Source: Candidatus Paceibacter sp.
GTDB lineage: Bacteria; Patescibacteriota; Patescibacteriia; S139-126
DNA length: 64,000 nt
Assembly (NCBI GenBank): GCA_020724865.1
Contig: DYGA01000001.1
Coordinates: forward strand, 835 to 64,834
Reading direction: 5' to 3'
The notes beneath the pieces were generated by a model. It saw only the letters and a program-made list of their open reading frames with translations, had not been told where the DNA came from and did no database searches. Positions 1 through 64,000 of this stretch are shown here, piece after piece (within the stretch, counting starts at the first letter, position 1; every line of letters starts with the position of its first letter). The position numbers were made by a program, and so were the translations under genes.

Positions 1-1973
1 GGATTGTTGGCTGCTTGAATTATTCTAAAATCATTATCACTCCAATAGGCAATCCGACCGCTGTAATCTGGGGTATTGCCGCTGGTCCAACCTTTGGTCA
101 AATCAATATATGGTATCTGACCGGTGTCGGAATTCCTTATTTCAATATATGAATTACGCCCTGCTGCGGCAGTTTCCAAAGCCAAAGATCCGTATCCGCC
201 AGAGGCAGCACTTTTACTTACATGAATAGCATGAGTTGGAGCAGAAATGCCACCGAGCCCTAAATTACCACCAATACTGGTATCGGCAGTATAAGTTGAA
301 GCATTTGAACCTGTACCTAAAACAGACAACAAATCCTGCGATCCGCCTGGAATACTATTACTACAAACCCATTTACTGGTGCCACTATTGTAAACCAATA
401 TTTGATTATTGGCACAAAGGTTACCGTCGCCATCGGTAAATCTTCCACGAATGGTTCCATTGGCCGTAACATTACCCGATTCATTTACCCGAAAAATATC
501 AATTGTGTCAGCAGAATTCCGAATCACTAAAGGTGAATAATTATTATTTATCAATCTGATACCTTCAGTATTAGCCGGCACATTGATATTCAATCTAGCT
601 GTTGGATTGGTATTAGCAATACCAATATTACCATTATGTAAAATGGTTAATCTTTCTTGGGAAATGGCAGATCCATCAGGAGTAGTCCAAAAAGACATAT
701 TAGTAGGATAATCTCCGCCACTACCACTAGCACCTCTGGTAACAACTATTTTTGCTTCATCTAAATCACCATAAGAAGTCGCAAAACCTATTTGGCCAAT
801 TTGATCTCCTGCAGAATTTTGCGAAGAATTTCTGTATTGAATAGTAAGTGTGCCAGGTGCGCCGTTTCCTGTTAGGAAAACACCACCAGCAGTATTACCG
901 TGACCAATTTTTGGATTACCAGCAAAAGTGCTGGCATCTGCCCCAGCTTGCAAGGTTTCTAATAGATTTTCTACCGTGGTATTGCCAACATTAGTGGTAT
1001 CGACACAATACCAACCAGGAGTGAAAGGAGCGCCTCGATAAACCAATAACTGGTCCGCAGTACAAGTATTATTATTTAAATCTGTAAAATTGCCCCAGAT
1101 TTTTCCCTTACCCGCTCCACCGCTATTAGCCACCACAGTGCCCGCTGTTAAAGTTTTGGCTACGCTAGCATCACCAGCAATTTGAACATTGCCATCTTCG
1201 GCAATCTGAAAAACGGTAGAATTATCACCATTATTAACTCGGAAATAATTTTGATTAAAGTCATTATCACTATCTATCCGAATCTGAAAATCTTTGGTAG
1301 CATTTAAATAACCTAAATAATCAATATATATATTGTTACGATCAGCTGTGGATATATCCAACGCTCTGCCAACATCACCTGATGACTGACCTACATATAA
1401 AGTAGTAGCATTGGAAGTTAAACCTGCTGTATTGACAACTTGTAATAAGTTACCATTAATAACAGAGGCAATAAAAGTTCCACGATTGTAAGCATTTATG
1501 GTGCCATAAAAGCTTGAAGATCCAGTTATACGCAGAGCTCCTCCAGCATAAATATCATAAGCAGAAGCGATATCACCTTGAGAATTATAACCAGTTGGCG
1601 GCGGACTTCCTGCGGTAAAATTACCTGAGACAATCGGTCCAAAAATCTCCACTCCGCCATTGGGCACAACATAACCGCCAGTAACACTGCCTACCATAAT
1701 TTTACCGGGATACAGTTGGGTCCAAGTTGCTGTATCTGCTGCGTTAGCTTCATCTTGAATACGTAAATAACCAGTATGCTGATCACAACTAGCTCCGGAA
1801 AAAAGTGGGGGTAAAATATTACATGAATCTGGATCAGAAATAGTTGGATTACAAGTTGGCTGCACCCAACTGCCGGTATAACATTGAACACCCATCTGTG
1901 CGCTAGCTATTGAAGTTAATCCAAAAACACCACTAAATATAAATAAACCCAATAAAAAAAATTTTTTTTGCAT
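1..1973 (-). CDS. Large secreted repeat protein, N-terminal ~657 codons (gene runs off window start); signal peptide then Gly/Asn/Thr-rich modules with recurring C..Q[IL]LVY..G..W[VY]C motif
   Basis: Manual minus-strand translation from ATG at 1973 (MQKKFFLLGLFIFSGVFGLTSIASAQMGVQCYTGSWVQPTC...) stays open to position 1. Absent from ORF track because it is open at the window edge. Hydrophobic N-terminus suggests a signal peptide. Confidence 0.55.
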   Translation of the reverse strand, partial: MQKKFFLLGLFIFSGVFGLTSIASAQMGVQCYTGSWVQPTCNPTISDPDSCNILPPLFSGASCDQHTGYLRIQDEANAADTATWTQLYPGKIMVGSVTGGYVVPNGGVEIFGPIVSGNFTAGSPPPTGYNSQGDIASAYDIYAGGALRITGSSSFYGTINAYNRGTFIASVINGNLLQVVNTAGLTSNATTLYVGQSSGDVGRALDISTADRNNIYIDYLGYLNATKDFQIRIDSDNDFNQNYFRVNNGDNSTVFQIAEDGNVQIAGDASVAKTLTAGTVVANSGGAGKGKIWGNFTDLNNNTCTADQLLVYRGAPFTPGWYCVDTTNVGNTTVENLLETLQAGADASTFAGNPKIGHGNTAGGVFLTGNGAPGTLTIQYRNSSQNSAGDQIGQIGFATSYGDLDEAKIVVTRGASGSGGDYPTNMSFWTTPDGSAISQERLTILHNGNIGIANTNPTARLNINVPANTEGIRLINNNYSPLVIRNSADTIDIFRVNESGNVTANGTIRGRFTDGDGNLCANNQILVYNSGTSKWVCSNSIPGGSQDLLSVLGTGSNASTYTADTSIGGNLGLGGISAPTHAIHVSKSAASGGYGSLALETAAAGRNSYIEIRNSDTGQIPYIDLTKGWTSGNTPDYSGRIAYWSDNDFRIIQAANN

Positions 1974-2035
1974 AAATGATAAATTGACTTATGGCTGTAT
2001 AAATTATACAATAAATTCACAAAAAAATAAAATCC

Positions 2036-2662
2036 ATGCCTCTAGACCAACAACAAAAAAAAATAATTTATGTCACCGCTGCACTAATAGTAATATTGTT
2101 ATTACTAATCATTGTCTTAGTTTGGCAAAAAAATAATCTTTTAAACAACAAAGACAATATTCAACCGACCACTCCACAAACTAATGTCAATCAACTTGAA
2201 TTTGATACTGACAGCGAAAAAACAGAAAAACAAAAATTAATCGAACAAGTAGCACCCAATACGGATCTAAATCAATTTGATTTACCCGAACCACTTATCA
2301 ATAAAGAAGTAATTCAAAATCCAAACATTTCTCCTGCCTATAATCGTTCGGGAAGAATAACTGAAATAAATTTAAATAATTCTAGTATTACTTTTTTAGA
2401 CATGACTTTTGAAGAAAAATATTATGAAGTAAAAGTTGATGATAATACTAAAATACAAATAACCAATATCATTGAAACCTATTCTGATACCAACTCTCCC
2501 ACCCCTAGTAATGTCAGTACTCAAAGTTTTCAAGGAAAATTGAGCGATTTAAAAGTTGGCGACAATATAAATGTCCGCGCCCAACAAATGATCAATAGTA
2601 ATTCTTATACAGCTTTATTTATTGAAACAACACACATAACAAGTAAAATTATTAATAATTAA
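2036..2662 (+). CDS. Hypothetical membrane-anchored protein (single N-terminal TM, Asn/Thr-rich ectodomain)
   Basis: ORF track; N-terminal hydrophobic helix IIYVTAALIVILLLLIIVLVW. Confidence 0.45.
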   Translation: MPLDQQQKKIIYVTAALIVILLLLIIVLVWQKNNLLNNKDNIQPTTPQTNVNQLEFDTDSEKTEKQKLIEQVAPNTDLNQFDLPEPLINKEVIQNPNISPAYNRSGRITEINLNNSSITFLDMTFEEKYYEVKVDDNTKIQITNIIETYSDTNSPTPSNVSTQSFQGKLSDLKVGDNINVRAQQMINSNSYTALFIETTHITSKIINN

Positions 2663-2665
2663 TAT

Positions 2666-3220
2666 ATGCGAACAACAACTATTTTAATTGTTGTAATAGT
2701 CGCCGTAGTGCTATGGCTTATTTCTATTTACAACAGTCTAATCAGACTAAAAAACCGCGTTGATGAAGCTTGGAGTGATATTGATGTCCAGCTTAAACGA
2801 CGTTATGATCTAATCCCCAACCTAGTGGAAACAGTCAAAGGCTATGCCAGCCACGAAAAAGAATTGTTTACCAAAGTTACTGAAGCACGTAGTCGAGCTA
2901 TGCAAGCAGGCTCTCTTCACGACAAAGCTGAAGCCGAAAATATGTTATCTAATACTTTAAAATCTTTGTTTGCGGTAGCGGAAAATTATCCGCAACTTCG
3001 AGCTAGTGAAAATTTTGCCAAACTACAAGATGAACTGTCTGATACGGAAAACAAAATCCAAGCCGCCCGAAGGTTTTACAACGGTATGGTCAGAGATTTT
3101 AACACCAAAATTCAAGTTTTCCCGAACAATATTATTGCCGGAACTTTAGGCTTCAAATCAAGAGAATTTTTTGAAATTGAAGAGGCTAAAGAAAGAGAAA
3201 ATATCAAAGTCCAATTTTAA
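2666..3220 (+). CDS. lemA: LemA family protein
   Basis: N-terminal TM then [44 protein letters not shown], typical LemA sequence; immediately upstream of an M48 protease as commonly seen. Confidence 0.85.
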
Positions 3221-3255
3221 TTTATATTTTTTAAAATTTATAATTTAAAATTTTT

Positions 3256-4131
3256 TTGATGTATTCCCAAATCGATAGTAACAAAAGAAAAAGTATAATC
3301 CTGATTACCATTTTTACAATTTTGGTAATCTTTTTGGGTTATGTTATAGGACAAGCCACTGGCTATGGTTACAATGGTTTAATTATTGCGGTAGTAATAT
3401 CTATTTTAATGACTCTAACCAGTTATTATAAAGGTGATGTTATTGCTCTAAAAACAGCGGGCGCTGTTGGACCAATCAGTCAGGAACAAAACCCTTATAT
3501 CTATAGACTGGTGGAAAATCTGGCAATCACTGCCGGCATTCCCATACCTAAAATTTATATTATCAATGATCCAGCTCTAAATGCTTTCGCTACCGGTAGA
3601 GATCCTGAACATGCCTCTATTGCTTTGACAACTGGAATTATTCAAGCTTTAGAAAATGAAGAGTTAGAAGGAGTAATAGCCCATGAATTATCACATATAA
3701 AAAATTATGATATCAGACTGATGATGTTGGTAATAGTTCTAGTGGGAGTAGTTACACTGTTGGCTGATTGGTTTTTGCGGTTCAATTTTTTTCGTAGTTC
3801 TGACAATAGACAAAATAACGGGGCGATTTTTGCTCTAGTTGGTTTAATACTAGCAATTCTTTCCCCCCTGTTTGCAGAACTGATAAAATTGGCTATTTCT
3901 AGAAAAAGAGAATTTTTAGCTGACGCTTCTGCCGCGCTATTAACCAGATATCCTGAAGGATTGGCCAGAGCTTTAGAAAAAATTGCTCAACAACCAGATA
4001 TTAAACGTGCCAATAAAGCCACTGCTCATTTGTATATTGCCAATCCCTTTAGTAAAAATAATTTTAGTAAACTATTTTCAACTCATCCGCCTATTGCAGA
4101 ACGAATATCGGCTTTGCGAAAAATGGCCTAA
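3256..4131 (+). CDS. htpX: M48-family zinc metalloprotease HtpX
   Basis: HELSH zinc-binding motif (AHELSHIKNYD), multiple TM segments, C-terminal FSTHPPIAERI motif typical of HtpX. Confidence 0.85.
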   Translation: MMYSQIDSNKRKSIILITIFTILVIFLGYVIGQATGYGYNGLIIAVVISILMTLTSYYKGDVIALKTAGAVGPISQEQNPYIYRLVENLAITAGIPIPKIYIINDPALNAFATGRDPEHASIALTTGIIQALENEELEGVIAHELSHIKNYDIRLMMLVIVLVGVVTLLADWFLRFNFFRSSDNRQNNGAIFALVGLILAILSPLFAELIKLAISRKREFLADASAALLTRYPEGLARALEKIAQQPDIKRANKATAHLYIANPFSKNNFSKLFSTHPPIAERISALRKMA

Positions 4132-4217
4132 ATCATATAGCCCTGTAAAAACAGGGCTTTGTTTTTATTGCCAAAACTCTTATATTTTTCTATAATCTTT
4201 ATACTAAATCTAATATT

Positions 4218-6689
4218 ATGATTACTTCAGATATATTTAATAAATTTACCAAACACCTAAAAAACGCTCTGAAAATAGCGGGATTTTTGGCAAAAAAACA
4301 AAGTTTAACAGCTGTTGAACCAATTCATTTGCTCCAAGGAATTTTAAAACAACCCGGTAGTTTGGCAGCGGAAATTTTACATAAAAATGGACTAGTAGAA
4401 AACAGTCCGCTGGGAGACGAGCTTCTAAATAGTCACATTATTACCTTGGAATTATCGGCTGATGCTCAGAAAATTATTACTAAAATGTTAAATCTAGCAT
4501 TTGAATATCGTCATCTTTACATAGGCACTGAACATTTGCTTATGGCCCTGCTGTTATTGCCTGACGATAAAATTTTAAATTTATTTCAGGAAAAAAACAT
4601 TTCTTTTGCTAAACTAAAAAATAACTTAGAAATTGTTCTTAGTTCTACTTCAAATTTTTCTGATCTAACTGATATTTTTTCCGAACTAACCAGCGGACAA
4701 TTTCAAGAAGAAAAACATTTTGAACCAAAAAATTTAACCCGGGAAAAAAGTTTATTGGATCTATTTTCTACCGATTTAACCAGTCAACAAATCCAACAAC
4801 GTATTGATCCGGTAATTGGGAGAGAAGCGGAAATTGACCGGCTAATTCAAATCATTTCGCGTCGCAATAAAAACAATCCTCTGTTGTTAGGTGATCCGGG
4901 AGTGGGTAAAACTGCGATAGTTGAGGGCTTGGCTAAAAAAATATCTGAAGGTGATGTGCCAACTATTTTAAAAAATAAAAAAATTTTAAGTTTGGATCTT
5001 GGACTTATGTTAGCTGGTACCATGTACCGTGGCGAATTCGAAGCCAGATTAAAAAATATCTTGGAAGAAATAAAACAAAATCCAGATATTATTATATTTA
5101 TTGATGAATTACACAATATAATCGGGGCAGGTTCAACCACTGGTGGAACAATGGATGCGGCCAATATTATCAAACCCGCTCTAGCTCGCGGTGAAATTAG
5201 ATGTATCGGAGCAACTACCATAAATGAATATCACAAATATATTGAATCAGACCCTGCTCTAGAACGCAGATTTCAAACTATTCAAGTCAATGAACCAGAT
5301 CGAGAACAAACTATAAATATTCTAAAAGGGCTAAAAAAATATTATGAACTATTCCATCAAGTCGAAATTCAAGATGAAGCTTTGACACTAGCGGTTGATT
5401 TATCAATTCGCTATCAACCAGAAAAATTTCTACCCGACAAAGCTATAGACCTGATTGATGAAACCGCAAGTCGTGCTAAAATCAGATACAAACATTCTAC
5501 CCTCCAAAATAAATTGTTTACCTTATCTGAAAAAATAAAAGATATTGCTCAACGTAAATATCAAGCCATCGCTGAAGAAAACTATGATTTAGCTATAAAA
5601 ATAAAAGACGAAGAATATAAATTAAAAAAAGATTACCAAAATATTGAAAAAAAGTTGGCGCAAAATCCGCCACAAAAACCAAAAATAACTCCCGATGATA
5701 TCAGTCAAGTGGTAGCACAAATTACCAACATGCCTTTGACCTATCTCAATCAACAAGCAGACTTAAGAATTGCCAATTTAGAAAAAAAATTAAACAAAAA
5801 TATTATTGGACAAAACGATGTCATCTCTGAAGTTTGCGCGGTTATTAAAAGGGCTCAATTGGGTTTGCACAATCAAACCAAACCTATTGGTAGTTTCTTA
5901 TTTTTGGGTCCCTCAGGTGTTGGTAAAACCGAATTAGCTAAACGTTTAGCGATTGAATATTTTGGCAGCGAACAATCTTTAATTAAAATCGACATGTCCG
6001 AATATTCTGAAAGCTTTAATATCTCCAAACTTATTGGCGCTCCCGCCGGCTATGTTGGTTATAAGGAAGGTGGAAAAATAACTGATGCTGTCAGACGCCG
6101 TCCTTATTCGGTTATTCTTTTTGATGAGATAGAAAAAGGTCATCCTGATGTTTTTAATTTACTGTTACAAATTCTGGATGAAGGTAATTTAACTGATGCT
6201 GAAGGCAGAAAAATAAATTTTAAACACAGTATTGTCATTCTGACATCTAACCTAGCTTCAGATAAATTCAACAATATCCAAAATTTTGGTTTCAATCAAA
6301 CTAAAAATAGTCAAAAATACAGTTCACAACAAATCAAACAACAAGTGATTAAAGAATTGGAACAAGAGTTTAAACCTGAATTACTAAATCGTTTGGATAA
6401 AATAATTGTTTTTAATCCTTTGGAAAAAAATAGCCTAAAAAAAATTGTAAAATTGCAACTTACAGAGTTGTTAGAAAATTTAAGCAAACGCGGCATAACC
6501 ATAAATTTTACTCCCGCGGTAGTTAACTATTTAACCACCATCAGTACTGGCGAAAATAAAGGCGCTAGAGAAATTAGACGTAATATTGAAAAGTATCTTG
6601 GACAACCATTGGCCGATGCCTTTTTACAAAACCCGCAAAAAAAACATTTTTCTATATCTTTACGCAATAAAAAATTGTTTGTCAAATAA
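4218..6689 (+). CDS. clpC: Clp/Hsp100 AAA+ chaperone with two nucleotide-binding domains (ClpC-like, short middle domain)
   Basis: Clp_N-like N-terminal repeats; Walker A GDPGVGKTAIVEGLA (NBD1) and LFLGPSGVGKTELAKRLA (NBD2); ~70-aa linker with UVR-like coiled coil, shorter than a ClpB M-domain. Confidence 0.8.
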   Translation: MITSDIFNKFTKHLKNALKIAGFLAKKQSLTAVEPIHLLQGILKQPGSLAAEILHKNGLVENSPLGDELLNSHIITLELSADAQKIITKMLNLAFEYRHLYIGTEHLLMALLLLPDDKILNLFQEKNISFAKLKNNLEIVLSSTSNFSDLTDIFSELTSGQFQEEKHFEPKNLTREKSLLDLFSTDLTSQQIQQRIDPVIGREAEIDRLIQIISRRNKNNPLLLGDPGVGKTAIVEGLAKKISEGDVPTILKNKKILSLDLGLMLAGTMYRGEFEARLKNILEEIKQNPDIIIFIDELHNIIGAGSTTGGTMDAANIIKPALARGEIRCIGATTINEYHKYIESDPALERRFQTIQVNEPDREQTINILKGLKKYYELFHQVEIQDEALTLAVDLSIRYQPEKFLPDKAIDLIDETASRAKIRYKHSTLQNKLFTLSEKIKDIAQRKYQAIAEENYDLAIKIKDEEYKLKKDYQNIEKKLAQNPPQKPKITPDDISQVVAQITNMPLTYLNQQADLRIANLEKKLNKNIIGQNDVISEVCAVIKRAQLGLHNQTKPIGSFLFLGPSGVGKTELAKRLAIEYFGSEQSLIKIDMSEYSESFNISKLIGAPAGYVGYKEGGKITDAVRRRPYSVILFDEIEKGHPDVFNLLLQILDEGNLTDAEGRKINFKHSIVILTSNLASDKFNNIQNFGFNQTKNSQKYSSQQIKQQVIKELEQEFKPELLNRLDKIIVFNPLEKNSLKKIVKLQLTELLENLSKRGITINFTPAVVNYLTTISTGENKGAREIRRNIEKYLGQPLADAFLQNPQKKHFSISLRNKKLFVK

Positions 6690-6695
6690 ATTTAT

Positions 6696-7358
6696 TTGAT
6701 GTCAAAATTTTTAATTTTTCTAAAATCACTTTTTTTTCCAAAAGAGTGTTTGGATTGTGGCATGTTGGGTGAATTTATTTGTTCTGATTGTTTAAAAAAA
6801 ATTCCTATCCGACCCAGTAAACCACCGGAAAAAATAAGGTATCAAGATTATTTAGATCAAGTTCATGTGGCTAGTTTCTATGCTAACCAAATTTTAGCTA
6901 AACTTATTGACCTCTATAAATTTCACTATCAAGAAAACTTAGGGACAATTTTATCTCAAATCGCCATCGACTATTTGAAAAAAAACCAACTAACTGCTAC
7001 GCTGGCTGATTTTATTTTAATCCCTCTTCCCCTGCACCGTCGCAGATATTTAGAAAGAGGATTCAATCAAAGTCAAATTATTGCCCAAAATATAAAACAA
7101 TATTTAAACGCTCCTTTAATTGACGATTCATTAATCAGAACAAAATATACCAAACACCAAACTAAATTAAACATGAATAAACGTTTAAAAAATATTTCCG
7201 GAGTATTCTCTATCACCAATAAACAAAAAATAATTGGCAAAAAAATTTTATTGATTGATGATGTAGTAACCACGGGAGCAAGTTTAAACGAAGCGGCCAA
7301 AATTTTACGCCAAAACGGGGCAATTAAAGTAATTGGCCTGGTGCTAGCAAAAAACTAA
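6696..7358 (+). CDS. comFC: ComF family protein (ComFC-type phosphoribosyltransferase with N-terminal zinc finger)
   Basis: CLDCG...CSDC Cys cluster plus PRTase motif ILLIDDVVTTGASL. Confidence 0.8.
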   Translation: MMSKFLIFLKSLFFPKECLDCGMLGEFICSDCLKKIPIRPSKPPEKIRYQDYLDQVHVASFYANQILAKLIDLYKFHYQENLGTILSQIAIDYLKKNQLTATLADFILIPLPLHRRRYLERGFNQSQIIAQNIKQYLNAPLIDDSLIRTKYTKHQTKLNMNKRLKNISGVFSITNKQKIIGKKILLIDDVVTTGASLNEAAKILRQNGAIKVIGLVLAKN

Positions 7359-7390
7359 AAAAATACAAACTTTGCGTTTGTATTTTTTTA

Positions 7391-7484
7391 TGGCGGAGAG
7401 GGAGGGATTCGAACCCTCGATAGGGATTTAAACTCCTATAACAGGTTAGCAACCTGCCGCCTTCAGCCACTCGGCCACCTCTCC
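7391..7484 (-). tRNA. tRNA-Ser (anticodon GCU), long variable arm, CCA encoded
   Basis: Minus-strand read GGAGAGGTGGCCGAGTGGCTGAAGGCGGCAGGTTGCTAACCTGT...GAGGGTTCGAATCCCTCCCTCTCCGCCA; anticodon loop CAGGTTGCTAACCTG; type II tRNA. Confidence 0.85.
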
Positions 7485-7571
7485 TAAAAAAATAATATTG
7501 AATATTTTTAATTAATATCAAGTAAAATACCAAGTTATTGTAATGAAAAATATTATTAGTGTCAATAAATA

Positions 7572-7610
7572 AAAGCTTCTGAACGTTGTCAGAAGCTTAA
7601 ATTTTTTATT
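7572..7610. terminator. Bidirectional intrinsic terminator (stem AGCTTCTGA/TCAGAAGCT, U-tracts on both strands)
   Basis: aaagcttctgaacgttgtcagaagcttaaattttttatt; revcomp also followed by a T-run. Confidence 0.6.
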
Positions 7611-8097
7611 GTGCCAAAGTGGTTGGAACCTGACTAAGAATCGCCAAAGCGATTTCCAGTATTCTCGCTATTAGAGCAATAAGTCCATTAGCCACTTCGG
7701 GCATAAATATCTGGAGCACCAGAATGGTCAAAGCTAAAGTTAGAGCTCCTCTAATTGCTGTGTACATAAATTTACACTTTAATTTTTATGAGGAGTGCTA
7801 ACAACTTAGCCGACCAACGCTAAGTGCTTGCGGTAGATAGGTCTACCTTTGCCCTCCTAATATTACCACCAAAGTTTAGTAATAATATTAGAAGGGCAAA
7901 GAATTAAACCTTTAGTAAAACATTTTATAATTCTTTAAAAAATAATCAAAAAAACCGCATGTTCTTTTCTGTATGCGGTTTGTTAATGTGCTCTGGTAAA
8001 AATATTTTTTACCACAACACACTAAATATTTTATTTTTTTAATTATATAAAATAAGATTAAATTGTCAAATTAACATTTTTTATATATAATATAGTC

Positions 8098-8601
8098 ATG
8101 CCAATAGATTTAACCAAAGTAGACAAAGATACCGGCAAAGAAATTATTGCCTGGCAATTTCCAGAATTTTCGAAACAAAATTATAGCCGCAGCTGGTTTA
8201 TTGCTTATGGAGCAGTTTTGCTTGGCCTACTCACCTATAGCATATTTACTGCCAATATTCTTTTCATTTTTATTCTAATAATTGCCACGGTTATTATTTA
8301 CATTAATCGTCGGCGAGAACCAGAAAATATAAGATTCCGTATAACTGAAGAAGGTATTATTCTCAATGAAATGCTTTATGAATGGATAGAAATAAAAAAT
8401 TTTTGGATAGCCTACGAACCACCTGAAGTTAAAAATTTGTATTTTGAATTTAAAAACCTACTCCTACCCAGACTTCCCATACCATTACAAGACAAAAACC
8501 CAGTTGAAATTAGAAATATCTTATTAGATTATATTGAGGAAGATATAGAACGAGAAGGCGAACCAATTTCCGACAATATCAGTCGCAAGCTCAAACTTTA
8601 A
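8098..8601 (+). CDS. Hypothetical small membrane protein (two TM helices)
   Basis: ORF track; hydrophobic stretch WFIAYGAVLLGLLTYSIFTANILFIFILIIATVIIYI. Confidence 0.45.
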   Translation: MPIDLTKVDKDTGKEIIAWQFPEFSKQNYSRSWFIAYGAVLLGLLTYSIFTANILFIFILIIATVIIYINRRREPENIRFRITEEGIILNEMLYEWIEIKNFWIAYEPPEVKNLYFEFKNLLLPRLPIPLQDKNPVEIRNILLDYIEEDIEREGEPISDNISRKLKL

Positions 8602-8678
8602 CTTGAAAACACTTATTTTGTTTGTTAAGATATAAAAGCTCTACCTTGAGCTTTTTCTTTAATGCCAAAATATTTTTA

Positions 8679-8753
8679 GCTCTCATAGTTCAATGGATAG
8701 AACGCGAGATTGCGGATCTCGTAATGTAGGTTCGATTCCTACTGAGAGCACCA
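8679..8753 (+). tRNA. tRNA-Arg (anticodon GCG as read by eye), CCA encoded
   Basis: GCTCTCATAGTTCAATGGATAGAACGCGAGATTGCGGATCTCGTAATGTAGGTTCGATTCCTACTGAGAGCACCA; cloverleaf folds with anticodon loop TTGCGGA. Confidence 0.75.
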
Positions 8754-8798
8754 AAATTAGAATACTAAATATTGAAGCTAGAATAAATATAGATATTA

Positions 8799-8940
8799 AA
8801 TAACTAATTACTAATAACTAATATCTAATGAACTTTCTAATTAACTTATTAATAAACTATCACCGCCTTGGCGGGATACCGCCTCATCATAATTATTTAG
8901 GTAGTGGGAAATAATTGATTAGTAATTAGTTATTTGTAAA
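8799..8940. repeat. Palindromic AT-rich intergenic element (terminal inverted repeats AATAACTAATTACTAAT / ATTAGTAATTAGTTATT around a GC-rich core ccgccttggcgggataccgcc); member of a window-wide family
   Basis: Arms at 8801-8823 and 8915-8937 are reverse complements; related copies at 12345-12475, 36938-37042, 38326-38362, 51412-51505, 51686-51716. Confidence 0.55.
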
Positions 8941-9001
8941 ATTAATAATTATACAGCTAGGGGCTGTTTTTTATTTGGTTTGATTTGGTTATAATAAATA
9001 C

Positions 9002-11059
9002 ATGTTAACACTAGAAACAAAACTAGCTGACTTACCAAAAGTTGGCAAAAGTACTGTCAATAAACTAAAAAAAATTGGTTTAATTTCTGTCAATGACTTA
9101 ATCTGGCACTTGCCTTATCGTTATGAAGATTTTTCCAATATCAAACCTATTGGTGATTTAAAAATAAATGAAATTGCAACTATTAAAGGAAAAATTGAAC
9201 TTATCACCAGCCGTCGCGCCAGACATCGACGCTTACATCTAACCGAATGTTTAATTTCCGATGATACCGGTTCAATAAAAACTATCTGGTTCAATCAACC
9301 TTATCTAAATAAATATTTAAATCGTGGTGATGAACTATATATCTCAGGAAAAATTGATGACGATTTTCATACTCTACAATTTACCAACCCTTTATGGGAA
9401 AAAACCGAGCAACACCTGCACACTGGAAGAATTATTCCTATTTATTCCTCTACCCAAGGAATCAGTCAGAAACAGCTAAGGCAAATGATAAAAATTATAA
9501 CTCCTCTTTTAAAAAACTATGAAGATTATCTGCCAAACGCAATTATCAATAAATATAATTTACTACCACTAAATCAAGCTTTAGAAAAAATTCATTGGCC
9601 TAAAAATAAAAATGAATTTTTGCTGGCCCGCAAAAGATTGCAATTTGATGAACTTTTTTTTATTTCTTTGAATCAAGCTAAAAATAACTATGAACTAAAA
9701 AAACACATTGCTCCAATAATCCCTTTTAATAAAGAAAAAACTCTAGTTTTGGTAAAATCTTTACCTTTTACTTTGACTGTTGACCAAAAAAAAGCTGCCT
9801 GGGAAATACTGAAAAATATTGAAAAAAATACACCAATGAATCGCTTGCTACAAGGCGACGTTGGTTCTGGTAAAACCGTGGTGGCGGCAATTGCTTGTCT
9901 AAATTGCGCTCTAAATAATTTACAGTCAATCATTCTCGCCCCTACAGAAATCTTAGCTCTGCAGCACTATCAAACTTTTTTAAATACTCTAAAAAAATTC
10001 AATCTTAATATTTGTCTTTATACTCGCTCCCAACAAAAATTAAATAACGAAACGGTCAAAAGGAATGATCTAAAAAAAATGATTGCTACCGGTAAAATAA
10101 ATATTATCATTGGTACGCACGCTCTACTGCAAGAAAAAGTTGATTATGCTAATATTGGCCTAATCATTGTTGACGAACAACATCGTTTTGGAGTAGCTCA
10201 GAGAAAAAAATTGAAAGACAAAACAAAAAATTTAATACCCCATTTCTTATCAATGACTGCTACGCCGATCCCCAGAACCTTAGCTTTAACTATTTATGGT
10301 GACTTGGATATTTCTATTATTCGAGATAAACCACTGGGCAGAAAAAAAATAATTACCAAAATTGTTGCCGAACAAAATCGCCAAAGAGCTTACCAATTTA
10401 TCGCCGACAAAATAAATTCTGGCGGACAAGCATTTGTTATTTGCCCGTTGATTGAAGAATCAGATAAACTGGGCGTCAAAGCTGCCACTCAAGAATTTGA
10501 AAAACTATCTACCAAAATATTTCCTCAATTTAAAATTGGCTTACTCCATGGCAAAATGAAATCAGCAGTCAAAGAAAAAACTATCAATGATTTCAAAAAC
10601 AAAAAATTAGATATCTTGGTGTCAACCTCTGTCATTGAAGTTGGAGTTGATATACCCAATGCCAACCTGATGATTATCGAAGGAGCTGATCGGTTTGGGC
10701 TGGCCCAACTTCATCAATTTCGCGGCCGCATAGGCAGATCAAACATTCAATCTTATTGTTTGCTTTTTACAGACAATCAGTCAAAAAAAGTTCTCCATCG
10801 TCTTCAAGCCATGGTCCTCTATGATGATGGAATAAAGTTGGCTGAATATGACTTAAAAATCAGAGGCAGCGGCGAAATGTATGGTATTCGTCAGTCTGGT
10901 TTTATAAATTTAAAAATCGCTGATTTAACAGATATTGAAACTATAAAAAAAACCAGACAAGCTGCGGCTACTATAATCTCCCAATCGCCAAATTTAGATT
11001 TGTTTCCACTTTTAAAAAAAGAATTTACTAGCAAAAATCAAATAATACATCTGGAATAA
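9002..11059 (+). CDS. recG: ATP-dependent DNA helicase RecG
   Basis: Wedge/OB N-terminal region; helicase motifs GDVGSGKTVVAAIA and DEQHRFGV; C-terminal RecG-type helicase domain. Confidence 0.9.
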   Translation: MLTLETKLADLPKVGKSTVNKLKKIGLISVNDLIWHLPYRYEDFSNIKPIGDLKINEIATIKGKIELITSRRARHRRLHLTECLISDDTGSIKTIWFNQPYLNKYLNRGDELYISGKIDDDFHTLQFTNPLWEKTEQHLHTGRIIPIYSSTQGISQKQLRQMIKIITPLLKNYEDYLPNAIINKYNLLPLNQALEKIHWPKNKNEFLLARKRLQFDELFFISLNQAKNNYELKKHIAPIIPFNKEKTLVLVKSLPFTLTVDQKKAAWEILKNIEKNTPMNRLLQGDVGSGKTVVAAIACLNCALNNLQSIILAPTEILALQHYQTFLNTLKKFNLNICLYTRSQQKLNNETVKRNDLKKMIATGKINIIIGTHALLQEKVDYANIGLIIVDEQHRFGVAQRKKLKDKTKNLIPHFLSMTATPIPRTLALTIYGDLDISIIRDKPLGRKKIITKIVAEQNRQRAYQFIADKINSGGQAFVICPLIEESDKLGVKAATQEFEKLSTKIFPQFKIGLLHGKMKSAVKEKTINDFKNKKLDILVSTSVIEVGVDIPNANLMIIEGADRFGLAQLHQFRGRIGRSNIQSYCLLFTDNQSKKVLHRLQAMVLYDDGIKLAEYDLKIRGSGEMYGIRQSGFINLKIADLTDIETIKKTRQAAATIISQSPNLDLFPLLKKEFTSKNQIIHLE

Positions 11060-11372
11060 CTTGACAATATCAATAAATATTATAAAATTATTTATTATTC
11101 TTTAAAAAATTAATAGTCTGACTGCCGAATCAGACTTACACCGGTCACTCTGAATAATTTGAGAGCATACCTCACTCTCTCTTATTTTTCCGTGACCGGA
11201 GATTTTTCAAACAAGCTATACGATTTTCGTATAGAAAAAATAATAAACAAAAATATAAACAAAAAAAGGAGCGAACATGCGCTACAACAACAAATCTCCC
11301 TAAACCACTTTTTTAGTTTTTCGGCTAAAATAAATAAAATAATTTAATTAAAAACTAAAGAAGTGAGGTAAT

Positions 11373-11843
11373 ATGAAAAAGAGTGCTAATTCGGTTTTAA
11401 CCAAAAAAAAACCATTAGAAAAAAGAGTTTTATCTGCCAATGATATTGCTGAATTAAAAAAAATTATTGAAGATGAGATTAAAGAAATATTAAGCTTTAA
11501 TGAAAACAATTTAAAAGAAATATACAATGGCAATGGTTTGGCAAATGAAAACAATATAAGCGGAAACGCATTTGCCTTTGGGTCAGAAACCGAAAACATA
11601 CACACGTCAGTTATGTTAGCGGAACACGCTAATCGAGCCCTAAGAGGTAATCTAAACGCACTCAAACGTATTAATGAAGGAACCTACGGACTTTGTCCCA
11701 TTTGTGTAGCCAATAACCATGAAACTATTAAAGATAAAAATGATTGGGAGAAAGTAAAAAATAATCCCAATAATTATATCTCCTACCAAAGGTTAATGGC
11801 TTTCCCCACAGCAAAATACTGCATCAAACATGCAAAAAAATAA
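11373..11843 (+). CDS. DksA/TraR-like protein (coiled coil plus C-terminal Cys cluster; divergent spacing)
   Basis: NEGTYGLCPIC...YCIKH resembles the zinc-finger end of DksA/TraR; same GTYGLC motif as the 44449-44811 paralog. Confidence 0.45.
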   Translation: MKKSANSVLTKKKPLEKRVLSANDIAELKKIIEDEIKEILSFNENNLKEIYNGNGLANENNISGNAFAFGSETENIHTSVMLAEHANRALRGNLNALKRINEGTYGLCPICVANNHETIKDKNDWEKVKNNPNNYISYQRLMAFPTAKYCIKHAKK

Positions 11844-11945
11844 CTCACCAATTCAAGGATGCTTACCCAAAGCATCCTTTTTTAAATAAAAAAATAGTGT
11901 TAAAATTATTATATACTTAATTCTTTATACTTAAATACTAAAAAT

Positions 11946-12269
11946 ATGGGCATATTCAAAAATATTTTTGGTGGTGGCCAAATAAAAACTGGTTCGCAAC
12001 TAAACAAATCTTTTGGTCCAGATTCTTTACGCCAAAAACTTTCAGAGGCTAAAATCAAAGGCGGTTCACAAACTGCCAATCTTTCTAGTGCGGACTTAAA
12101 AAAATTTGAAAATATTATTGCCAAACACGCTAGCTATCTACCTCCGGGAGCTAAATTTTCCGATCATACTAAATACAAAATGCGCATGGAAGCTCATAAA
12201 CTTTTTAAACAAAATGAGATCTCTTGGGAAGATCTGAAAGATTTTGAAAAAATAGTTAAAGAGCTTTGA
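11946..12269 (+). CDS. Hypothetical protein
   Basis: ORF track only; Lys-rich, no recognizable motif. Confidence 0.35.
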   Translation: MGIFKNIFGGGQIKTGSQLNKSFGPDSLRQKLSEAKIKGGSQTANLSSADLKKFENIIAKHASYLPPGAKFSDHTKYKMRMEAHKLFKQNEISWEDLKDFEKIVKEL

Positions 12270-12315
12270 TTAGGAATTAGGAAATAAGATACAGGATTTA
12301 GGATATGGGACGTAG

Positions 12316-12348
12316 AAAAAAACTTCTTGTCAAATGACAAGGGGGATT
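12316..12348. terminator. Bidirectional intrinsic terminator (stem CTTGTCA/TGACAAG) serving radA (minus) and the 11946 ORF (plus)
   Basis: aaaaaaacttcttgtcaaatgacaagggggattttt; minus-strand read ends in TTTTTTT. Confidence 0.6.
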
Positions 12349-12504
12349 TTTAATTAATAATTTTTAATTACTAATTACTAATGAATGATAAAATTTATAA
12401 TTATATAATTAACAATTCATTAGTAATTCAAAATTAGTTATTAGTAATTAATAGTTTTATTATAAAAACAACTAAAAAATTTTATTATTAACAAAATAGT
12501 TTAT

Positions 12505-13860
12505 TTAATTATTAAAACTATCATTCACTGCTGCGAAAACATTTTCCACCTGAATTATATCAACTTTCTGACTGATAATTTTAATACTAGTTTTAGGAAT
12601 AATTATTTTTTTATAACCCATCCGACTGGCTTCTCTAACTCTTTGCTCCAATTGTATAGGTACTTTGACGTGTCCTGATAAGCTAACCTCACCAATAGCT
12701 ATGGTTGGTTCTGGAAATTCAATATTTTTTTTGGCAGAAACAATTGCCAAACACACCCCCAAATCAAGCCCAGTATCTTTGCTACTTATTCCTCCGGCTA
12801 AATTTATAAATACATCATCGCTACTTAAATAAATTTTGGCTCTTTTTTGTAATACCGCCAGTAACATTTCTACACGTTTATAATCAAGTCCGTTGATAGT
12901 TCTTTTAGGGTAACCAAAATTCGTATTGGAAGTAAGGGCTTGAATTTCCACCAAAAAGGCTCGACTGCCTTCCCACATTACCGAATGAATGGTACCAGGG
13001 CTAAACTGCTGACTTTGAATAAAAATTCCAGCCGGATCTTTGACTGGCTCAAGTCCACTTTTAACCATTTTAAATATTCCCACTTCACCAGTGGAGCCAA
13101 ACCGATTTTTCACTGACCGCAAAATACGAAATTGCTGTTGTTTATCACCTTCCAAATAAAGTACCACATCTACCAAATGTTCCATAGTCTTAGGGCCCGC
13201 TACTCGTCCCTGTTTGGTAACATGACCAATTAAAATAATACAAATATTATTTTGTTTGGCAGTTTCCATTAGTTTAGCTGCCACCGCTCTAACTTGCGAC
13301 ACTCCGCCCGCTTCAGTTTCAACTTCTTCATAAATCATAGTTTGTACCGAATCAATTACTGCCAAATCTGGCTTAAGTTTGGTTAAGGTAGCACAAATTG
13401 TTCCAATTTGATTATTGGCAATAAATTTCAGATTAGTAATATCAATTTTCATCCTTTCAACCCTACCTTTGACTTGTTCAGCTGATTCTTCACCCGATAC
13501 ATATAAAATTTTTTTTCCTTGTTTTGATAAATAATTAGTAATTTGTAAAACTAGAGTTGACTTTCCTACTCCTGGATCACCGCCAAGCAATAACAATGAA
13601 CCTGGTACTAATCCACCGCCTAATACTCTGTCTATCTCCAGTTCTCCAACTTTCAATCTTTGCATATTACCAGATGCGATTTTACTAAAATCAACAATAT
13701 CCGCCTCTCCGAGCGGACTAAATGTTGTACTTTCTTTTTTAGTTGTGCGACTACTAATTTCTTCAGCTTGCAATGTTCCCCAACTGCCACACTCTCTGCA
13801 CCTACCTTCCCATTTTTGAAATTGAGATCCACATTTAGAACAAGCAAAAATTTGTTTCAT
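12505..13860 (-). CDS. radA: DNA repair protein RadA/Sms
   Basis: N-terminal C4 zinc finger CSKCGSQFQKWEGRCRECGSWGTL; RecA-like Walker A GGDPGVGKSTL; Lon-protease-like C-terminal domain. Confidence 0.9.
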   Translation of the reverse strand: MKQIFACSKCGSQFQKWEGRCRECGSWGTLQAEEISSRTTKKESTTFSPLGEADIVDFSKIASGNMQRLKVGELEIDRVLGGGLVPGSLLLLGGDPGVGKSTLVLQITNYLSKQGKKILYVSGEESAEQVKGRVERMKIDITNLKFIANNQIGTICATLTKLKPDLAVIDSVQTMIYEEVETEAGGVSQVRAVAAKLMETAKQNNICIILIGHVTKQGRVAGPKTMEHLVDVVLYLEGDKQQQFRILRSVKNRFGSTGEVGIFKMVKSGLEPVKDPAGIFIQSQQFSPGTIHSVMWEGSRAFLVEIQALTSNTNFGYPKRTINGLDYKRVEMLLAVLQKRAKIYLSSDDVFINLAGGISSKDTGLDLGVCLAIVSAKKNIEFPEPTIAIGEVSLSGHVKVPIQLEQRVREASRMGYKKIIIPKTSIKIISQKVDIIQVENVFAAVNDSFNN

Positions 13861-13863
13861 AAT

Positions 13864-15321
13864 TTAGGGATTTTGAGTTAAACAATTATTATATATAGCC
13901 CACGCATCTCGCCCATATTCTTCTGCTGCTGGTCCACTACCATTGTATTTACGAAAACAATCTTGTGTCACATCTGCCGGACAAATTTCTTTCCACAAAT
14001 TTGTCACGGCATCAAGGTTTATATCTAATGTAAATAAACTTTTCGGATCATATAATTTACTGCCAATTTGCCTGCAGTGCGGAGCGCCGTTACAAGCAGG
14101 CCCATCAGGAAAAACTGTTATTTGTCCCAAACCAATACCGTGAGAAAAACGCCAATCTAAACCAAGATCAGCTCTATTCGGATTAACAACATCATCATCA
14201 TTTACAGCCGCACCAGTAATACTACAAACAGCGTTTGATTTTTTACCACTATACATTAAACATCCACTATTTACAAAATCACGACGTGATTTTATTCCCT
14301 CTTTTCGGACATCTTCATCATGACCTAAAGCATCTGCTCTACCTGAAGACTCTTTGGTAAAGAGCGTAGCTAAAACACAATAATGTATATTATTTGCCTG
14401 TGAAACTTGCTTCATAGAATTTTTCATATCTTCACTAAATGGTTTGACTAACCTAGTACCGGTAATTTTTTCATAAGCATCACTGCCAATTAAAGTTATA
14501 CCTTCAACTTCATCAATTTTTAAAGGATTAAAACCTACTAAATTTGGATTAATAAAATAAAGCACAGTATAAGAACTAACTACCAGCAAAAGACCAATTA
14601 TAGAATCACGAATGGTTTCTTTGGCTTTATTTATACCTTCCGCGCTACCAGCCGCTGCCAACCACTGCATCCCTCCAAATGCCATATAAGCCACAACAAC
14701 TACTCCAATTGCGCCAATTAACCAATTAAATAATAAGGCAATATATTTAGATAATAGTTCACCATTTACTTCTATACCTTGACCTTTATTGATAGTAAAA
14801 ACCTTTCCACCAAATTCAACTGAGCCGGGGATAGTGACTTGGGGAGTAAATTCTAATCTTTCAATTTTTTCTGGAGGCCTATATTCAGTACTCAAAAATG
14901 AACTTAAAACCTGACCTATGCCTTGACTACAATTTATTTCCTCACAAGTTTGACCATCAATATATTTTGTAATCGGAACATTGCACTGCTCTTGCGTAAT
15001 ATTACTAGTACAAGTTTCAATTTTTTCGTTATATGTATTTATTTTTATACAACAACTTTTTTTATCAAGCGGACAATTTGTATTTTCTTCACAAAAATTA
15101 CTATATATTGGGTAACCTTCAACTGGTTGATAGTTTGGTTCATGAACACCACAATAAAAATCACAGGCAACTTTATCAATATTTTGATTACCTAAACAAT
15201 TACTATTTGGTAAACACTTGCAACACCCTGCTTGTGCACTCACTGGCAAAAAAAATAACCCAAATAAAAAAATAGAACCAATCAAAAATTTTATCCTATA
15301 ATTTCTCATTGATAATTTCAC
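13864..15321 (-). CDS. Secreted Cys-rich protein with a conserved two-helix hydrophobic hairpin (VirB2/TrbC-like) and a C-terminal lytic-transglycosylase-like domain (VirB1-like)
   Basis: Signal peptide; ~20 Cys in the N-domain; hairpin GAIGVVVVAYMAFGGMQWLAAAGSAEGINKAKETIRDSIIGLLLVVSSYTVL nearly identical in pattern to the 17360-18802 protein; C-terminal LATLFTKESSG...SHGIGLGQIT matches the SLT family-1 ES...G[LI]GLMQ catalytic motifs. Confidence 0.5.
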   Translation of the reverse strand: MKLSMRNYRIKFLIGSIFLFGLFFLPVSAQAGCCKCLPNSNCLGNQNIDKVACDFYCGVHEPNYQPVEGYPIYSNFCEENTNCPLDKKSCCIKINTYNEKIETCTSNITQEQCNVPITKYIDGQTCEEINCSQGIGQVLSSFLSTEYRPPEKIERLEFTPQVTIPGSVEFGGKVFTINKGQGIEVNGELLSKYIALLFNWLIGAIGVVVVAYMAFGGMQWLAAAGSAEGINKAKETIRDSIIGLLLVVSSYTVLYFINPNLVGFNPLKIDEVEGITLIGSDAYEKITGTRLVKPFSEDMKNSMKQVSQANNIHYCVLATLFTKESSGRADALGHDEDVRKEGIKSRRDFVNSGCLMYSGKKSNAVCSITGAAVNDDDVVNPNRADLGLDWRFSHGIGLGQITVFPDGPACNGAPHCRQIGSKLYDPKSLFTLDINLDAVTNLWKEICPADVTQDCFRKYNGSGPAAEEYGRDAWAIYNNCLTQNP

Positions 15322-16012
15322 TTAATTCTTCGCTGGTAAATAAACCACGATAAGGCGTATTGTCAATAAAAAAATAAGGAACAGCATCAATCTCTAAATC
15401 AGTAGCCTCAATATTATTCTCATATACTTTATTTTCCATCTGACCTTCATTTAAACATGCGTTGAATTCATTTATTGATAAATTTAAAGCGGCGGCGATT
15501 GATTCTAAAAATTTTAAATCAATATTTGCTTGATTCATAAAAACCTCATGTTGATATTCCCAAAATTTTCCTTGAGCATTGGCACAATAAACTGCTTGTT
15601 GTGCCAGCATACCTTCATTGGTAGAAGCCGTGCCTTTCCAAACTAAACGTAATATTGTCTCTGGATAAATTGCCAACAACTTATAAATTTCATCTTGCTG
15701 TATTTTACACAAAGGACTAAATAAGTCACAATAATAAAAAATTGTTACTTTAGCGTTAGCGCTACCTCTTCTCACATCATCTGGCAATACCTTTGGATAT
15801 AAAATCTTAGCATCACGAATTAAAGGGTCATTATAACTAATTTTTGGTCCTGCTGCATATCTAACGCTGGCCGGGGTTATATTGGTATTGTTTAAATATT
15901 GAACAAAAATAAATAAAAAAATCGATAGAAAAAATAACCCAACAGCAGCAGAAAAAAATAACCAAATTGAAACTTTTGATTTAGATTTATTTTGTTTTGA
16001 TTTTTTAGGCAT
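15296..16012 (-). CDS. DsbA-like thioredoxin-fold thiol:disulfide oxidoreductase with a non-canonical active site
   Basis: N-terminal TM anchor; KVTIFYYCDLFSPLCK aligns to the DsbA/BdbD VTVVEFGDYKCPxCK region with SPLC in place of CPxC and an extra Cys 7 residues upstream; later VYCANAQGKFWEYQHEVF and cis-Pro-loop-like AVPYFFIDN fit the DsbA fold. Confidence 0.55.
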   Translation of the reverse strand: MPKKSKQNKSKSKVSIWLFFSAAVGLFFLSIFLFIFVQYLNNTNITPASVRYAAGPKISYNDPLIRDAKILYPKVLPDDVRRGSANAKVTIFYYCDLFSPLCKIQQDEIYKLLAIYPETILRLVWKGTASTNEGMLAQQAVYCANAQGKFWEYQHEVFMNQANIDLKFLESIAAALNLSINEFNACLNEGQMENKVYENNIEATDLEIDAVPYFFIDNTPYRGLFTSEELSEIINEKL

Positions 16013-16085
16013 AAATATTAAATTTTAAATTATTAATTATAAATTATAAATGAATTTTAAATGATAAATTTATAATTTATAATTT
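16013..16085 (-). promoter_or_regulatory. AT-rich promoter region with tandem TATAAT-like boxes (TTATAATTTATAATTTT); the same motif style recurs upstream of many genes here
   Basis: aaatgataaatttataatttataattttcaaag directly upstream of the 15296-16012 start; similar boxes at 21995-22068, 24930-25037, 37860-37960, 50221-50280. Confidence 0.3.
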
Positions 16086-17354
16086 TCAAAGATTAATACT
16101 ATAAAGCCCACCTGTTGCTTTATCAACAAAGTATAAAACACTTTGATCTTGAGAAACCATTACTTCGCTGGCAGTATACTTAGTTAGATCGCCAACTGGC
16201 TTGGCAAGCAGTGTTTTGGAACCAGTAGTCAAATCTATACGGTAAAATAAATCTGGTATATCATCTGCTACTTCAGGCACATAAGCTGCTCCCTCCGGCA
16301 AATATTCAGGAACAGCACAATATGCATTGGTTCCGGCAATAGCACATTTATCCAACCAAGTTTGAATACCAAGAGAATTGTTATTCATACCAATATTATC
16401 CCCATCGGCTCTAGTAACCCATAACATTGGTCTGGAACCTGACGCTTCAGAGTATATTTGATAAATTACATTCTTTCCATCATCTAACCATTCACCCTTA
16501 AAACCCCTGCCTTGAACGGTTAAAGATTTAAAATTTTCTCCATTTTGACCAATTAAATAAATTTCTGATTGATTTAAACCTCTGCCTTCTCTATAAAAAG
16601 CAATAACTTGATTATTCGGCGACCAAGCCACCTGGACATCTTCTCCAGCATTATTCATAGGCTCAACAAACTTAATTTCACTACCGTCCGGAGTTGCTAC
16701 ACCTAACCAATCATCATTGGCTAAATCTGACTGCCATTTAAAACCAATATTTGTTCCGGTGCGAGAAAAATCAAACTCTGTCATCTGCCTAGGTAGGGTC
16801 ACCTGCTTATCTTGAGTAAAATCATAATAAATATTGGTACTATCCGGATATTCCAAAATTGCCTTTTCACCATCAGGTGACCAGGTGACTGTATCAACAT
16901 TGAAAAATCTTTTATCAGATAAAGGTTGTACCTCACCACTGGCAGTCAAACGATAAAATTTATTGTCAGCTGAGTCGTAATAATTGAAACTTTTACCGTC
17001 ACCAATTGGTTTAACTCCAGTAATATTTTTAGCAATCACTGTTTTAGCAGTCGTAAGCCCACCAATTGCTCGATCACTAACCGTAGGTTGACCGCCTATT
17101 TGACCTGGAGTAGTTGGTATTTGTCCCCCAGATTGGCCGATATTGCCAGAAATTGGCAGTCCGGTAATTGGATCTATCACCACTCCTGTGGGTGGACCTT
17201 CACCAATATCAGGTAACTGACCAGTTTGACCAGGAGTGGTATCTGGTGGAGTAATAGGTACTTCTGTTCGCCAAAATAAAAACCACAGCAGATATCCCAG
17301 TCCTACAACAATTACTGTAAAAATAATAATTTGTATAATTTTTTTTCTGTCCAT
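16086..17354 (-). CDS. Membrane-anchored TolB-like beta-propeller (PD40 repeats) protein with Pro/Gly-rich linker
   Basis: N-terminal TM; PD40-type repeats WSPDGEKAILEY and AWSPNNQVIAFY. Confidence 0.5.
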   Translation of the reverse strand: MDRKKIIQIIIFTVIVVGLGYLLWFLFWRTEVPITPPDTTPGQTGQLPDIGEGPPTGVVIDPITGLPISGNIGQSGGQIPTTPGQIGGQPTVSDRAIGGLTTAKTVIAKNITGVKPIGDGKSFNYYDSADNKFYRLTASGEVQPLSDKRFFNVDTVTWSPDGEKAILEYPDSTNIYYDFTQDKQVTLPRQMTEFDFSRTGTNIGFKWQSDLANDDWLGVATPDGSEIKFVEPMNNAGEDVQVAWSPNNQVIAFYREGRGLNQSEIYLIGQNGENFKSLTVQGRGFKGEWLDDGKNVIYQIYSEASGSRPMLWVTRADGDNIGMNNNSLGIQTWLDKCAIAGTNAYCAVPEYLPEGAAYVPEVADDIPDLFYRIDLTTGSKTLLAKPVGDLTKYTASEVMVSQDQSVLYFVDKATGGLYSINL

Positions 17355-17359
17355 AATTA

Positions 17360-18802
17360 TTAAAATTCAGGCGTATAATAATTTAACATAAGTACCCAAC
17401 ATCTTTCACCAGTATCACAACTACCTCCAACTGGGGGATATTCAGCACAAGGTTTCTCTATCCAATAAAAGGGTGGAAAATCGTGATTAGGTAATGGGTT
17501 AGGTCTTATATAACCATTTAAAGAAATTGTTGTGGGCCTCTCAACAGAGCATTGTGATTGTTTACTTAATACACATATAGAATCAGTGCCTTTACCAGCT
17601 CTTGGTGAATCAGAACAAGTAACTTCTATTTGATTTGATGTTAGTGGATTTGGTACGCCGGTCGCCCAATATTTTAAAACTCTTGGACTTCCATTTTCCA
17701 AACAAATTTCCTGATTATTGTATTTTCCTTCGCTACAAGGTATACGATTAAAAGTATAATTATTCAATGATAATAAATTGGCGTCTTCTATATCAGTTAA
17801 TACACATTCATCTGGTTGCATAAAATCTAAAGATACAATAGGTATAAAAGCTACCCCAGCTTTTAATATATCATTACGAAAACTGCAAACTTTATTATCT
17901 ATTTCTGAAACATTAGATGCTTTTTGAATAGTCTGTAAATATTGATCAAATAACTCACAACTTGATGTATCTTGAGATTTACAACGTTCATTAAATCTAC
18001 TCAAATCAACACACTCAAAACCAGCATTAGATGAACCTGATGTGTTTAATTTAGCTAAACAATATGTCCCATCACCACATTTTAAACCCTGACAAGTATT
18101 ATTGGGATTAATTTCCGAATAATAAGTAAAATTACACCAAGTATCTTCTTTGTTTACTTTGGTTTTACTTTCATCGCCAACTTTTATCCATTTTTGCGAA
18201 CTTTCTGTATCCACACAATAGTTAAGCAAAAAATTGGGTTTAATTCTTTCTACTCTGATATAATCAATATTTACTAAACGTGAATTTATAGTGCCAAGTA
18301 ATACATAAGAACCAACTGCCAGTAGCAAACCTATAAAAGCACCTTGAATAGTATCTTTGGCTTTACCAATTTTTTCAGCGTTTCCCGCAGCCATCATCCA
18401 TTCAAACCCGCCCCATCCTATATAAGCCACAGTAATAATACCAATAACATAAATAAAATAGGTATAAATAACTTTTAAATAATCAGGAAATTGTGAAACT
18501 TTGGTTAAAGTTCCGCCACTTTGAATATCAGGAATCGGGACCGAAAGGTTTATCTCATCTGGCTTTAAATAACATTTGCCATACTGAATATTTTCACTAC
18601 CTTTACATTCTCTTTGAAAATCAGCATCGCCAACCACAAAAAAATAATTTTCCGTTTCACTGCCCGCTTGTCCCAAACATTGTTCCTGTGTCCAGCATTG
18701 GGCTGGTATGTTTTGAGCTAAAACAACTTCAACTAAACCAAAACTAAATAAGGTTAAAAATGTTATAACAAATATTATTTTATATATATTCCACTTATTC
18801 AT
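17360..18802 (-). CDS. Secreted Cys-rich protein with VirB2/TrbC-like hydrophobic hairpin (paralog of the N-terminal part of 13864-15321)
   Basis: Signal peptide; >25 Cys; hairpin YFIYVIGIITVAYIGWGGFEWMMAAGNAEKIGKAKDTIQGAFIGLLLAVGSYVLL shares the motif VAY.xxGGxxWxxAAGxAExIxKAKxTI...IGLLLxVxSY with the 485-aa protein. Confidence 0.45.
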   Translation of the reverse strand: MNKWNIYKIIFVITFLTLFSFGLVEVVLAQNIPAQCWTQEQCLGQAGSETENYFFVVGDADFQRECKGSENIQYGKCYLKPDEINLSVPIPDIQSGGTLTKVSQFPDYLKVIYTYFIYVIGIITVAYIGWGGFEWMMAAGNAEKIGKAKDTIQGAFIGLLLAVGSYVLLGTINSRLVNIDYIRVERIKPNFLLNYCVDTESSQKWIKVGDESKTKVNKEDTWCNFTYYSEINPNNTCQGLKCGDGTYCLAKLNTSGSSNAGFECVDLSRFNERCKSQDTSSCELFDQYLQTIQKASNVSEIDNKVCSFRNDILKAGVAFIPIVSLDFMQPDECVLTDIEDANLLSLNNYTFNRIPCSEGKYNNQEICLENGSPRVLKYWATGVPNPLTSNQIEVTCSDSPRAGKGTDSICVLSKQSQCSVERPTTISLNGYIRPNPLPNHDFPPFYWIEKPCAEYPPVGGSCDTGERCWVLMLNYYTPEF

Positions 18803-18803
18803 T

Positions 18804-19373
18804 TTATTTTTTATTCATTTTGCCAATCCCAACATATAAAACACTAATTGACCACCAGGGGATAATACCAGTAAAAGGCAATATTTCAAGGACAGGGGCA
18901 ATAAAACCTACGACTTTTTTCTTTCCAGCATTATGCATAAACAAATATGTCCAAAGTAGCCCTCCAACTATAATATCTATAATCCAATCTAACCACCACA
19001 CCGTCTCAAATGAAGCGACGTCAAATACATCTTTTACCCCAGCTGCTATTATCATAAAATACCACATTATGCCTACTTGTAAAAAACCCCCTCCTAAAAA
19101 ATTTACCCCAATATCTTTAGCGCCCTTGGCTATATTTATCGCACCAGCGACTTTATTGCCCGCAGCAATCTGAGCAGCTCCTTTACTTATTTGTCTAGTA
19201 CTTTTACTTAAATCTTTGGCTCTCTTTAAAAGTCCAGCCTGTTCTTGTCCATTAGCGACATTTTGATTATCAATCCTATTTCTAGACAGCATCTCATCCA
19301 TACCTTGAGAACGAGAACTACGAATACGCTGTCTGTTTAATTCACGCTTATAATTATTCTCATTTTCAACCAT
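18804..19373 (-). CDS. Hypothetical polytopic membrane protein
   Basis: ORF track; three or four hydrophobic helices; 1-nt spacing from the upstream gene suggests one operon. Confidence 0.4.
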   Translation of the reverse strand: MVENENNYKRELNRQRIRSSRSQGMDEMLSRNRIDNQNVANGQEQAGLLKRAKDLSKSTRQISKGAAQIAAGNKVAGAINIAKGAKDIGVNFLGGGFLQVGIMWYFMIIAAGVKDVFDVASFETVWWLDWIIDIIVGGLLWTYLFMHNAGKKKVVGFIAPVLEILPFTGIIPWWSISVLYVGIGKMNKK

Positions 19374-19380
19374 AATTAAT

Positions 19381-19968
19381 TTATTTTTTTTCTGGACCGA
19401 TATTAAAATCTGCTACCAACCAAACACCATTATCTTTTACTAACTGTAAGGTAATATCTTGATAAAAAATTCTTTCGTTCCCACCACTAACCTCTCTTTT
19501 TTGCGTCTTAACTAAAACCACTGCTGAATTATTGGTCTGATTTTCAACATTAACTGCTAAAGTTTTCGTACTTAAGGCATAACTTTCTTTCACTTGTTTA
19601 GTGCTAGATCGTAAACTTTGTAAATCAGAATAAATGCTGTTCGTCACTACGCTTTTTATATCATCAATATTTTGCCAAGCGGCACTATCAGAAAAACTGC
19701 CATATCTTTCTACAAAATATCTACTAGTGTTAACTATTGAAGCATAGTCACCTATTTCTTCTTCTGACTTACCAGATATTTGTTGAGATAAAGTATCTTG
19801 AACTTGCTGATCCTGAGTAGAATTCACATCTGATTGTTCAATAATAACTGGGGGCTCACTGGATAAGGGTTGCTCTCTATTTTGCCACCACCACCAACCT
19901 AAAAAACCGCCGACTATCAGTACTAAAACAAACAGTATTATAAGTAATTTTTTTATTCTTGGATTCAT
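19381..19968 (-). CDS. Bitopic membrane protein, candidate VirB8-like component (N-terminal TM plus ~150-aa extracytoplasmic domain)
   Basis: Topology and size fit VirB8/TcpC-like proteins; sits immediately downstream of the VirB4 ATPase gene; no sequence motif confirmed. Confidence 0.3.
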   Translation of the reverse strand: MNPRIKKLLIILFVLVLIVGGFLGWWWWQNREQPLSSEPPVIIEQSDVNSTQDQQVQDTLSQQISGKSEEEIGDYASIVNTSRYFVERYGSFSDSAAWQNIDDIKSVVTNSIYSDLQSLRSSTKQVKESYALSTKTLAVNVENQTNNSAVVLVKTQKREVSGGNERIFYQDITLQLVKDNGVWLVADFNIGPEKK

Positions 19969-19976
19969 ATTTTATA

Positions 19977-20062
19977 AGGATTAGGATTTAGGATATAGGA
20001 TATAGTAGTGGTATATTAATTTATTTTTTTATTCCTCGACCCTAAATCCTATATCCTATGTC
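19977..20062. repeat. Inverted pair of TTAGGAT-type heptad arrays (ggatttaggatataggatatag ... cctaaatcctatatcctatgtcc) forming an imperfect long hairpin between two T4SS-like genes
   Basis: Related arrays at 12269-12312, 21971-22058, 22751-22822, 23273-23310, 23701-23732. Confidence 0.55.
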
Positions 20063-20067
20063 CTAAA

Positions 20068-21960
20068 TTAAATATCCATCTCCTCAGCTTGATTTTGCTG
20101 ACGATTAAACTCCCTTTTTGCTTCTTCGATTTCCAACAACTGCTTGGGGTCGGAAGTAATGAGCTGATCTTCTGTATAGGAAGCGACAATTTTTATAGCT
20201 GCATGCTTGGACCCAGCAAAAAAAATCCCTTCGCCCACGCCGCATTCAAGCAATAGATATTTTTCCCCTTCAGTCAACATAAATGTTTTTTTCACGACAT
20301 CAATGGATGCGGGTGATTGTTTAAGTAACAGCTGCAAAGACGAGTTGGTAACGATTGCCTGACCATAAGGGCTACGTAAAAAATCATTGACATCTTGGGT
20401 TATAGTAGTTACTCCCAAATAATATTTTCGACAACGTTTTACCAAAGCATAGATAAACTTGGCACTATCATCATTTTGCATTAGCCACCAAGCTTCATCA
20501 ATAACCAATATTCTCTTTTTAAGTTCTGATCTTACTATATTCCAAATATAATTAACAATGGTATAAATCGCTATGGGCCTTAATTCATCTTCCAAATCTC
20601 TGACCGAAAAGGTTATCAACTGATTGTTCAAATCAATATTGGTTGGACTATTGAAAAGCCCTGAAAATGTACCTTCTGTATATTTTTTTAAACGCAAAAC
20701 CAAATCATCTCCTCCTTCCATGCCAGATAAAACTTCTTCAAAATCTGACATTAATGGTGTTTCCACGTGAGTCAAATCAGAAGTTGGCGTAATATCTTTT
20801 TTAGCATAAGTTTCAAGTAAGGCACGATCAATAATTGAATCCTCCTGATGGGTAAGATTCCCTAACATCAAACGCATTAACCCCTTCAAGGTAATAACTG
20901 CACTCCGAATAATATCGGCTGGTTTCATATCATCAACCTTACGAGGCAAATCAAATGGATTTATTTTACTGTCACTAGACAAAGAAATATTTATATAAGT
21001 CCCGCCGACAGCATCTGATAAATGTTTGTATTCTTTTTCGGGGTCAATAATAATTACATCGGTTCCCATCATCAAACTGCGTAAAACTTCAAGTTTGATA
21101 GCATAACTTTTACCAGCGCCAGAAGTAGCAAAAACAACCGAATTAGCATTTTGTAAAGAAAATCTATCAAATAAAATCAAACTATTATTATGTCGATTAA
21201 TACCATATAATATTCCTTCATCACTAGTAAGTTCTGAGGATATAAACGGAAAAGACGATGCCACCGGTGAAGAATTCATATTGAAAGAAATCATCAACTC
21301 ATCATTACCCAAGGGTAAGGTGGAATTAAACCCCTGTTCAGCTTGATATAATGTTCTTTTTGTATAAACTAACTTGCTACCAAAAAGCGATTCAATTTTT
21401 TCAGTCAAATTATCAAGTTCTTCTTTGGAATTGGCGTACATAGTTACATACAACGCGTATTGGAAAAACTTTTCTATACCTTGAGTTAAGTCGTCACGCA
21501 ATTTTTCAATATCTTGCAGGGCCGTTTCTCGGATAGGATCACGGGGAGCGCCTTTTTCCGCATCAGCAATCAATTGTGCTTCCAAAACGCCAACTTTATT
21601 TTTCAATTGCTTTAAAACAACCTCAGCTGGAATCGGATAAAAAAACATACCAATATCCATAGTCGCGGAATAATTTATTACTGGCGCAAACCAACCAACT
21701 GAAATATAACGCGGATAATTAATAACAAATATTGTCCGCACAAATTTTGAACCTAACTCCAAATAAGATGGAGTTACTTTAAAAGCAGCCGGAGCAATAA
21801 TATCTCGAATTTTTACCGTACCTTCACGAAATACTTTTTCTGCCTCCAATAGTTGTTTTTCATCCAAAGTTCTTTCCACCTCAATTTCTGCCTGTTCACG
21901 ACGAGAAAGTATCTGTTTAACTGGTCTATTCTTTTGTATGGCTTGTTTGGGATTAAACAT
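20068..21960 (-). CDS. virB4: VirB4/TrbE-family type IV secretion ATPase, C-terminal ATPase portion
   Basis: Walker A VVFATSGAGKSYAIK; Walker B RILVIDEAWWLMQ; overall VirB4/CagE architecture lacking the usual N-terminal domain. Confidence 0.8.
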   Translation of the reverse strand: MFNPKQAIQKNRPVKQILSRREQAEIEVERTLDEKQLLEAEKVFREGTVKIRDIIAPAAFKVTPSYLELGSKFVRTIFVINYPRYISVGWFAPVINYSATMDIGMFFYPIPAEVVLKQLKNKVGVLEAQLIADAEKGAPRDPIRETALQDIEKLRDDLTQGIEKFFQYALYVTMYANSKEELDNLTEKIESLFGSKLVYTKRTLYQAEQGFNSTLPLGNDELMISFNMNSSPVASSFPFISSELTSDEGILYGINRHNNSLILFDRFSLQNANSVVFATSGAGKSYAIKLEVLRSLMMGTDVIIIDPEKEYKHLSDAVGGTYINISLSSDSKINPFDLPRKVDDMKPADIIRSAVITLKGLMRLMLGNLTHQEDSIIDRALLETYAKKDITPTSDLTHVETPLMSDFEEVLSGMEGGDDLVLRLKKYTEGTFSGLFNSPTNIDLNNQLITFSVRDLEDELRPIAIYTIVNYIWNIVRSELKKRILVIDEAWWLMQNDDSAKFIYALVKRCRKYYLGVTTITQDVNDFLRSPYGQAIVTNSSLQLLLKQSPASIDVVKKTFMLTEGEKYLLLECGVGEGIFFAGSKHAAIKIVASYTEDQLITSDPKQLLEIEEAKREFNRQQNQAEEMDI

Positions 21961-22068
21961 AGAAATTAAAATATAGAATCTAGAATTTAAGATATAGGGA
22001 TTAGGATAAAATAATTTTATAATTTATAATTTTCAAACTATATCCTAAACTCTCTATTGTAAATACTG

Positions 22069-22746
22069 TTAACTGGTTCTTAATTTATTAACATCAACTA
22101 ATTTTTGCTGTTCATAAACATCTAAATTGTAAGTATTATAATACAATTCTATCAAACTTTGAGTATCCAATTTAACTGAGGTCAATCCAATGCTGGCTAA
22201 ATTGGACATCACAAAATCAACTCGTTTTTCCAACAATTCTAAATATTGTTCATACTTTTTCTTTTGCAAAGAGATTACCCGAGCCGGAGAGAAAATCGCG
22301 GAAAATCTTTTTATAAAACTTGGTTTTTCAACATTTATTCCTCCATAAGGCACCACCACATAGAAACGTTTGCTCATAATTTCCCCCAATTCAACCAACT
22401 CTTTGACATACTCACGATAATCACTAATTTGAGCGCGCAATAATTCATTGGTCAACATCCGTTCGCGCTGTGCTAACTGCTCCAAATAAAAATCTATATT
22501 CAATTTGCGAGATTGAATAACAATTTGCAAAGGAAAATCTAGAGCATTCAAAAAACTAACATACGCTGCAATGGTAGCATTCTGTTCATCTTCTGATTTT
22601 AAAGCAAAATTGATTGAAGAAACCAACAATACCGCCCGTAAAGTGCCGTCTTTCAAAACAACTGAATCATTTTTAATCTCAGCAATATCTAAATACTGCT
22701 GAGTTGAAATAAGAACTTTTTTATTGGCTAATTTTTTTGATTTCAT
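22069..22746 (-). CDS. VirB4 N-terminal-domain-like protein (probable split-off N-terminal part of VirB4)
   Basis: VVLKDGTLRAVLLVSSINFALKSEDEQNATIAAYVSFLNALDFPLQIVIQS resembles the conserved start of VirB4/TrbE (..kdGsl...f.l.G.d....deel...); encoded directly upstream of the ATPase portion. Confidence 0.45.
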   Translation of the reverse strand: MKSKKLANKKVLISTQQYLDIAEIKNDSVVLKDGTLRAVLLVSSINFALKSEDEQNATIAAYVSFLNALDFPLQIVIQSRKLNIDFYLEQLAQRERMLTNELLRAQISDYREYVKELVELGEIMSKRFYVVVPYGGINVEKPSFIKRFSAIFSPARVISLQKKKYEQYLELLEKRVDFVMSNLASIGLTSVKLDTQSLIELYYNTYNLDVYEQQKLVDVNKLRTS

Positions 22747-22750
22747 TTGA

Positions 22751-22822
22751 TTGGGATTTAGGATTTAGTATTTAGGATTGTAAACTTAACCATTCATCCT
22801 AACTCCTAGCTCCTAACTAATA
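22751..22822. repeat. Inverted TTAGGAT/TTAGGAG heptad arrays (gggatttaggatttagtatttaggatt ... atcctaactcctagctcctaact)
   Basis: Direct reading; same family as 19977-20062. Confidence 0.5.
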
Positions 22823-23269
22823 ATTTTCTCCTTTATAATATCCACCAGTATTGACAATCAATGACAACTCGGCCAATCTGGTGGTTGATAATTGTTTATT
22901 GGTTGGACTAACCAATTTTACTGTATTTAGTAAATCATCTTCTTTCTTTTCTATATCCACATCTTTATCTTTGGAAGAAACTGGGGAATTATCTTTGGCC
23001 CAGATTCGTAAAGATGGTCTCATAATTGTTTGAATGACATTCAGTAAAAAAATATGAAAAGGAGCACCATTAACTTTCAAAAATCCGAAAGCTGCTCCCA
23101 GGGCAACCGTAAAAATCGAAGCAAGTAAAAATCCAGAAAAATCTAAAGTTTTAAAATAGGTGAACAATGCCCCCATAACCACAATCATGATCACAAACTG
23201 ACGAACAGTTATAGGACCTAAGATTTTACTCTCAACATCAATGAATTGTGGCACTAAGAATTGTTGCAT
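22817..23269 (-). CDS. Small two-TM membrane protein, candidate VirB3/PrgI-like
   Basis: 150 aa with two hydrophobic helices (VIMIVVMGALFTYF, LLASIFTVALGAAFGFL) encoded just upstream of the VirB4 pieces, as VirB3-like proteins usually are. Confidence 0.3.
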   Translation of the reverse strand: MQQFLVPQFIDVESKILGPITVRQFVIMIVVMGALFTYFKTLDFSGFLLASIFTVALGAAFGFLKVNGAPFHIFLLNVIQTIMRPSLRIWAKDNSPVSSKDKDVDIEKKEDDLLNTVKLVSPTNKQLSTTRLAELSLIVNTGGYYKGENY

Positions 23270-23316
23270 AAAGTTAGGATATAGGATCTAGGATTTGGGA
23301 TTAGGGATAAAGTGAT

Positions 23317-23670
23317 TTATTTTGATTTTAATTTTTGAATTAAAACGTTTAACATTTTTTGTACTTCTACCAATAAATTTTCAACTTTTTTATAATTTAA
23401 ATTTCTATATATATTTTTTGAAATAATTATTTGTGTTTCCAGCTCAGCTGCAGACCCACTTGCTATACTTAAAAAATTAACATACTCTATTCTTCCTTTT
23501 CATTGATAACCTTCAGCAATATTTGAAGGGATAGAAATAACAGCTCTTCTCATTTGATTTATTAATCCAAATAACTCATGTTTAGGATATCTCTCTGTCA
23601 ATTTATAAATTTCAACCACCAGTTCAATAGATTTCTGCCATACTATTAACTCTTTATATGATTTTAACAT
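23317..23670 (-). pseudogene. Four-helix-bundle protein family gene (23S rRNA intervening-sequence protein type) interrupted by one in-frame TGA
   Basis: Minus-strand translation MLKSYKELIVWQKSIELVVEIYKLTERYPKHELFGLINQMRRAVISIPSNIAEGYQ*KGRIEYVNFLSIASGSAAELETQIIISKNIYRNLNYKKVENLLVEVQKMLNVLIQKLKSK; TGA at 23500-23502 in the conserved AEGYGRRS.EF..FL region. Confidence 0.5.
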
Positions 23671-23724
23671 CTTATTATATTTATAAAAAACTTTTTCTAT
23701 ATCCTAACTCCTATTTCCTAAATC

Positions 23725-24900
23725 CTAATATCTCAACTCTTGGTTTAAATCTGATATTTTTTCAAATTCCTGCACTGTTAATGTTTCCTGATCCAATTGT
23801 TGCCTTTCCATAATTACCTGACTAACTGATTTGCCCTGCTCCATACTTTGTCTGCCGATTTCCAAATATAAATTATACAGAGGTGATTGACGCCAAGCTT
23901 TTATTCCTTCTACTTTCTTACTAAATGATTCTTCTTCCAAGGCATCAATTTTATCTTTAATACGACTGATATTATCTAAAGCATTTGTACCAATCCTATG
24001 CAATTCAGCCAAACTCATATATTTTAACTCTTCAATTGGCCCCCTTACTCTTTCCATTGGCCTAACATCACTTACCCTAGGTTTAATATCTGTAGAAATA
24101 GGCCGTTTTGGACGTTGGATTATAGGTTCTTCTGGTTCAGATTTTATCTCTGGTTCTTTAAATTGTGGCACTTGAGTAAATTCTGGTTTAATTTGTGCTA
24201 AATTTTCGGCAAAATTATCATGTAAATTAGCTGAAGAAGGTTGATCAAATTGATAAGCATCATCTGATTGGCTAATTATATCATCAAGCTCTGATTTGGA
24301 AGGTAAAAAGTATTGACCAGATTCAATTTTTTCCATTTTTTCAGACAATAATGACATTAAAACATCTGCCTCAGAATCACTTAAACCAGCGCCCCCTTCG
24401 GCCATTGCCCGAGTTAATATGTCTCTAGTTTCAGCTTGTTCTCTAACATGTTTAAGTCTAGCTAAAATAATATTTTTTACTTTTGTTCTATTATTCTCAC
24501 TAGCAAAACGAATACCGCTCAAGGCAATTATTTCTTCAGCTACTGGATTAAGGTCAACTTTATCATCCAATCCTTTTTCGGAAACTATTTTATTTATTTC
24601 CTCCTCATCTTCAGGATGAAAATAAAAAGCTGCACCAGTTTGTTTTTGCCAGATGGCTGGGGTGGGCGGCATTAACTGCTCGGCTAATTTTTCTTTACTG
24701 ACCAATCCGTCTTTTGTAAATGATTCAGTTGTCGGTTGGACGGCTTTTTTTTCTACCACTTTAAAACCAGCTGGTAAATCTTCCAATTTACCCCCAATCA
24801 AAATTCGAAAATTTCCCTGTTCATCTTTGACAACTATTTCATCAGATACATCTAAATCCAGCTTCTCGTCAGTTAAATTTTTGTTTAATATTTCATCCAT
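23725..24900 (-). CDS. Hypothetical acidic cytoplasmic protein within the T4SS-like locus
   Basis: ORF track; no TM; no recognizable motif. Confidence 0.4.
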   Translation of the reverse strand: MDEILNKNLTDEKLDLDVSDEIVVKDEQGNFRILIGGKLEDLPAGFKVVEKKAVQPTTESFTKDGLVSKEKLAEQLMPPTPAIWQKQTGAAFYFHPEDEEEINKIVSEKGLDDKVDLNPVAEEIIALSGIRFASENNRTKVKNIILARLKHVREQAETRDILTRAMAEGGAGLSDSEADVLMSLLSEKMEKIESGQYFLPSKSELDDIISQSDDAYQFDQPSSANLHDNFAENLAQIKPEFTQVPQFKEPEIKSEPEEPIIQRPKRPISTDIKPRVSDVRPMERVRGPIEELKYMSLAELHRIGTNALDNISRIKDKIDALEEESFSKKVEGIKAWRQSPLYNLYLEIGRQSMEQGKSVSQVIMERQQLDQETLTVQEFEKISDLNQELRY

Positions 24901-25037
24901 ACTAGTTATTATAGCAGATAAACAATAAAAATTATTAATATTAAATTATAAATTAGAAATCAATAATTTTAATTTTTTAATTTAATAATTTTACAATTCA
25001 TTTAAAATTTAAAATTGATAATTTATAATTTGGAATT

Positions 25038-26360
25038 TTAATCTGCCAATTCCAATCTGTCGTCTTTTTCTAAAATTATTTTCCATTTAAACTCTCCAGT
25101 TTTTAAATCACCATAAGCTATCGGTAAATATTGTTTATCGCCAGCCCGCTTTAACTCGTTGACCAATTTTATCGCCAGTACCGCTGATTCACCATCGTCA
25201 AGTTTTAAAATATCTTTTAAAATATGTTGTAAGAAATATGACAGATAAACTGGTTCCAGCAAATTATTGGCAAAATGATCGGCAATTTTTTTGGAAAACT
25301 TTTTGTTTAAATGCTGTATAAATATTTCTTTAATTTTTACATCTTGTTCAAAAATTTCATCTAACTTTCCTTTTTTGGCAAAAACAAATAAATACAAATA
25401 TATATTATCTTTATCTTTTGAATTTATTGCTTGATGAAAACTTTCAAATAATTCCTTATTCGACTTTTTTAATAAATTATCCGCTTGGTTTATAATTTTA
25501 TCTATAAACTTTTGATAATTTATATATTTTTGTAGAATTTTTTCTTTGTTATCAATATCTGGTTCTGCTGTTGGGGTAATGTTTTCTGTAGAAAAATAAA
25601 CTGCTTTTTCTTTATATACTTTTGGAATGGGGATTAATCTAAATTCTTCAAAAGGTATATTTTTTTCTAAATAAACATCAGGAAAAAATTTTAAATTTCT
25701 AAATATCTTAATTAATGTCTCAACATCTTTCTTTTCTTGAGGAGAAAGATTTTTTACTTCTTTTACTTCAGTTAAAAAGCTGGCCAAAGTAAAATCATTG
25801 AACTCTTTTAAACCATATAGGGAAATAAATAATTTTAACCAATTTGCCACTGTTCCAGGAACTTTTTTATTTTCCAATTCTAAATTTGTTTTGGTAAAAA
25901 TAGTTTTATTGTTATATAAATAATTTAAAAGTTCCTCATTGAAATTTACATCATACAAAATTACATAAAGAAATTTTTCATTTATCTCTATCAACAAATC
26001 TACGCTCTGATTTAATAATTTTCTAATTTCTCCAGTAAAAAAATTTTTCAAATCTTCTTTATAAATTTTATTTTTATCAAGATCACTTACCAACAACAAG
26101 CTGAAAACATCACTGACTAAATCTTGTTTTACTTTGACAGCGATACTTTCTGCCAAATTAAACTTTTTCATAATATATTCTGGTATGTCACTTATATCCA
26201 GTTCTCCAATGGCCACCAAAATAACAACAAACTTTAAATCAATCTGATATTTCAACTCCAAAGATTGCAACGCTTGAACCGCATCTTCACCACCTAAAGC
26301 ATCCTGAACATCGCTAGGTAGTTGATAAAATTTAATTATACAATTTTCGATATAACTCAT
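25038..26360 (-). CDS. Hypothetical cytoplasmic protein within the T4SS-like locus
   Basis: ORF track; Lys/Glu-rich; no recognizable motif. Confidence 0.4.
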   Translation of the reverse strand: MSYIENCIIKFYQLPSDVQDALGGEDAVQALQSLELKYQIDLKFVVILVAIGELDISDIPEYIMKKFNLAESIAVKVKQDLVSDVFSLLLVSDLDKNKIYKEDLKNFFTGEIRKLLNQSVDLLIEINEKFLYVILYDVNFNEELLNYLYNNKTIFTKTNLELENKKVPGTVANWLKLFISLYGLKEFNDFTLASFLTEVKEVKNLSPQEKKDVETLIKIFRNLKFFPDVYLEKNIPFEEFRLIPIPKVYKEKAVYFSTENITPTAEPDIDNKEKILQKYINYQKFIDKIINQADNLLKKSNKELFESFHQAINSKDKDNIYLYLFVFAKKGKLDEIFEQDVKIKEIFIQHLNKKFSKKIADHFANNLLEPVYLSYFLQHILKDILKLDDGESAVLAIKLVNELKRAGDKQYLPIAYGDLKTGEFKWKIILEKDDRLELAD

Positions 26361-26426
26361 AACTCAAATAGATTATTTTTGTTTTATTATTTTAATTAAA
26401 TATTACCAGCCAATATAACATTGTTT

Positions 26427-28895
26427 TTAAAAATGTTCTTCGGGACTTTCACTGCTATTTGGCGGAATTTTTGCTTCTTTGCCGTAACTTATTAATAAAT
26501 CATGAATAAGTGGAATAGTTTTATTTTGGGTATCAATACTCCTTTTAATATCATTTAATACGGAAACTAGGCTTTGATTGGTTGCTTCATCTGACAGTAT
26601 TTGATTAACTGTTTTTGTTTTATCTGAAGAAATTTTTTCTTTAACCAGCTCTTCAATTTTATCTTCTTGTTTATTTTCTAATACAGATTTGACTAACTGC
26701 TCTACTTCTGCCTCATCAGTTAGACCATAACCATGAATCTTCTCACGTATAGTTGCTTCTTTAAAATCACTTTCACTATATCCGCGACTACTAGAATTGA
26801 CTAGGTTTAAATTTTTTAAATTTTTTGAATCTTTTAAACGCTCTTTGGCTTTTTCTAAATTTTTTATTTCATTTTCCTTTCCGCCTTTGGTTTTTAACTC
26901 TTTAATCTGACCATCCAATAATTGAACTAAAGCTTTCGCAACATCTTTTAAATCATTTTTATTTTGAATACTTATACTTTTAACTTTACTGGGGTCGCCA
27001 GTTTTACCTTTCAATAAATCCAATTTTTCAAAATTTTTATTATCAAAATCAACTGCTAAAACATTTGCTTTTTCACTGGCAAAATCATCTACTTCTAAAT
27101 TTCCAGGTCCCTTTTTCAAATCCAATTCTTCTTTTGCAACATCACGATAATGATTTAGATGGTTTCCGGTTCTTGACATTCTATCTAGATCTGCTGGTAA
27201 AATTGCTCGACCAAACACAGGATCGCCTGGTTTATTCAAATCACCAGCTAAAATTTTTCCGTTTTCATCAATACCGGCAATTTTAATGTCATTAAAACCA
27301 GAATAATGGGCTCCCGAATTGTATAATCCCCTGCGATATCTATTTCTTGACAATGCATCTTCATGCTTAGTTCCTCTTAAATCAATACCGCTGTTACCAA
27401 GATTATAAATTTCTTCATCGCTTAATCTGGCAAAATCATCAGCGTCCATTTTGGCTAAATATTCTCTAGCTAAAGTTTTATCCTTTATTAAAGAGGGTGC
27501 TTTTCTTCTCATCACATCTCTACGTACAGAAGGTATTTTACTGTTGACAAAACGCTGTAATATACGAGGGTCATTAATCGAGCCATAAATATCGTTGACT
27601 TTTTTTCTATCAGCCGCTCTTTTATTTTCTGCCATAGCTAGAGCTTTTGTTGCTAAAGTATTTAGACCAATAATCTTTGATCCTCCAATAGCACCCAAAA
27701 CATTTCTTACTCCTTCACTGCGGCTCAAATAGCCACCCAATTGTCCAGCTGCTTTACCTGGCGCTTCTTTCGTTTTTTTCACAGCCCAACCAACTGCGGC
27801 TGCGCCCGTACCAAGCATAGCTGCCCGCGTTCCCCATTTTTGTACTTTTTGAGCAAAATTACCTACTGCTCCACCAGATTGAGCGGCAATTTTTTGTGAA
27901 ATTGCTAGCCCTCCCAATAGTAATGCCAATACTACTATATAATTTAAAATTACACTTTGATCTACATTGGACGGAATAATTTGAGACATTTGACTTTTTA
28001 ACTCCCCGGTTCCTTGAGAAGAAAATTTATTTGCTATATCGCCTTGCTGCATAGTGAGTAAAGCTAACCACAAAAAGAAAGCTATTACGGGACCAGAAAT
28101 AAGATGTTGGAAAAACATTTGCCACCATTGCGACCAATAATTTGGTTTAAAGGCATAAGCCAAATATGCCAATGGCGAAATAATTACCAATACCCAAAGC
28201 ATAGTAATACGCCACATCAAAACAGCAATCATCACCAATATCACCATATCAGCTACCAATATCATCACAACTGCCAAAGCTGCTGCTACGACTAAACCTT
28301 CTTGAAAACCTGAAACGTCAGACGCCCATACTCCCTGTGAAAGCATTTCATAGATACCTAAACCTTGTGCTAAATTTCCACCTGCTACGTCTTTAAAACC
28401 ATTAACAAAGGTCAACATAATTACTTGAAAAAAATCTATCAAAAACCCGGCGATGAGTTTAGAAAAATTTACCAAAATTGCCATGATTAACAACTTGGTA
28501 AGTGTTTTTTGATAATGATATGAGCTTATTTTAAGAACAGTAGAAAAAGCAATTATCAACAGAACCACAATAAAGAACATATTAGCTATATCCCGAGCCA
28601 AACCCCAACCAGTAGCAACCATCGGCATATCAATAAAATTATTGAATTTAGCTAATTCAATCATTATGCCCACAAAAAATACAAATAAAACTCCTAAAAA
28701 TCTTACTACTAATAAAAATATTGCTGTTAACAAATCACTAGCAAATTTTAAAGGGTCAGAAAAACCCTCCCAAATAGCACTAAAGACACTTGCTGAAACA
28801 TAATTGGTAATAAAAAATACACCCACTACGACAAATAGAAAAGTAAAAAGTAAATTGGTTTTGTTTTGTATCAATTGCCTAATTTTTTTTGGCAT
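26427..28895 (-). CDS. VirB6/TrbL-like polytopic membrane protein with long hydrophilic C-terminal tail
   Basis: ~350-aa N-terminal region with 6 or more TM helices rich in Trp/Gly/Ala, as in TrbL/VirB6; then a ~450-aa charged, coiled-coil-prone extension as in Gram-positive VirB6 homologs. Confidence 0.5.
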   Translation of the reverse strand: MPKKIRQLIQNKTNLLFTFLFVVVGVFFITNYVSASVFSAIWEGFSDPLKFASDLLTAIFLLVVRFLGVLFVFFVGIMIELAKFNNFIDMPMVATGWGLARDIANMFFIVVLLIIAFSTVLKISSYHYQKTLTKLLIMAILVNFSKLIAGFLIDFFQVIMLTFVNGFKDVAGGNLAQGLGIYEMLSQGVWASDVSGFQEGLVVAAALAVVMILVADMVILVMIAVLMWRITMLWVLVIISPLAYLAYAFKPNYWSQWWQMFFQHLISGPVIAFFLWLALLTMQQGDIANKFSSQGTGELKSQMSQIIPSNVDQSVILNYIVVLALLLGGLAISQKIAAQSGGAVGNFAQKVQKWGTRAAMLGTGAAAVGWAVKKTKEAPGKAAGQLGGYLSRSEGVRNVLGAIGGSKIIGLNTLATKALAMAENKRAADRKKVNDIYGSINDPRILQRFVNSKIPSVRRDVMRRKAPSLIKDKTLAREYLAKMDADDFARLSDEEIYNLGNSGIDLRGTKHEDALSRNRYRRGLYNSGAHYSGFNDIKIAGIDENGKILAGDLNKPGDPVFGRAILPADLDRMSRTGNHLNHYRDVAKEELDLKKGPGNLEVDDFASEKANVLAVDFDNKNFEKLDLLKGKTGDPSKVKSISIQNKNDLKDVAKALVQLLDGQIKELKTKGGKENEIKNLEKAKERLKDSKNLKNLNLVNSSSRGYSESDFKEATIREKIHGYGLTDEAEVEQLVKSVLENKQEDKIEELVKEKISSDKTKTVNQILSDEATNQSLVSVLNDIKRSIDTQNKTIPLIHDLLISYGKEAKIPPNSSESPEEHF

Positions 28896-28949
28896 GAAAA
28901 TAATAAATTAACATATAATTCATTTTAAATTATACCATAAAAACCTATA

Positions 28950-28990
28950 AATACAAAACAGATAAAAATTTTAATTTTTATCTGTTTTTT
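28950..28990. terminator. Bidirectional intrinsic terminator (stem AACAGATAAAAATT/AATTTTTATCTGTT) downstream of the giant gene
   Basis: aaacagataaaaattttaatttttatctgttttttta. Confidence 0.55.
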
Positions 28991-29012
28991 TATAACTTTT
29001 AATTAATTTTAT

Positions 29013-32000
29013 TTAAGGACAACTTGGTCCAACACAAACGGCGTTATTGACAACACTTTGAGCATATCTTTGCGGATTTGCTCCAAAGCCCCAATTATCC
29101 ATAACTTGAATAGTAATATTATAATTACCCGGCACACCAGCATAAGAGTGATACAAAACATGAGGATCACCAGCAGAAGGCCTTTCGTTAAAGTACCCCT
29201 GAACAATAGTATTAGCTGAACCATCACCCCAGTTAATATTGTAACTACGTAAAGGCAATTGATCATTGGCGATATTGGTAGTAAAACTCAATTTAACCGT
29301 TCCGCCATCAGGTAAACTTACAGTTGAAGAAGCATCATTAATTAAAATATTTCCAATCTGAGGTAAAATACTTGCTCCAATATTATTCCAACCACCACCG
29401 GCAACTTCCACATAACGCCAAGACCCGTTTTCATACTGCCAACGATATTCACCTAAAGATTTAATAAACAACTGACTTAAACTACTTCTAGCTGAAACCG
29501 TATCAGTATTGGGCATCGGACTTGGAGTTTGCCAAGAACCAACACAAACTCCAAAATTGATTCCGTCACCTGAGTAACAACTCTTGGCAGTTTCATCATC
29601 AATACACAAATTACCATTACGAGGGCCACCAACACAAACTGAACCAACACAATTTCCGTTATAACATGCGTAAGGGGTGCCAGCCCTAATATTGGGTCCT
29701 GGATTCAAAGATCCATCGTTCATAGTCAAAGTGTTCGCCGCTTCCACATAAATTGGCTGATTGCCTGGTTCAGTTGGTCGCGAATCCCAAGTAGTAGGAT
29801 CATTTTCATTTTGCATTTGATTGGATCCGTCTTGGAAATAACGAGACAATCCACTCTGATAAACTGCACCAAAGGGAAGACTATCTTTGATATAGTTATA
29901 ATCAAGAGGCGTCACATTGTAACCGCTAAACTGATCAACTCTGGTCCAATAAGGATAAGCTGTGATGTCACCATTTGGTTCAATTTGAGCAACTTTTTCC
30001 AAAACCATACAAGGTTCACGCAAACTATACTCTAATGAATAACCAGCTGCTTGACTACCGCTACTACCACTATAATCATCCATAAATATATAATAAGCTC
30101 TTGGATTTCCTTGTGCTGTAAAAATAACTGCAAAAACTAATAGATCGCTGGAATCGCCACAAGTACCTTCTACCGGCCTATCTTCCCCATAATAAGCAGA
30201 ACTACAATAATTAAACCAAGCATATTCATCATTTGCCATGGCATTAGACAATTCAGTTCCACCATAAGACCCAAAAGCAGCTATCTGATTTTTACTCAAC
30301 CTATGCGCCCTTGTTAAAACAGCCCAATCAGGATACTCACCTCTAGTAGATTTTTTTCTTAAAAATATTTTTTCTATATCATGTTCAAAATATTTATTTT
30401 CAGGGGTACCACTAATATCACGGATTATATACCTCGTACCATCTCCTCTAGAACAACCACCTATTGTAAATCCAACTCCACTTTTAAGACCAGACCAATC
30501 ATCACAACTATTATTTTCAAAAATAAAAGGCTCTTGTCCTACATATGATGGATAAATAGTAAATGCTCCCCTTATTACATTTAATTTATAATTATCATGT
30601 GTGTAGAGCCCATAATTTGGATTAGAACTTTCATTACCCGCTGAAACCGCACAATAATACAACGGTACTTTTTCCTCAAAAACCAATGGTCGTTCATTGA
30701 TTTGGGCTACTGAGCCTTTGATAATATCAATTGGCCACCAGTTCACACAGTAAGCCGGATTTCTGGGATCTGCTTCAGCACAAAAACCTGGCCAACCAAC
30801 ATATGATTTAGTGCCTTTGACATAGTTACACTCAGGCGAAGAACTTTCCGGATATAAACGACAACGTTGGCTAACCAATGTTTCTGGATTATTTTTCACT
30901 TGCAAAGCTGGTAGTATAGTCAAACCATCAATAAACATTGTACCTTCTTTGATATTCAAAAGTTCAGCTCTGATGGTTATATTGTTGGCAGTATTGTTAA
31001 ACTTGATAGAAAACTGTTGCCAACCGCCAACACTATAATCCTGTTTAGTGCCAAATTGGCCTACTGTATTACTGCCTTGTAAAATTCTTATATTAGCTCC
31101 AGCGTTATTATTGTCGGTTGGAATATTTTCCCACCTAATAAACCCAGATAAAATATATTCTGAAGGTGACAACGACAATGGTTGATTTAAGAAAACATTA
31201 CTATTGTCGGCACTGGCGTTGTTAGGACTGATAGAAAGTTTTGCGGCTTTTAAACCAGAAATAGCTTGGCTATCAGGGGTCACCCGACAAGTGCTACCAG
31301 CACTACAATTTGAACTATCTGTATTCCAATAAGGAAATGGAGATTGCAGTGGCTGATTGGTAGTAATAGTGTCTTCAAAACTTGGGTTGTATAAAACGTT
31401 GGCTTCATTGCCAATTTGGATCATTTTACTATATGGTAAATACCCTGGAGTGGTACCATTGCCAGTAGCAAAACCCGACCAACTCATTCCCGCTTTGGTA
31501 TAACCACTCATCATTCGCAAATCTTCGACAGTATAAGGAGCTGTATATCCAGTAGCACCGCTGATTTGTTGGCCGACTATTTCAGTATCTGGCAGTTGAG
31601 GAAAACTATTACATTCGCCACTATCATTTAACCCATTACAAATACCTATATCAAAACATTTATCATCACGATTACCTTCACTATCATAAGCTTGTATACG
31701 CGTTTTACAATACAACCACTCTTCACAGACCCGATCTTTTTGTACTTGTAAAATTATATTGACACTATTTTCCGCAGGATTTGAACTACTAATCGGCACA
31801 CTGCCGTCAGGCGTGGCGGTGGTATAAGCACTAGCCGTATAAGCTTGAGGTGCGCCGTCAACTTTGTTAAACAGTCTGCAACCACGCTCGCGATCAACTA
31901 AACCATTGCAGGCAGCGGTATTGACTGACTGCTCTAAGTAAAAATATGAACTCTTGGTCACATCAGATTCGCCTTCTGGATCAATGTATTGACTACAACC

Positions 32001-35000
32001 CATTGCTTCTGGAGAACAAAGCCCTACCCAACCGTCATAATTTGGATCTGTGCTTGGTATTGGTTGCGAGGGATAAGATTGTAAATCTGGACAAAACTCT
32101 TCAGTGCCAGTTTTGTACCAATTAGCCTGAGTACGACCGGGTAATAATTTATATTCACAAGTGCGATTAGCCGGATCTATCAAAAAGGCTGTGGCTCCGG
32201 TGCGTTCATTGGTGTATTGTTCACAGTAAAGCCCGCCAACACCGCACATTGTCGTATTATAATTTTCTGGATTATCAATAATATATTTATCATTGAAAGC
32301 AACTACTGCTCTATTGTCAGATTGACGATTTAAAATAGCTTCTCCCGCCAAAGTACAACCAGCAAACTGACCAGCACAATATTTTTCTTGATCATCAACC
32401 AAGTATACTATAGTGTCAGCTGGCACCGTAACATCATCAAATCCTTGCGGATCAGAAAAGGCGTTATTGCCGGTGTTGTAAGTTTGACTATAAGGAGAAT
32501 TGGAATTTTTGGTATCAATCAAAGCTTTACAGCCCACCTTGGAATCACTACAGAGAGATGTAAAACTAAGCAAGTTTATTTGATTGCCCTTAACATCACG
32601 ATAAGCCTGACAACCCAACTGAGCGCCCACAAAAGGTTGATTACAAATTGCCGGAGTTTCCCAAGAATCATCTATTAAATAATAACTATCTGTTACTTCT
32701 CTAACTATAACATTATCTAGGTAAGCGTTGACTGCATTGGTTTGTAAAAATTCATAAGCAGCGACTTCCCGATCAAAATTAACTGGCCCGAGTCGATAAT
32801 ACTGCCATTCATCAGTCAAACTAACTGTGCCAAAGCTACGCTGCGAACCAGCTATGGGTTGTAAATCTGTAAATTGAATTATATTTTGAGCTTTAGCTTG
32901 TTTGATAAATGCTAATTGCTTGGAGTCTTTTTGAGTAATTTGACTAACTTGGTAAGCTTGAATTTCAAAAGATAAATTAGCCGCCGATCCTGCGCTTCTG
33001 GCCCAAAAAGAAATAGTATAATTTTTACCTTGTTTGATAATTTCTCTGACAGATTTATGTGCCCGAACACCTGACAACTGTAAAGAGTGTCCGCCTACAT
33101 ACACTGATTCACTAGAATTAAATCCATTAGTCCAACCCTCGCTAGTGCCAGATTCAAAATCATCGTTGACTATAATAGTAACCACATTACCTTGATTACC
33201 TCGATATTCTTTACAACCTACAACTTCGGCACGACAAGACCGACTAAAAGATTCAATGCCATAAATAACACTAGAATCCACTGTGCGACGGAAAGGATGA
33301 CAATCATCAGTAGCATAAGTTACAGTCATAATATCCCGTGACCAACTACTACCTTCCGCATCAATAAAGGTGCGACAATTTAGCGGATCATTAGTAGGAT
33401 CACAACTATTACCAGTGGGCGCTCCACCACCAGCTGACTGTAAACGCCAAGTTTTCAATTGATAACCAGCTGTATCACTACCTTCCCAAGTATAAAAAAC
33501 TTTGGCTGCTGGATCGTTGGGCAATATACACTCTCTAATAAAAGTGAAATATCTTATTCCTTCGCCGCCTTGAGCAACCTCATCTAAATTGGTAAATTGT
33601 TCACAACCAACATCGCTTAAACGACAGCTAGTTGCAGAAGCAGGAATTATATTTTCAATACTAGGAGTCAGTAAAGGATTTGCTCTTTGTTCAAAATAAG
33701 TTGGCACCTCTAAATATTGATCATAACCTATACACGAAGCACTGCAATAATCATTACTGCCTAAAACCGCGGGCACGGGTGGATCGCCATTGATTGGAGT
33801 ATATAAACTACAACCAACTTCAGCAGCCGTACAACTTTGAGCATAATTATCACATTCGGAGTCACGGTTAGGATCGTTGACATCAGCTGGACAATTCAAA
33901 TAACTTGGTGCTTTCTTCATATTTTTTTCCTGAATCAACCCCCATTCACCATAAGAATCAAGTATCCCAGCATCAGCATAAATACTCTGATTATTTTGGA
34001 TATATTGGAATATTGATTGGGTCGTGGCTTCATAACCATCAGGCGCAGTTATATTTGTAAGTTCTATGAATTTATTACAACCCTCGTCTTTCGAACTGCA
34101 AGTCTTTACTTGATTATTGAAATATCGCGCATAACTTATGTCACCTAAATCACTGCGATTGTAAACATCACCAAAGGTAATTTGATTGTCACTACCAAAA
34201 CCGTTGGTAGTTTGATTCCAAATATCATCTGCCCAGTAGCCACTTGGAGTTTTATACATACTGTACCATCGGCAACCAACTTGTGACGAATCGCAAGTTT
34301 GCATAGTAGCAGTCAAATAAGAAATTTTATCACTGGTTGATTTTTTTACATATGTTTCACATGTAGAAAACTGAGGGAGACAAGCTTGTCCTTGAAAATT
34401 CCAAGTATTTTTTTCCTTGGTACAATAGCCATATTTTTGACAGGTGCCATTGGGATTTTCAACAATACAAGTCTGCTCGTCTGCACAATAATTTGCTCTT
34501 TGTAATGATTCTTCACTAACTCTTATGGTTCCACCAAAACCATCTGCCACTTCAGTTTCAACGTTTACACGTTGTGATATTTGCGGACCCGGACCTTCTA
34601 TACGACAATCATATTCTGGTAATTTCAAAACCCAATTTGGATCTATAAGATGATAAAATGGAGAAGTTGAAGAACTAAAGGCCTGAAAGTTATCAGCTGG
34701 TGTACCCATAACTTGAGCCAGAGTAAATGTTTCGTTGTTGGTATTTATATCTTTGATATAAAGGGCGGCCAATTCCCAAGTAACCGGAATTATTCTGTAT
34801 TTCCGCATAAAGACTAAACTACGATAAGGGTAACCATTGGTATAAGATGGTTCACTACCATCACTCAAAAAACCAAATGGTTTATTGGGATCCAGATAAC
34901 CTTGCTCAATCGCTTGTCTGACGGTCAAACGTTGGTCAATCGCTGTCGCTAAATTATTATCAATAATACAATTATCAAATAAACGAGCTTGATTTTCTGG

Positions 35001-36089
35001 TGGACAGGACGAGAGTTTGCCCAAAACATCTACACTTCCGCCGCCACGAAAAGATGGAATTATAAATTCTGCATAACTAGCATCTGCGCCTCTGGTTGCA
35101 TAAGAACTGGCAAAATCTCTTGGACCGCCACCGGTAGCGCCACCTTTGCCAGCCAAAACACCTTTTTGTAATCTTTGCAAAAATTTAGACGCTAAAGTAT
35201 TGGTAAATGTCCGCAAAGCATCAGCGGCGATATCACCAGTCAAAGTGGTCCAACCAGAATCAACTGATTTTTCTGCAGTTGCTCCTAGCCAATTTTTTAT
35301 ATCCAAAGCTGGGGTCTTAATAGATTCAAATCCTAAATCACCAATCGGAGATTTTAAACTCTTAACATCTGATTCAATTGACCTAATCAAAGTGGCCATT
35401 TGCTCATCTTGAGCTCTTTTGGTGGAAATATTGGAATATAAAATAAACTGAGCCCCTAAATCATTTGATCGGGGATTAAAATATTGAGCTAACAAGTGAA
35501 AATTTTCTGCATCAAGTAATCGTAAATCAGGTTTTTGTCCATTGATGGATACGTTCAATAATTTAGTTTTTAAAATATCATTGAAAGTGCAGGTTGCTCT
35601 TTGCGGTTCAAAAGCTTGTTTGGTTCTTAAAATCAACTGTAATTTTATATTAGCATTATAAGGTTCACACAAACTGACACCAAATGTGCCTTTAGCTAAC
35701 TCATCCAACCCCTTACCAATCGCCTCATCGCCAATTCCTCTAATATAAGCTCCAATACCTTCATCCCAATACAAAGGTTTTTGTCCTTTATCACCAGTAG
35801 CCAGCCAAGTAGCTGTATCATAAGCTACTCTTTGTAAGAAATAGTCTAGAGCATTTTTGTAAACAATTTTAGCTGCCCTTTGTACAAAAAACCAAATTTT
35901 TTCGGCAATTGAAACTTCAATCTGAGGTTTGCTAACCAATTCAACTGTAGGAGTAGGAACACCAATAGCTTTAATATTTTTTATCGGCAATATATAGCCA
36001 CCTAAAATAAAAAATAAAAACAAAACCAAAAACAAAGATCTGATACTTGTCTTTTTTTGATCTTTGCCTGGTTTAATATTTTTTGGCAT
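29013..36089 (-). CDS. Giant (2358 aa) secreted/membrane-anchored Cys-rich surface protein with C-terminal PKD domain and lectin/CBM-like beta-sandwich regions; candidate adhesin of the T4SS-like system
   Basis: Uninterrupted ORF; N-terminal TM/signal LFLVLFLFFILGGYILPI; >100 Cys and many Trp/Tyr/Asn/Gly; C-terminal INWGDGSANTIV...LYHSYAGVPGNYNITIQVMDNWG matches the PKD motif (WDFGDGS...H.Y...G.Y.VTL.V.D..G); mid-region GGHSLQLSG...YTISFWARSAGSAANLSFEIQAY is CBM-like. Confidence 0.6.
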   Translation of the reverse strand: MPKNIKPGKDQKKTSIRSLFLVLFLFFILGGYILPIKNIKAIGVPTPTVELVSKPQIEVSIAEKIWFFVQRAAKIVYKNALDYFLQRVAYDTATWLATGDKGQKPLYWDEGIGAYIRGIGDEAIGKGLDELAKGTFGVSLCEPYNANIKLQLILRTKQAFEPQRATCTFNDILKTKLLNVSINGQKPDLRLLDAENFHLLAQYFNPRSNDLGAQFILYSNISTKRAQDEQMATLIRSIESDVKSLKSPIGDLGFESIKTPALDIKNWLGATAEKSVDSGWTTLTGDIAADALRTFTNTLASKFLQRLQKGVLAGKGGATGGGPRDFASSYATRGADASYAEFIIPSFRGGGSVDVLGKLSSCPPENQARLFDNCIIDNNLATAIDQRLTVRQAIEQGYLDPNKPFGFLSDGSEPSYTNGYPYRSLVFMRKYRIIPVTWELAALYIKDINTNNETFTLAQVMGTPADNFQAFSSSTSPFYHLIDPNWVLKLPEYDCRIEGPGPQISQRVNVETEVADGFGGTIRVSEESLQRANYCADEQTCIVENPNGTCQKYGYCTKEKNTWNFQGQACLPQFSTCETYVKKSTSDKISYLTATMQTCDSSQVGCRWYSMYKTPSGYWADDIWNQTTNGFGSDNQITFGDVYNRSDLGDISYARYFNNQVKTCSSKDEGCNKFIELTNITAPDGYEATTQSIFQYIQNNQSIYADAGILDSYGEWGLIQEKNMKKAPSYLNCPADVNDPNRDSECDNYAQSCTAAEVGCSLYTPINGDPPVPAVLGSNDYCSASCIGYDQYLEVPTYFEQRANPLLTPSIENIIPASATSCRLSDVGCEQFTNLDEVAQGGEGIRYFTFIRECILPNDPAAKVFYTWEGSDTAGYQLKTWRLQSAGGGAPTGNSCDPTNDPLNCRTFIDAEGSSWSRDIMTVTYATDDCHPFRRTVDSSVIYGIESFSRSCRAEVVGCKEYRGNQGNVVTIIVNDDFESGTSEGWTNGFNSSESVYVGGHSLQLSGVRAHKSVREIIKQGKNYTISFWARSAGSAANLSFEIQAYQVSQITQKDSKQLAFIKQAKAQNIIQFTDLQPIAGSQRSFGTVSLTDEWQYYRLGPVNFDREVAAYEFLQTNAVNAYLDNVIVREVTDSYYLIDDSWETPAICNQPFVGAQLGCQAYRDVKGNQINLLSFTSLCSDSKVGCKALIDTKNSNSPYSQTYNTGNNAFSDPQGFDDVTVPADTIVYLVDDQEKYCAGQFAGCTLAGEAILNRQSDNRAVVAFNDKYIIDNPENYNTTMCGVGGLYCEQYTNERTGATAFLIDPANRTCEYKLLPGRTQANWYKTGTEEFCPDLQSYPSQPIPSTDPNYDGWVGLCSPEAMGCSQYIDPEGESDVTKSSYFYLEQSVNTAACNGLVDRERGCRLFNKVDGAPQAYTASAYTTATPDGSVPISSSNPAENSVNIILQVQKDRVCEEWLYCKTRIQAYDSEGNRDDKCFDIGICNGLNDSGECNSFPQLPDTEIVGQQISGATGYTAPYTVEDLRMMSGYTKAGMSWSGFATGNGTTPGYLPYSKMIQIGNEANVLYNPSFEDTITTNQPLQSPFPYWNTDSSNCSAGSTCRVTPDSQAISGLKAAKLSISPNNASADNSNVFLNQPLSLSPSEYILSGFIRWENIPTDNNNAGANIRILQGSNTVGQFGTKQDYSVGGWQQFSIKFNNTANNITIRAELLNIKEGTMFIDGLTILPALQVKNNPETLVSQRCRLYPESSSPECNYVKGTKSYVGWPGFCAEADPRNPAYCVNWWPIDIIKGSVAQINERPLVFEEKVPLYYCAVSAGNESSNPNYGLYTHDNYKLNVIRGAFTIYPSYVGQEPFIFENNSCDDWSGLKSGVGFTIGGCSRGDGTRYIIRDISGTPENKYFEHDIEKIFLRKKSTRGEYPDWAVLTRAHRLSKNQIAAFGSYGGTELSNAMANDEYAWFNYCSSAYYGEDRPVEGTCGDSSDLLVFAVIFTAQGNPRAYYIFMDDYSGSSGSQAAGYSLEYSLREPCMVLEKVAQIEPNGDITAYPYWTRVDQFSGYNVTPLDYNYIKDSLPFGAVYQSGLSRYFQDGSNQMQNENDPTTWDSRPTEPGNQPIYVEAANTLTMNDGSLNPGPNIRAGTPYACYNGNCVGSVCVGGPRNGNLCIDDETAKSCYSGDGINFGVCVGSWQTPSPMPNTDTVSARSSLSQLFIKSLGEYRWQYENGSWRYVEVAGGGWNNIGASILPQIGNILINDASSTVSLPDGGTVKLSFTTNIANDQLPLRSYNINWGDGSANTIVQGYFNERPSAGDPHVLYHSYAGVPGNYNITIQVMDNWGFGANPQRYAQSVVNNAVCVGPSCP

Positions 36090-36106
36090 AAATTATTAAT
36101 TTTAAA

Positions 36107-36871
36107 TTAATTACCTTCTGCCCTGATCTGTTCATATATATCCATCAACTCTTGATCGCTGTAAGCATTAACTTGTTCGGCAGGCACACCATTGGCAATC
36201 AATAATTCTCGCAATTGCGCTGGGGAAGAAATAACCGGTTCAGCCGTGGTAGTATTATTATTTTGACCAGAAATTGTTCCTACTTGATTTTCAGTTTCCA
36301 GATATGCTTGTAAAAACATCTGTTCTAATGAGGCATCATCAATTTCATCCAAAGTTGCCTGGTCTAACCCGCTATTTATAAGTAATTGTCTAATTTCTGC
36401 GGGAGTAATTTTATAAGGATCTATCAACGCATCAGTAGTGACTTTGGCTTGACTAGATGTAGTTACTGTCTGACTATCTACTAAACATTTTTGACCAGCT
36501 GGACAAAGTGGGTCATTACCAGTTTCTATTTCCAATTTATCAAAATAACTATCAGAATCAGAATCTTCCAAATAGGGAGAAGTTCCATAGACATACAGTT
36601 CATCATAATCTGATAAACCATCGTTATCCGTATCTTTTGTTCTCAGTTCGGTTAAACTTTTAATTTGATCTTCAACCGAATTTTGTACCTGTGATTGGGC
36701 AAGAAGTTTACTCTTATCAATTTGAAATGGGCTTTTAATAGTATTAAGTATTCGCCACGAGCCAAAAATTAACGCAATTAAACCAATTATAAGAAAAAAT
36801 CTTCCTTGATTCTTAGGAACAGTAAAAATTTTTTTTAATTTTTCAAATAATATACCTTTTACCCTACCCAC
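36107..36871 (-). CDS. Membrane-anchored protein with thrombospondin type-3-like calcium-binding repeats
   Basis: N-terminal TM; DTDNDGLSDYDELYVYGTSPYLEDSDSDSYFD matches the DxDxDGxxDxxE Ca-binding repeat. Confidence 0.5.
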   Translation of the reverse strand: MGRVKGILFEKLKKIFTVPKNQGRFFLIIGLIALIFGSWRILNTIKSPFQIDKSKLLAQSQVQNSVEDQIKSLTELRTKDTDNDGLSDYDELYVYGTSPYLEDSDSDSYFDKLEIETGNDPLCPAGQKCLVDSQTVTTSSQAKVTTDALIDPYKITPAEIRQLLINSGLDQATLDEIDDASLEQMFLQAYLETENQVGTISGQNNNTTTAEPVISSPAQLRELLIANGVPAEQVNAYSDQELMDIYEQIRAEGN

Positions 36872-36937
36872 ATTATTATAAAATATATTTTCTTAACTTT
36901 ATTATAACAGATTTTTTAAAAATAGTCAAAGTAAAAA

Positions 36938-37042
36938 ACCACTAATTACTAATAACTAATTGTTAATTACTAATGAATGACTAAATGAAATTAATTAATG
37001 AATTAAATAATTAAAAAATTCATTAATCATTAGTTATTAATA
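36938..37042. repeat. Palindromic AT-rich intergenic element of the ATTAGTAATTAGT family
   Basis: actaattactaataactaattg ... cattagttattaataattagtaattt inverted arms. Confidence 0.5.
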
Positions 37043-37043
37043 A

Positions 37044-37859
37044 TTAGTAATTTAATTCAGAAACTAACCTCTGCCACTGTTCTAAATCCAATTCCTGCGC
37101 TCGGGCTAATGGTTTTATGTTTAATTTATCAAAAATTGATTTGATTTCAGATTTTTCCATTTTCAATCCAGCTACTAAATTGTGAATAAAAGTTTTTCTT
37201 TTACTAGAAAAACCAATTCGTGCTAATTGCCAAAATTTTTTTTCGTGATTCTTATCTATAACTTTATCAACCACAATTTTCACAATTGCTGAATCTACTT
37301 TGGGACGAGGAAAAAATTTTCCACTTGTTACTCGTCTAACAATTTTTGGCGTACCATAATATTGAACGGCTAACGATAATAAACTGTGTTTTCCTGTCCC
37401 AGCGCAAATTCTTTCTGCCACCTCTTTTTGTACCAAAAATACAATCAGACTAGGACGGTTTTGAGTAGTCAAAAATTTTCTAATTATTTTACCAGTAATA
37501 TAATAAGGAATATTGCCAACTAATTTATAGTTAGTTGGCAATAACCTTTCATCATATTGCAAAATATCACTATTGATCAATTCTAAATGAGGACTCAATG
37601 GTTGTAAGTTAGCTAAAATTGGCATAAGTTTTTCATCAGCTTCGACAGCAATTACTTTTTTAGCTTTGGCCAATAACTTACTGGTTAGAAAACCTAGCCC
37701 CGGACCAATTTCCAACACTATATCAGTATCATTAATATCAGCGCTGTTGACTATCTCGTCATAAACTTTTTCACTAATTAAAAAATTTTGCCCCTGAATA
37801 CGATTGGGTTTAAGATTATATTTTTTTAAAATAAAAGATGTAGCTGCAGAAATATCCAT
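37044..37859 (-). CDS. rsmA: 16S rRNA (adenine1518/1519-N6) dimethyltransferase RsmA/KsgA
   Basis: SAM-binding VLEIGPGLGFLT; NIPYYITGKI motif; size and order typical of KsgA. Confidence 0.9.
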   Translation of the reverse strand: MDISAATSFILKKYNLKPNRIQGQNFLISEKVYDEIVNSADINDTDIVLEIGPGLGFLTSKLLAKAKKVIAVEADEKLMPILANLQPLSPHLELINSDILQYDERLLPTNYKLVGNIPYYITGKIIRKFLTTQNRPSLIVFLVQKEVAERICAGTGKHSLLSLAVQYYGTPKIVRRVTSGKFFPRPKVDSAIVKIVVDKVIDKNHEKKFWQLARIGFSSKRKTFIHNLVAGLKMEKSEIKSIFDKLNIKPLARAQELDLEQWQRLVSELNY

Positions 37860-38432
37860 AAAGTAATAATTATAAATTTTAAATTATAAAATATAATTAA
37901 CAAAATTTATAACTTAAAATTTATAATTTTATTTCAATCTCTCATTGTCGTAATGCAATAAGTTTACCCTTTTCCCAGTCAACAATAGTTGAAGACTTTG
38001 GTTTTGATTTTAGCTTAATCCAGTAATAATCAAATCGGGCTTAAATTTTTTATTTTTAAACTGTTTAATCACCTGACAGTCAAAAAACCGGGTCAATATT
38101 TTTTTACTAATTTATCTAATACTTTTGGCACATAAAAAAATTTTGCACTATATAATTCGTCCTTTTACTTTATCTGATAAATTTTTAACTCCCGGCGATT
38201 AATGGCATCAGTAATAAGTCCACAAAATGTTTTGCTGGGCATAGCTAATACTTATCCGGCTGGCAATCTTTTTACTAAGTCGGATAAAACTACTTCTACT
38301 ATATTAAGCAATTGCATTAATGATAATTATAAATTATTAATAACTAATTACTAATCAATTTTTGAATTTTTAATTTTTTAAATAAATTTAAATTACAAAA
38401 TATTAAAAATTATAAAATTACAAAATTTGAAA

Positions 38433-40862
38433 TTAATCAATAACAACTATATTAACTATCTTTCCAGGCACATAAATTTCTTTTACCACTTTTTTACCGC
38501 TTATATACTTTTTAATACTTTCTTGTTCACGTGCCAATGACAAAACTTCACTTTGTTTAGCATCAATGCTGACTTCTATACTGCCTCGCAATTTACCATT
38601 CACCTGAATAGCAACTGTCACACTATCAGCTTGGACCAAATTTTTATCCCAAGTTGGCCATGGTTGCGTAACCAATAAATCTTTGTTACCTATTTTTTGC
38701 CATAACTCCTCAGTTATATGAGGAGCAAAAGGATTTAAAATAACTAATAAATTATGCAAGCTTTCTTGACTGAATGATTTTTCTTTAGCCATAAAATTAA
38801 CTAATATCATCAAGGCAGAAATAGCCGTGTTAAATTTAATAGCGACAATATCTTCGCTGACCTTCTTAATAGTTTGTTGCACCAACTTTTTCATTTCTTT
38901 GGATTCTACACTTGGTCTATTGTTTTCCAACCATTCAAGTACCACCAACCATAATTTTTCCAAAAATCGACGAGACCCAATTATACTACTAGTAGACCAA
39001 GGTTTGGTATCTTCCAATGGACCCATAAACATTTCGTAAATACGCATAGTATCAGCGCCATATTCTGCTACTACCTCATCAGGATTTATAACATTACCTC
39101 TGGATTTTGACATTTTTTGATTATCTTCACCTAAAATCATACCCTGATTACGCAAACGCAAAAATGGTTCTGAAATTTTTAACCAGCCAAAATCACGCAA
39201 TGCTTTGGTAAAAAATCTAGCATACAATAAATGTAAAACTGCATGTTCTGCACCGCCAATATACAAATCTACCGGCAACCAATAAGCAACCTTTTCTTGA
39301 CTAAATGCTTGCTGTTCATTATGAGGATCACAATAACGCAAAAAATACCAAGATGAACATACAAATGTGTCCATAGTATCAACCTCCCGTCGAACACTTT
39401 GGCCACTAACTCCGCACTTAGGACATTGAACCTGATGAAAAATTTTTGAATATACCAAAGGCGATTGACCTGTAGGTTTAAAATCAACATCCCGAGGAAG
39501 TAAAACTGGCAAATCTTTTTCTGGGACTGGCATCATACCGCAATCATCACAATAAATGATAGGTATCGGCGCTCCCCAATATCTTTGTCTGGAAACCAAC
39601 CAATCACGGAGACGATATTGCGTTGTGATTTTTCCGTTAACTTTTTTGGTAATTTTCTGCTTGGCCGTTTCGCTATCTAAGCCATTAAATTCACCGGAAT
39701 TTATTAAAACACCTTCTGCAGTATACAATTGAATGTTTTTTAAGTCGGTACTCTTATGTGAATTTGGTTTTATAACCTGAATAATTTCTAAATTGTACTT
39801 TTTGGCAAACTCCCAATCTCTTTCATCGTGGGCTGGAACTGCCATTATTGCACCAGTGCCATATGTATTTAAAACATAATCAGCAATAAAAACAGGTATT
39901 TCTTTATTATTGGCCGGATTAATAGCTTTTAAACCTTGTAGTTTTACACCGGTTTTTTCCTTATTTAAACTGATTCTTTCCAAATCAGATTTTTTCTTGG
40001 TTGCTGTAATATATTGGTTTACTTCTGTTTTATTCTCTATTTTAGATTCTAAACTCTGAATTAACTCGTGTTCTGGTGCTAAAACTATATACGTAGCTCC
40101 ATATAAAGTATCGGGCCGAGTAGTAAAAACTTTTATACTTAATACAGAATTTTTTATTTTAAATTCTATCTCTGCCCCAACGGATTTACCAATCCAATTT
40201 TTTTGCGCCAATTTAATATTTTCTGGCCAATCAAGCATATCAAGTCCTGACAACAGTTCTTCCGCATAATCAGTTATTTTGAAAAACCACTGTTCTAAAT
40301 CCTTTTGCCTAACTTCGTTTTGACAACGTTCACATTGCCCATTGATTACTTGTTCATTGGCCAATACTGTCTGACAGTGTTCACACCAATTTACTTTGCC
40401 TTTTTTCTTATAAGCCAAACCATGTTTATACATTTGCAAAAATAACCATTGGGTCCAACGATAATAATTTGGATCAGCTGTACTAATTTCTCTTGACCAA
40501 TCATAGGAAAAACCAAATGATTTTATTTGTCTACGAAAATTATCAATACTTTTGGCAGTAGTTTCCCAAGGCGGAACTCCAACTTTGATAGCATAATTTT
40601 CTGCTGGTAAACCAAATGCATCCCAACCGATGGGATTTAAAACATTATAACCTAAATGACGATGATAACGGGCAATAATATCAACTGCGGTATAACTTTC
40701 TGGATGTCCAACATGCAAACCAGCCGCTGAAGGATAAGGAAACATACAAAGAGCATAATACTTCTTTTGTTTAGTTTGCTCTTGGACTACAAAAACTGAT
40801 TCTTTTTCCCATAGCTGTTGCCATTTGGTTTCTATTTTTTTATGGTCATAATACCTATCCAT
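38433..40862 (-). CDS. leuS: Leucyl-tRNA synthetase
   Basis: HVGHPESYTAVDIIARY (HIGH-class motif) and KMSKSRGN; CP1 editing domain; 809 aa. Confidence 0.9.
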   Translation of the reverse strand: MDRYYDHKKIETKWQQLWEKESVFVVQEQTKQKKYYALCMFPYPSAAGLHVGHPESYTAVDIIARYHRHLGYNVLNPIGWDAFGLPAENYAIKVGVPPWETTAKSIDNFRRQIKSFGFSYDWSREISTADPNYYRWTQWLFLQMYKHGLAYKKKGKVNWCEHCQTVLANEQVINGQCERCQNEVRQKDLEQWFFKITDYAEELLSGLDMLDWPENIKLAQKNWIGKSVGAEIEFKIKNSVLSIKVFTTRPDTLYGATYIVLAPEHELIQSLESKIENKTEVNQYITATKKKSDLERISLNKEKTGVKLQGLKAINPANNKEIPVFIADYVLNTYGTGAIMAVPAHDERDWEFAKKYNLEIIQVIKPNSHKSTDLKNIQLYTAEGVLINSGEFNGLDSETAKQKITKKVNGKITTQYRLRDWLVSRQRYWGAPIPIIYCDDCGMMPVPEKDLPVLLPRDVDFKPTGQSPLVYSKIFHQVQCPKCGVSGQSVRREVDTMDTFVCSSWYFLRYCDPHNEQQAFSQEKVAYWLPVDLYIGGAEHAVLHLLYARFFTKALRDFGWLKISEPFLRLRNQGMILGEDNQKMSKSRGNVINPDEVVAEYGADTMRIYEMFMGPLEDTKPWSTSSIIGSRRFLEKLWLVVLEWLENNRPSVESKEMKKLVQQTIKKVSEDIVAIKFNTAISALMILVNFMAKEKSFSQESLHNLLVILNPFAPHITEELWQKIGNKDLLVTQPWPTWDKNLVQADSVTVAIQVNGKLRGSIEVSIDAKQSEVLSLAREQESIKKYISGKKVVKEIYVPGKIVNIVVID

Positions 40863-41122
40863 TTGTTATATGGTTATATAAAACAACTTCACTCTAGCAT
40901 TCGCCAACTATTTTTTCAACATATTACCATTGACCAAAAAATCTAAATAACTTATGATTGATGTTGATCACTAAAATATTAACACAGCTTCAGGGATATT
41001 ATTTTTATAGTTTATTTATCAAGCACTGGTTGCGTTTAATAATATGTCTGAAAATGTGATTTGGGGCATAATATATACCTCAACCAATCAAAAATATATT
41101 AATTATAGTCTCGGCTAAAACC

Positions 41123-42421
41123 TTGAAAATTTTTTCTTGGTTATTAAAAATTCTTATTTGGCTATACAAAAAATTATTACACAAACCAATTGCTTGGTTT
41201 GGTATTTTTTTATGGCGCAATATTATTATCAATATTTATAAAGCTTACGTTTCTTTGAAACGTCAAATAATAAAACTATTAGAAAGACACAATAATATCT
41301 TAGCGATTTTTCTGAATAAAAAATTAATTACCCCAATAATAATATTATTAATGACCCTAGCAGTGGTTACCAATAATATTGCCGCCAAAGAAACTAATCG
41401 AGAAGATTTTGGCAGACAAAGTATTTTATTTAGTTTAGTAAAAGATGAATTTGGTGGCCATGAAATAATTGAAGATAAACAACTACCACAAATAAATACG
41501 GAAGTTGCCAATCAAGAACTAATGGCCTTATCAGCTAATAATTTAGGTATTAACCAAGAAACTGAGGACAATAATTTGGCTATTACTCAAGGCGGTGCAT
41601 TGGTACAACAAAATATTATTGCTGCTGATCAAATGCGTACCCGTACTGAAGTTGAAGATTATATAGTCCAACCGGGCGATACTGCTTCTTCTATTGCTGC
41701 TGCCTATGGTCTGTCAGTCACTTCAATACTGTGGGCTAATAATTTAAATAACTATTCAATTATTAAACCTGGGCAAACTTTAAAAATACCTCCTCAGGAT
41801 GGAGTTATATATACTATTGCTAAAAATGATACTATTCAAAAAATTGCCGAAACTTACCAAGCTGACGAATTAAGTATTCTTGATGCTAATCCAGAACTAA
41901 ACCCCAACTCCCTAACAGTCGGCAAAACAATATTTATTCCTAACGGAGTAAAACCAGCCCCCAAACCAACTATTCAAACTAAACCTAATACCGCTGTGGC
42001 TATTAGAACAATTTTATCTCCCAATACTCCAGTACCCGAAGCGGCCACCAATTTAGATCTGGAAAATAAACTACTCTGGCCGGCTAAATCTAGACGAATA
42101 AATCAGTACTTCAGCTGGCGTCACACTGGACTTGATATTGATGGCGACACCGGAGATCCAGCTTATGCTCCAGAATCGGGTAAAGTGGAAAGAGCGGGTT
42201 GGAGCAATGGCTATGGTTATAATGTAATTATCAATCATGGCAATGGTATCAAAACATTGATGGGACATTTTTCTAAAATTTTGGTTAAAGTTGGCGACAC
42301 GGTTGAACGCGGAGATGTAGTTGCTTTGATAGGTTCAACCGGTTGGTCAACTGGTCCTCATATTCACTTTGAAGTTATAGTCAACGGAAAAAAAGTCAAT
42401 CCTTTTACTTATACTAAATAA
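41123..42421 (+). CDS. Membrane-anchored LysM-domain M23 family metallopeptidase (peptidoglycan endopeptidase)
   Basis: Two LysM repeats (YIVQPGDTASSIAAAYGLS, YTIAKNDTIQKIAETYQ); C-terminal M23 motifs HTGLDIDG...GSTGWSTGPHIHFEV. Confidence 0.8.
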   Translation: MKIFSWLLKILIWLYKKLLHKPIAWFGIFLWRNIIINIYKAYVSLKRQIIKLLERHNNILAIFLNKKLITPIIILLMTLAVVTNNIAAKETNREDFGRQSILFSLVKDEFGGHEIIEDKQLPQINTEVANQELMALSANNLGINQETEDNNLAITQGGALVQQNIIAADQMRTRTEVEDYIVQPGDTASSIAAAYGLSVTSILWANNLNNYSIIKPGQTLKIPPQDGVIYTIAKNDTIQKIAETYQADELSILDANPELNPNSLTVGKTIFIPNGVKPAPKPTIQTKPNTAVAIRTILSPNTPVPEAATNLDLENKLLWPAKSRRINQYFSWRHTGLDIDGDTGDPAYAPESGKVERAGWSNGYGYNVIINHGNGIKTLMGHFSKILVKVGDTVERGDVVALIGSTGWSTGPHIHFEVIVNGKKVNPFTYTK

Positions 42422-42460
42422 TGTATATTACCGAGAATATAAATAATTCTAGACTCTAAT

Positions 42461-43990
42461 CTACATTTGTCTTAAACTAGGCCGATATTGGATACTTTCA
42501 GCTACATGAGGTAAATCCACTTTTTCTGAGCCTGCTAGATCAGCAATAGTTCTGGCCAATTTTAATAGTCGATGGTAAGATCTGGCAGACAAATTCATTT
42601 GGTGCACGGCATTTTTTAAAATTTCTTTAGCTGGTTCAGACAATTGACAATATGTTTCTATCTCCTTAATACCCATTTCCGAATTGGTAAATATCTTTTT
42701 ACCACTAAAACGTTCCATTTGTTTTTGTCTGGCCGCCTTAATACGTGTCAAAATTTTTTCTGATGATTCGGCTGTTTGAGTACTGGTTAATTTTTCATAT
42801 TCCACTCTAGGAACTTCAATATGCAAATCAATGCGATCAAGCAGTGGTCCAGAAATTTTCTTTTGATAATTTAACATTTGGGCTGGACTGCAAATACAAT
42901 GTTTAACTGGATCACCGTAAAAACCGCACGGACAAGGATTCATCGCCGCCACCAACATAAATTTAGCTGGAAATTGTACAGTGCCATGAGCTCTAGACAC
43001 GGTTACAAAACCATCTTCTAAAGGTTGTCTTAATGAATCCAAAACATTTCTAGGAAACTCTGGAAACTCATCTAAAAACAAAACGCCTCGATGAGCTAAA
43101 CTTATCTCACCGGGTTTGATATTAGTACCGCCGCCTACCAACGCAACCGAAGATGAAGTATGATGTGGTGAACGAAAAACTCTGTGTTTAATTAAAGGAT
43201 AATCAGCGGTCAATAAACCAGCTACCGAATAAATTTTGGTTACCTCTAAACTTTCAGCTAAATTCATTGGAGGTAAAATTCCCACCAAAGCCCTAGCTAA
43301 TAAAGTCTTTCCAGACCCTGGCGGTCCGGATAATAAAATGTTGTGGCCGCCAGCAGCGGCAATTTCTAAAGCCCTTTTAACCGATTCTTGCCCTTTAATT
43401 TCAGCAAAATCAACCGCTGTTACTTTCTCAGCAAAAAGTGGTTTAATATTTTGCTGAAAAGGTGTTATCTTTATTTCCTCTGCTAAAAATTGCACTACTT
43501 GACGCAAATTCTCCACTCCATAAATTTCCACTCCTTCCACTAAACTAGCTTCAGCTTGGCTGGCGGCAGGAACAATAAATTTACTAATACCTTTTTCCTG
43601 ACAACTTATAACCATAGGTAAAATACCAGCCACTGGACGTAATGAACCGTCCAAAGACAGTTCCCCGCAAATCATAAAATGCTGTAAATTTTTTTGTACC
43701 TGACACTGACCAGAGGCACGAAGCAAAGCCAAGGCAATGGGCAAATCAAAACTTGGCCCTTGTTTTTTTATATCAGCTGGCGCTAAATTGACGGCAATTC
43801 GCGCTGGAGGAAATTTAAAACCAGAATTCTTTATTGCACTTCTAATTCTTTCACGAGACTCTTGTACAGCTGCATCAGGCAAACCAACAATAATAAAAGA
43901 AGGTAAAGCCGTAGGAGTTATATCAGCTTCAACTTCTACCAAAACACCATCTAAACCCAACAAAGATGCTGAAAGTAAATTGACTGACAT
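42461..43990 (-). CDS. comM: Mg-chelatase-like AAA+ protein YifB/ComM
   Basis: Lon-like N-terminal domain; Walker A ILLSGPPGSGKTLLARAL; GVLFLDEFPEF; C-terminal ComM-type domain. Confidence 0.85.
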   Translation of the reverse strand: MSVNLLSASLLGLDGVLVEVEADITPTALPSFIIVGLPDAAVQESRERIRSAIKNSGFKFPPARIAVNLAPADIKKQGPSFDLPIALALLRASGQCQVQKNLQHFMICGELSLDGSLRPVAGILPMVISCQEKGISKFIVPAASQAEASLVEGVEIYGVENLRQVVQFLAEEIKITPFQQNIKPLFAEKVTAVDFAEIKGQESVKRALEIAAAGGHNILLSGPPGSGKTLLARALVGILPPMNLAESLEVTKIYSVAGLLTADYPLIKHRVFRSPHHTSSSVALVGGGTNIKPGEISLAHRGVLFLDEFPEFPRNVLDSLRQPLEDGFVTVSRAHGTVQFPAKFMLVAAMNPCPCGFYGDPVKHCICSPAQMLNYQKKISGPLLDRIDLHIEVPRVEYEKLTSTQTAESSEKILTRIKAARQKQMERFSGKKIFTNSEMGIKEIETYCQLSEPAKEILKNAVHQMNLSARSYHRLLKLARTIADLAGSEKVDLPHVAESIQYRPSLRQM

Positions 43991-44437
43991 CTAATTATAA
44001 TCTTTTTTGTAATTTAAATACATTAAAGTCATCACACCAACTACTATGTAAATATCGGCTAAATTAAATACCGGCCAATACCATATAGATAAATAATCCA
44101 CTACTCCCTGATAAAAAATTCTATCAAATAAATTACTATAACCACCAATAATTATTAAAGCCAACCAAAAAATAAAATTAAATCTTTTTTTCTGCCACCA
44201 ATAATATCCAAATAAAAAAAGAGTTAACCAACCAATAAATACAAAAATTAACCACCAAAATTTGGTGGGCAGAATACCAAAAAAAAATTTGTCATTAAGC
44301 CATAATTGCCAACTGAACCAAGGATTAGAAAAAAAAACTTTATCTGGATTTTGTAAAGCTAAATGTTTAAAAAATCTATCAACAATAAATAAACAAAAAA
44401 TAAATATCGATGATAGATATATTTTTTTTCTCCTCAT
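43991..44437 (-). CDS. lspA: Lipoprotein signal peptidase (signal peptidase II)
   Basis: Four TM helices; conserved GGYSNLFDRIF and FNLADIYI motifs of LspA. Confidence 0.75.
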   Translation of the reverse strand: MRRKKIYLSSIFIFCLFIVDRFFKHLALQNPDKVFFSNPWFSWQLWLNDKFFFGILPTKFWWLIFVFIGWLTLFLFGYYWWQKKRFNFIFWLALIIIGGYSNLFDRIFYQGVVDYLSIWYWPVFNLADIYIVVGVMTLMYLNYKKDYN

Positions 44438-44448
44438 TAAATAAAAAA

Positions 44449-44811
44449 CTAAGATTTATCAGCCTGACATTTCATGCAAAAATTTGCCGCTGGATAAACT
44501 TTTAATCTTTCAATTTGAATTTCCTTACCACATTGTTCACACAATCCATAAGTACCATTGTCTATTTTCGCTAAGGCTTTGACTGTAGATTGCAGTAAGC
44601 TTTCTAAATTTTTTTCAATACCCAAACGAGAAGAATAAGTATCAACTTCAGCCGCATTTGAATCTATATCATCGCCCCAATTGGGGAAGCGTGAATCAAA
44701 GTCATTGGCAACTTCTTCTTTTTTATCAGCAATTGAAAGTAACTCATTTTCCAGACGTTCTTTTTCTTTAAGTAATTTATCTTTAATTTGTTTTAATAAA
44801 TCTTTATCCAT
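44449..44811 (-). CDS. DksA/TraR family C4-type zinc-finger protein
   Basis: N-terminal coiled coil; canonical C-x2-C-x17-C-x2-C (CEQCGKEIQIERLKVYPAANFCMKC). Confidence 0.6.
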   Translation of the reverse strand: MDKDLLKQIKDKLLKEKERLENELLSIADKKEEVANDFDSRFPNWGDDIDSNAAEVDTYSSRLGIEKNLESLLQSTVKALAKIDNGTYGLCEQCGKEIQIERLKVYPAANFCMKCQADKS

Positions 44812-44921
44812 AAAAAAATAAAAAAACTCTCCGTATAGATTATATCAAATTTATAAAACTATGGCTATCTAATAATTATCTATTGACAAAATTATAAATT
44901 TATGTTTTAATATGTTAATAA

Positions 44922-44953
44922 TACAAAAAAGACGCCGGGGTTACCGGCGCCCT
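44922..44953 (-). terminator. Strong intrinsic terminator on the minus strand (stem GGCGCCGG/CCGGCGTC then TTTTTTGT) closing an ORF-free ~430-nt unit
   Basis: Minus-strand read gggcgccggtaaccccggcgtcttttttgtatt. Confidence 0.6.
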
Positions 44954-45387
44954 ATTATATTTAAAAATATTTAATGGCTGAGTAACTCCGGCGTTTATTG
45001 CCATTTTTTGAACAAATTTTCACTTAAATTATTAAGTAAATATTTGTATTTTCGTTAAAATGGCATTTTACGCCTGTTCCGACTTTAGGCAATTTAACTT
45101 CCTAACCTTAGTGGGTTATCCTTTTCTTTTGTAGAAAATGGGCCCTTTTTCAAATTTTGTTTTTGTTTTGTCTTATGGTCGGGTCATAAGATCCGGTTAG
45201 GGAGAAAAAATTATTCCAAAATAATTTAAATTTGGAATAATTTTCTGGAAATGAACTTACTACATTTTTATTATATCACCAATTTTAAAAAAAGTCAATA
45301 TCAAACAATATGTTTTTTTATGTAAAATTAGCTAAAAAAATAAATATGTTTGTAATTAACTAAAATTAAATACAAAATTTGAACACA

Positions 45388-45420
45388 TATATTGTTCAAA
45401 TTCTGTATTTTTATCAACAA
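45388..45420 (-). terminator. Intrinsic terminator (stem AATTTGAACA/TGTTCAAATT) just after the 45453-46793 gene
   Basis: Minus-strand read aatttgaacaatatatgtgttcaaattttgtattt. Confidence 0.5.
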
Positions 45421-45452
45421 TTTATCCACAAAATTATAAATTTACTGATTTT

Positions 45453-46793
45453 TTAATAACAAAATCTATATTTTACCTGGTTTTTATTAACCCAATAACT
45501 TAAACTTAGTAGTTTATTATTGAATTTAAAAGAGTAATTTGCCGTTGGATTATTCTGGCAAATAGAATTTATTTTTTGGTGGCCTTGAACTTTAGTAATT
45601 AAACGATTTAATAGTTTTAAATCATTACCCAAAATATATCTATTATTTAACAAAGTATAAAAAACATAATCATGGGGAGTAAAATATATTATTTTAATAT
45701 TTTGTCCTGATAAATTATAATTTTGCCAATTTACTGGTTGTTCTGAAGCAACTATCTCTTTGATAATGGTTTTATCTGGTAGAGTTATTTCTTTTATTTG
45801 CGGTTGAAAATAACCTAACATTTTTGCCATTATTTTATTTATTATTTGAAAAAAATTGTCATCTATGGGTAAACTCAACAACCACGGAGAAATTTGTTTA
45901 TTTTCCGTATGATCTGTAGAGATGACCAAATCATAAAAACTATTTGCTTGCAATAGTTCTTGCTCAATATCTATTCCGGTAATAGCCGATAATTGTTTAA
46001 ATTTTTTATACCATTCCTGTGATTGATTTTGTTGCCACGCCCAAATAAATTCTTCTGCGTTTAAATGATAAAAAAGCCAATTTTCACCATAAAAAGTAGT
46101 TAACCACTGCCTATCTTTATTATCTACCAGAGATACATAATTGTTTTCCAATGAAACTATTTCTAAATAATTATCATATATTTCCCAGCGCCAACTTCCA
46201 ACTAAATTAAACAAATTGAATTCTTTTGCTAAATTGTTGAAGTTAACATAACCATAAGGGGCGTTAATTGGTCGGGAAAAATTTGGCCAAACCTTTGTCA
46301 ATAAAGACCCTCCTGCAGAGATATTATTAAAAAATTTATTTTTTATTTCATCAGCTTGATTGCTGACAATTAACAAATTGCCGCTAGTAGCCGCTGATAA
46401 ACCGTTAGCTAATACTGGCAATGTTTGTTCAGGCCAATAAATCAACCAACCAAAATAATTTTTATTTTCCGAAGAGAAAACTACATAGGCATATTCTGAC
46501 TGGGAAAAACTAGAAATTTGTTTTTCCTGGCTAAAAAAATCTGGCTTGGCATTATACAAATTTTCTTTTAATTCCGACGGCAGTGCTTGCCAATTTTTAT
46601 CATTACTTAAAGAATTTGGAAAATGAGCATAAAAACCTATACTCTCTACTGACAAATTGTTTATTATATTATCTGGACTGTCCAACCATTCTTCATAAAT
46701 AACACTTATCAATCCAAAGACAACTAATATTGCTATTAGTATGCCGTAAAACCAATAACGACGTTTTACTTGAGGAAAAAAATTCTTTAACAT
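45453..46793 (-). CDS. Hypothetical membrane-anchored protein (N-terminal TM, Asn/Tyr/Trp-rich ectodomain)
   Basis: ORF track; TM YWFYGILIAILVVFGLISVIY. Confidence 0.45.
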   Translation of the reverse strand: MLKNFFPQVKRRYWFYGILIAILVVFGLISVIYEEWLDSPDNIINNLSVESIGFYAHFPNSLSNDKNWQALPSELKENLYNAKPDFFSQEKQISSFSQSEYAYVVFSSENKNYFGWLIYWPEQTLPVLANGLSAATSGNLLIVSNQADEIKNKFFNNISAGGSLLTKVWPNFSRPINAPYGYVNFNNLAKEFNLFNLVGSWRWEIYDNYLEIVSLENNYVSLVDNKDRQWLTTFYGENWLFYHLNAEEFIWAWQQNQSQEWYKKFKQLSAITGIDIEQELLQANSFYDLVISTDHTENKQISPWLLSLPIDDNFFQIINKIMAKMLGYFQPQIKEITLPDKTIIKEIVASEQPVNWQNYNLSGQNIKIIYFTPHDYVFYTLLNNRYILGNDLKLLNRLITKVQGHQKINSICQNNPTANYSFKFNNKLLSLSYWVNKNQVKYRFCY

Positions 46794-46857
46794 AACCTAA
46801 TTATAACAAAAAACTGCTTATTTTATCATAAGCAGTTTTATTTAAAGTGTATTTTAG

Positions 46858-49149
46858 TTAGTAATGATTATTTGGTCGATGATTATTTTTATGATGTGAA
46901 CGATTGGGACGATTAGAACGTGGCGATGATTCAATAAAACTATCTGGTTTTGGTAATAAAACTTTACGCGACAAATTAATTCTACCAAGATTATCTATTT
47001 CAATTACTTTAACCTTTACACTATCACCAACTTTTAACACGTCTTCAACCTTATTAACCCGACGCCAATCTAATTCACTAATATGTATCATACCTTCCTT
47101 ACCAGGTAAAATCTGAACAAAAGCGCCAAAATCCATCAATCTAGTTACTGTGCCTTCAAAAATTTCACCAACTTCAACTTCACGAACAATATTCTGTATC
47201 CATTGCACAGCTTTTTTAACCTGATCAGGATTTGTGCCAGTTACCAATACCGTGCCATCTTGTTCAATATCAATGGTTGTACCTGTTTTATCAATAATTT
47301 CATTGATTACTTTGCCACCCGTGCCAATGACATCTCTGATTTTATCAACGTTAATTTTAATTGACTCAATACGCGGCGCGTATGGAGATAATTCGCTTCT
47401 GGGTGCAGGTAAAACCTCAAGCATAGCGGCGAGTATTTTTTCTCTGGCGATTTTGGCGGCCATTATAGCTTCCCGACAAACTTTATAACTTATACCTCCC
47501 AACTTTATATCAACCTGAATAGCAGTAATACCTTTGGCACTCCCAGCTACTTTAAAATCCATATCACCAGCATGATCTTCTACACCTTGAATATCAGTTA
47601 AAATTCGATAATCATTTTTATCTTTGGGATTGGACATCATGCCAATGGCAATACCGGCCACAGGGGCAATAATAGGGACACCAGCATCCATCAAAGCTAA
47701 AGTTGACCCACAAACTGAGGCCTGGGAAGACGAACCATTTGATGACAAAACTTCGGATACTACTCTAATCGTATAAGGAAATATCTCTTTATCAGGTATA
47801 ACTGGCTCTAAAGCTTTTTCAGCCAAAGCGCCATGACCAATTTCTCTTCTACCTGGACCTCGCATGGGTGATACTTCTCCAACACTAAAGGGAGGAAAAT
47901 TATAATGATGCATGTAACGTTTTTTACCTTCGACTTCCATAGTATCCAGCAACTGTTCATCCCCGGGAGCACCCAATGTAACCACTGACAATACTTGAGT
48001 TTCTCCTCTAGTAAATAAGCCGCTGCCATGCGTACGAGGAAGTAATCCTACCTCTATCTGCAATGGTCTAATTTCATCCAAAGCCCGTCCGTCAACTCTT
48101 TTATTTGTTTTCAAAACAAAATCACGAGCTGCTTCTTCTAAATAAAGAGAAAATTTAGCCAAAGCTTTAGCGCGCATCTCTTTACTCACTTCATTATCCG
48201 CCTTTAGTAATTCATTAAGCTCTTGTTCCAGAGTAACAACTTTCTGCCGATAATCATTTTTTGACTGATAAGGGAATAAAGAATCAATTTTTATATTGGC
48301 AAAAAATTCTTTTACCTTACTGTCAATAACTTCTGCTTCGTTTTTTGCTTCCTCACTAAGAACTGGCTCTTCGTCTTTTGGTATTCCAATAGCTTGCCTT
48401 AATTCTTGAAGAAAGGGAAAAAGATTTTTTAAATGTTTATGACCAAACTCTAAAGCTGCTACCATATCGGCTTCTGAAATTTGTTTGGCGCCAGCTTCAA
48501 TCATTACTGCTTCTTGTTCAGTGCCAACTAATACCAAATCTAAATCAGATTTTTCTCTAGCTGAATAAGTTGGATTTAATACCCACTCATTATTTATCCT
48601 TCCAACTCTAACTGCCGAAACTGGGCCTGCCCAGGGAACGCTGGAGATATGTAAAGCGATTGAAGCTGCTAATAACGAGGGTAAATCTGGATCATTTTCA
48701 TTATCAACTGATAAAACTGTTAATACCACTTGTACATCCTTTCTTTCGGTTTCTTTGAATAAAGGCCTGATTGATCTGTCAATCAATCGAGCAGTCAGAA
48801 TTGCTTCATCTGATGCCCTACCTTCACGTTTAATAAAACGTGAACCCTTAATTTTTCCTGCAGCGTACATTTTTTCCTCATAATCAACCATTAAAGGGAA
48901 ATAATCTACACCTTCGCGAGGTTGTGCGCCTCTAACTACAGTAGCTAATACTACTGTGTCACCGTACCTAACGGTACATGAACCATGAGCTTGACCAGCT
49001 AATTTACCAACTTCAACATGTAAATTACGACCAGCCCACTCGGTATCAAAATGTCGATACATAAATTTGCCTTTCTTTACGACAAAATCAATCAATTTTA
49101 GGCCAAATAATGAGTTATTTGAACTATTCTGAAAAAAAATAATTTCCAA
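46858..49149 (-). CDS. pnp: Polynucleotide phosphorylase
   Basis: Two RNase PH domains, KH and C-terminal S1 domain (GEIFEGTVTRLMDFGAFV); classic rpsO-pnp neighbourhood. Confidence 0.9.
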   Translation of the reverse strand: MEIIFFQNSSNNSLFGLKLIDFVVKKGKFMYRHFDTEWAGRNLHVEVGKLAGQAHGSCTVRYGDTVVLATVVRGAQPREGVDYFPLMVDYEEKMYAAGKIKGSRFIKREGRASDEAILTARLIDRSIRPLFKETERKDVQVVLTVLSVDNENDPDLPSLLAASIALHISSVPWAGPVSAVRVGRINNEWVLNPTYSAREKSDLDLVLVGTEQEAVMIEAGAKQISEADMVAALEFGHKHLKNLFPFLQELRQAIGIPKDEEPVLSEEAKNEAEVIDSKVKEFFANIKIDSLFPYQSKNDYRQKVVTLEQELNELLKADNEVSKEMRAKALAKFSLYLEEAARDFVLKTNKRVDGRALDEIRPLQIEVGLLPRTHGSGLFTRGETQVLSVVTLGAPGDEQLLDTMEVEGKKRYMHHYNFPPFSVGEVSPMRGPGRREIGHGALAEKALEPVIPDKEIFPYTIRVVSEVLSSNGSSSQASVCGSTLALMDAGVPIIAPVAGIAIGMMSNPKDKNDYRILTDIQGVEDHAGDMDFKVAGSAKGITAIQVDIKLGGISYKVCREAIMAAKIAREKILAAMLEVLPAPRSELSPYAPRIESIKINVDKIRDVIGTGGKVINEIIDKTGTTIDIEQDGTVLVTGTNPDQVKKAVQWIQNIVREVEVGEIFEGTVTRLMDFGAFVQILPGKEGMIHISELDWRRVNKVEDVLKVGDSVKVKVIEIDNLGRINLSRKVLLPKPDSFIESSPRSNRPNRSHHKNNHRPNNHY

Positions 49150-49214
49150 AATACTTCAAATAACCTCTCTGCCTAAAACTTAATTAATTATGTCTTCTTA
49201 TTAATTTTTAAAAA

Positions 49215-49724
49215 TTATTTTTTCTTTCTCGGAATAAGATATTTTTTACTCTGAGAGGAAATATCAAAAAAATTATCAGCTCTTTCAATCAATCTTTGTG
49301 ATGAACTTTTGCCAAAAGCCACGACTTCTACCTGCACGCCTTGATTTTGTAGATATTCTATCAATGGCTCATAATCACCATCACCAGTTACCAAAACAAT
49401 CACATCTACCCGGGGAGATAACTTAACAGCGTCAATGGTAAGCCCCACATCCCAATCACCTTTTTTCATTCCGCCCGGAAAAACTTGGAGATCTTTAACT
49501 TTAATAGCAAAACCTTGTTTATCCAAAGCTTCAAAAAAACCTTTTTCATCCAAACTATAGGACTGAACAACATAAGCAATGGCTCGAACTAATTTTCTCT
49601 CAGCCACAGCCAATTTCAATATCTCTTGAAAATTTACTCGGCTATTGTATAAACTTTTTGCCGAGTGATACATATTTGCCACATCAACCAATACCGCCAC
49701 TCTTTGTTCTTTACTTCTCATCAT
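49215..49724 (-). CDS. NYN-domain (LabA-like, PIN-fold) protein
   Basis: AVLVDVANMYHSAKSL...DVIVLVTGDGDYEPLIEYLQNQG matches the NYN/LabA pattern. Confidence 0.7.
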   Translation of the reverse strand: MMRSKEQRVAVLVDVANMYHSAKSLYNSRVNFQEILKLAVAERKLVRAIAYVVQSYSLDEKGFFEALDKQGFAIKVKDLQVFPGGMKKGDWDVGLTIDAVKLSPRVDVIVLVTGDGDYEPLIEYLQNQGVQVEVVAFGKSSSQRLIERADNFFDISSQSKKYLIPRKKK

Positions 49725-49735
49725 AAATTATTTTT

Positions 49736-50092
49736 TTATTCTTCTTCCGCCGGAGCTTCCTCTGTCATTTCATCTTCACTTTCTGTCCTAATAAAATCCT
49801 CTTCATCTTCCAAAGTTGTCAAAGGTGTCATTTTGATACCTAATTTTTTACATAATTTGTTGAAACTGTCCTGATTTTCCTTTTCTAAATATCTAAGCAA
49901 CCTTTTTCTTTGGATGACTTTTTTAATCAAACCCCTTCTTGAAGAATGATCTTTCTTATGCTTTTTTAAATGCTTGGTCAATTCATCTATTTCGGCTGAC
50001 AAAATAGCAATCTGAACTTCGCTGGAACCAGTATCACTCTTGTGAGTTCGATATTTTTTTATTATCTCCTCTTTTTTCTTTTTATCTAACAT
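49736..50092 (-). CDS. rpsO: 30S ribosomal protein S15 with ~30-aa acidic C-terminal extension
   Basis: SDTGSSEVQIAILSAEIDELTKHLKKHKKDHSSRRGLIKKVIQRKRLLRYL is S15; start placed at the internal ATG (50092) preceded by AAAGGAA; the ORF-track start at 50140 adds 16 unlikely residues. Confidence 0.85.
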   Translation of the reverse strand: MLDKKKKEEIIKKYRTHKSDTGSSEVQIAILSAEIDELTKHLKKHKKDHSSRRGLIKKVIQRKRLLRYLEKENQDSFNKLCKKLGIKMTPLTTLEDEEDFIRTESEDEMTEEAPAEEE

Positions 50093-50430
50093 AAAATTCC
50101 TTTCGCGGTTTACATAGTAAATGGCTAAGCCAAAAACCAAGAAAACCGTAAATAATTAATAATAAACTTTTCTAATAAATAAAGCACGCTTACTCTAACA
50201 TATTTATCTAAGTTTGACAAGTATTAATAGTTAATTATAAATTGTAAATTTTTAATTATAAATTCAATATTCCTTACTCTATTAAAATTAAATTGCTACA
50301 CGCTGCTTTGAGCGGATTTGATAGGACTAACCATGTTAAATGGCTTGGCATAACCTGTGGTAGATTTAACAGGGTGCATCCTAATTTATTTGCCAGATTT
50401 AAGTTGGTGTCGTAAAATATATTTACAATT

Positions 50431-51408
50431 ATGACAAAAAATAATTCGGTAAATCAACTTTTGAATTTTGGTTTATTGGGCCGTTGGGCTAATGATTTTT
50501 TAAATTACCTAGAAATTGAAAAAGGTAGATCACTGCGAACTGTACGAAATTACAGCTTCTATTTACTTAGATTTTTTATCTGGTTAAATAAAAAAAATCT
50601 AAAACCTAACGATATATCCTTATCTAAAGTAAAACAATATCGTTTGTGGCTAAACCGACAAACCGACCGACATGGCAAAGCATTAAAAAAATCAACACAA
50701 AACTATCACCTGATTGCCCTGAGATCATTTTTAAAATATTTAGCCAAACAAGATGTAAAAACTTTAGCTCCAGAAAAAATTGAACTGGCCAAACAACCAG
50801 AAAGAGAAGTAGATTTTTTGGAAAATGATGATTTAGAAAGATTACTCAAAGCGCCCCAAAACAGTACTCAACCAGAGATTATTAAACTTCGTGACCAAGC
50901 AATTCTAGCAGTGCTTTTTTCCACTGGTTTACGTGTCTCAGAACTAACCTCTTTAACTCGTGAACAGGTAAATTTAAAAAAAGATGAATTTACAGTAAGC
51001 GGCAAAGGAGGGAAAAATCGTCTGGTGTTTCTATCCGACAACGCCAAAATGGCATTGAGTGCCTATTTAGATAAAAGACAAGATATGGATCCATCACTTT
51101 TTGTTGGTCATGATAGAGCTAAAAATAAAAGGGTAAACAAAGATAATAAAGTTGTTCATCCTCTCACTCCCAGAAGTGTTGAAAGATTGATAAAATATTA
51201 TAGTAAAGCAGCGGGTATTACAAAAAAAGTTACCCCCCATACCCTGCGTCACTCTTTTGCCACTGATTTATTACAAAATGGCGCTGATATTAGATCGGTA
51301 CAAGCTATGCTGGGGCATGCCTCTATTACTACTACCCAAATATACACGCACATTACCAATCGTCAGCTTAAAGAAATTCACAAAAATTTCCACCATAAGA
51401 AAACATAA
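50431..51408 (+). CDS. Tyrosine site-specific recombinase, XerC/XerD family
   Basis: N-terminal SAM-like domain; catalytic HTLRHSFAT...LGHASITTTQIYTH with terminal Tyr. Confidence 0.8.
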   Translation: MTKNNSVNQLLNFGLLGRWANDFLNYLEIEKGRSLRTVRNYSFYLLRFFIWLNKKNLKPNDISLSKVKQYRLWLNRQTDRHGKALKKSTQNYHLIALRSFLKYLAKQDVKTLAPEKIELAKQPEREVDFLENDDLERLLKAPQNSTQPEIIKLRDQAILAVLFSTGLRVSELTSLTREQVNLKKDEFTVSGKGGKNRLVFLSDNAKMALSAYLDKRQDMDPSLFVGHDRAKNKRVNKDNKVVHPLTPRSVERLIKYYSKAAGITKKVTPHTLRHSFATDLLQNGADIRSVQAMLGHASITTTQIYTHITNRQLKEIHKNFHHKKT

Positions 51409-51411
51409 ACC

Positions 51412-51505
51412 TAATTATTAATAACTAATTATTAATAAACAATTTAATTTTAAAATTAAAAATAAATAATTCATTAGTTATTAAAAATTAGTAATTAGAA
51501 ATTTT
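51412..51505. repeat. Palindromic AT-rich element of the ATTAGTAATTAGT family between the recombinase gene and tRNA-Arg
   Basis: aataactaattattaataaa ... attcattagttattaaaaattagtaattag. Confidence 0.5.
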
Positions 51506-51550
51506 AAACATTGACCTTTTTCAATTTTTTATATATTTTTATAAAGTTTA

Positions 51551-51625
51551 GCCCCTGTAGTTCAATGGATAGAACACCAGCCTTCTAAGCTGGATATAGA
51601 GGTTCGATTCCTCTCGGGGGCACCA
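51551..51625 (+). tRNA. tRNA-Arg (anticodon UCU), CCA encoded
   Basis: GCCCCTGTAGTTCAATGGATAGAACACCAGCCTTCTAAGCTGGATATAGAGGTTCGATTCCTCTCGGGGGCACCA; anticodon loop CTTCTAA. Confidence 0.85.
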
Positions 51626-51717
51626 GAATCTGACTTTTAGCAAATAAATTCGAGCTGACTAAAAAAACAACCAATAATAAGTATAAAAATTAGTAATTAG
51701 TAATTAATAATTTAAAA

Positions 51718-52428
51718 ATGCATTTACCAAATGATTTTTTAAATCCAGGAACGGCTTCAGCGCTCATGGGAGTTGCAGCTGGCGCTCTAGCTATGGCCAT
51801 AGCCAAAGTTAAACTAAGTATTACCAAAAAAATCAAAGTCCTAAAAGGACAACTGGCTACAGAACCGCAAATTGGCGCCAGTGAAACTGTAAAACTCACT
51901 GCTCAAGGCAAAGAAAAAATTTACGCTATGGCTTCACTTGCGGCTTTGATTTTTGCTTTACAGATGGTTAACTTTCCTATCACCGGCGGCACTAGTGGCC
52001 ATTTTGTTGGCGGGGCTTTGGCATTTTTTGTCCTTGGTCCTTGGGCAGCAATTATCGTTATGTCACTAGTAATTTCCATTCAAGCAATATTTTTTGCTGA
52101 TGGAGGAATCTTGGCACTGGGAGCCAATGTTTTTAATATGGGAATACTTACAGTTTTAACAGCTTACGGAATAAATCTAATTGTAAAAAATAAAAAATTT
52201 TTTTATTTTAAAATACTTATTGGTGCTCTTACTTCAGTTCTGATAGCTGCTTTTGGCACATCTTTGGTAATGATTATCTCCGGTATTACCACATTTACTT
52301 CAATAATGCCGATAATGTTGAAATATCATTTTCTGGTTGGTTTAGGAGAAGGATTAATTACTTGGTTAATAATATTTTTATTTAAAAAATATAATTATCA
52401 ATTGTGGATTTTGGAAAATGAAAAATAA
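51718..52428 (+). CDS. cbiM: CbiM/NikM-family ECF transporter substrate-specific component (metal uptake)
   Basis: N-terminal MHLPNDFL matches the conserved MHIPDGFL start of CbiM/NikM; 5-6 TM helices. Confidence 0.6.
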   Translation: MHLPNDFLNPGTASALMGVAAGALAMAIAKVKLSITKKIKVLKGQLATEPQIGASETVKLTAQGKEKIYAMASLAALIFALQMVNFPITGGTSGHFVGGALAFFVLGPWAAIIVMSLVISIQAIFFADGGILALGANVFNMGILTVLTAYGINLIVKNKKFFYFKILIGALTSVLIAAFGTSLVMIISGITTFTSIMPIMLKYHFLVGLGEGLITWLIIFLFKKYNYQLWILENEK

Positions 52429-52720
52429 ATGGACAATAATTTTTATAATTTCTTTGATTATAGCAGGTGGATTTTCTCTGCTAGCTTCTACCAGTCCTGA
52501 TGGCTTAGAAGCAAGCGCTATAAATATTGGTTTAGATATTGAAGAACAAGCAAACTATAAATCACTTATGCCTGATTATCAAATTTTAGGGATAAAAAAT
52601 GAAATTTTGTCCAGCGCTTTAGCCGGAATCATTGGCACAATTATTGTTTATTTGGTAGTTTTATTAATTAGTAAACTAATCAATAAAAAAGAAAAACAAA
52701 AAAAATTACCAAACACTTGA
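52418..52720 (+). CDS. PDGLE-domain small membrane protein (CbiM-associated)
   Basis: LLASTSPDGLEASAINIGLD contains the PDGLE motif; overlaps the cbiM stop by 11 nt. Confidence 0.5.
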   Translation: MKNKWTIIFIISLIIAGGFSLLASTSPDGLEASAINIGLDIEEQANYKSLMPDYQILGIKNEILSSALAGIIGTIIVYLVVLLISKLINKKEKQKKLPNT

Positions 52721-52755
52721 AACATAAAAATTTATAATTTATACTAACCTATCAT

Positions 52756-52830
52756 GGTGGCTATAGTTTAACGGTAGAACAGCGGGTTGTGGTCCCGCTG
52801 GCGAGGGTTCGACTCCCTCTAGCCACCCCA
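52756..52830 (+). tRNA. tRNA-His (anticodon GUG) with encoded G-1 and CCA
   Basis: G-GTGGCTATAGTTTAACGGTAGAACAGCGGGTTGTGGTCCCGCTGGCGAGGGTTCGACTCCCTCTAGCCAC-C-CCA; extra 5' G pairs with discriminator C, diagnostic of tRNA-His. Confidence 0.85.
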
Positions 52831-52863
52831 TTTTGACTAAAATTGACAGTAGATTTAGATAAG

Positions 52864-52894
52864 AAAAAAACCGCTCCGAGAGGGACGGTTTATA
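52864..52894 (-). terminator. Intrinsic terminator for the 52897-54291 gene (stem AAACCGTCCCTC/GAGCGGTTT then U8)
   Basis: Minus-strand read aaaccgtccctctcggagcggtttttttt; near-identical element at 57790-57818 and related ones at 58654-58680 and 59516-59544. Confidence 0.6.
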
Positions 52895-52896
52895 TT

Positions 52897-54291
52897 CTAT
52901 CTTTTTGCTCCAGAATAAGCGATTGCTCTTACAATATCCCAGTGTACAGCGGTAGAAGGATAATACCCATATAACCAACGAAAGGTTTTTATGGCAACTG
53001 TCTCACTGTTTAAATTTCTATCAGAAGGTCTTAAGCCGTAAGTCATAATAGTCACAGCGGCGTTATCATTTGGATTATTCATATTCGCATTTCTTAAATA
53101 TATTTTACGGAAAGATTCTTTAGCTTGATTTTCCTTTGCTTCATTGCGTTGTGATGGCCATCTGCCGTTTGCTATCTTCAAAACATCTTCCCAGTCGGTT
53201 TGATTTTCTGGCAATTTACCAAAGGCAGAAACAAAAGAATTAACAGCTCCAGCTCTTTCTCCTTCTCCCAACTTAGCTGACATGGGAGAGCCATAAGCTA
53301 TAAACCACTTAAGTCTGTTTCTTGTTTCATTAGATACATTCTTTCCTTTTACTAATGGTCCAACATATTTATTATCAACATCAGATTCTTTATTTTTATT
53401 ATTTAACTGATCCCAGTTACTCCAAATAGAATAAAAATTATCAATCATTAGAGCCGAGGCTTCTAATAAAATATCATCTATTTGTTTTTGTCTGACGTCT
53501 ACTTCAAAACCTAAAACAATTGGGTTTTCCTTTTCAGTCACGTCTACTTTACTATTTAAATTTATACTGACCTGAGCTGAATAACCAGAAAGATTACCTG
53601 TCTTATCAACTGAACGCAAAGAAAAATAATAAGTTACATTATTTGCTAAACCAGTGCTTAGTATGCTTGTACTCGTAACATTATTGTAAACAGCACTGCC
53701 ATATTCCCCGGCAATAGTTGAACGATAAATAACTACATGAGAAAAATCACTATCTAATGGTTTGGTCCAAGAAATTCTAGCGCTAGTATCGCTTACTTTT
53801 GTTACTACAATATTCTGTGGCAAATCTGGCGCAGTGGTATCGCTGGGAGCAAAACCACTACTACCGCTACTACCACTACTTCCTGATGAAGGTTGGGTGG
53901 GTACAATTACCTGTTTTGTAAAATTAAGATTTAATTCCACCACTTTACCTGGTTCAAAAGTTTGATTATAAACTACATTACTAATGCCTGTTATATACTC
54001 TGATTCTCCTGAGAGTTTATATTTAAAAAGTAAATCACCAACATATTCTCCTACTATTAATCTGCTGGCAAAAGGGTCATTATAACCATATATGCCATCT
54101 GATGTCATAATTATCTCTCCGATTTTAACGTCGTTATTATATACGGCAACACTTGTGCCAGCTGGCAAAGCAATGTTATTAAGAGTAGCTTGGCCCCAAA
54201 ATGACATAGGGAAAGCTGGAAAACCATCAACAGCTCCTACTGTTGTGGGAAATAATAAAACAAAAATTGTAGTAAATATTATTTTTTGCAT
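52897..54291 (-). CDS. Secreted protein with fibronectin type III domain and Ser/Gly linker
   Basis: Signal peptide; (SSG)4 linker; FN3-like APDLPQNIVVTKVSDTSARISWTKP...YYFSLRSVDKTGNLSGYS. Confidence 0.5.
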   Translation of the reverse strand: MQKIIFTTIFVLLFPTTVGAVDGFPAFPMSFWGQATLNNIALPAGTSVAVYNNDVKIGEIIMTSDGIYGYNDPFASRLIVGEYVGDLLFKYKLSGESEYITGISNVVYNQTFEPGKVVELNLNFTKQVIVPTQPSSGSSGSSGSSGFAPSDTTAPDLPQNIVVTKVSDTSARISWTKPLDSDFSHVVIYRSTIAGEYGSAVYNNVTSTSILSTGLANNVTYYFSLRSVDKTGNLSGYSAQVSINLNSKVDVTEKENPIVLGFEVDVRQKQIDDILLEASALMIDNFYSIWSNWDQLNNKNKESDVDNKYVGPLVKGKNVSNETRNRLKWFIAYGSPMSAKLGEGERAGAVNSFVSAFGKLPENQTDWEDVLKIANGRWPSQRNEAKENQAKESFRKIYLRNANMNNPNDNAAVTIMTYGLRPSDRNLNSETVAIKTFRWLYGYYPSTAVHWDIVRAIAYSGAKR

Positions 54292-54320
54292 ATAATTAAT
54301 TGCTTTGCAACTAAAAAATT

Positions 54321-56165
54321 TTATTTCTGTAGAGTTTGTAAATCAGATGGTAAAGTCTTCACATATAGACCACTAGCCCAATCAGCAGAACCTGTTGAGT
54401 GTGGTACGGCTGACATATCAGACCAGATGAAGAGACGGCTACCAATCAAGGCATTGATAGTGCCTGTTTGTGTAGCAGAATCTGTTACTAATCCAGTTTG
54501 AACATTGTCACCGGTAACGATTGTGCCACCAATAGTAGCTTTCAACTCATAAGTCTTGCTGGATGCAGCAGCAATCTGTTCTGGAGTGGTCAAACTAATC
54601 TTGAGACCACTGGCAGTAAAGGCTGTGCTAGAAGCAGACAAAGCTGTTGGATTACCTGACACATACAAAGCTGGGGAAGATAAGGTTACGCTTCCTGAAG
54701 TGGCTGTAGTCCAAGTCAAGGTAGAAAGTTCAACAGAACCCTTGGCATCAGCTGCCACCGTGAACTTGGAAATCACTTGAGTACCAGCACCAAGAACTGT
54801 AGTTGGTAAACCAACCAAGGTTACAGTCGGTCTGGTCTTTCTTACTACCATGTCATTGCCATTGATATTTGAGGCTGACACATTTGTACCAGTAGTTTCA
54901 GTCAAACCTGAACCTTTACCAACGTGTTTGTAAGTTGCAGAAACATCCCAATTTATACTACCAGTACCACCTGAGATGGTTCCAGATGATAAGGCTGGGA
55001 CATCAATGTAAACTTTCAACACAGCAGTATTGTCTCTGGCAACAAACATTGTTAAGCCAGTGAAGGTTACTGTGCCTGAAGCCATATAACCAACAGCAGT
55101 ACCTGTGCCACCACCTTGAACTGGATATTCCAAAGTTACAGCGCCAACATGAGGTTGAATACCAGAATCAGCAGTAAAGGTTAATTCTTGTACTTCGAAA
55201 TCTTCATACTGAGCTGTGAACTTGATTGCGTTCATTAGGACTTTGCTAGTACCAGCCAATACTATATCAGCATCTGGTTTGGAAGCATCAGCAGCAGCAG
55301 TTAACGAAGGTATAACTATTGTAATCATTTGTAATAAAGCGTCATTGGAAACCATATTTGGACCTTGAGCAGATAAACTAAAATATATATTGCCTGGTTG
55401 TGCATCTGATTTTATGTCAGCATAGATATCTATCACCTTTGAACCTGATGATGGAATAACTAAATTAACAGTAAAATTATTAACTGCTTCTGGTATCTGC
55501 TTAACTGAACCAATTTGAGTTCCACCATCTTTTAAATACATATTGGCAATATATGAAGATGTTAAAACAGAAGACGATACTGTCAAATTAGTTATATTTA
55601 CCGCCCCTTCATTACTGGCTGTTAATACGGCGCTGCCCACTTTGACAGATTGAGAACCTAAAGCAAAATTCTGATTACCGTAGGCAACATATTTTGTTAT
55701 TGTTAAACCTCCCTGTGAAACTGTTAATTCGTTAGCTGCTGAATCAAATAATGGGGCATTAAAAATTGTATTGGTAGTTAAACCAATAGCATTATTTGTA
55801 TTTCCGACTAATGTAATCAGTATAGTATCATCAACATTAAATACTCCGCCGTCGGATTTATAAACATCAGCCCTTATTTCCAAAACACCCGAGGTATTAC
55901 TGGGAATAATTAAACTGGAACCGAATGAAAAAAGTGTATCAGTATCTTCAATTAAATCTTGGGATAAACCTATTTGAGTGCCGTTATAAAATACTTTCAC
56001 ATTTTTAAGACCGCCTAAAACAGAAGTGTTTACTTTAAACTTTAATTCATTAATTTTAATGTTTTCATTAGTTGCATGTAATTTCCACCTAGCCATAGTT
56101 ATATTACTTGCTCCATTAGGAATTCCTCCTGATGGTGAAAGTAAAGGATCAAAAATAACTGACAA
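54321..56165 (-). CDS. Thr/Ser/Gly/Val-rich repetitive putative surface protein
   Basis: ORF track; first codon is TTG, so the true start is uncertain; composition and repeated beta-strand-like motifs resemble the partial gene at 1-1973. Confidence 0.45.
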   Translation of the reverse strand: MSVIFDPLLSPSGGIPNGASNITMARWKLHATNENIKINELKFKVNTSVLGGLKNVKVFYNGTQIGLSQDLIEDTDTLFSFGSSLIIPSNTSGVLEIRADVYKSDGGVFNVDDTILITLVGNTNNAIGLTTNTIFNAPLFDSAANELTVSQGGLTITKYVAYGNQNFALGSQSVKVGSAVLTASNEGAVNITNLTVSSSVLTSSYIANMYLKDGGTQIGSVKQIPEAVNNFTVNLVIPSSGSKVIDIYADIKSDAQPGNIYFSLSAQGPNMVSNDALLQMITIVIPSLTAAADASKPDADIVLAGTSKVLMNAIKFTAQYEDFEVQELTFTADSGIQPHVGAVTLEYPVQGGGTGTAVGYMASGTVTFTGLTMFVARDNTAVLKVYIDVPALSSGTISGGTGSINWDVSATYKHVGKGSGLTETTGTNVSASNINGNDMVVRKTRPTVTLVGLPTTVLGAGTQVISKFTVAADAKGSVELSTLTWTTATSGSVTLSSPALYVSGNPTALSASSTAFTASGLKISLTTPEQIAAASSKTYELKATIGGTIVTGDNVQTGLVTDSATQTGTINALIGSRLFIWSDMSAVPHSTGSADWASGLYVKTLPSDLQTLQK

Positions 56166-56219
56166 GGTGCCTGGTAAATTAACTGGTTCATTATTCTGAA
56201 AACCGCTGTAGGTACAACT

Positions 56220-56873
56220 CTAATTGGTAGTAAAAACTGCGTAAGCTTTTAGCTCTCTTAGATCATTTAATTGATTGACTTCATTCCAAACTTTCTGTTC
56301 CCATTGGTCACTTACTTTTACCGAACCTTTGTCTAATTCTCCTGCAGTCAAATCCATAACATGAGACACACAGCCAGAAAGAGATGAAAAAATATTTGTC
56401 ACATTATCATAATCCGTTCCCCCGATATAATTATTATTTAAAGCATAAGAAGGATTGGCTATACCTAATACATTCCAACCTATATCTAATGTCCTGCTAA
56501 ATAATCTTTCATTGGGCTCAACATCCTGTTTGTATTCTAATGTCAATGTTTGATCAGACCCAGTTTTATTATTTATAAAATAACCATATAAAGGTATAAA
56601 CTCTGTTTGCCCTAATTCTGCCATGGTTTTCCATCCAGATAATGCTGTATTATCCAAAACTAAAATATCAAAATTAGCTAGAGTTTCTTCAGCTGAAAAT
56701 ATATGGGAATCCACTAATCTAGGCACTGAAATTAGATTCCAACCATTCTTTAAATTTACAGTCTGGTCATATTCGCCTGCTTTAGACGAACTTACTTTAA
56801 ATCCAAAAAAAAGTAAGATTAATAAAATTATAAGTAGACTTTTTTTCATCATAAATTTGTTATTAAAATTCAA
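56220..56873 (-). CDS. Secreted hypothetical protein
   Basis: Signal peptide MMKKSLLIILLILLFFGFKVSSSKA; directly upstream of the repetitive surface protein. Confidence 0.5.
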   Translation of the reverse strand: MNFNNKFMMKKSLLIILLILLFFGFKVSSSKAGEYDQTVNLKNGWNLISVPRLVDSHIFSAEETLANFDILVLDNTALSGWKTMAELGQTEFIPLYGYFINNKTGSDQTLTLEYKQDVEPNERLFSRTLDIGWNVLGIANPSYALNNNYIGGTDYDNVTNIFSSLSGCVSHVMDLTAGELDKGSVKVSDQWEQKVWNEVNQLNDLRELKAYAVFTTN

Positions 56874-57068
56874 ACTAGTATATATAAATTATATCAATTT
56901 ATCAATTAAAAATTCCCCAAACAAACGCATGGGGAATTGCTTACTAAATTATCCTGTGTTTACTGCCTTTTGTCAAATATATAATTAATATGATACATAT
57001 GATTTATACAAAATGTACTTCCCCCATTTCTTTAGACACGAACCTTGTTAGTTACATTGTATGCGATA

Positions 57069-57157
57069 GCCGCCAAACGTGCAAATTGCTGTGGCGGCAT
57101 TTTTAGTGCGGCTGATAATTTGCTCTTTTAGATCCGGAGCAATTTTATGTTTTTTTA
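57069..57157 (+). terminator. Two tandem plus-strand intrinsic terminator-like hairpins with no plus-strand ORF upstream (candidate 3' end of a small RNA)
   Basis: gccgccaaacgtgcaaattgctgtggcggcattttta, then ttgctcttttagatccggagcaattttatgttttttt. Confidence 0.4.
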
Positions 57158-57259
57158 TAGGTCTTGTATAATTACTGTTTAATTATATTATACAAGATTA
57201 GTGTTCAAAATTTGGGGGAGGGCCACTATCTTTTTTATAATTTATTTTTATATAACCAA

Positions 57260-57526
57260 CTATAATTTATTTCTATTTTTTATCAATTTAAACATCATTA
57301 TAATGAAAAATAAAATAACAATAATATCTATGAATCCCCACAATGTTTTATATCTTAAATAAATTAGTATTATAGGATTGAATAAAATAGCAATACTAAC
57401 TAAACACCAAAATAAAAGATTTTGTTTTTTAAAAACTTCATAAATATAATATGCATAATAAATAGAAGAACCAGTAACTACAAATTTCATAAAAGTATAA
57501 TCCATAAGGCCAATCAAAAAAGACAA
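57260..57526 (-). CDS. Small three-TM membrane protein
   Basis: ORF track; hydrophobic helices throughout. Confidence 0.4.
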   Translation of the reverse strand: MSFLIGLMDYTFMKFVVTGSSIYYAYYIYEVFKKQNLLFWCLVSIAILFNPIILIYLRYKTLWGFIDIIVILFFIIMMFKLIKNRNKL

Positions 57527-57700
57527 TAAAAGAAATATAGATGATACAATTACTGGTTAATAAAATAAATTTTTTTATTCATAATAATTTAAAATTATAA
57601 TCAGTCATCACAAGTAATATTTTCTAATATTCCGCCTGATTTATAACAAGGCACTTCCACATAACATCGTGTCTTTGTTAATCTTCCATTTTCATTCTCC

Positions 57701-57779
57701 AACTCTTGTAACCACAACTTTAATTCTTTAATCAAGGGGTTCCAAAATCGCACCTGGCGGGATTCCATTCAGACCCATT
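57701..57779. repeat. Copy 1 of a ~75-bp duplicated element (core GATTTTGGAAC...TTAAAGTTGTGGTTACAAGA on the minus strand); second copy at 58555-58625
   Basis: Direct comparison of the two minus-strand reads; copy 1 is embedded in an unlisted 55-codon ORF (57601-57768, minus). Confidence 0.55.
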
Positions 57780-57789
57780 TATACCTATG

Positions 57790-57818
57790 AAAAAAACGCT
57801 CCGAGAGGGGCGGTTTTA
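57790..57818 (-). terminator. Intrinsic terminator (stem AAACCGCCCCTC/GAGCGTTT then U-tract), sister of the 52864 element
   Basis: Minus-strand read aaaccgcccctctcggagcgtttttttc overlapping the stop of the 57816-58490 gene. Confidence 0.55.
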
Positions 57819-58490
57819 TTTATCGGAATAATTATCATTTTTAATCTCTACGTTCTTAATATATTTAAGTGGTAATTCTTTTGGAAACATAATTTCTGGA
57901 CTTAATCTATTAAAATTTCTAAATTTATCTTTCTTACCTTCTATATTTTTCTCTAATAAAGCTTCTCCTAAATAATCATTAATTTCATCTTTAACTTTAG
58001 GGCCACCAAAAAACCATTCTTTATTAGGTAAACTATTTATATATTTTATTAAATAATTTATAAAATCTTTTCCTTCTATAATTGATTTGCGAAAATATTC
58101 TTTATCATCGTCATCAACAGCATAATGTAACCATTCGCCGGCAGTAGCTACCTTTGTCCCTTCAATATTCAATGCTGATAAATCTATCTCAAGAATTACA
58201 TCGCCATAATTTTGTGGTTTATGTGATGCAAACACAAATTCATCTCTACCTTCTTCTCTATCTAAATAACCAGTACTAGTATCTTCATAATAACCAAATT
58301 CATTTTTACTTATCATTCCTCTTTTGACTAACTCCTTTTCGCTTAATAATGCTCCTTGTTTTTTTATTTTTTCCCATTTCTCCTTAGTGGTAGAATGATA
58401 TAATTTTAATCTTTCCAAGATTTCTTTTTCAGTAATTTCTTTTTCAATTATTTTTTTATTTTCAAAAGAATTGTTTTTTTCAAATACCAT
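57816..58490 (-). CDS. Hypothetical protein; weak, unverified resemblance to ADP-ribosyltransferase-fold proteins (YHST...DEFVFASH)
   Basis: ORF track; LKLYHSTTKEKWEKIKKQGALLS resembles the DarT/ART N-terminal strand-helix pattern LYHxTH..NL..IL..G.L; no catalytic motif confirmed. Confidence 0.4.
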   Translation of the reverse strand: MVFEKNNSFENKKIIEKEITEKEILERLKLYHSTTKEKWEKIKKQGALLSEKELVKRGMISKNEFGYYEDTSTGYLDREEGRDEFVFASHKPQNYGDVILEIDLSALNIEGTKVATAGEWLHYAVDDDDKEYFRKSIIEGKDFINYLIKYINSLPNKEWFFGGPKVKDEINDYLGEALLEKNIEGKKDKFRNFNRLSPEIMFPKELPLKYIKNVEIKNDNYSDK

Positions 58491-58554
58491 ACTTGCTTAT
58501 TTATATTAATATTACCTATATTCTACCAAAATCCCATCTAAACCACTATCACCA

Positions 58555-58625
58555 ATCTTGTAACCACAACTTTAACTCTTCTATAAAGATGTTCCAAAAT
58601 CTCAACTGATGGTGCCCCTATTTTC
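58555..58625. repeat. Copy 2 of the ~75-bp duplicated element, immediately upstream of the 57816-58490 start; carries only a truncated 17-codon remnant of the copy-1 small ORF
   Basis: Minus-strand read ...gattttggaacatctttatagaagagttaaagttgtggttacaagattgg... Confidence 0.55.
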
Positions 58626-58653
58626 ATAATTTAAAAATAAATTTAGATAAGAA

Positions 58654-58680
58654 AAAACCGCTCTGATGAAGAGCGGTTTT
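58654..58680 (-). terminator. Intrinsic terminator (AAAACCGCTCT...AGAGCGGTTTT) downstream of the Nudix pseudogene; shares the 5' flank ATTTAGATAAGAAAAAACCGCTC with the 52864 element
   Basis: Minus-strand read aaaaccgctcttcatcagagcggttttttc. Confidence 0.5.
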
Positions 58681-58897
58681 ATCAAATAATTTAAATATTT
58701 TAAATTTTTAAGTTGATAAAAATTCAGACGAAAATTTTTGAATAAAATATTAACTAGATATGCCGTTTTATATTTATAGTAATAACTTCTTATTTTCTAA
58801 CTACAAAAAGAATATAAAATAAAAAATATTAACTCTTATTTTACCTCCTCCCAGACAAAATATGTAATTTTATCAGATTGCTCCTCTATATATCCTT

Positions 58898-59408
58898 CAG
58901 GATCAAATTGTTCGTCTGTTAATGTACAAGAAAATTGTGGCGAATATATTCTGATTTCAATCCAGGATAACTTGGAGATGTAACTTGAGAATCACTTTTT
59001 CCGGTTTCAGATAAAGCAAATCCACTACTTATGCCCAACTCTTCTTGAATACCACGTATCACAGCAGCCTTAGGATTTTCATCTAGCTTAATTTTTTCTG
59101 AAACTGATGTCCCTAAATTCCTTTGTCTCTGCCGACCATCCTTAAAAATCTGCCTTTCTTCTTTAAGACGATATTTTTTACCATCAGGTGATTGGTAATA
59201 AATATCAGCACATACAATAATAACTCTTCTTAATAATTCGCCCTTTTCTCCAACAATTAAAATAGTCTCCCCACTTTCAATTTCTTTTTGGAGATGAGTT
59301 AATGTTTTAGATTGTCCAGTACCCCATGATGATGTGTCAATACCAGCATTGGCAAGCTTTTCTTTAATGTTTCAATGACAAATTGTTCTTTTTTCTCAAA
59401 ATTTTCCA
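58898..59408 (-). pseudogene. Nudix hydrolase gene disrupted by a +/-1 frameshift in an A-run near the 5' end
   Basis: Minus-strand frame gives MENFEKKEQFVIETLKK, then shifts to ...EKLANAGIDTSSWGTGQSKTLTHLQKEIESGETILIVGEKGELLRRV...GTSVSEKIKLDENPKAAVIRGIQEELGISSG; the Nudix box E-NP-x2-A-A-V-I-R-G-I-Q-E-E-L-G-I aligns to MutT GETPEQAVVRELQEEVGI; not in ORF track because no start codon is in frame. Confidence 0.5.
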
Positions 59409-59525
59409 TAGGATAAAAAATAAATTTTTTTCATTATTTACTATTCATAAATCATTATACTAAAATTTGCTATATTAGACGATTCAAAAGCATTCAACAC
59501 ATCTATACCTATAAAAAACCGCTTT

Positions 59526-59906
59526 TTAAAAAGCGGTTTTGTTTATATTTAATCTTCTCAATAGCTGTTTGGCGAGTCGCACAATTTGTGCATTTGTCAT
59601 TCGGTTAATAGCTTTATCAGTTTTAATTTTAATTTGTTTTTCATTCAATTCAACAAATCTTTCGTGCAGCATTTCGTGGATATAAACTTCAGCCAAAAAC
59701 AAATGCAGATTAATAAAAATTTTTTCTTGAAAATAATCTATTTCGCCAAAAGTATTTTTATCAAGCCATTTAAACTGAACTTCATATTCACTTTTCCTAA
59801 GCAAAATTTCATAAATTGATCTTTTTAATAACTTTTTTTTCATTATCCACTCCTTTTTGTTTTTAAAGAATTTATCTACTTTAAAATTAAAAATTAAATT
59901 TGTCAA
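59526..59906 (-). CDS. Small HExxH-motif protein (putative zinc metallopeptidase-like, ImmA/IrrE- or SprT-like size class)
   Basis: LFLAEVYIHEMLHERF contains HEMLH; ~110-126 aa; stop sits inside a terminator hairpin aaaaccgctttttaaaaagcggtttt. Confidence 0.4.
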   Translation of the reverse strand: MTNLIFNFKVDKFFKNKKEWIMKKKLLKRSIYEILLRKSEYEVQFKWLDKNTFGEIDYFQEKIFINLHLFLAEVYIHEMLHERFVELNEKQIKIKTDKAINRMTNAQIVRLAKQLLRRLNINKTAF

Positions 59907-60144
59907 ATAAAAATAATCAAATTTAAATATAAATGTAAAATTATTAAATTTTTATTTTTAATAATTAATATTATTAAATTTCAAGTTTGTTTTTAATTGA
60001 CAAAACCTACTATCCATGCCATACTCAAATCAAGCAAGTGATTCTATTTTATATTTGCTTACACAAATAATTTAATTAATAGTGTGTAAGTTACATAAAT
60101 AGTTAGGTCGCTCTTGCGAATTTATTTGTGTAAGTTAAATTACT

Positions 60145-60471
60145 ATGGCAAAAAAACTATACGTCGGTGGATTGTCCTATAATACCACTCAAGAAGGTTT
60201 GCGTGATGCTTTTGCGCAAGCTGGTAATGTAGAGTCAGCCATCATCATTACAGACAAAATGTCAGGCCGTTCCAAAGGTTTTGGTTTTGTAGAAATGTCT
60301 ACTGATGAAGAGGCAGACAATGCTATAACTACTTTCAATGGCAAAGAACTTGATGGCCGCACTATAACTGTAAGTGAAGCCCGGCCAATGACCGATCGCC
60401 CTCGCCGTGATTTTGGAAATCGTGGGCGTGGCTTTGGCGGCGGTGGTAACCGACAAAAAAACTGGAACTAA
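60145..60471 (+). CDS. Glycine-rich RNA-binding protein with a single RRM domain
   Basis: RNP2 KLYVGGL and RNP1 KGFGFVEM; C-terminal RGRGFGGGGNRQ tail. Confidence 0.85.
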   Translation: MAKKLYVGGLSYNTTQEGLRDAFAQAGNVESAIIITDKMSGRSKGFGFVEMSTDEEADNAITTFNGKELDGRTITVSEARPMTDRPRRDFGNRGRGFGGGGNRQKNWN

Positions 60472-60485
60472 TTATTCCTTTTGTA

Positions 60486-60513
60486 AAAAACCTCCCTACG
60501 GGGAGGTTTTTTT
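60486..60513 (+). terminator. Intrinsic terminator after the RRM gene (stem AACCTCCC/GGGAGGTT then U7)
   Basis: aaaaacctccctacggggaggttttttta. Confidence 0.7.
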
Positions 60514-60514
60514 A

Positions 60515-60829
60515 TTACCACAACACTTCGATTATTTGTTGTTTTGCTATTGGCTCATCAATATCCGGAAATTTAAGATGAGGATATTTTGCTGCCTCAG
60601 GTTTACATTTAGGGCAATACGGCCTGCTAATTATTTGTCTAAATATTTTATTTTTATCTTTAACCAGCATCTCAATATCTAACCATTCTATTATCTTATG
60701 GGTATAAAGGCAGCGCCAATACATTGAACCATGTGGTGATTTTTTATCTTCAAAAATACCAGCGTGAATATGCAAATATGCTAAATCAATTTTTAAAACG
60801 AACATAAGCCCTCCTATTGTTTTCCTCAA
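60515..60829 (-). CDS. Hypothetical protein with C-terminal Cys pair (CPKC)
   Basis: ORF track only. Confidence 0.3.
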   Translation of the reverse strand: MRKTIGGLMFVLKIDLAYLHIHAGIFEDKKSPHGSMYWRCLYTHKIIEWLDIEMLVKDKNKIFRQIISRPYCPKCKPEAAKYPHLKFPDIDEPIAKQQIIEVLW

Positions 60830-60879
60830 CTTAACATAAACAAAAAAAATAGAAAAGCCCTCAATTTTGAGGACTTTAT

Positions 60880-61488
60880 TTAAATTATTTTTTTTATGTT
60901 TTCTCGATGAGCAATCAAAATCATGATGGTTATACCTATAATAAATAAGGTAATTTCAAAGTTATCTTGATTAAAACCACCACCAAAAATAATTTTTACA
61001 ATAACAGCTGAAATAGCTGCAATCATTGAACCTAAAGCAACTTTTTGTGAAGCTATTTTTGGGGAACCAAATTTTTTGGCAAGTAGTATGGTTATAACAA
61101 AAACCAAAAGTATGACAATAATAAACCAATCTGGGGTAAGACCTAAAAGTACACCAAGTGAAGTGGCAACAACTTTACCACCTTTAAAATTCAACCAAAC
61201 CGATTTAAAGTGTCCAACAATAGCAAAACTCCCAGCCAAAATATAATAACCTACCTTAGGTTCTATAAAAAGCAAGTTGACCAAACTGATAGCCGCAAAT
61301 CCTTTTACTACATCTAAAATTAAGGTTAGCGCACCCCATTTGGCACCTAAAGCCCTGGTTACATTGGCAGCACCAATATTACCACTGCCAACTTTTTGTA
61401 TATCAACTTTGTTGTATTTGGCTATCAAATAGCCAAAAGGTATACTTCCTAATAAATATGAGATGATGATTAATATTACAAATTCCAC
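60880..61488 (-). CDS. plsY: Glycerol-3-phosphate acyltransferase PlsY
   Basis: Conserved GSGNIGAANVTRALG motif; five TM helices; ~200 aa. Confidence 0.85.
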   Translation of the reverse strand: MEFVILIIISYLLGSIPFGYLIAKYNKVDIQKVGSGNIGAANVTRALGAKWGALTLILDVVKGFAAISLVNLLFIEPKVGYYILAGSFAIVGHFKSVWLNFKGGKVVATSLGVLLGLTPDWFIIVILLVFVITILLAKKFGSPKIASQKVALGSMIAAISAVIVKIIFGGGFNQDNFEITLFIIGITIMILIAHRENIKKII

Positions 61489-61970
61489 TGGTACCTCCGT
61501 TTTATTTTTTAAAGAAATTGAATTAAATTATCTTATATCTAAAATATTTTTTTGGCAAGAAAAAAACCCGTCCGTAGACAGATTTCTAAGTGTTATAGAA
61601 ATGTCCAATGGGACGGGTTTAAATGAATCTTGTTGAGCTCTTGCGGAAAAAATTATTTAAGAAATGTGGTTTCTTCGAAGTCGTTCAACATAACATTTAT
61701 TTTTTGATTGATCACTTATACATCTTTTTTTTCCGCATCGCGAATTAATTTTCCCTAATTGGGATTTTTTCCCTTAAAAGGGATTTTTAAATAACAAGAT
61801 TCAATTTCCTTTCGGTAATCAATACCTTACACTATTGAAACTTTGTGGTCAAGCACAGCTTTTGAATAACCTGTTGATAACTTTATAAAACCTAATAAAA
61901 ACTAAAGAATTATTGTGATTTAATAGAATATTATGCTACATTATGCTACACTATCGTTTAGACTAAATTT

Positions 61971-63713
61971 ATGAAATTATTTTGGCAATATCTAAAAAAT
62001 TATAAGGGGATATTTATTTTATCTCTTTTTTTGGCGCTGATTAATCGGGTATTTTCTTTGTTAGATCCGCAAATTTTTCGTTTAATCATTGATCGTTATG
62101 CGACCAAGTTTAATGAACTATCAAAAGATGAATTTTTATATGGGGTGCTTGGTCTTTTACTGCTAGCCATTGGCGTGGCTTTGGTCTCGCGGATTGCCAA
62201 AAATTTTCAAGACTACTATGTAAGTATGATAACGCAAAAATTGGGCGCCAAACTTTATGCTGATAGTGTACAACATGCTTTATCCCTACCTTACATGGAA
62301 TTTGAAGATCAACGCAGTGGCGAATTGTTGCAAAACTTAAACAAAGCCCGACATGATGCAGAAAAATTAATTCGCAGTCTAATTGATATTTTATTTTTCT
62401 CACTAATTGGTATCTTGTTTGTTTTAGGATATGCTTGGTTTGTTCACTGGTCTTTGGGTTTAATTTTTATATTAATTATTCCTACTCTTAGTGCCATAAC
62501 TTTTTATATCAGCCGTAAAATAAAACAGGCACAAACTGATATAATTTTAGAAAAAGCTGACTTAGCTGGTTCAACTACTGAAACCATTCGCAATGTTGAA
62601 TTGGTAAAAAGTTTGGGATTAGAAAATCAAGAAATTATTAGATTAAATAATGTTAATGAAAAAATTTTAGAATTGGAATTAAAAAAAATAAAATTGGTCC
62701 GCACCATGAGTTTTATTCAAGGAACCCTAATTAACCTACTTCGATCTGCTATGCTACTACTAATGTTATGGTTAATATATTTACAAATTATTTCTTTGGG
62801 TGAATTTTTTACTTTACTTTTTTATTCATTTTTAATATTTACCCCTCTGACTGATTTGGGCCAATTGATTACTGATTATCGTGAAGCTCAAGCCAGTGGT
62901 GATATCTTACAAACAATATTAAATAAACCGACAGATAAATCTCCCTCCCAACCTAATAATTTAGGAAAATTAAAAGAAATAAAATTTGTTGATGTTGATT
63001 TTGTATATAAATCAAGTAAAGATCCATCGGTAAAAAATATAAATCTGGAAATTAAAGCTGGGCAAACTGTGGCTTTTGTTGGGCCCAGCGGATCAGGTAA
63101 AACTACTTTGATAAAACTTTTAGTTGGCCTTTATAAACCTACTCGGGGAAAAATTTATTACAATCAAATTGAAAATAGTAATTTAAATTTTACTCAACTC
63201 CGTCAACGTATCGGTTTGGTGGCTCAAGAAACTCAGCTTTTCGCCGGCACTATCAGAGAAAATTTAATTTTTACCAATCCCCAAGCTTCCACTGAAGATT
63301 GTCTAAATGCTATGAAGTCAGCCGCGGTTGATAATATTTTAACTAGAGATAAGCTCGGCCTTGATGCTAAAATTGGCGAAGGCGGATTGAAACTATCAGG
63401 GGGCGAAAAACAAAGATTGGCTATTGCCCGGGCCCTATTAAGAAAACCAGAAATTTTAATTTTTGATGAAGCTACCAGCAACTTAGATACAGTTACCGAA
63501 AACGCCATAACCAAAACTATCAAAGAAATAGAACAAAAAAATCCTGACCTGATCAGGATTTTAGTGGCCCATCGACTTACCACTATCATGCATGCTGATA
63601 TAATTTATCTAATGCAAAATGGACAAATTATTGCCAAAGGCAGTCATTCTGAATTGCTAAAGAGCAACCTTCTCTATCAATCCTTATGGCAACAACAAGA
63701 TAACAATATTTAA
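61971..63713 (+). CDS. ABC exporter, fused permease/ATPase (MsbA/multidrug-type)
   Basis: Six N-terminal TM helices; Walker A GPSGSGKTT; signature LSGGEKQRLAIARALL; Walker B ILIFDEATSNLD. Confidence 0.85.
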   Translation: MKLFWQYLKNYKGIFILSLFLALINRVFSLLDPQIFRLIIDRYATKFNELSKDEFLYGVLGLLLLAIGVALVSRIAKNFQDYYVSMITQKLGAKLYADSVQHALSLPYMEFEDQRSGELLQNLNKARHDAEKLIRSLIDILFFSLIGILFVLGYAWFVHWSLGLIFILIIPTLSAITFYISRKIKQAQTDIILEKADLAGSTTETIRNVELVKSLGLENQEIIRLNNVNEKILELELKKIKLVRTMSFIQGTLINLLRSAMLLLMLWLIYLQIISLGEFFTLLFYSFLIFTPLTDLGQLITDYREAQASGDILQTILNKPTDKSPSQPNNLGKLKEIKFVDVDFVYKSSKDPSVKNINLEIKAGQTVAFVGPSGSGKTTLIKLLVGLYKPTRGKIYYNQIENSNLNFTQLRQRIGLVAQETQLFAGTIRENLIFTNPQASTEDCLNAMKSAAVDNILTRDKLGLDAKIGEGGLKLSGGEKQRLAIARALLRKPEILIFDEATSNLDTVTENAITKTIKEIEQKNPDLIRILVAHRLTTIMHADIIYLMQNGQIIAKGSHSELLKSNLLYQSLWQQQDNNI

Positions 63714-64000
63714 CCTAACAATTTTTTAACCTTGTCTACTAAATCGGTTAAATGAATATCTATTTTTAACCAATAATCTATCGCCCCTAATTCTTTGGCT
63801 CTTTTTATCCACTTATCATCATCTATATTGGATAAAATAACCACCTTTTGTTCACTCAATTTGCCTTGGCGATTTAAACTTTCCAAAACTACAAATCCAT
63901 CTTTATTTGGCATTTGCATATCCAACAAAATCAAATCAAAACGATCTTTATTTATTTTTTCTAATGCTTCTTCTCCATCCTGAGCTGGCTCAACCGTAAA
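63710..64000 (-). CDS. Response regulator receiver domain, C-terminal part only (gene continues beyond window end)
   Basis: ...LILLDMQMPNKDGFVVLESL...VVILSNIDD...ELGAIDYWLK matches CheY-like receiver motifs (DxxMP.mdG, K near C-term); open at the window edge. Confidence 0.55.
   Translation of the reverse strand, partial: FTVEPAQDGEEALEKINKDRFDLILLDMQMPNKDGFVVLESLNRQGKLSEQKVVILSNIDDDKWIKRAKELGAIDYWLKIDIHLTDLVDKVKKLLG

Follow-up and report, generated by a model that had tools for sequence, protein, structure and literature searches.

The longest open reading frame of the window (the whole 64,000-nucleotide stretch of DNA that was analysed) is a real gene, and its product of 2358 residues, hereafter the giant protein, is a member of a large, nameless family of secreted, disulfide-rich giant proteins in ultra-small Patescibacteria. 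This family was found in at least 544 species genomes. Because it sits beside a VirB6-like gene, the giant protein is so far the strongest candidate for the arm by which the Patescibacteria T4SS-like machine would contact a host. We give an about even chance to the reading that it is a Sec-exported, disulfide-stabilised extracellular protein acting as a conserved accessory component of the T4SS-like apparatus of ABY1-type Patescibacteria.

The reading frame is uninterrupted from its ATG start and far exceeds the runner-up (823 aa), as the initial annotation had seen when it called it the single largest one. That annotation was also right about the richness in cysteine but not about the count, given as more than 100 and actually 68. 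In hundreds of species, most of the protein is conserved colinearly, and its domain order (Table 1) is non-repetitive and colinear in all homologues. No second copy was found on any contig or locus examined, and the gene contains no tandem repeat apart from a 27-nt A-rich run. An LPXTG motif is absent from the protein, which ends in ...AVCVGPSCP. The gene resides on the chromosome and has been kept by vertical descent throughout a bacterial class.

Table 1. Features of the giant gene and of its surroundings (nucleotide positions refer to the window; aa, residues of the protein concerned)
Feature	Position	Strand	Description
Promoter-like site	36901..36929	-	TTGACT-17-TATAAT with TG extension, 11/12 matches
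254-aa bitopic membrane protein	36107..36871	-	one TM helix, aa 23-45; TSP3-type Ca-binding repeat
Giant gene, 2358 aa	29013..36089	-	68 Cys
Predicted signal peptide, aa 1-~42	35964..36089	-	K/R-rich n-region, ~20-aa hydrophobic core, then ...PIKNIKA/IG
Family-defining N-terminal domain, aa 36-500	34590..35984	-	long predicted helices, low confidence
Cys-rich region 1, aa 495-965	33195..34607	-	recurring C-x6-C hairpin motifs, consensus ..C...vGC..Y
CBM_4_9-type jelly-roll, aa 962-1148	32646..33206	-	Pfam match aa 972-1048
Cys-rich region 2, aa 1149-1500	31590..32645	-	more C-x6-C, C-x5-C and C-x9-10-C pairs
Second beta-sandwich-like segment, aa 1556-1742	30864..31424	-	starts NPSFED, ends FIDGLTILP; putative CBM
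Beta-rich domain, aa ~1809-2079	29853..30665	-	pLDDT ~80-95; includes hypervariable stretch aa ~1800-2000
Small Cys knot, aa 2142-2182	29544..29666	-	six Cys
C-terminal Ig-like, PKD-like domain, aa ~2209-2334	29088..29465	-	NWGDGS and MDNWG motifs
AT-rich hairpin	28955..28988	-	16-bp perfect inverted repeat, dG -15 kcal/mol, z -5.0, then UUUUG
VirB6/TrbL-like protein, 822 aa	26427..28895	-	polytopic N-terminal domain aa ~11-340, then Cys-free hydrophilic tail
Soluble protein, 440 aa	25038..26360	-	no TM segment, 1 Cys; fourth conserved cassette member
PrgI/VirB3-like	22817-23269	-	PrgI 31.1 bits vs 27
TraC-like	22069-22746	-	precomputed annotation
VirB4-type ATPase	20068-21960	-	P-loop_TraG 106 bits
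Two T4SS_pilin-domain proteins	17360-18802 and 13864-15321	-	22 Cys each; within 13864..18802
DsbA-like thioredoxin	15296-16012	-	same cluster
PD40 protein	within 13864..18802	-	

The promoter-like site, ~30 nt upstream of the gene for the 254-aa protein, is the probable start of the transcription unit, and only 17 nt separate the stop codon of that gene from the ATG of the giant gene. Directly 3' of the giant stop codon lies an AT-rich hairpin that looks like a terminator or an attenuator; a GC-demanding consensus terminator scan missed it, and its perfect repeat and folding energy agree with the terminator that had been proposed between the giant and the VirB6-like genes. The hairpin is followed, upstream of the VirB6-like gene, by an extended -10-like box (TGgTATAAT). 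Hence, the expression of these two genes may be uncoupled.

The N-terminus of the giant protein carries a hydrophobic segment (aa ~13-40), and signal peptides are canonical across the family, whose members show P-x-P-A-x-A. The segment is therefore real, as initially described, but it is probably lost by signal-peptidase cleavage rather than kept as a membrane anchor. The N-terminal domain that follows was poorly modelled (mean pLDDT 59) except at aa ~355-495, where a compact subdomain (pLDDT ~90) bears the near-invariant motifs GYPYRSL..RKYRIIPV.WELAA and DPNWVLK. A PDB sequence search with this domain alone gave no match and its profile gave one chance-level match, and a Foldseek search of the poor model against the PDB returned none.

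Cysteines make up 2.9% of the giant protein vs 0.46-0.73% in other ORFs. Among 46 distant homologues, identity is 85% in the cysteine columns and 25% in those of other residues, and 54 of the 68 cysteines are at least 80% conserved (computed from alignment A2). The two T4SS_pilin-domain proteins of the same cluster are as rich in cysteine, and together with the PD40 protein and the DsbA-like thioredoxin they make up a second part of the cluster that is extracellular and depends on disulfides. The signal peptides, the content and conservation of cysteines and the clustered DsbA-like and pilin genes suggest that the giant protein is extracellular and disulfide-rich.

Its architecture suggests binding rather than catalysis. 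CBM_4_9 (PF02018) was detected at aa 972-1048 with 27.0 bits (cutoff 25.9, E 6.6e-6), a match that is marginal and partial since it spans profile positions 3-90 of 136. The same domain is precomputed for most homologues, and this module shows weak sequence matches to xylanase CBM22 structures. CBM- or lectin-like beta-sandwiches had been announced in the plural; a second CBM, at aa 1556-1742, was not accepted because hhalign against the profile of the first aligned the last strand only (probability 55%). Some relatives add dockerin or PA14 modules, and there is no dockerin in the giant protein itself. At the C-terminus, what had been read as a clear PKD motif is an Ig-like, PKD-like domain that contains an NWGDGS motif and stays below the Pfam threshold (PKD_4 on the C-terminal 219 aa, E 0.034, 14.6 bits vs a cutoff of 27); a whole-protein Pfam scan gave no PKD match (PF00801 or PF18911). 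Of 120 homologues, 116 have a single copy of this domain, and the C-terminal profile matched only de novo designed Ig domains in the PDB (E ~1e-4). No domain of a glycoside hydrolase, lyase, esterase or peptidase was found in the 2358 residues with Pfam, NCBIfam and PHROGs, nor did these scans show homology throughout to an enzyme family, which would have spoken against an adhesin. The negative also holds for relaxed Pfam scans run segment by segment on five stretches, together ~70% of the protein, and the NCBIfam and PHROGs scans returned nothing. Known domains for anchoring in the cell wall or an S-layer, SLH included, were likewise absent from the Pfam and NCBIfam results.

Only the beta-rich domain at aa ~1809-2079, for which no convincing match exists among solved structures, diverges quickly between close relatives. 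Identity to these relatives is 80-95% throughout, except for aa ~1800-2000 where it falls to 19-57%, with indels contributing to the divergence. This hypervariable stretch, which may be a specificity element, falls inside the confidently modelled domain. In this stretch omega climbs to 0.13-0.65 from ~0.05, and it is 0.03-0.15 outside codons ~1800-2100, values that are rough since dS is saturated. Rapid change of the whole gene, which the initial annotation proposed to look for by dN/dS, is thus rejected, and diversification is localised to these codons. Variability driven by a DGR was also rejected: there is no template repeat, no second copy of the variable-region DNA in the window (longest chance match, 29 nt) and no reverse transcriptase among the window ORFs scanned.

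The giant gene belongs to a minus-strand string that runs into PrgI/VirB3-, TraC- and VirB4-like genes, pilin genes and a DsbA-like gene, which confirms its proposed place in a T4SS-like gene string. The order in the window (254-aa gene, giant, VirB6-like, 440, 391, PrgI, TraC-like, VirB4) is kept in loci L006, L008, L009 and L091. A homologue of the 254-aa protein, which also has one C-x6-C pair and two helical repeats, is encoded directly upstream of the giant gene in 55 of 56 GTDB loci. On the other side, even distant relatives nearly always have the VirB6-like gene next to the giant gene: a polytopic homologue of the 822-aa protein follows in 11/11 contexts with annotated flanks, and in 36 of 44 GTDB loci by single-sequence phmmer. 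The VirB6 assignment of this protein rests on its orthologues, since the window's own copy gave no Pfam VirB6/TrbL match; orthologues from two lineages carry PF19590 (TrbL_3), and blastp relates them at 1e-51 to 1e-102. PrgI, TraC-like and VirB4 genes follow directly in five of the 11 contexts, and the cassette made of the giant, the small upstream protein, the VirB6-like protein and a ~450-aa protein is not within 10 kb of VirB4 in the six others. This cassette stays together even where the downstream genes change. With a cutoff of 26.6, the two T4SS_pilin domains reach 26.7 and 26.2 bits, and no relaxase, VirD4 or coupling protein was found among the window ORFs scanned. Judged by its sequences, the cluster fits an MPF_FATA-like T4SS of Patescibacteria, with VirB4, VirB3/PrgI, VirB6/TrbL by orthologues and pilins. 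The neighbourhood of a LysM-M23 peptidase, leuS, sua5 and rsmA is conserved too.

This gene set, with VirB4, PrgI/VirB3, VirB6 and VirB2-like pilins and neither relaxase nor coupling protein, matches that described for Patescibacteria (Quinonero-Coronel et al. 2025, PMC12102498; Wang et al. 2023, PMC10633639). KsgA/RsmA is encoded near the cluster, as in the described systems, and recG and radA are nearby, as reported for class ABY1. In one cultivated, genetically tractable patescibacterium, the T4SS is essential for epibiotic growth (PMC10633639). No adhesin came up when the T4SSs of Patescibacteria were surveyed phylum-wide in 2025 (PMC12102498). The giant family appears in neither account, and neither lists an adhesin; here, no gene accompanies the VirB6-like gene more constantly than the giant.

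In Gram-positive conjugative T4SSs, cells are brought into contact by adhesins instead of pili (PMC12102498). Like PrgB (aggregation substance) and PrgC of pCF10, the giant protein is large and extracellular and is encoded, in an MPF_FATA-type system, just upstream of the genes for VirB6 (PrgH), VirB3 (PrgI) and VirB4 (PrgJ). However, it shares no sequence or domain homology with the PrgB type (Pfam, NCBIfam), lacks LPXTG and repeats, is chromosomal, vertically conserved and disulfide-rich whereas PrgB-type adhesins are plasmid-borne, and remains linked to VirB6 in contexts that have VirB4 at another place. Very large surface-exposed T4SS polypeptides that reside on VirB6 or the core and are thought to touch the host have precedents in CagY of Helicobacter pylori and in the extended VirB6 paralogues of Rickettsiales, such as Anaplasma VirB6-4 of >4000 aa (PMC7648143). 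In these, a repeat-rich extension is fused to a T4SS subunit, while the giant protein is a separate, predicted Sec-secreted protein with non-repetitive domains. Patescibacterium danicum, also of ABY1, encodes giant proteins of >4900 aa with FhaB/DUF2341 domains and no full-length homologues (PMC11809585). Both are predicted surface giants of ABY1 proposed for host interaction, but the family described here is broadly conserved and has no FhaB/DUF2341 domains (Pfam).

The initial annotation had pictured a host-attachment giant tied to the T4SS. Its extracellular, non-enzymatic core of carbohydrate-binding type is compatible with all findings, and the host-contact reading is strengthened by the VirB6-like linkage, the lack of a catalytic domain and the hypervariable beta-rich domain near the C-terminus. 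What finds no support is the anchored, repeat-type, rapidly diversifying adhesin of Gram-positive type: the protein is colinear, under purifying selection and free of tandem repeats and LPXTG, and its N-terminus is probably cleaved. Repeat-type giant adhesins (RTX, Bap, FhaB) were likewise rejected, no haemagglutinin, FhaB or RTX Pfam domain being present.

The protein might instead be a general adhesin or host-binding protein independent of the T4SS-like machine, VirB6 adjacency reflecting frozen gene order in streamlined genomes. Since synteny with leuS and rsmA is conserved along with that of the LysM-M23 peptidase and sua5, gene order appears generally frozen, so that synteny alone is weak functional evidence and guilt by association is weakened; the six contexts without a nearby VirB4 and the hairpin and promoter-like box before the VirB6-like gene point the same way. 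However, the four cassette genes hold together where everything downstream differs, T4SS core genes come directly after them in the five remaining contexts, and richness in cysteine and a DsbA gene are common to the giant and to the pilin-domain proteins of the cluster. We regard such independence as unlikely. Still less probable, in our view, is a structural envelope protein, S-layer-like or a wall-spanning scaffold, whose variable patch would serve escape from phages or predators. Colinearity under strong purifying selection, the single copy on the contigs and loci examined, the rigid cysteine framework and a large conserved N-terminal domain devoid of a binding-module signature would suit it, but known S-layer or wall anchors are missing from the Pfam and NCBIfam results, binding proteins typically carry modules of the CBM, PA14, dockerin and Ig-like kinds, and a VirB6-like channel protein is closely linked to the giant. 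As for a polysaccharide-processing or cellulosome-like function, relatives are automatically named "carbohydrate binding domain-containing" or "dockerin type I repeat-containing", in keeping with their CBM_4_9 and occasional dockerin repeats and with the weak CBM22 matches; but neither a catalytic domain nor a dockerin was found in the giant protein, and its conserved parts are the N-terminal domain of no known relative and the Cys-rich spacers rather than the CBM. We consider this function very improbable.

Under the reading of an accessory component of the T4SS-like apparatus, the giant gene would be transcribed from the promoter upstream of the 254-aa gene, and its product would be exported by Sec, with cleavage of the signal peptide at an A-x-A-like site. 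Its ~34 potential disulfides would form with help of the clustered DsbA-like thioredoxin. The helical N-terminal domain would keep the protein at the surface, docked onto the VirB6/TrbL-like platform, the Ca-binding bitopic protein or both; since the model of this domain is poor and no solved structure matches it, VirB6 docking is pure inference. The Cys-stapled spacers and the CBM-type jelly-roll could make a long, rigid arm, on which the beta-rich domain, the PKD-like Ig domain and the CBM would touch a target surface, most plausibly host-cell glycans, and this contact would position a secretion or uptake channel. While the gene, its family, the order of the domains, the conserved cysteines, the synteny and the localised variability are established, adhesion, surface retention, binding to VirB6, to glycans or to the host, and any part in secretion are inferred. 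It is also conceivable, although rather doubtful, that the 254-aa, giant, VirB6-like and ~450-aa proteins are an ancient, vertically inherited four-gene module for a VirB6-based surface organelle that can be uncoupled from VirB4, the giant being a stalk bridging to a partner and its variable domain encoding partner or host range.

For most Patescibacteria, a life attached to other microbes is assumed and, to our knowledge, no ABY1-class organism has been cultivated together with its host. The giant family is a concrete candidate for the recognition and holding of hosts in Patescibacteria beyond Saccharibacteria. It also defines a C-x6-C hairpin motif that recurs, and at least two regions, the beta-rich variable domain and the N-terminal domain, that have no known relatives. 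Its conserved disulfide scaffold carries one fast-changing domain, and the family offers a testable handle: alleles of the variable domain could be matched in metagenomes to the hosts found with them, and the single domains could serve as probes for host cells.

The giant gene is an uninterrupted minus-strand ORF that starts with ATG (36089) and stops at 29013. As initially annotated, this ORF of 2358 aa is the longest in the window, almost three times the length of the next. It contains 68 Cys and not the more than 100 first proposed. These represent 2.9% of its residues, about four times the share in the other ORFs of the window (0.73% with the pilin-domain proteins, 0.46% without them). Many lie in closely spaced pairs: eleven C-x6-C pairs with the recurrent context ..C...vGC..[YF], and also C-x5-C and C-x9-10-C pairs. 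Relative to the other ORFs, Tyr, Gly, Pro and Trp are enriched 1.4-1.6x and Asn, also described as abundant, 1.2x, with a deficit in Lys, Leu, Ile, Met and His. Such a composition is ordinary for a beta-rich extracellular protein.

The protein carries a hydrophobic segment at aa ~13-40, initially proposed to be an anchor or signal. Because the N-termini of the family resemble classical Sec signal peptides (basic n-region, core of ~20 residues, then P-x-P-A-x-A) with A-x-A in 112 of the 197 full-length members having a hydrophobic N-segment, cleavage appears more likely than permanent anchoring; the candidate site in the window lies between ...PIKNIKA and IG. The model of the following N-domain (aa 36-500) has low confidence overall (mean pLDDT 59); one compact subdomain (aa ~355-495) reaches pLDDT ~90 and bears the near-invariant motifs GYPYRSL..RKYRIIPV.WELAA and DPNWVLK. 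Sequence-profile and Foldseek searches of solved structures gave no relative of the N-domain. CBM_4_9 (aa 972-1048) is the sole Pfam domain in the whole-protein scan, and NCBIfam and PHROGs scans gave no match. This CBM_4_9 match covers the profile in part and is just over threshold (27.0 vs 25.9 bits); the CBM identity of a second CBM-like stretch (aa 1556-1742) is unconfirmed. The C-terminal region (aa 1740-2358) was modelled with AlphaFold2 from 28 family sequences (mean pLDDT 73.7, pTM 0.76), and its beta-rich domain has no recognisable relative. The last domain had been called a clear PKD; it has a NWGDGS...HSY...MDNWG motif and a modelled Ig-like fold, and Pfam PKD_4 reaches 14.6 bits for a cutoff of 27. 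Therefore, we name it PKD-like. It is single-copy in 116 of 120 homologues. The protein has neither the tandem repeats evoked for an adhesin nor an LPXTG motif.

A first protein search retrieved 204 relatives of 2300-3800 aa, annotated as hypothetical or named for CBM or dockerin; all those with a named organism belong to Patescibacteria (Buchanan-, Komeili-, Parcubacteria). BLAST similarity is colinear across aa 1-1830 and resumes at the C-terminus. In a full-length alignment, the consensus spans most of the protein, with Cys among the best-conserved columns: in comparison with 46 distant members, identity is 85% at Cys columns and 25% at all other residues, and 54 of the 68 Cys are conserved at >=80%. 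Furthermore, the N-domain profile, searched against 1.84 billion representative proteins, gave 2443 matching clusters at E <= 1e-3, 1141 of them at E <= 1e-30. Among the best 150 of these 2443 matches listed, the domain is N-terminal and most proteins have 2300-3400 aa; some 25 are shorter and probably fragmentary. In GTDB species genomes, relatives are encoded on at least 544 contigs, with named carriers from Kerfeld-, Kuenen-, Falkow-, Uhrbacteria and the 'Parcubacteria/Patescibacteria group', which we take to be GTDB class ABY1. NCBI 'Falkowbacteria' contigs have been equated with an ABY1 genus (PMC11809585). The title 'uncultured Gammaproteobacteria bacterium' is given to many GTDB species-representative MAG records (e.g. 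loci L010-L012, L016, L018, L019; TPA_asm, with isolates of the 'binchicken' or SRP..._co type) in which the Patescibacteria-specific cassette is present, with identity to the window reaching 93%; these names look like placeholders or errors. Single relatives labelled Pirellulales (L050), Zixiibacteriota (L072) and Alphaproteobacteria (L049) are probably mis-binned, since they lie on short contigs or contig edges.

Rapid diversification of the ORF between strains had been put forward as a check. Compared per 100 residues with seven close relatives (62-84% overall identity), the protein is 80-95% identical nearly throughout, with milder dips in both jelly-roll segments and a drop to 19-57% at aa ~1800-2000. 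Along the gene, Nei-Gojobori omega is mostly 0.03-0.15; codons 1800-2100 give 0.13-0.65. These values are rough since dS is saturated. Hence, the protein as a whole is not a rapidly diversifying adhesin; it is a scaffold under strong constraint in which a single domain varies. The window contains no DGR-type template repeat for this region.

Features of the window, of the giant protein and of related loci
Feature	Position	Strand	Description
LysM-LysM-Peptidase_M23 gene	41123-42421	+	divergently upstream of leuS
Promoter-like site	36929-36901	-	11/12 matches, TG-extended
254-aa bitopic protein	36107-36871	-	TSP3 Ca-binding repeat, one C-x6-C pair
AT-rich hairpin with U tail	28955-28988	-	after giant; dG -15 kcal/mol, z -5.0
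Extended -10-like box		-	after hairpin, before 822-aa gene
822-aa VirB6-like protein	26427-28895	-	polytopic N-terminal domain, Cys-free tail
440-aa and 391-aa soluble proteins		-	downstream of 822-aa gene
23S_rRNA_IVP (PF05635) small gene	~23500-23670	-	four-helix-bundle product; between 391-aa gene and PrgI
PrgI/VirB3-like, TraC-like, VirB4		-	downstream of 391-aa gene, in that order
Two small membrane proteins		-	downstream of VirB4
T4SS_pilin-domain protein	17360-18802	-	Cys-rich; next in string
PD40 protein		-	beta-propeller; next in string
DsbA-like thioredoxin	15296-16012	-	next in string
Second T4SS_pilin-domain protein	13864-15321	-	next in string
radA	12505-13860	-	end of listed string
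recG	9002-11059	+	beside T4SS-like cluster
Tyrosine recombinase (Phage_integrase)	50431-51408	+	no evident link to giant
464-aa fn3-domain protein	52897-54291	-	no evident link to giant
Large beta-rich domain	giant aa ~1809-2079		AlphaFold2 model
Small Cys knot	giant, between beta-rich and Ig-like domains		AlphaFold2 model
Ig-like domain	giant aa ~2209-2334		AlphaFold2 model
Long leucyl-tRNA synthetase	L004 4048-7563; L005 1670-5254; L007 2011-5151; L091 2665-5628; L092 2820-5894; L093 2095-5109
PEP-utilizers gene runs	L005 25359-26783; L007 25528-29078; L090 26322-28535; L092 27217-28451

In the window, a 17-nt gap separates the 254-aa gene from the giant gene. The pair of the 254-aa protein (CPAGQKC) has the spacing of the recurrent motif of the giant, and a ~35-aa helical repeat occurs in two copies (PAEIRQLLINSGL... 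and PAQLRELLIANGV...). Dockerin repeats, found in some giants of other lineages, are Ca-binding loops too. The terminator annotated before the VirB6-like gene is a real hairpin, AT-rich and unreported by a GC-demanding consensus scan. The 822-aa protein has no Pfam match of its own; it is clearly homologous to same-position proteins elsewhere (1e-51 to 1e-102), two of which contain PF19590 TrbL_3. The 23S_rRNA_IVP gene, inside the T4SS-like string, has a counterpart at the equivalent position of one distant relative (L008 23051-23401). Both T4SS_pilin-domain proteins (~480 aa, far larger than ordinary VirB2 pilins) combine a VirB2-like membrane hairpin with large ectodomains holding their 22 Cys each (4.6%), and they flank the thioredoxin and PD40 genes. 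The window shares the layout reported as typical of ABY1, with recG and radA adjoining T4SS genes (PMC12102498). Neither a relaxase nor a coupling protein appeared among its scanned ORFs, as in published Patescibacteria T4SS (PMC12102498, PMC10633639). Together with the adjoining recG and radA, this is compatible with DNA uptake (as in ComB-type systems) rather than export.

The window and ten distant relatives provide eleven contexts with annotated flanks, and all share one gene order: rsmA comes first, followed by the gene for a ~225-280-aa protein, the giant, a 590-1290-aa polytopic protein and a ~280-480-aa protein. leuS lies further upstream in 10/11, and the LysM-M23 peptidase gene, divergently oriented, in 9/11 (window, L004-L007, L090-L093). 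The peptidase could be the VirB1 analogue of the system, acting as its cell-wall hydrolase; M23/LysM domains were noted in Patescibacteria VirB1 candidates (2025 survey, PMC12102498). PrgI, TraC-like and VirB4 come next in five contexts (window, L006, L008, L009, L091) and unrelated housekeeping genes in six (L004, L005, L007, L090, L092, L093). Moreover, a giant ORF was recognised in 64 GTDB loci, where the small protein immediately precedes it in 55/56, rsmA lies upstream in 48/51 and a VirB6-like membrane domain downstream in 36/44 (single-sequence phmmer). Cassette order is kept while downstream genes change; thus, the constant unit is the four-gene cassette centred on the giant and VirB6-like genes, and its attachment to VirB4 varies. 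Several distant relatives have a leucyl-tRNA synthetase of 987-1194 aa (809 aa in the window) with NUDIX and/or alpha/beta-hydrolase (Ser_hydrolase, Abhydrolase) domains inserted between the synthetase halves. In lineages without adjacent VirB4, the cassette is repeatedly followed, a few kb further on, by two or three paralogous genes in a row, each encoding ~490 aa with a PEP-utilizers (PF00391) domain only.

Gene order around the locus is frozen in general, which makes a T4SS-independent adhesin the serious one among the less well supported rival explanations. The others are an envelope scaffold, which would agree with the strong constraint, and a polysaccharide-processing protein, which would agree with the marginal CBM match. 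The position of the giant gene parallels that of PrgB/PrgC, adhesins encoded ahead of PrgH, PrgI and PrgJ on enterococcal plasmids, but there is no homology between them. A survey of Patescibacteria T4SS explicitly found no adhesin (PMC12102498), and the FhaB-type giants described in one ABY1 genome belong to another family, which is not conserved (PMC11809585).

Overall, the initial observation is partly confirmed and its interpretation partly supported. Among the readings considered, the best supported is that of an extracellular arm, exported by Sec and stapled by disulfides, which belongs with the VirB6-like platform of a T4SS-like machine. Its N-terminal conserved domain would dock the arm, and the binding modules (CBM in the window; PA14 or dockerin also in relatives), the variable beta-rich domain and the PKD-like domain would lie toward the far end. 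Its surface retention, its contact with VirB6, the identity of its ligand and any role in secretion or uptake are inferred. The family, uncharacterised yet widespread, would be one of T4SS-associated surface proteins.
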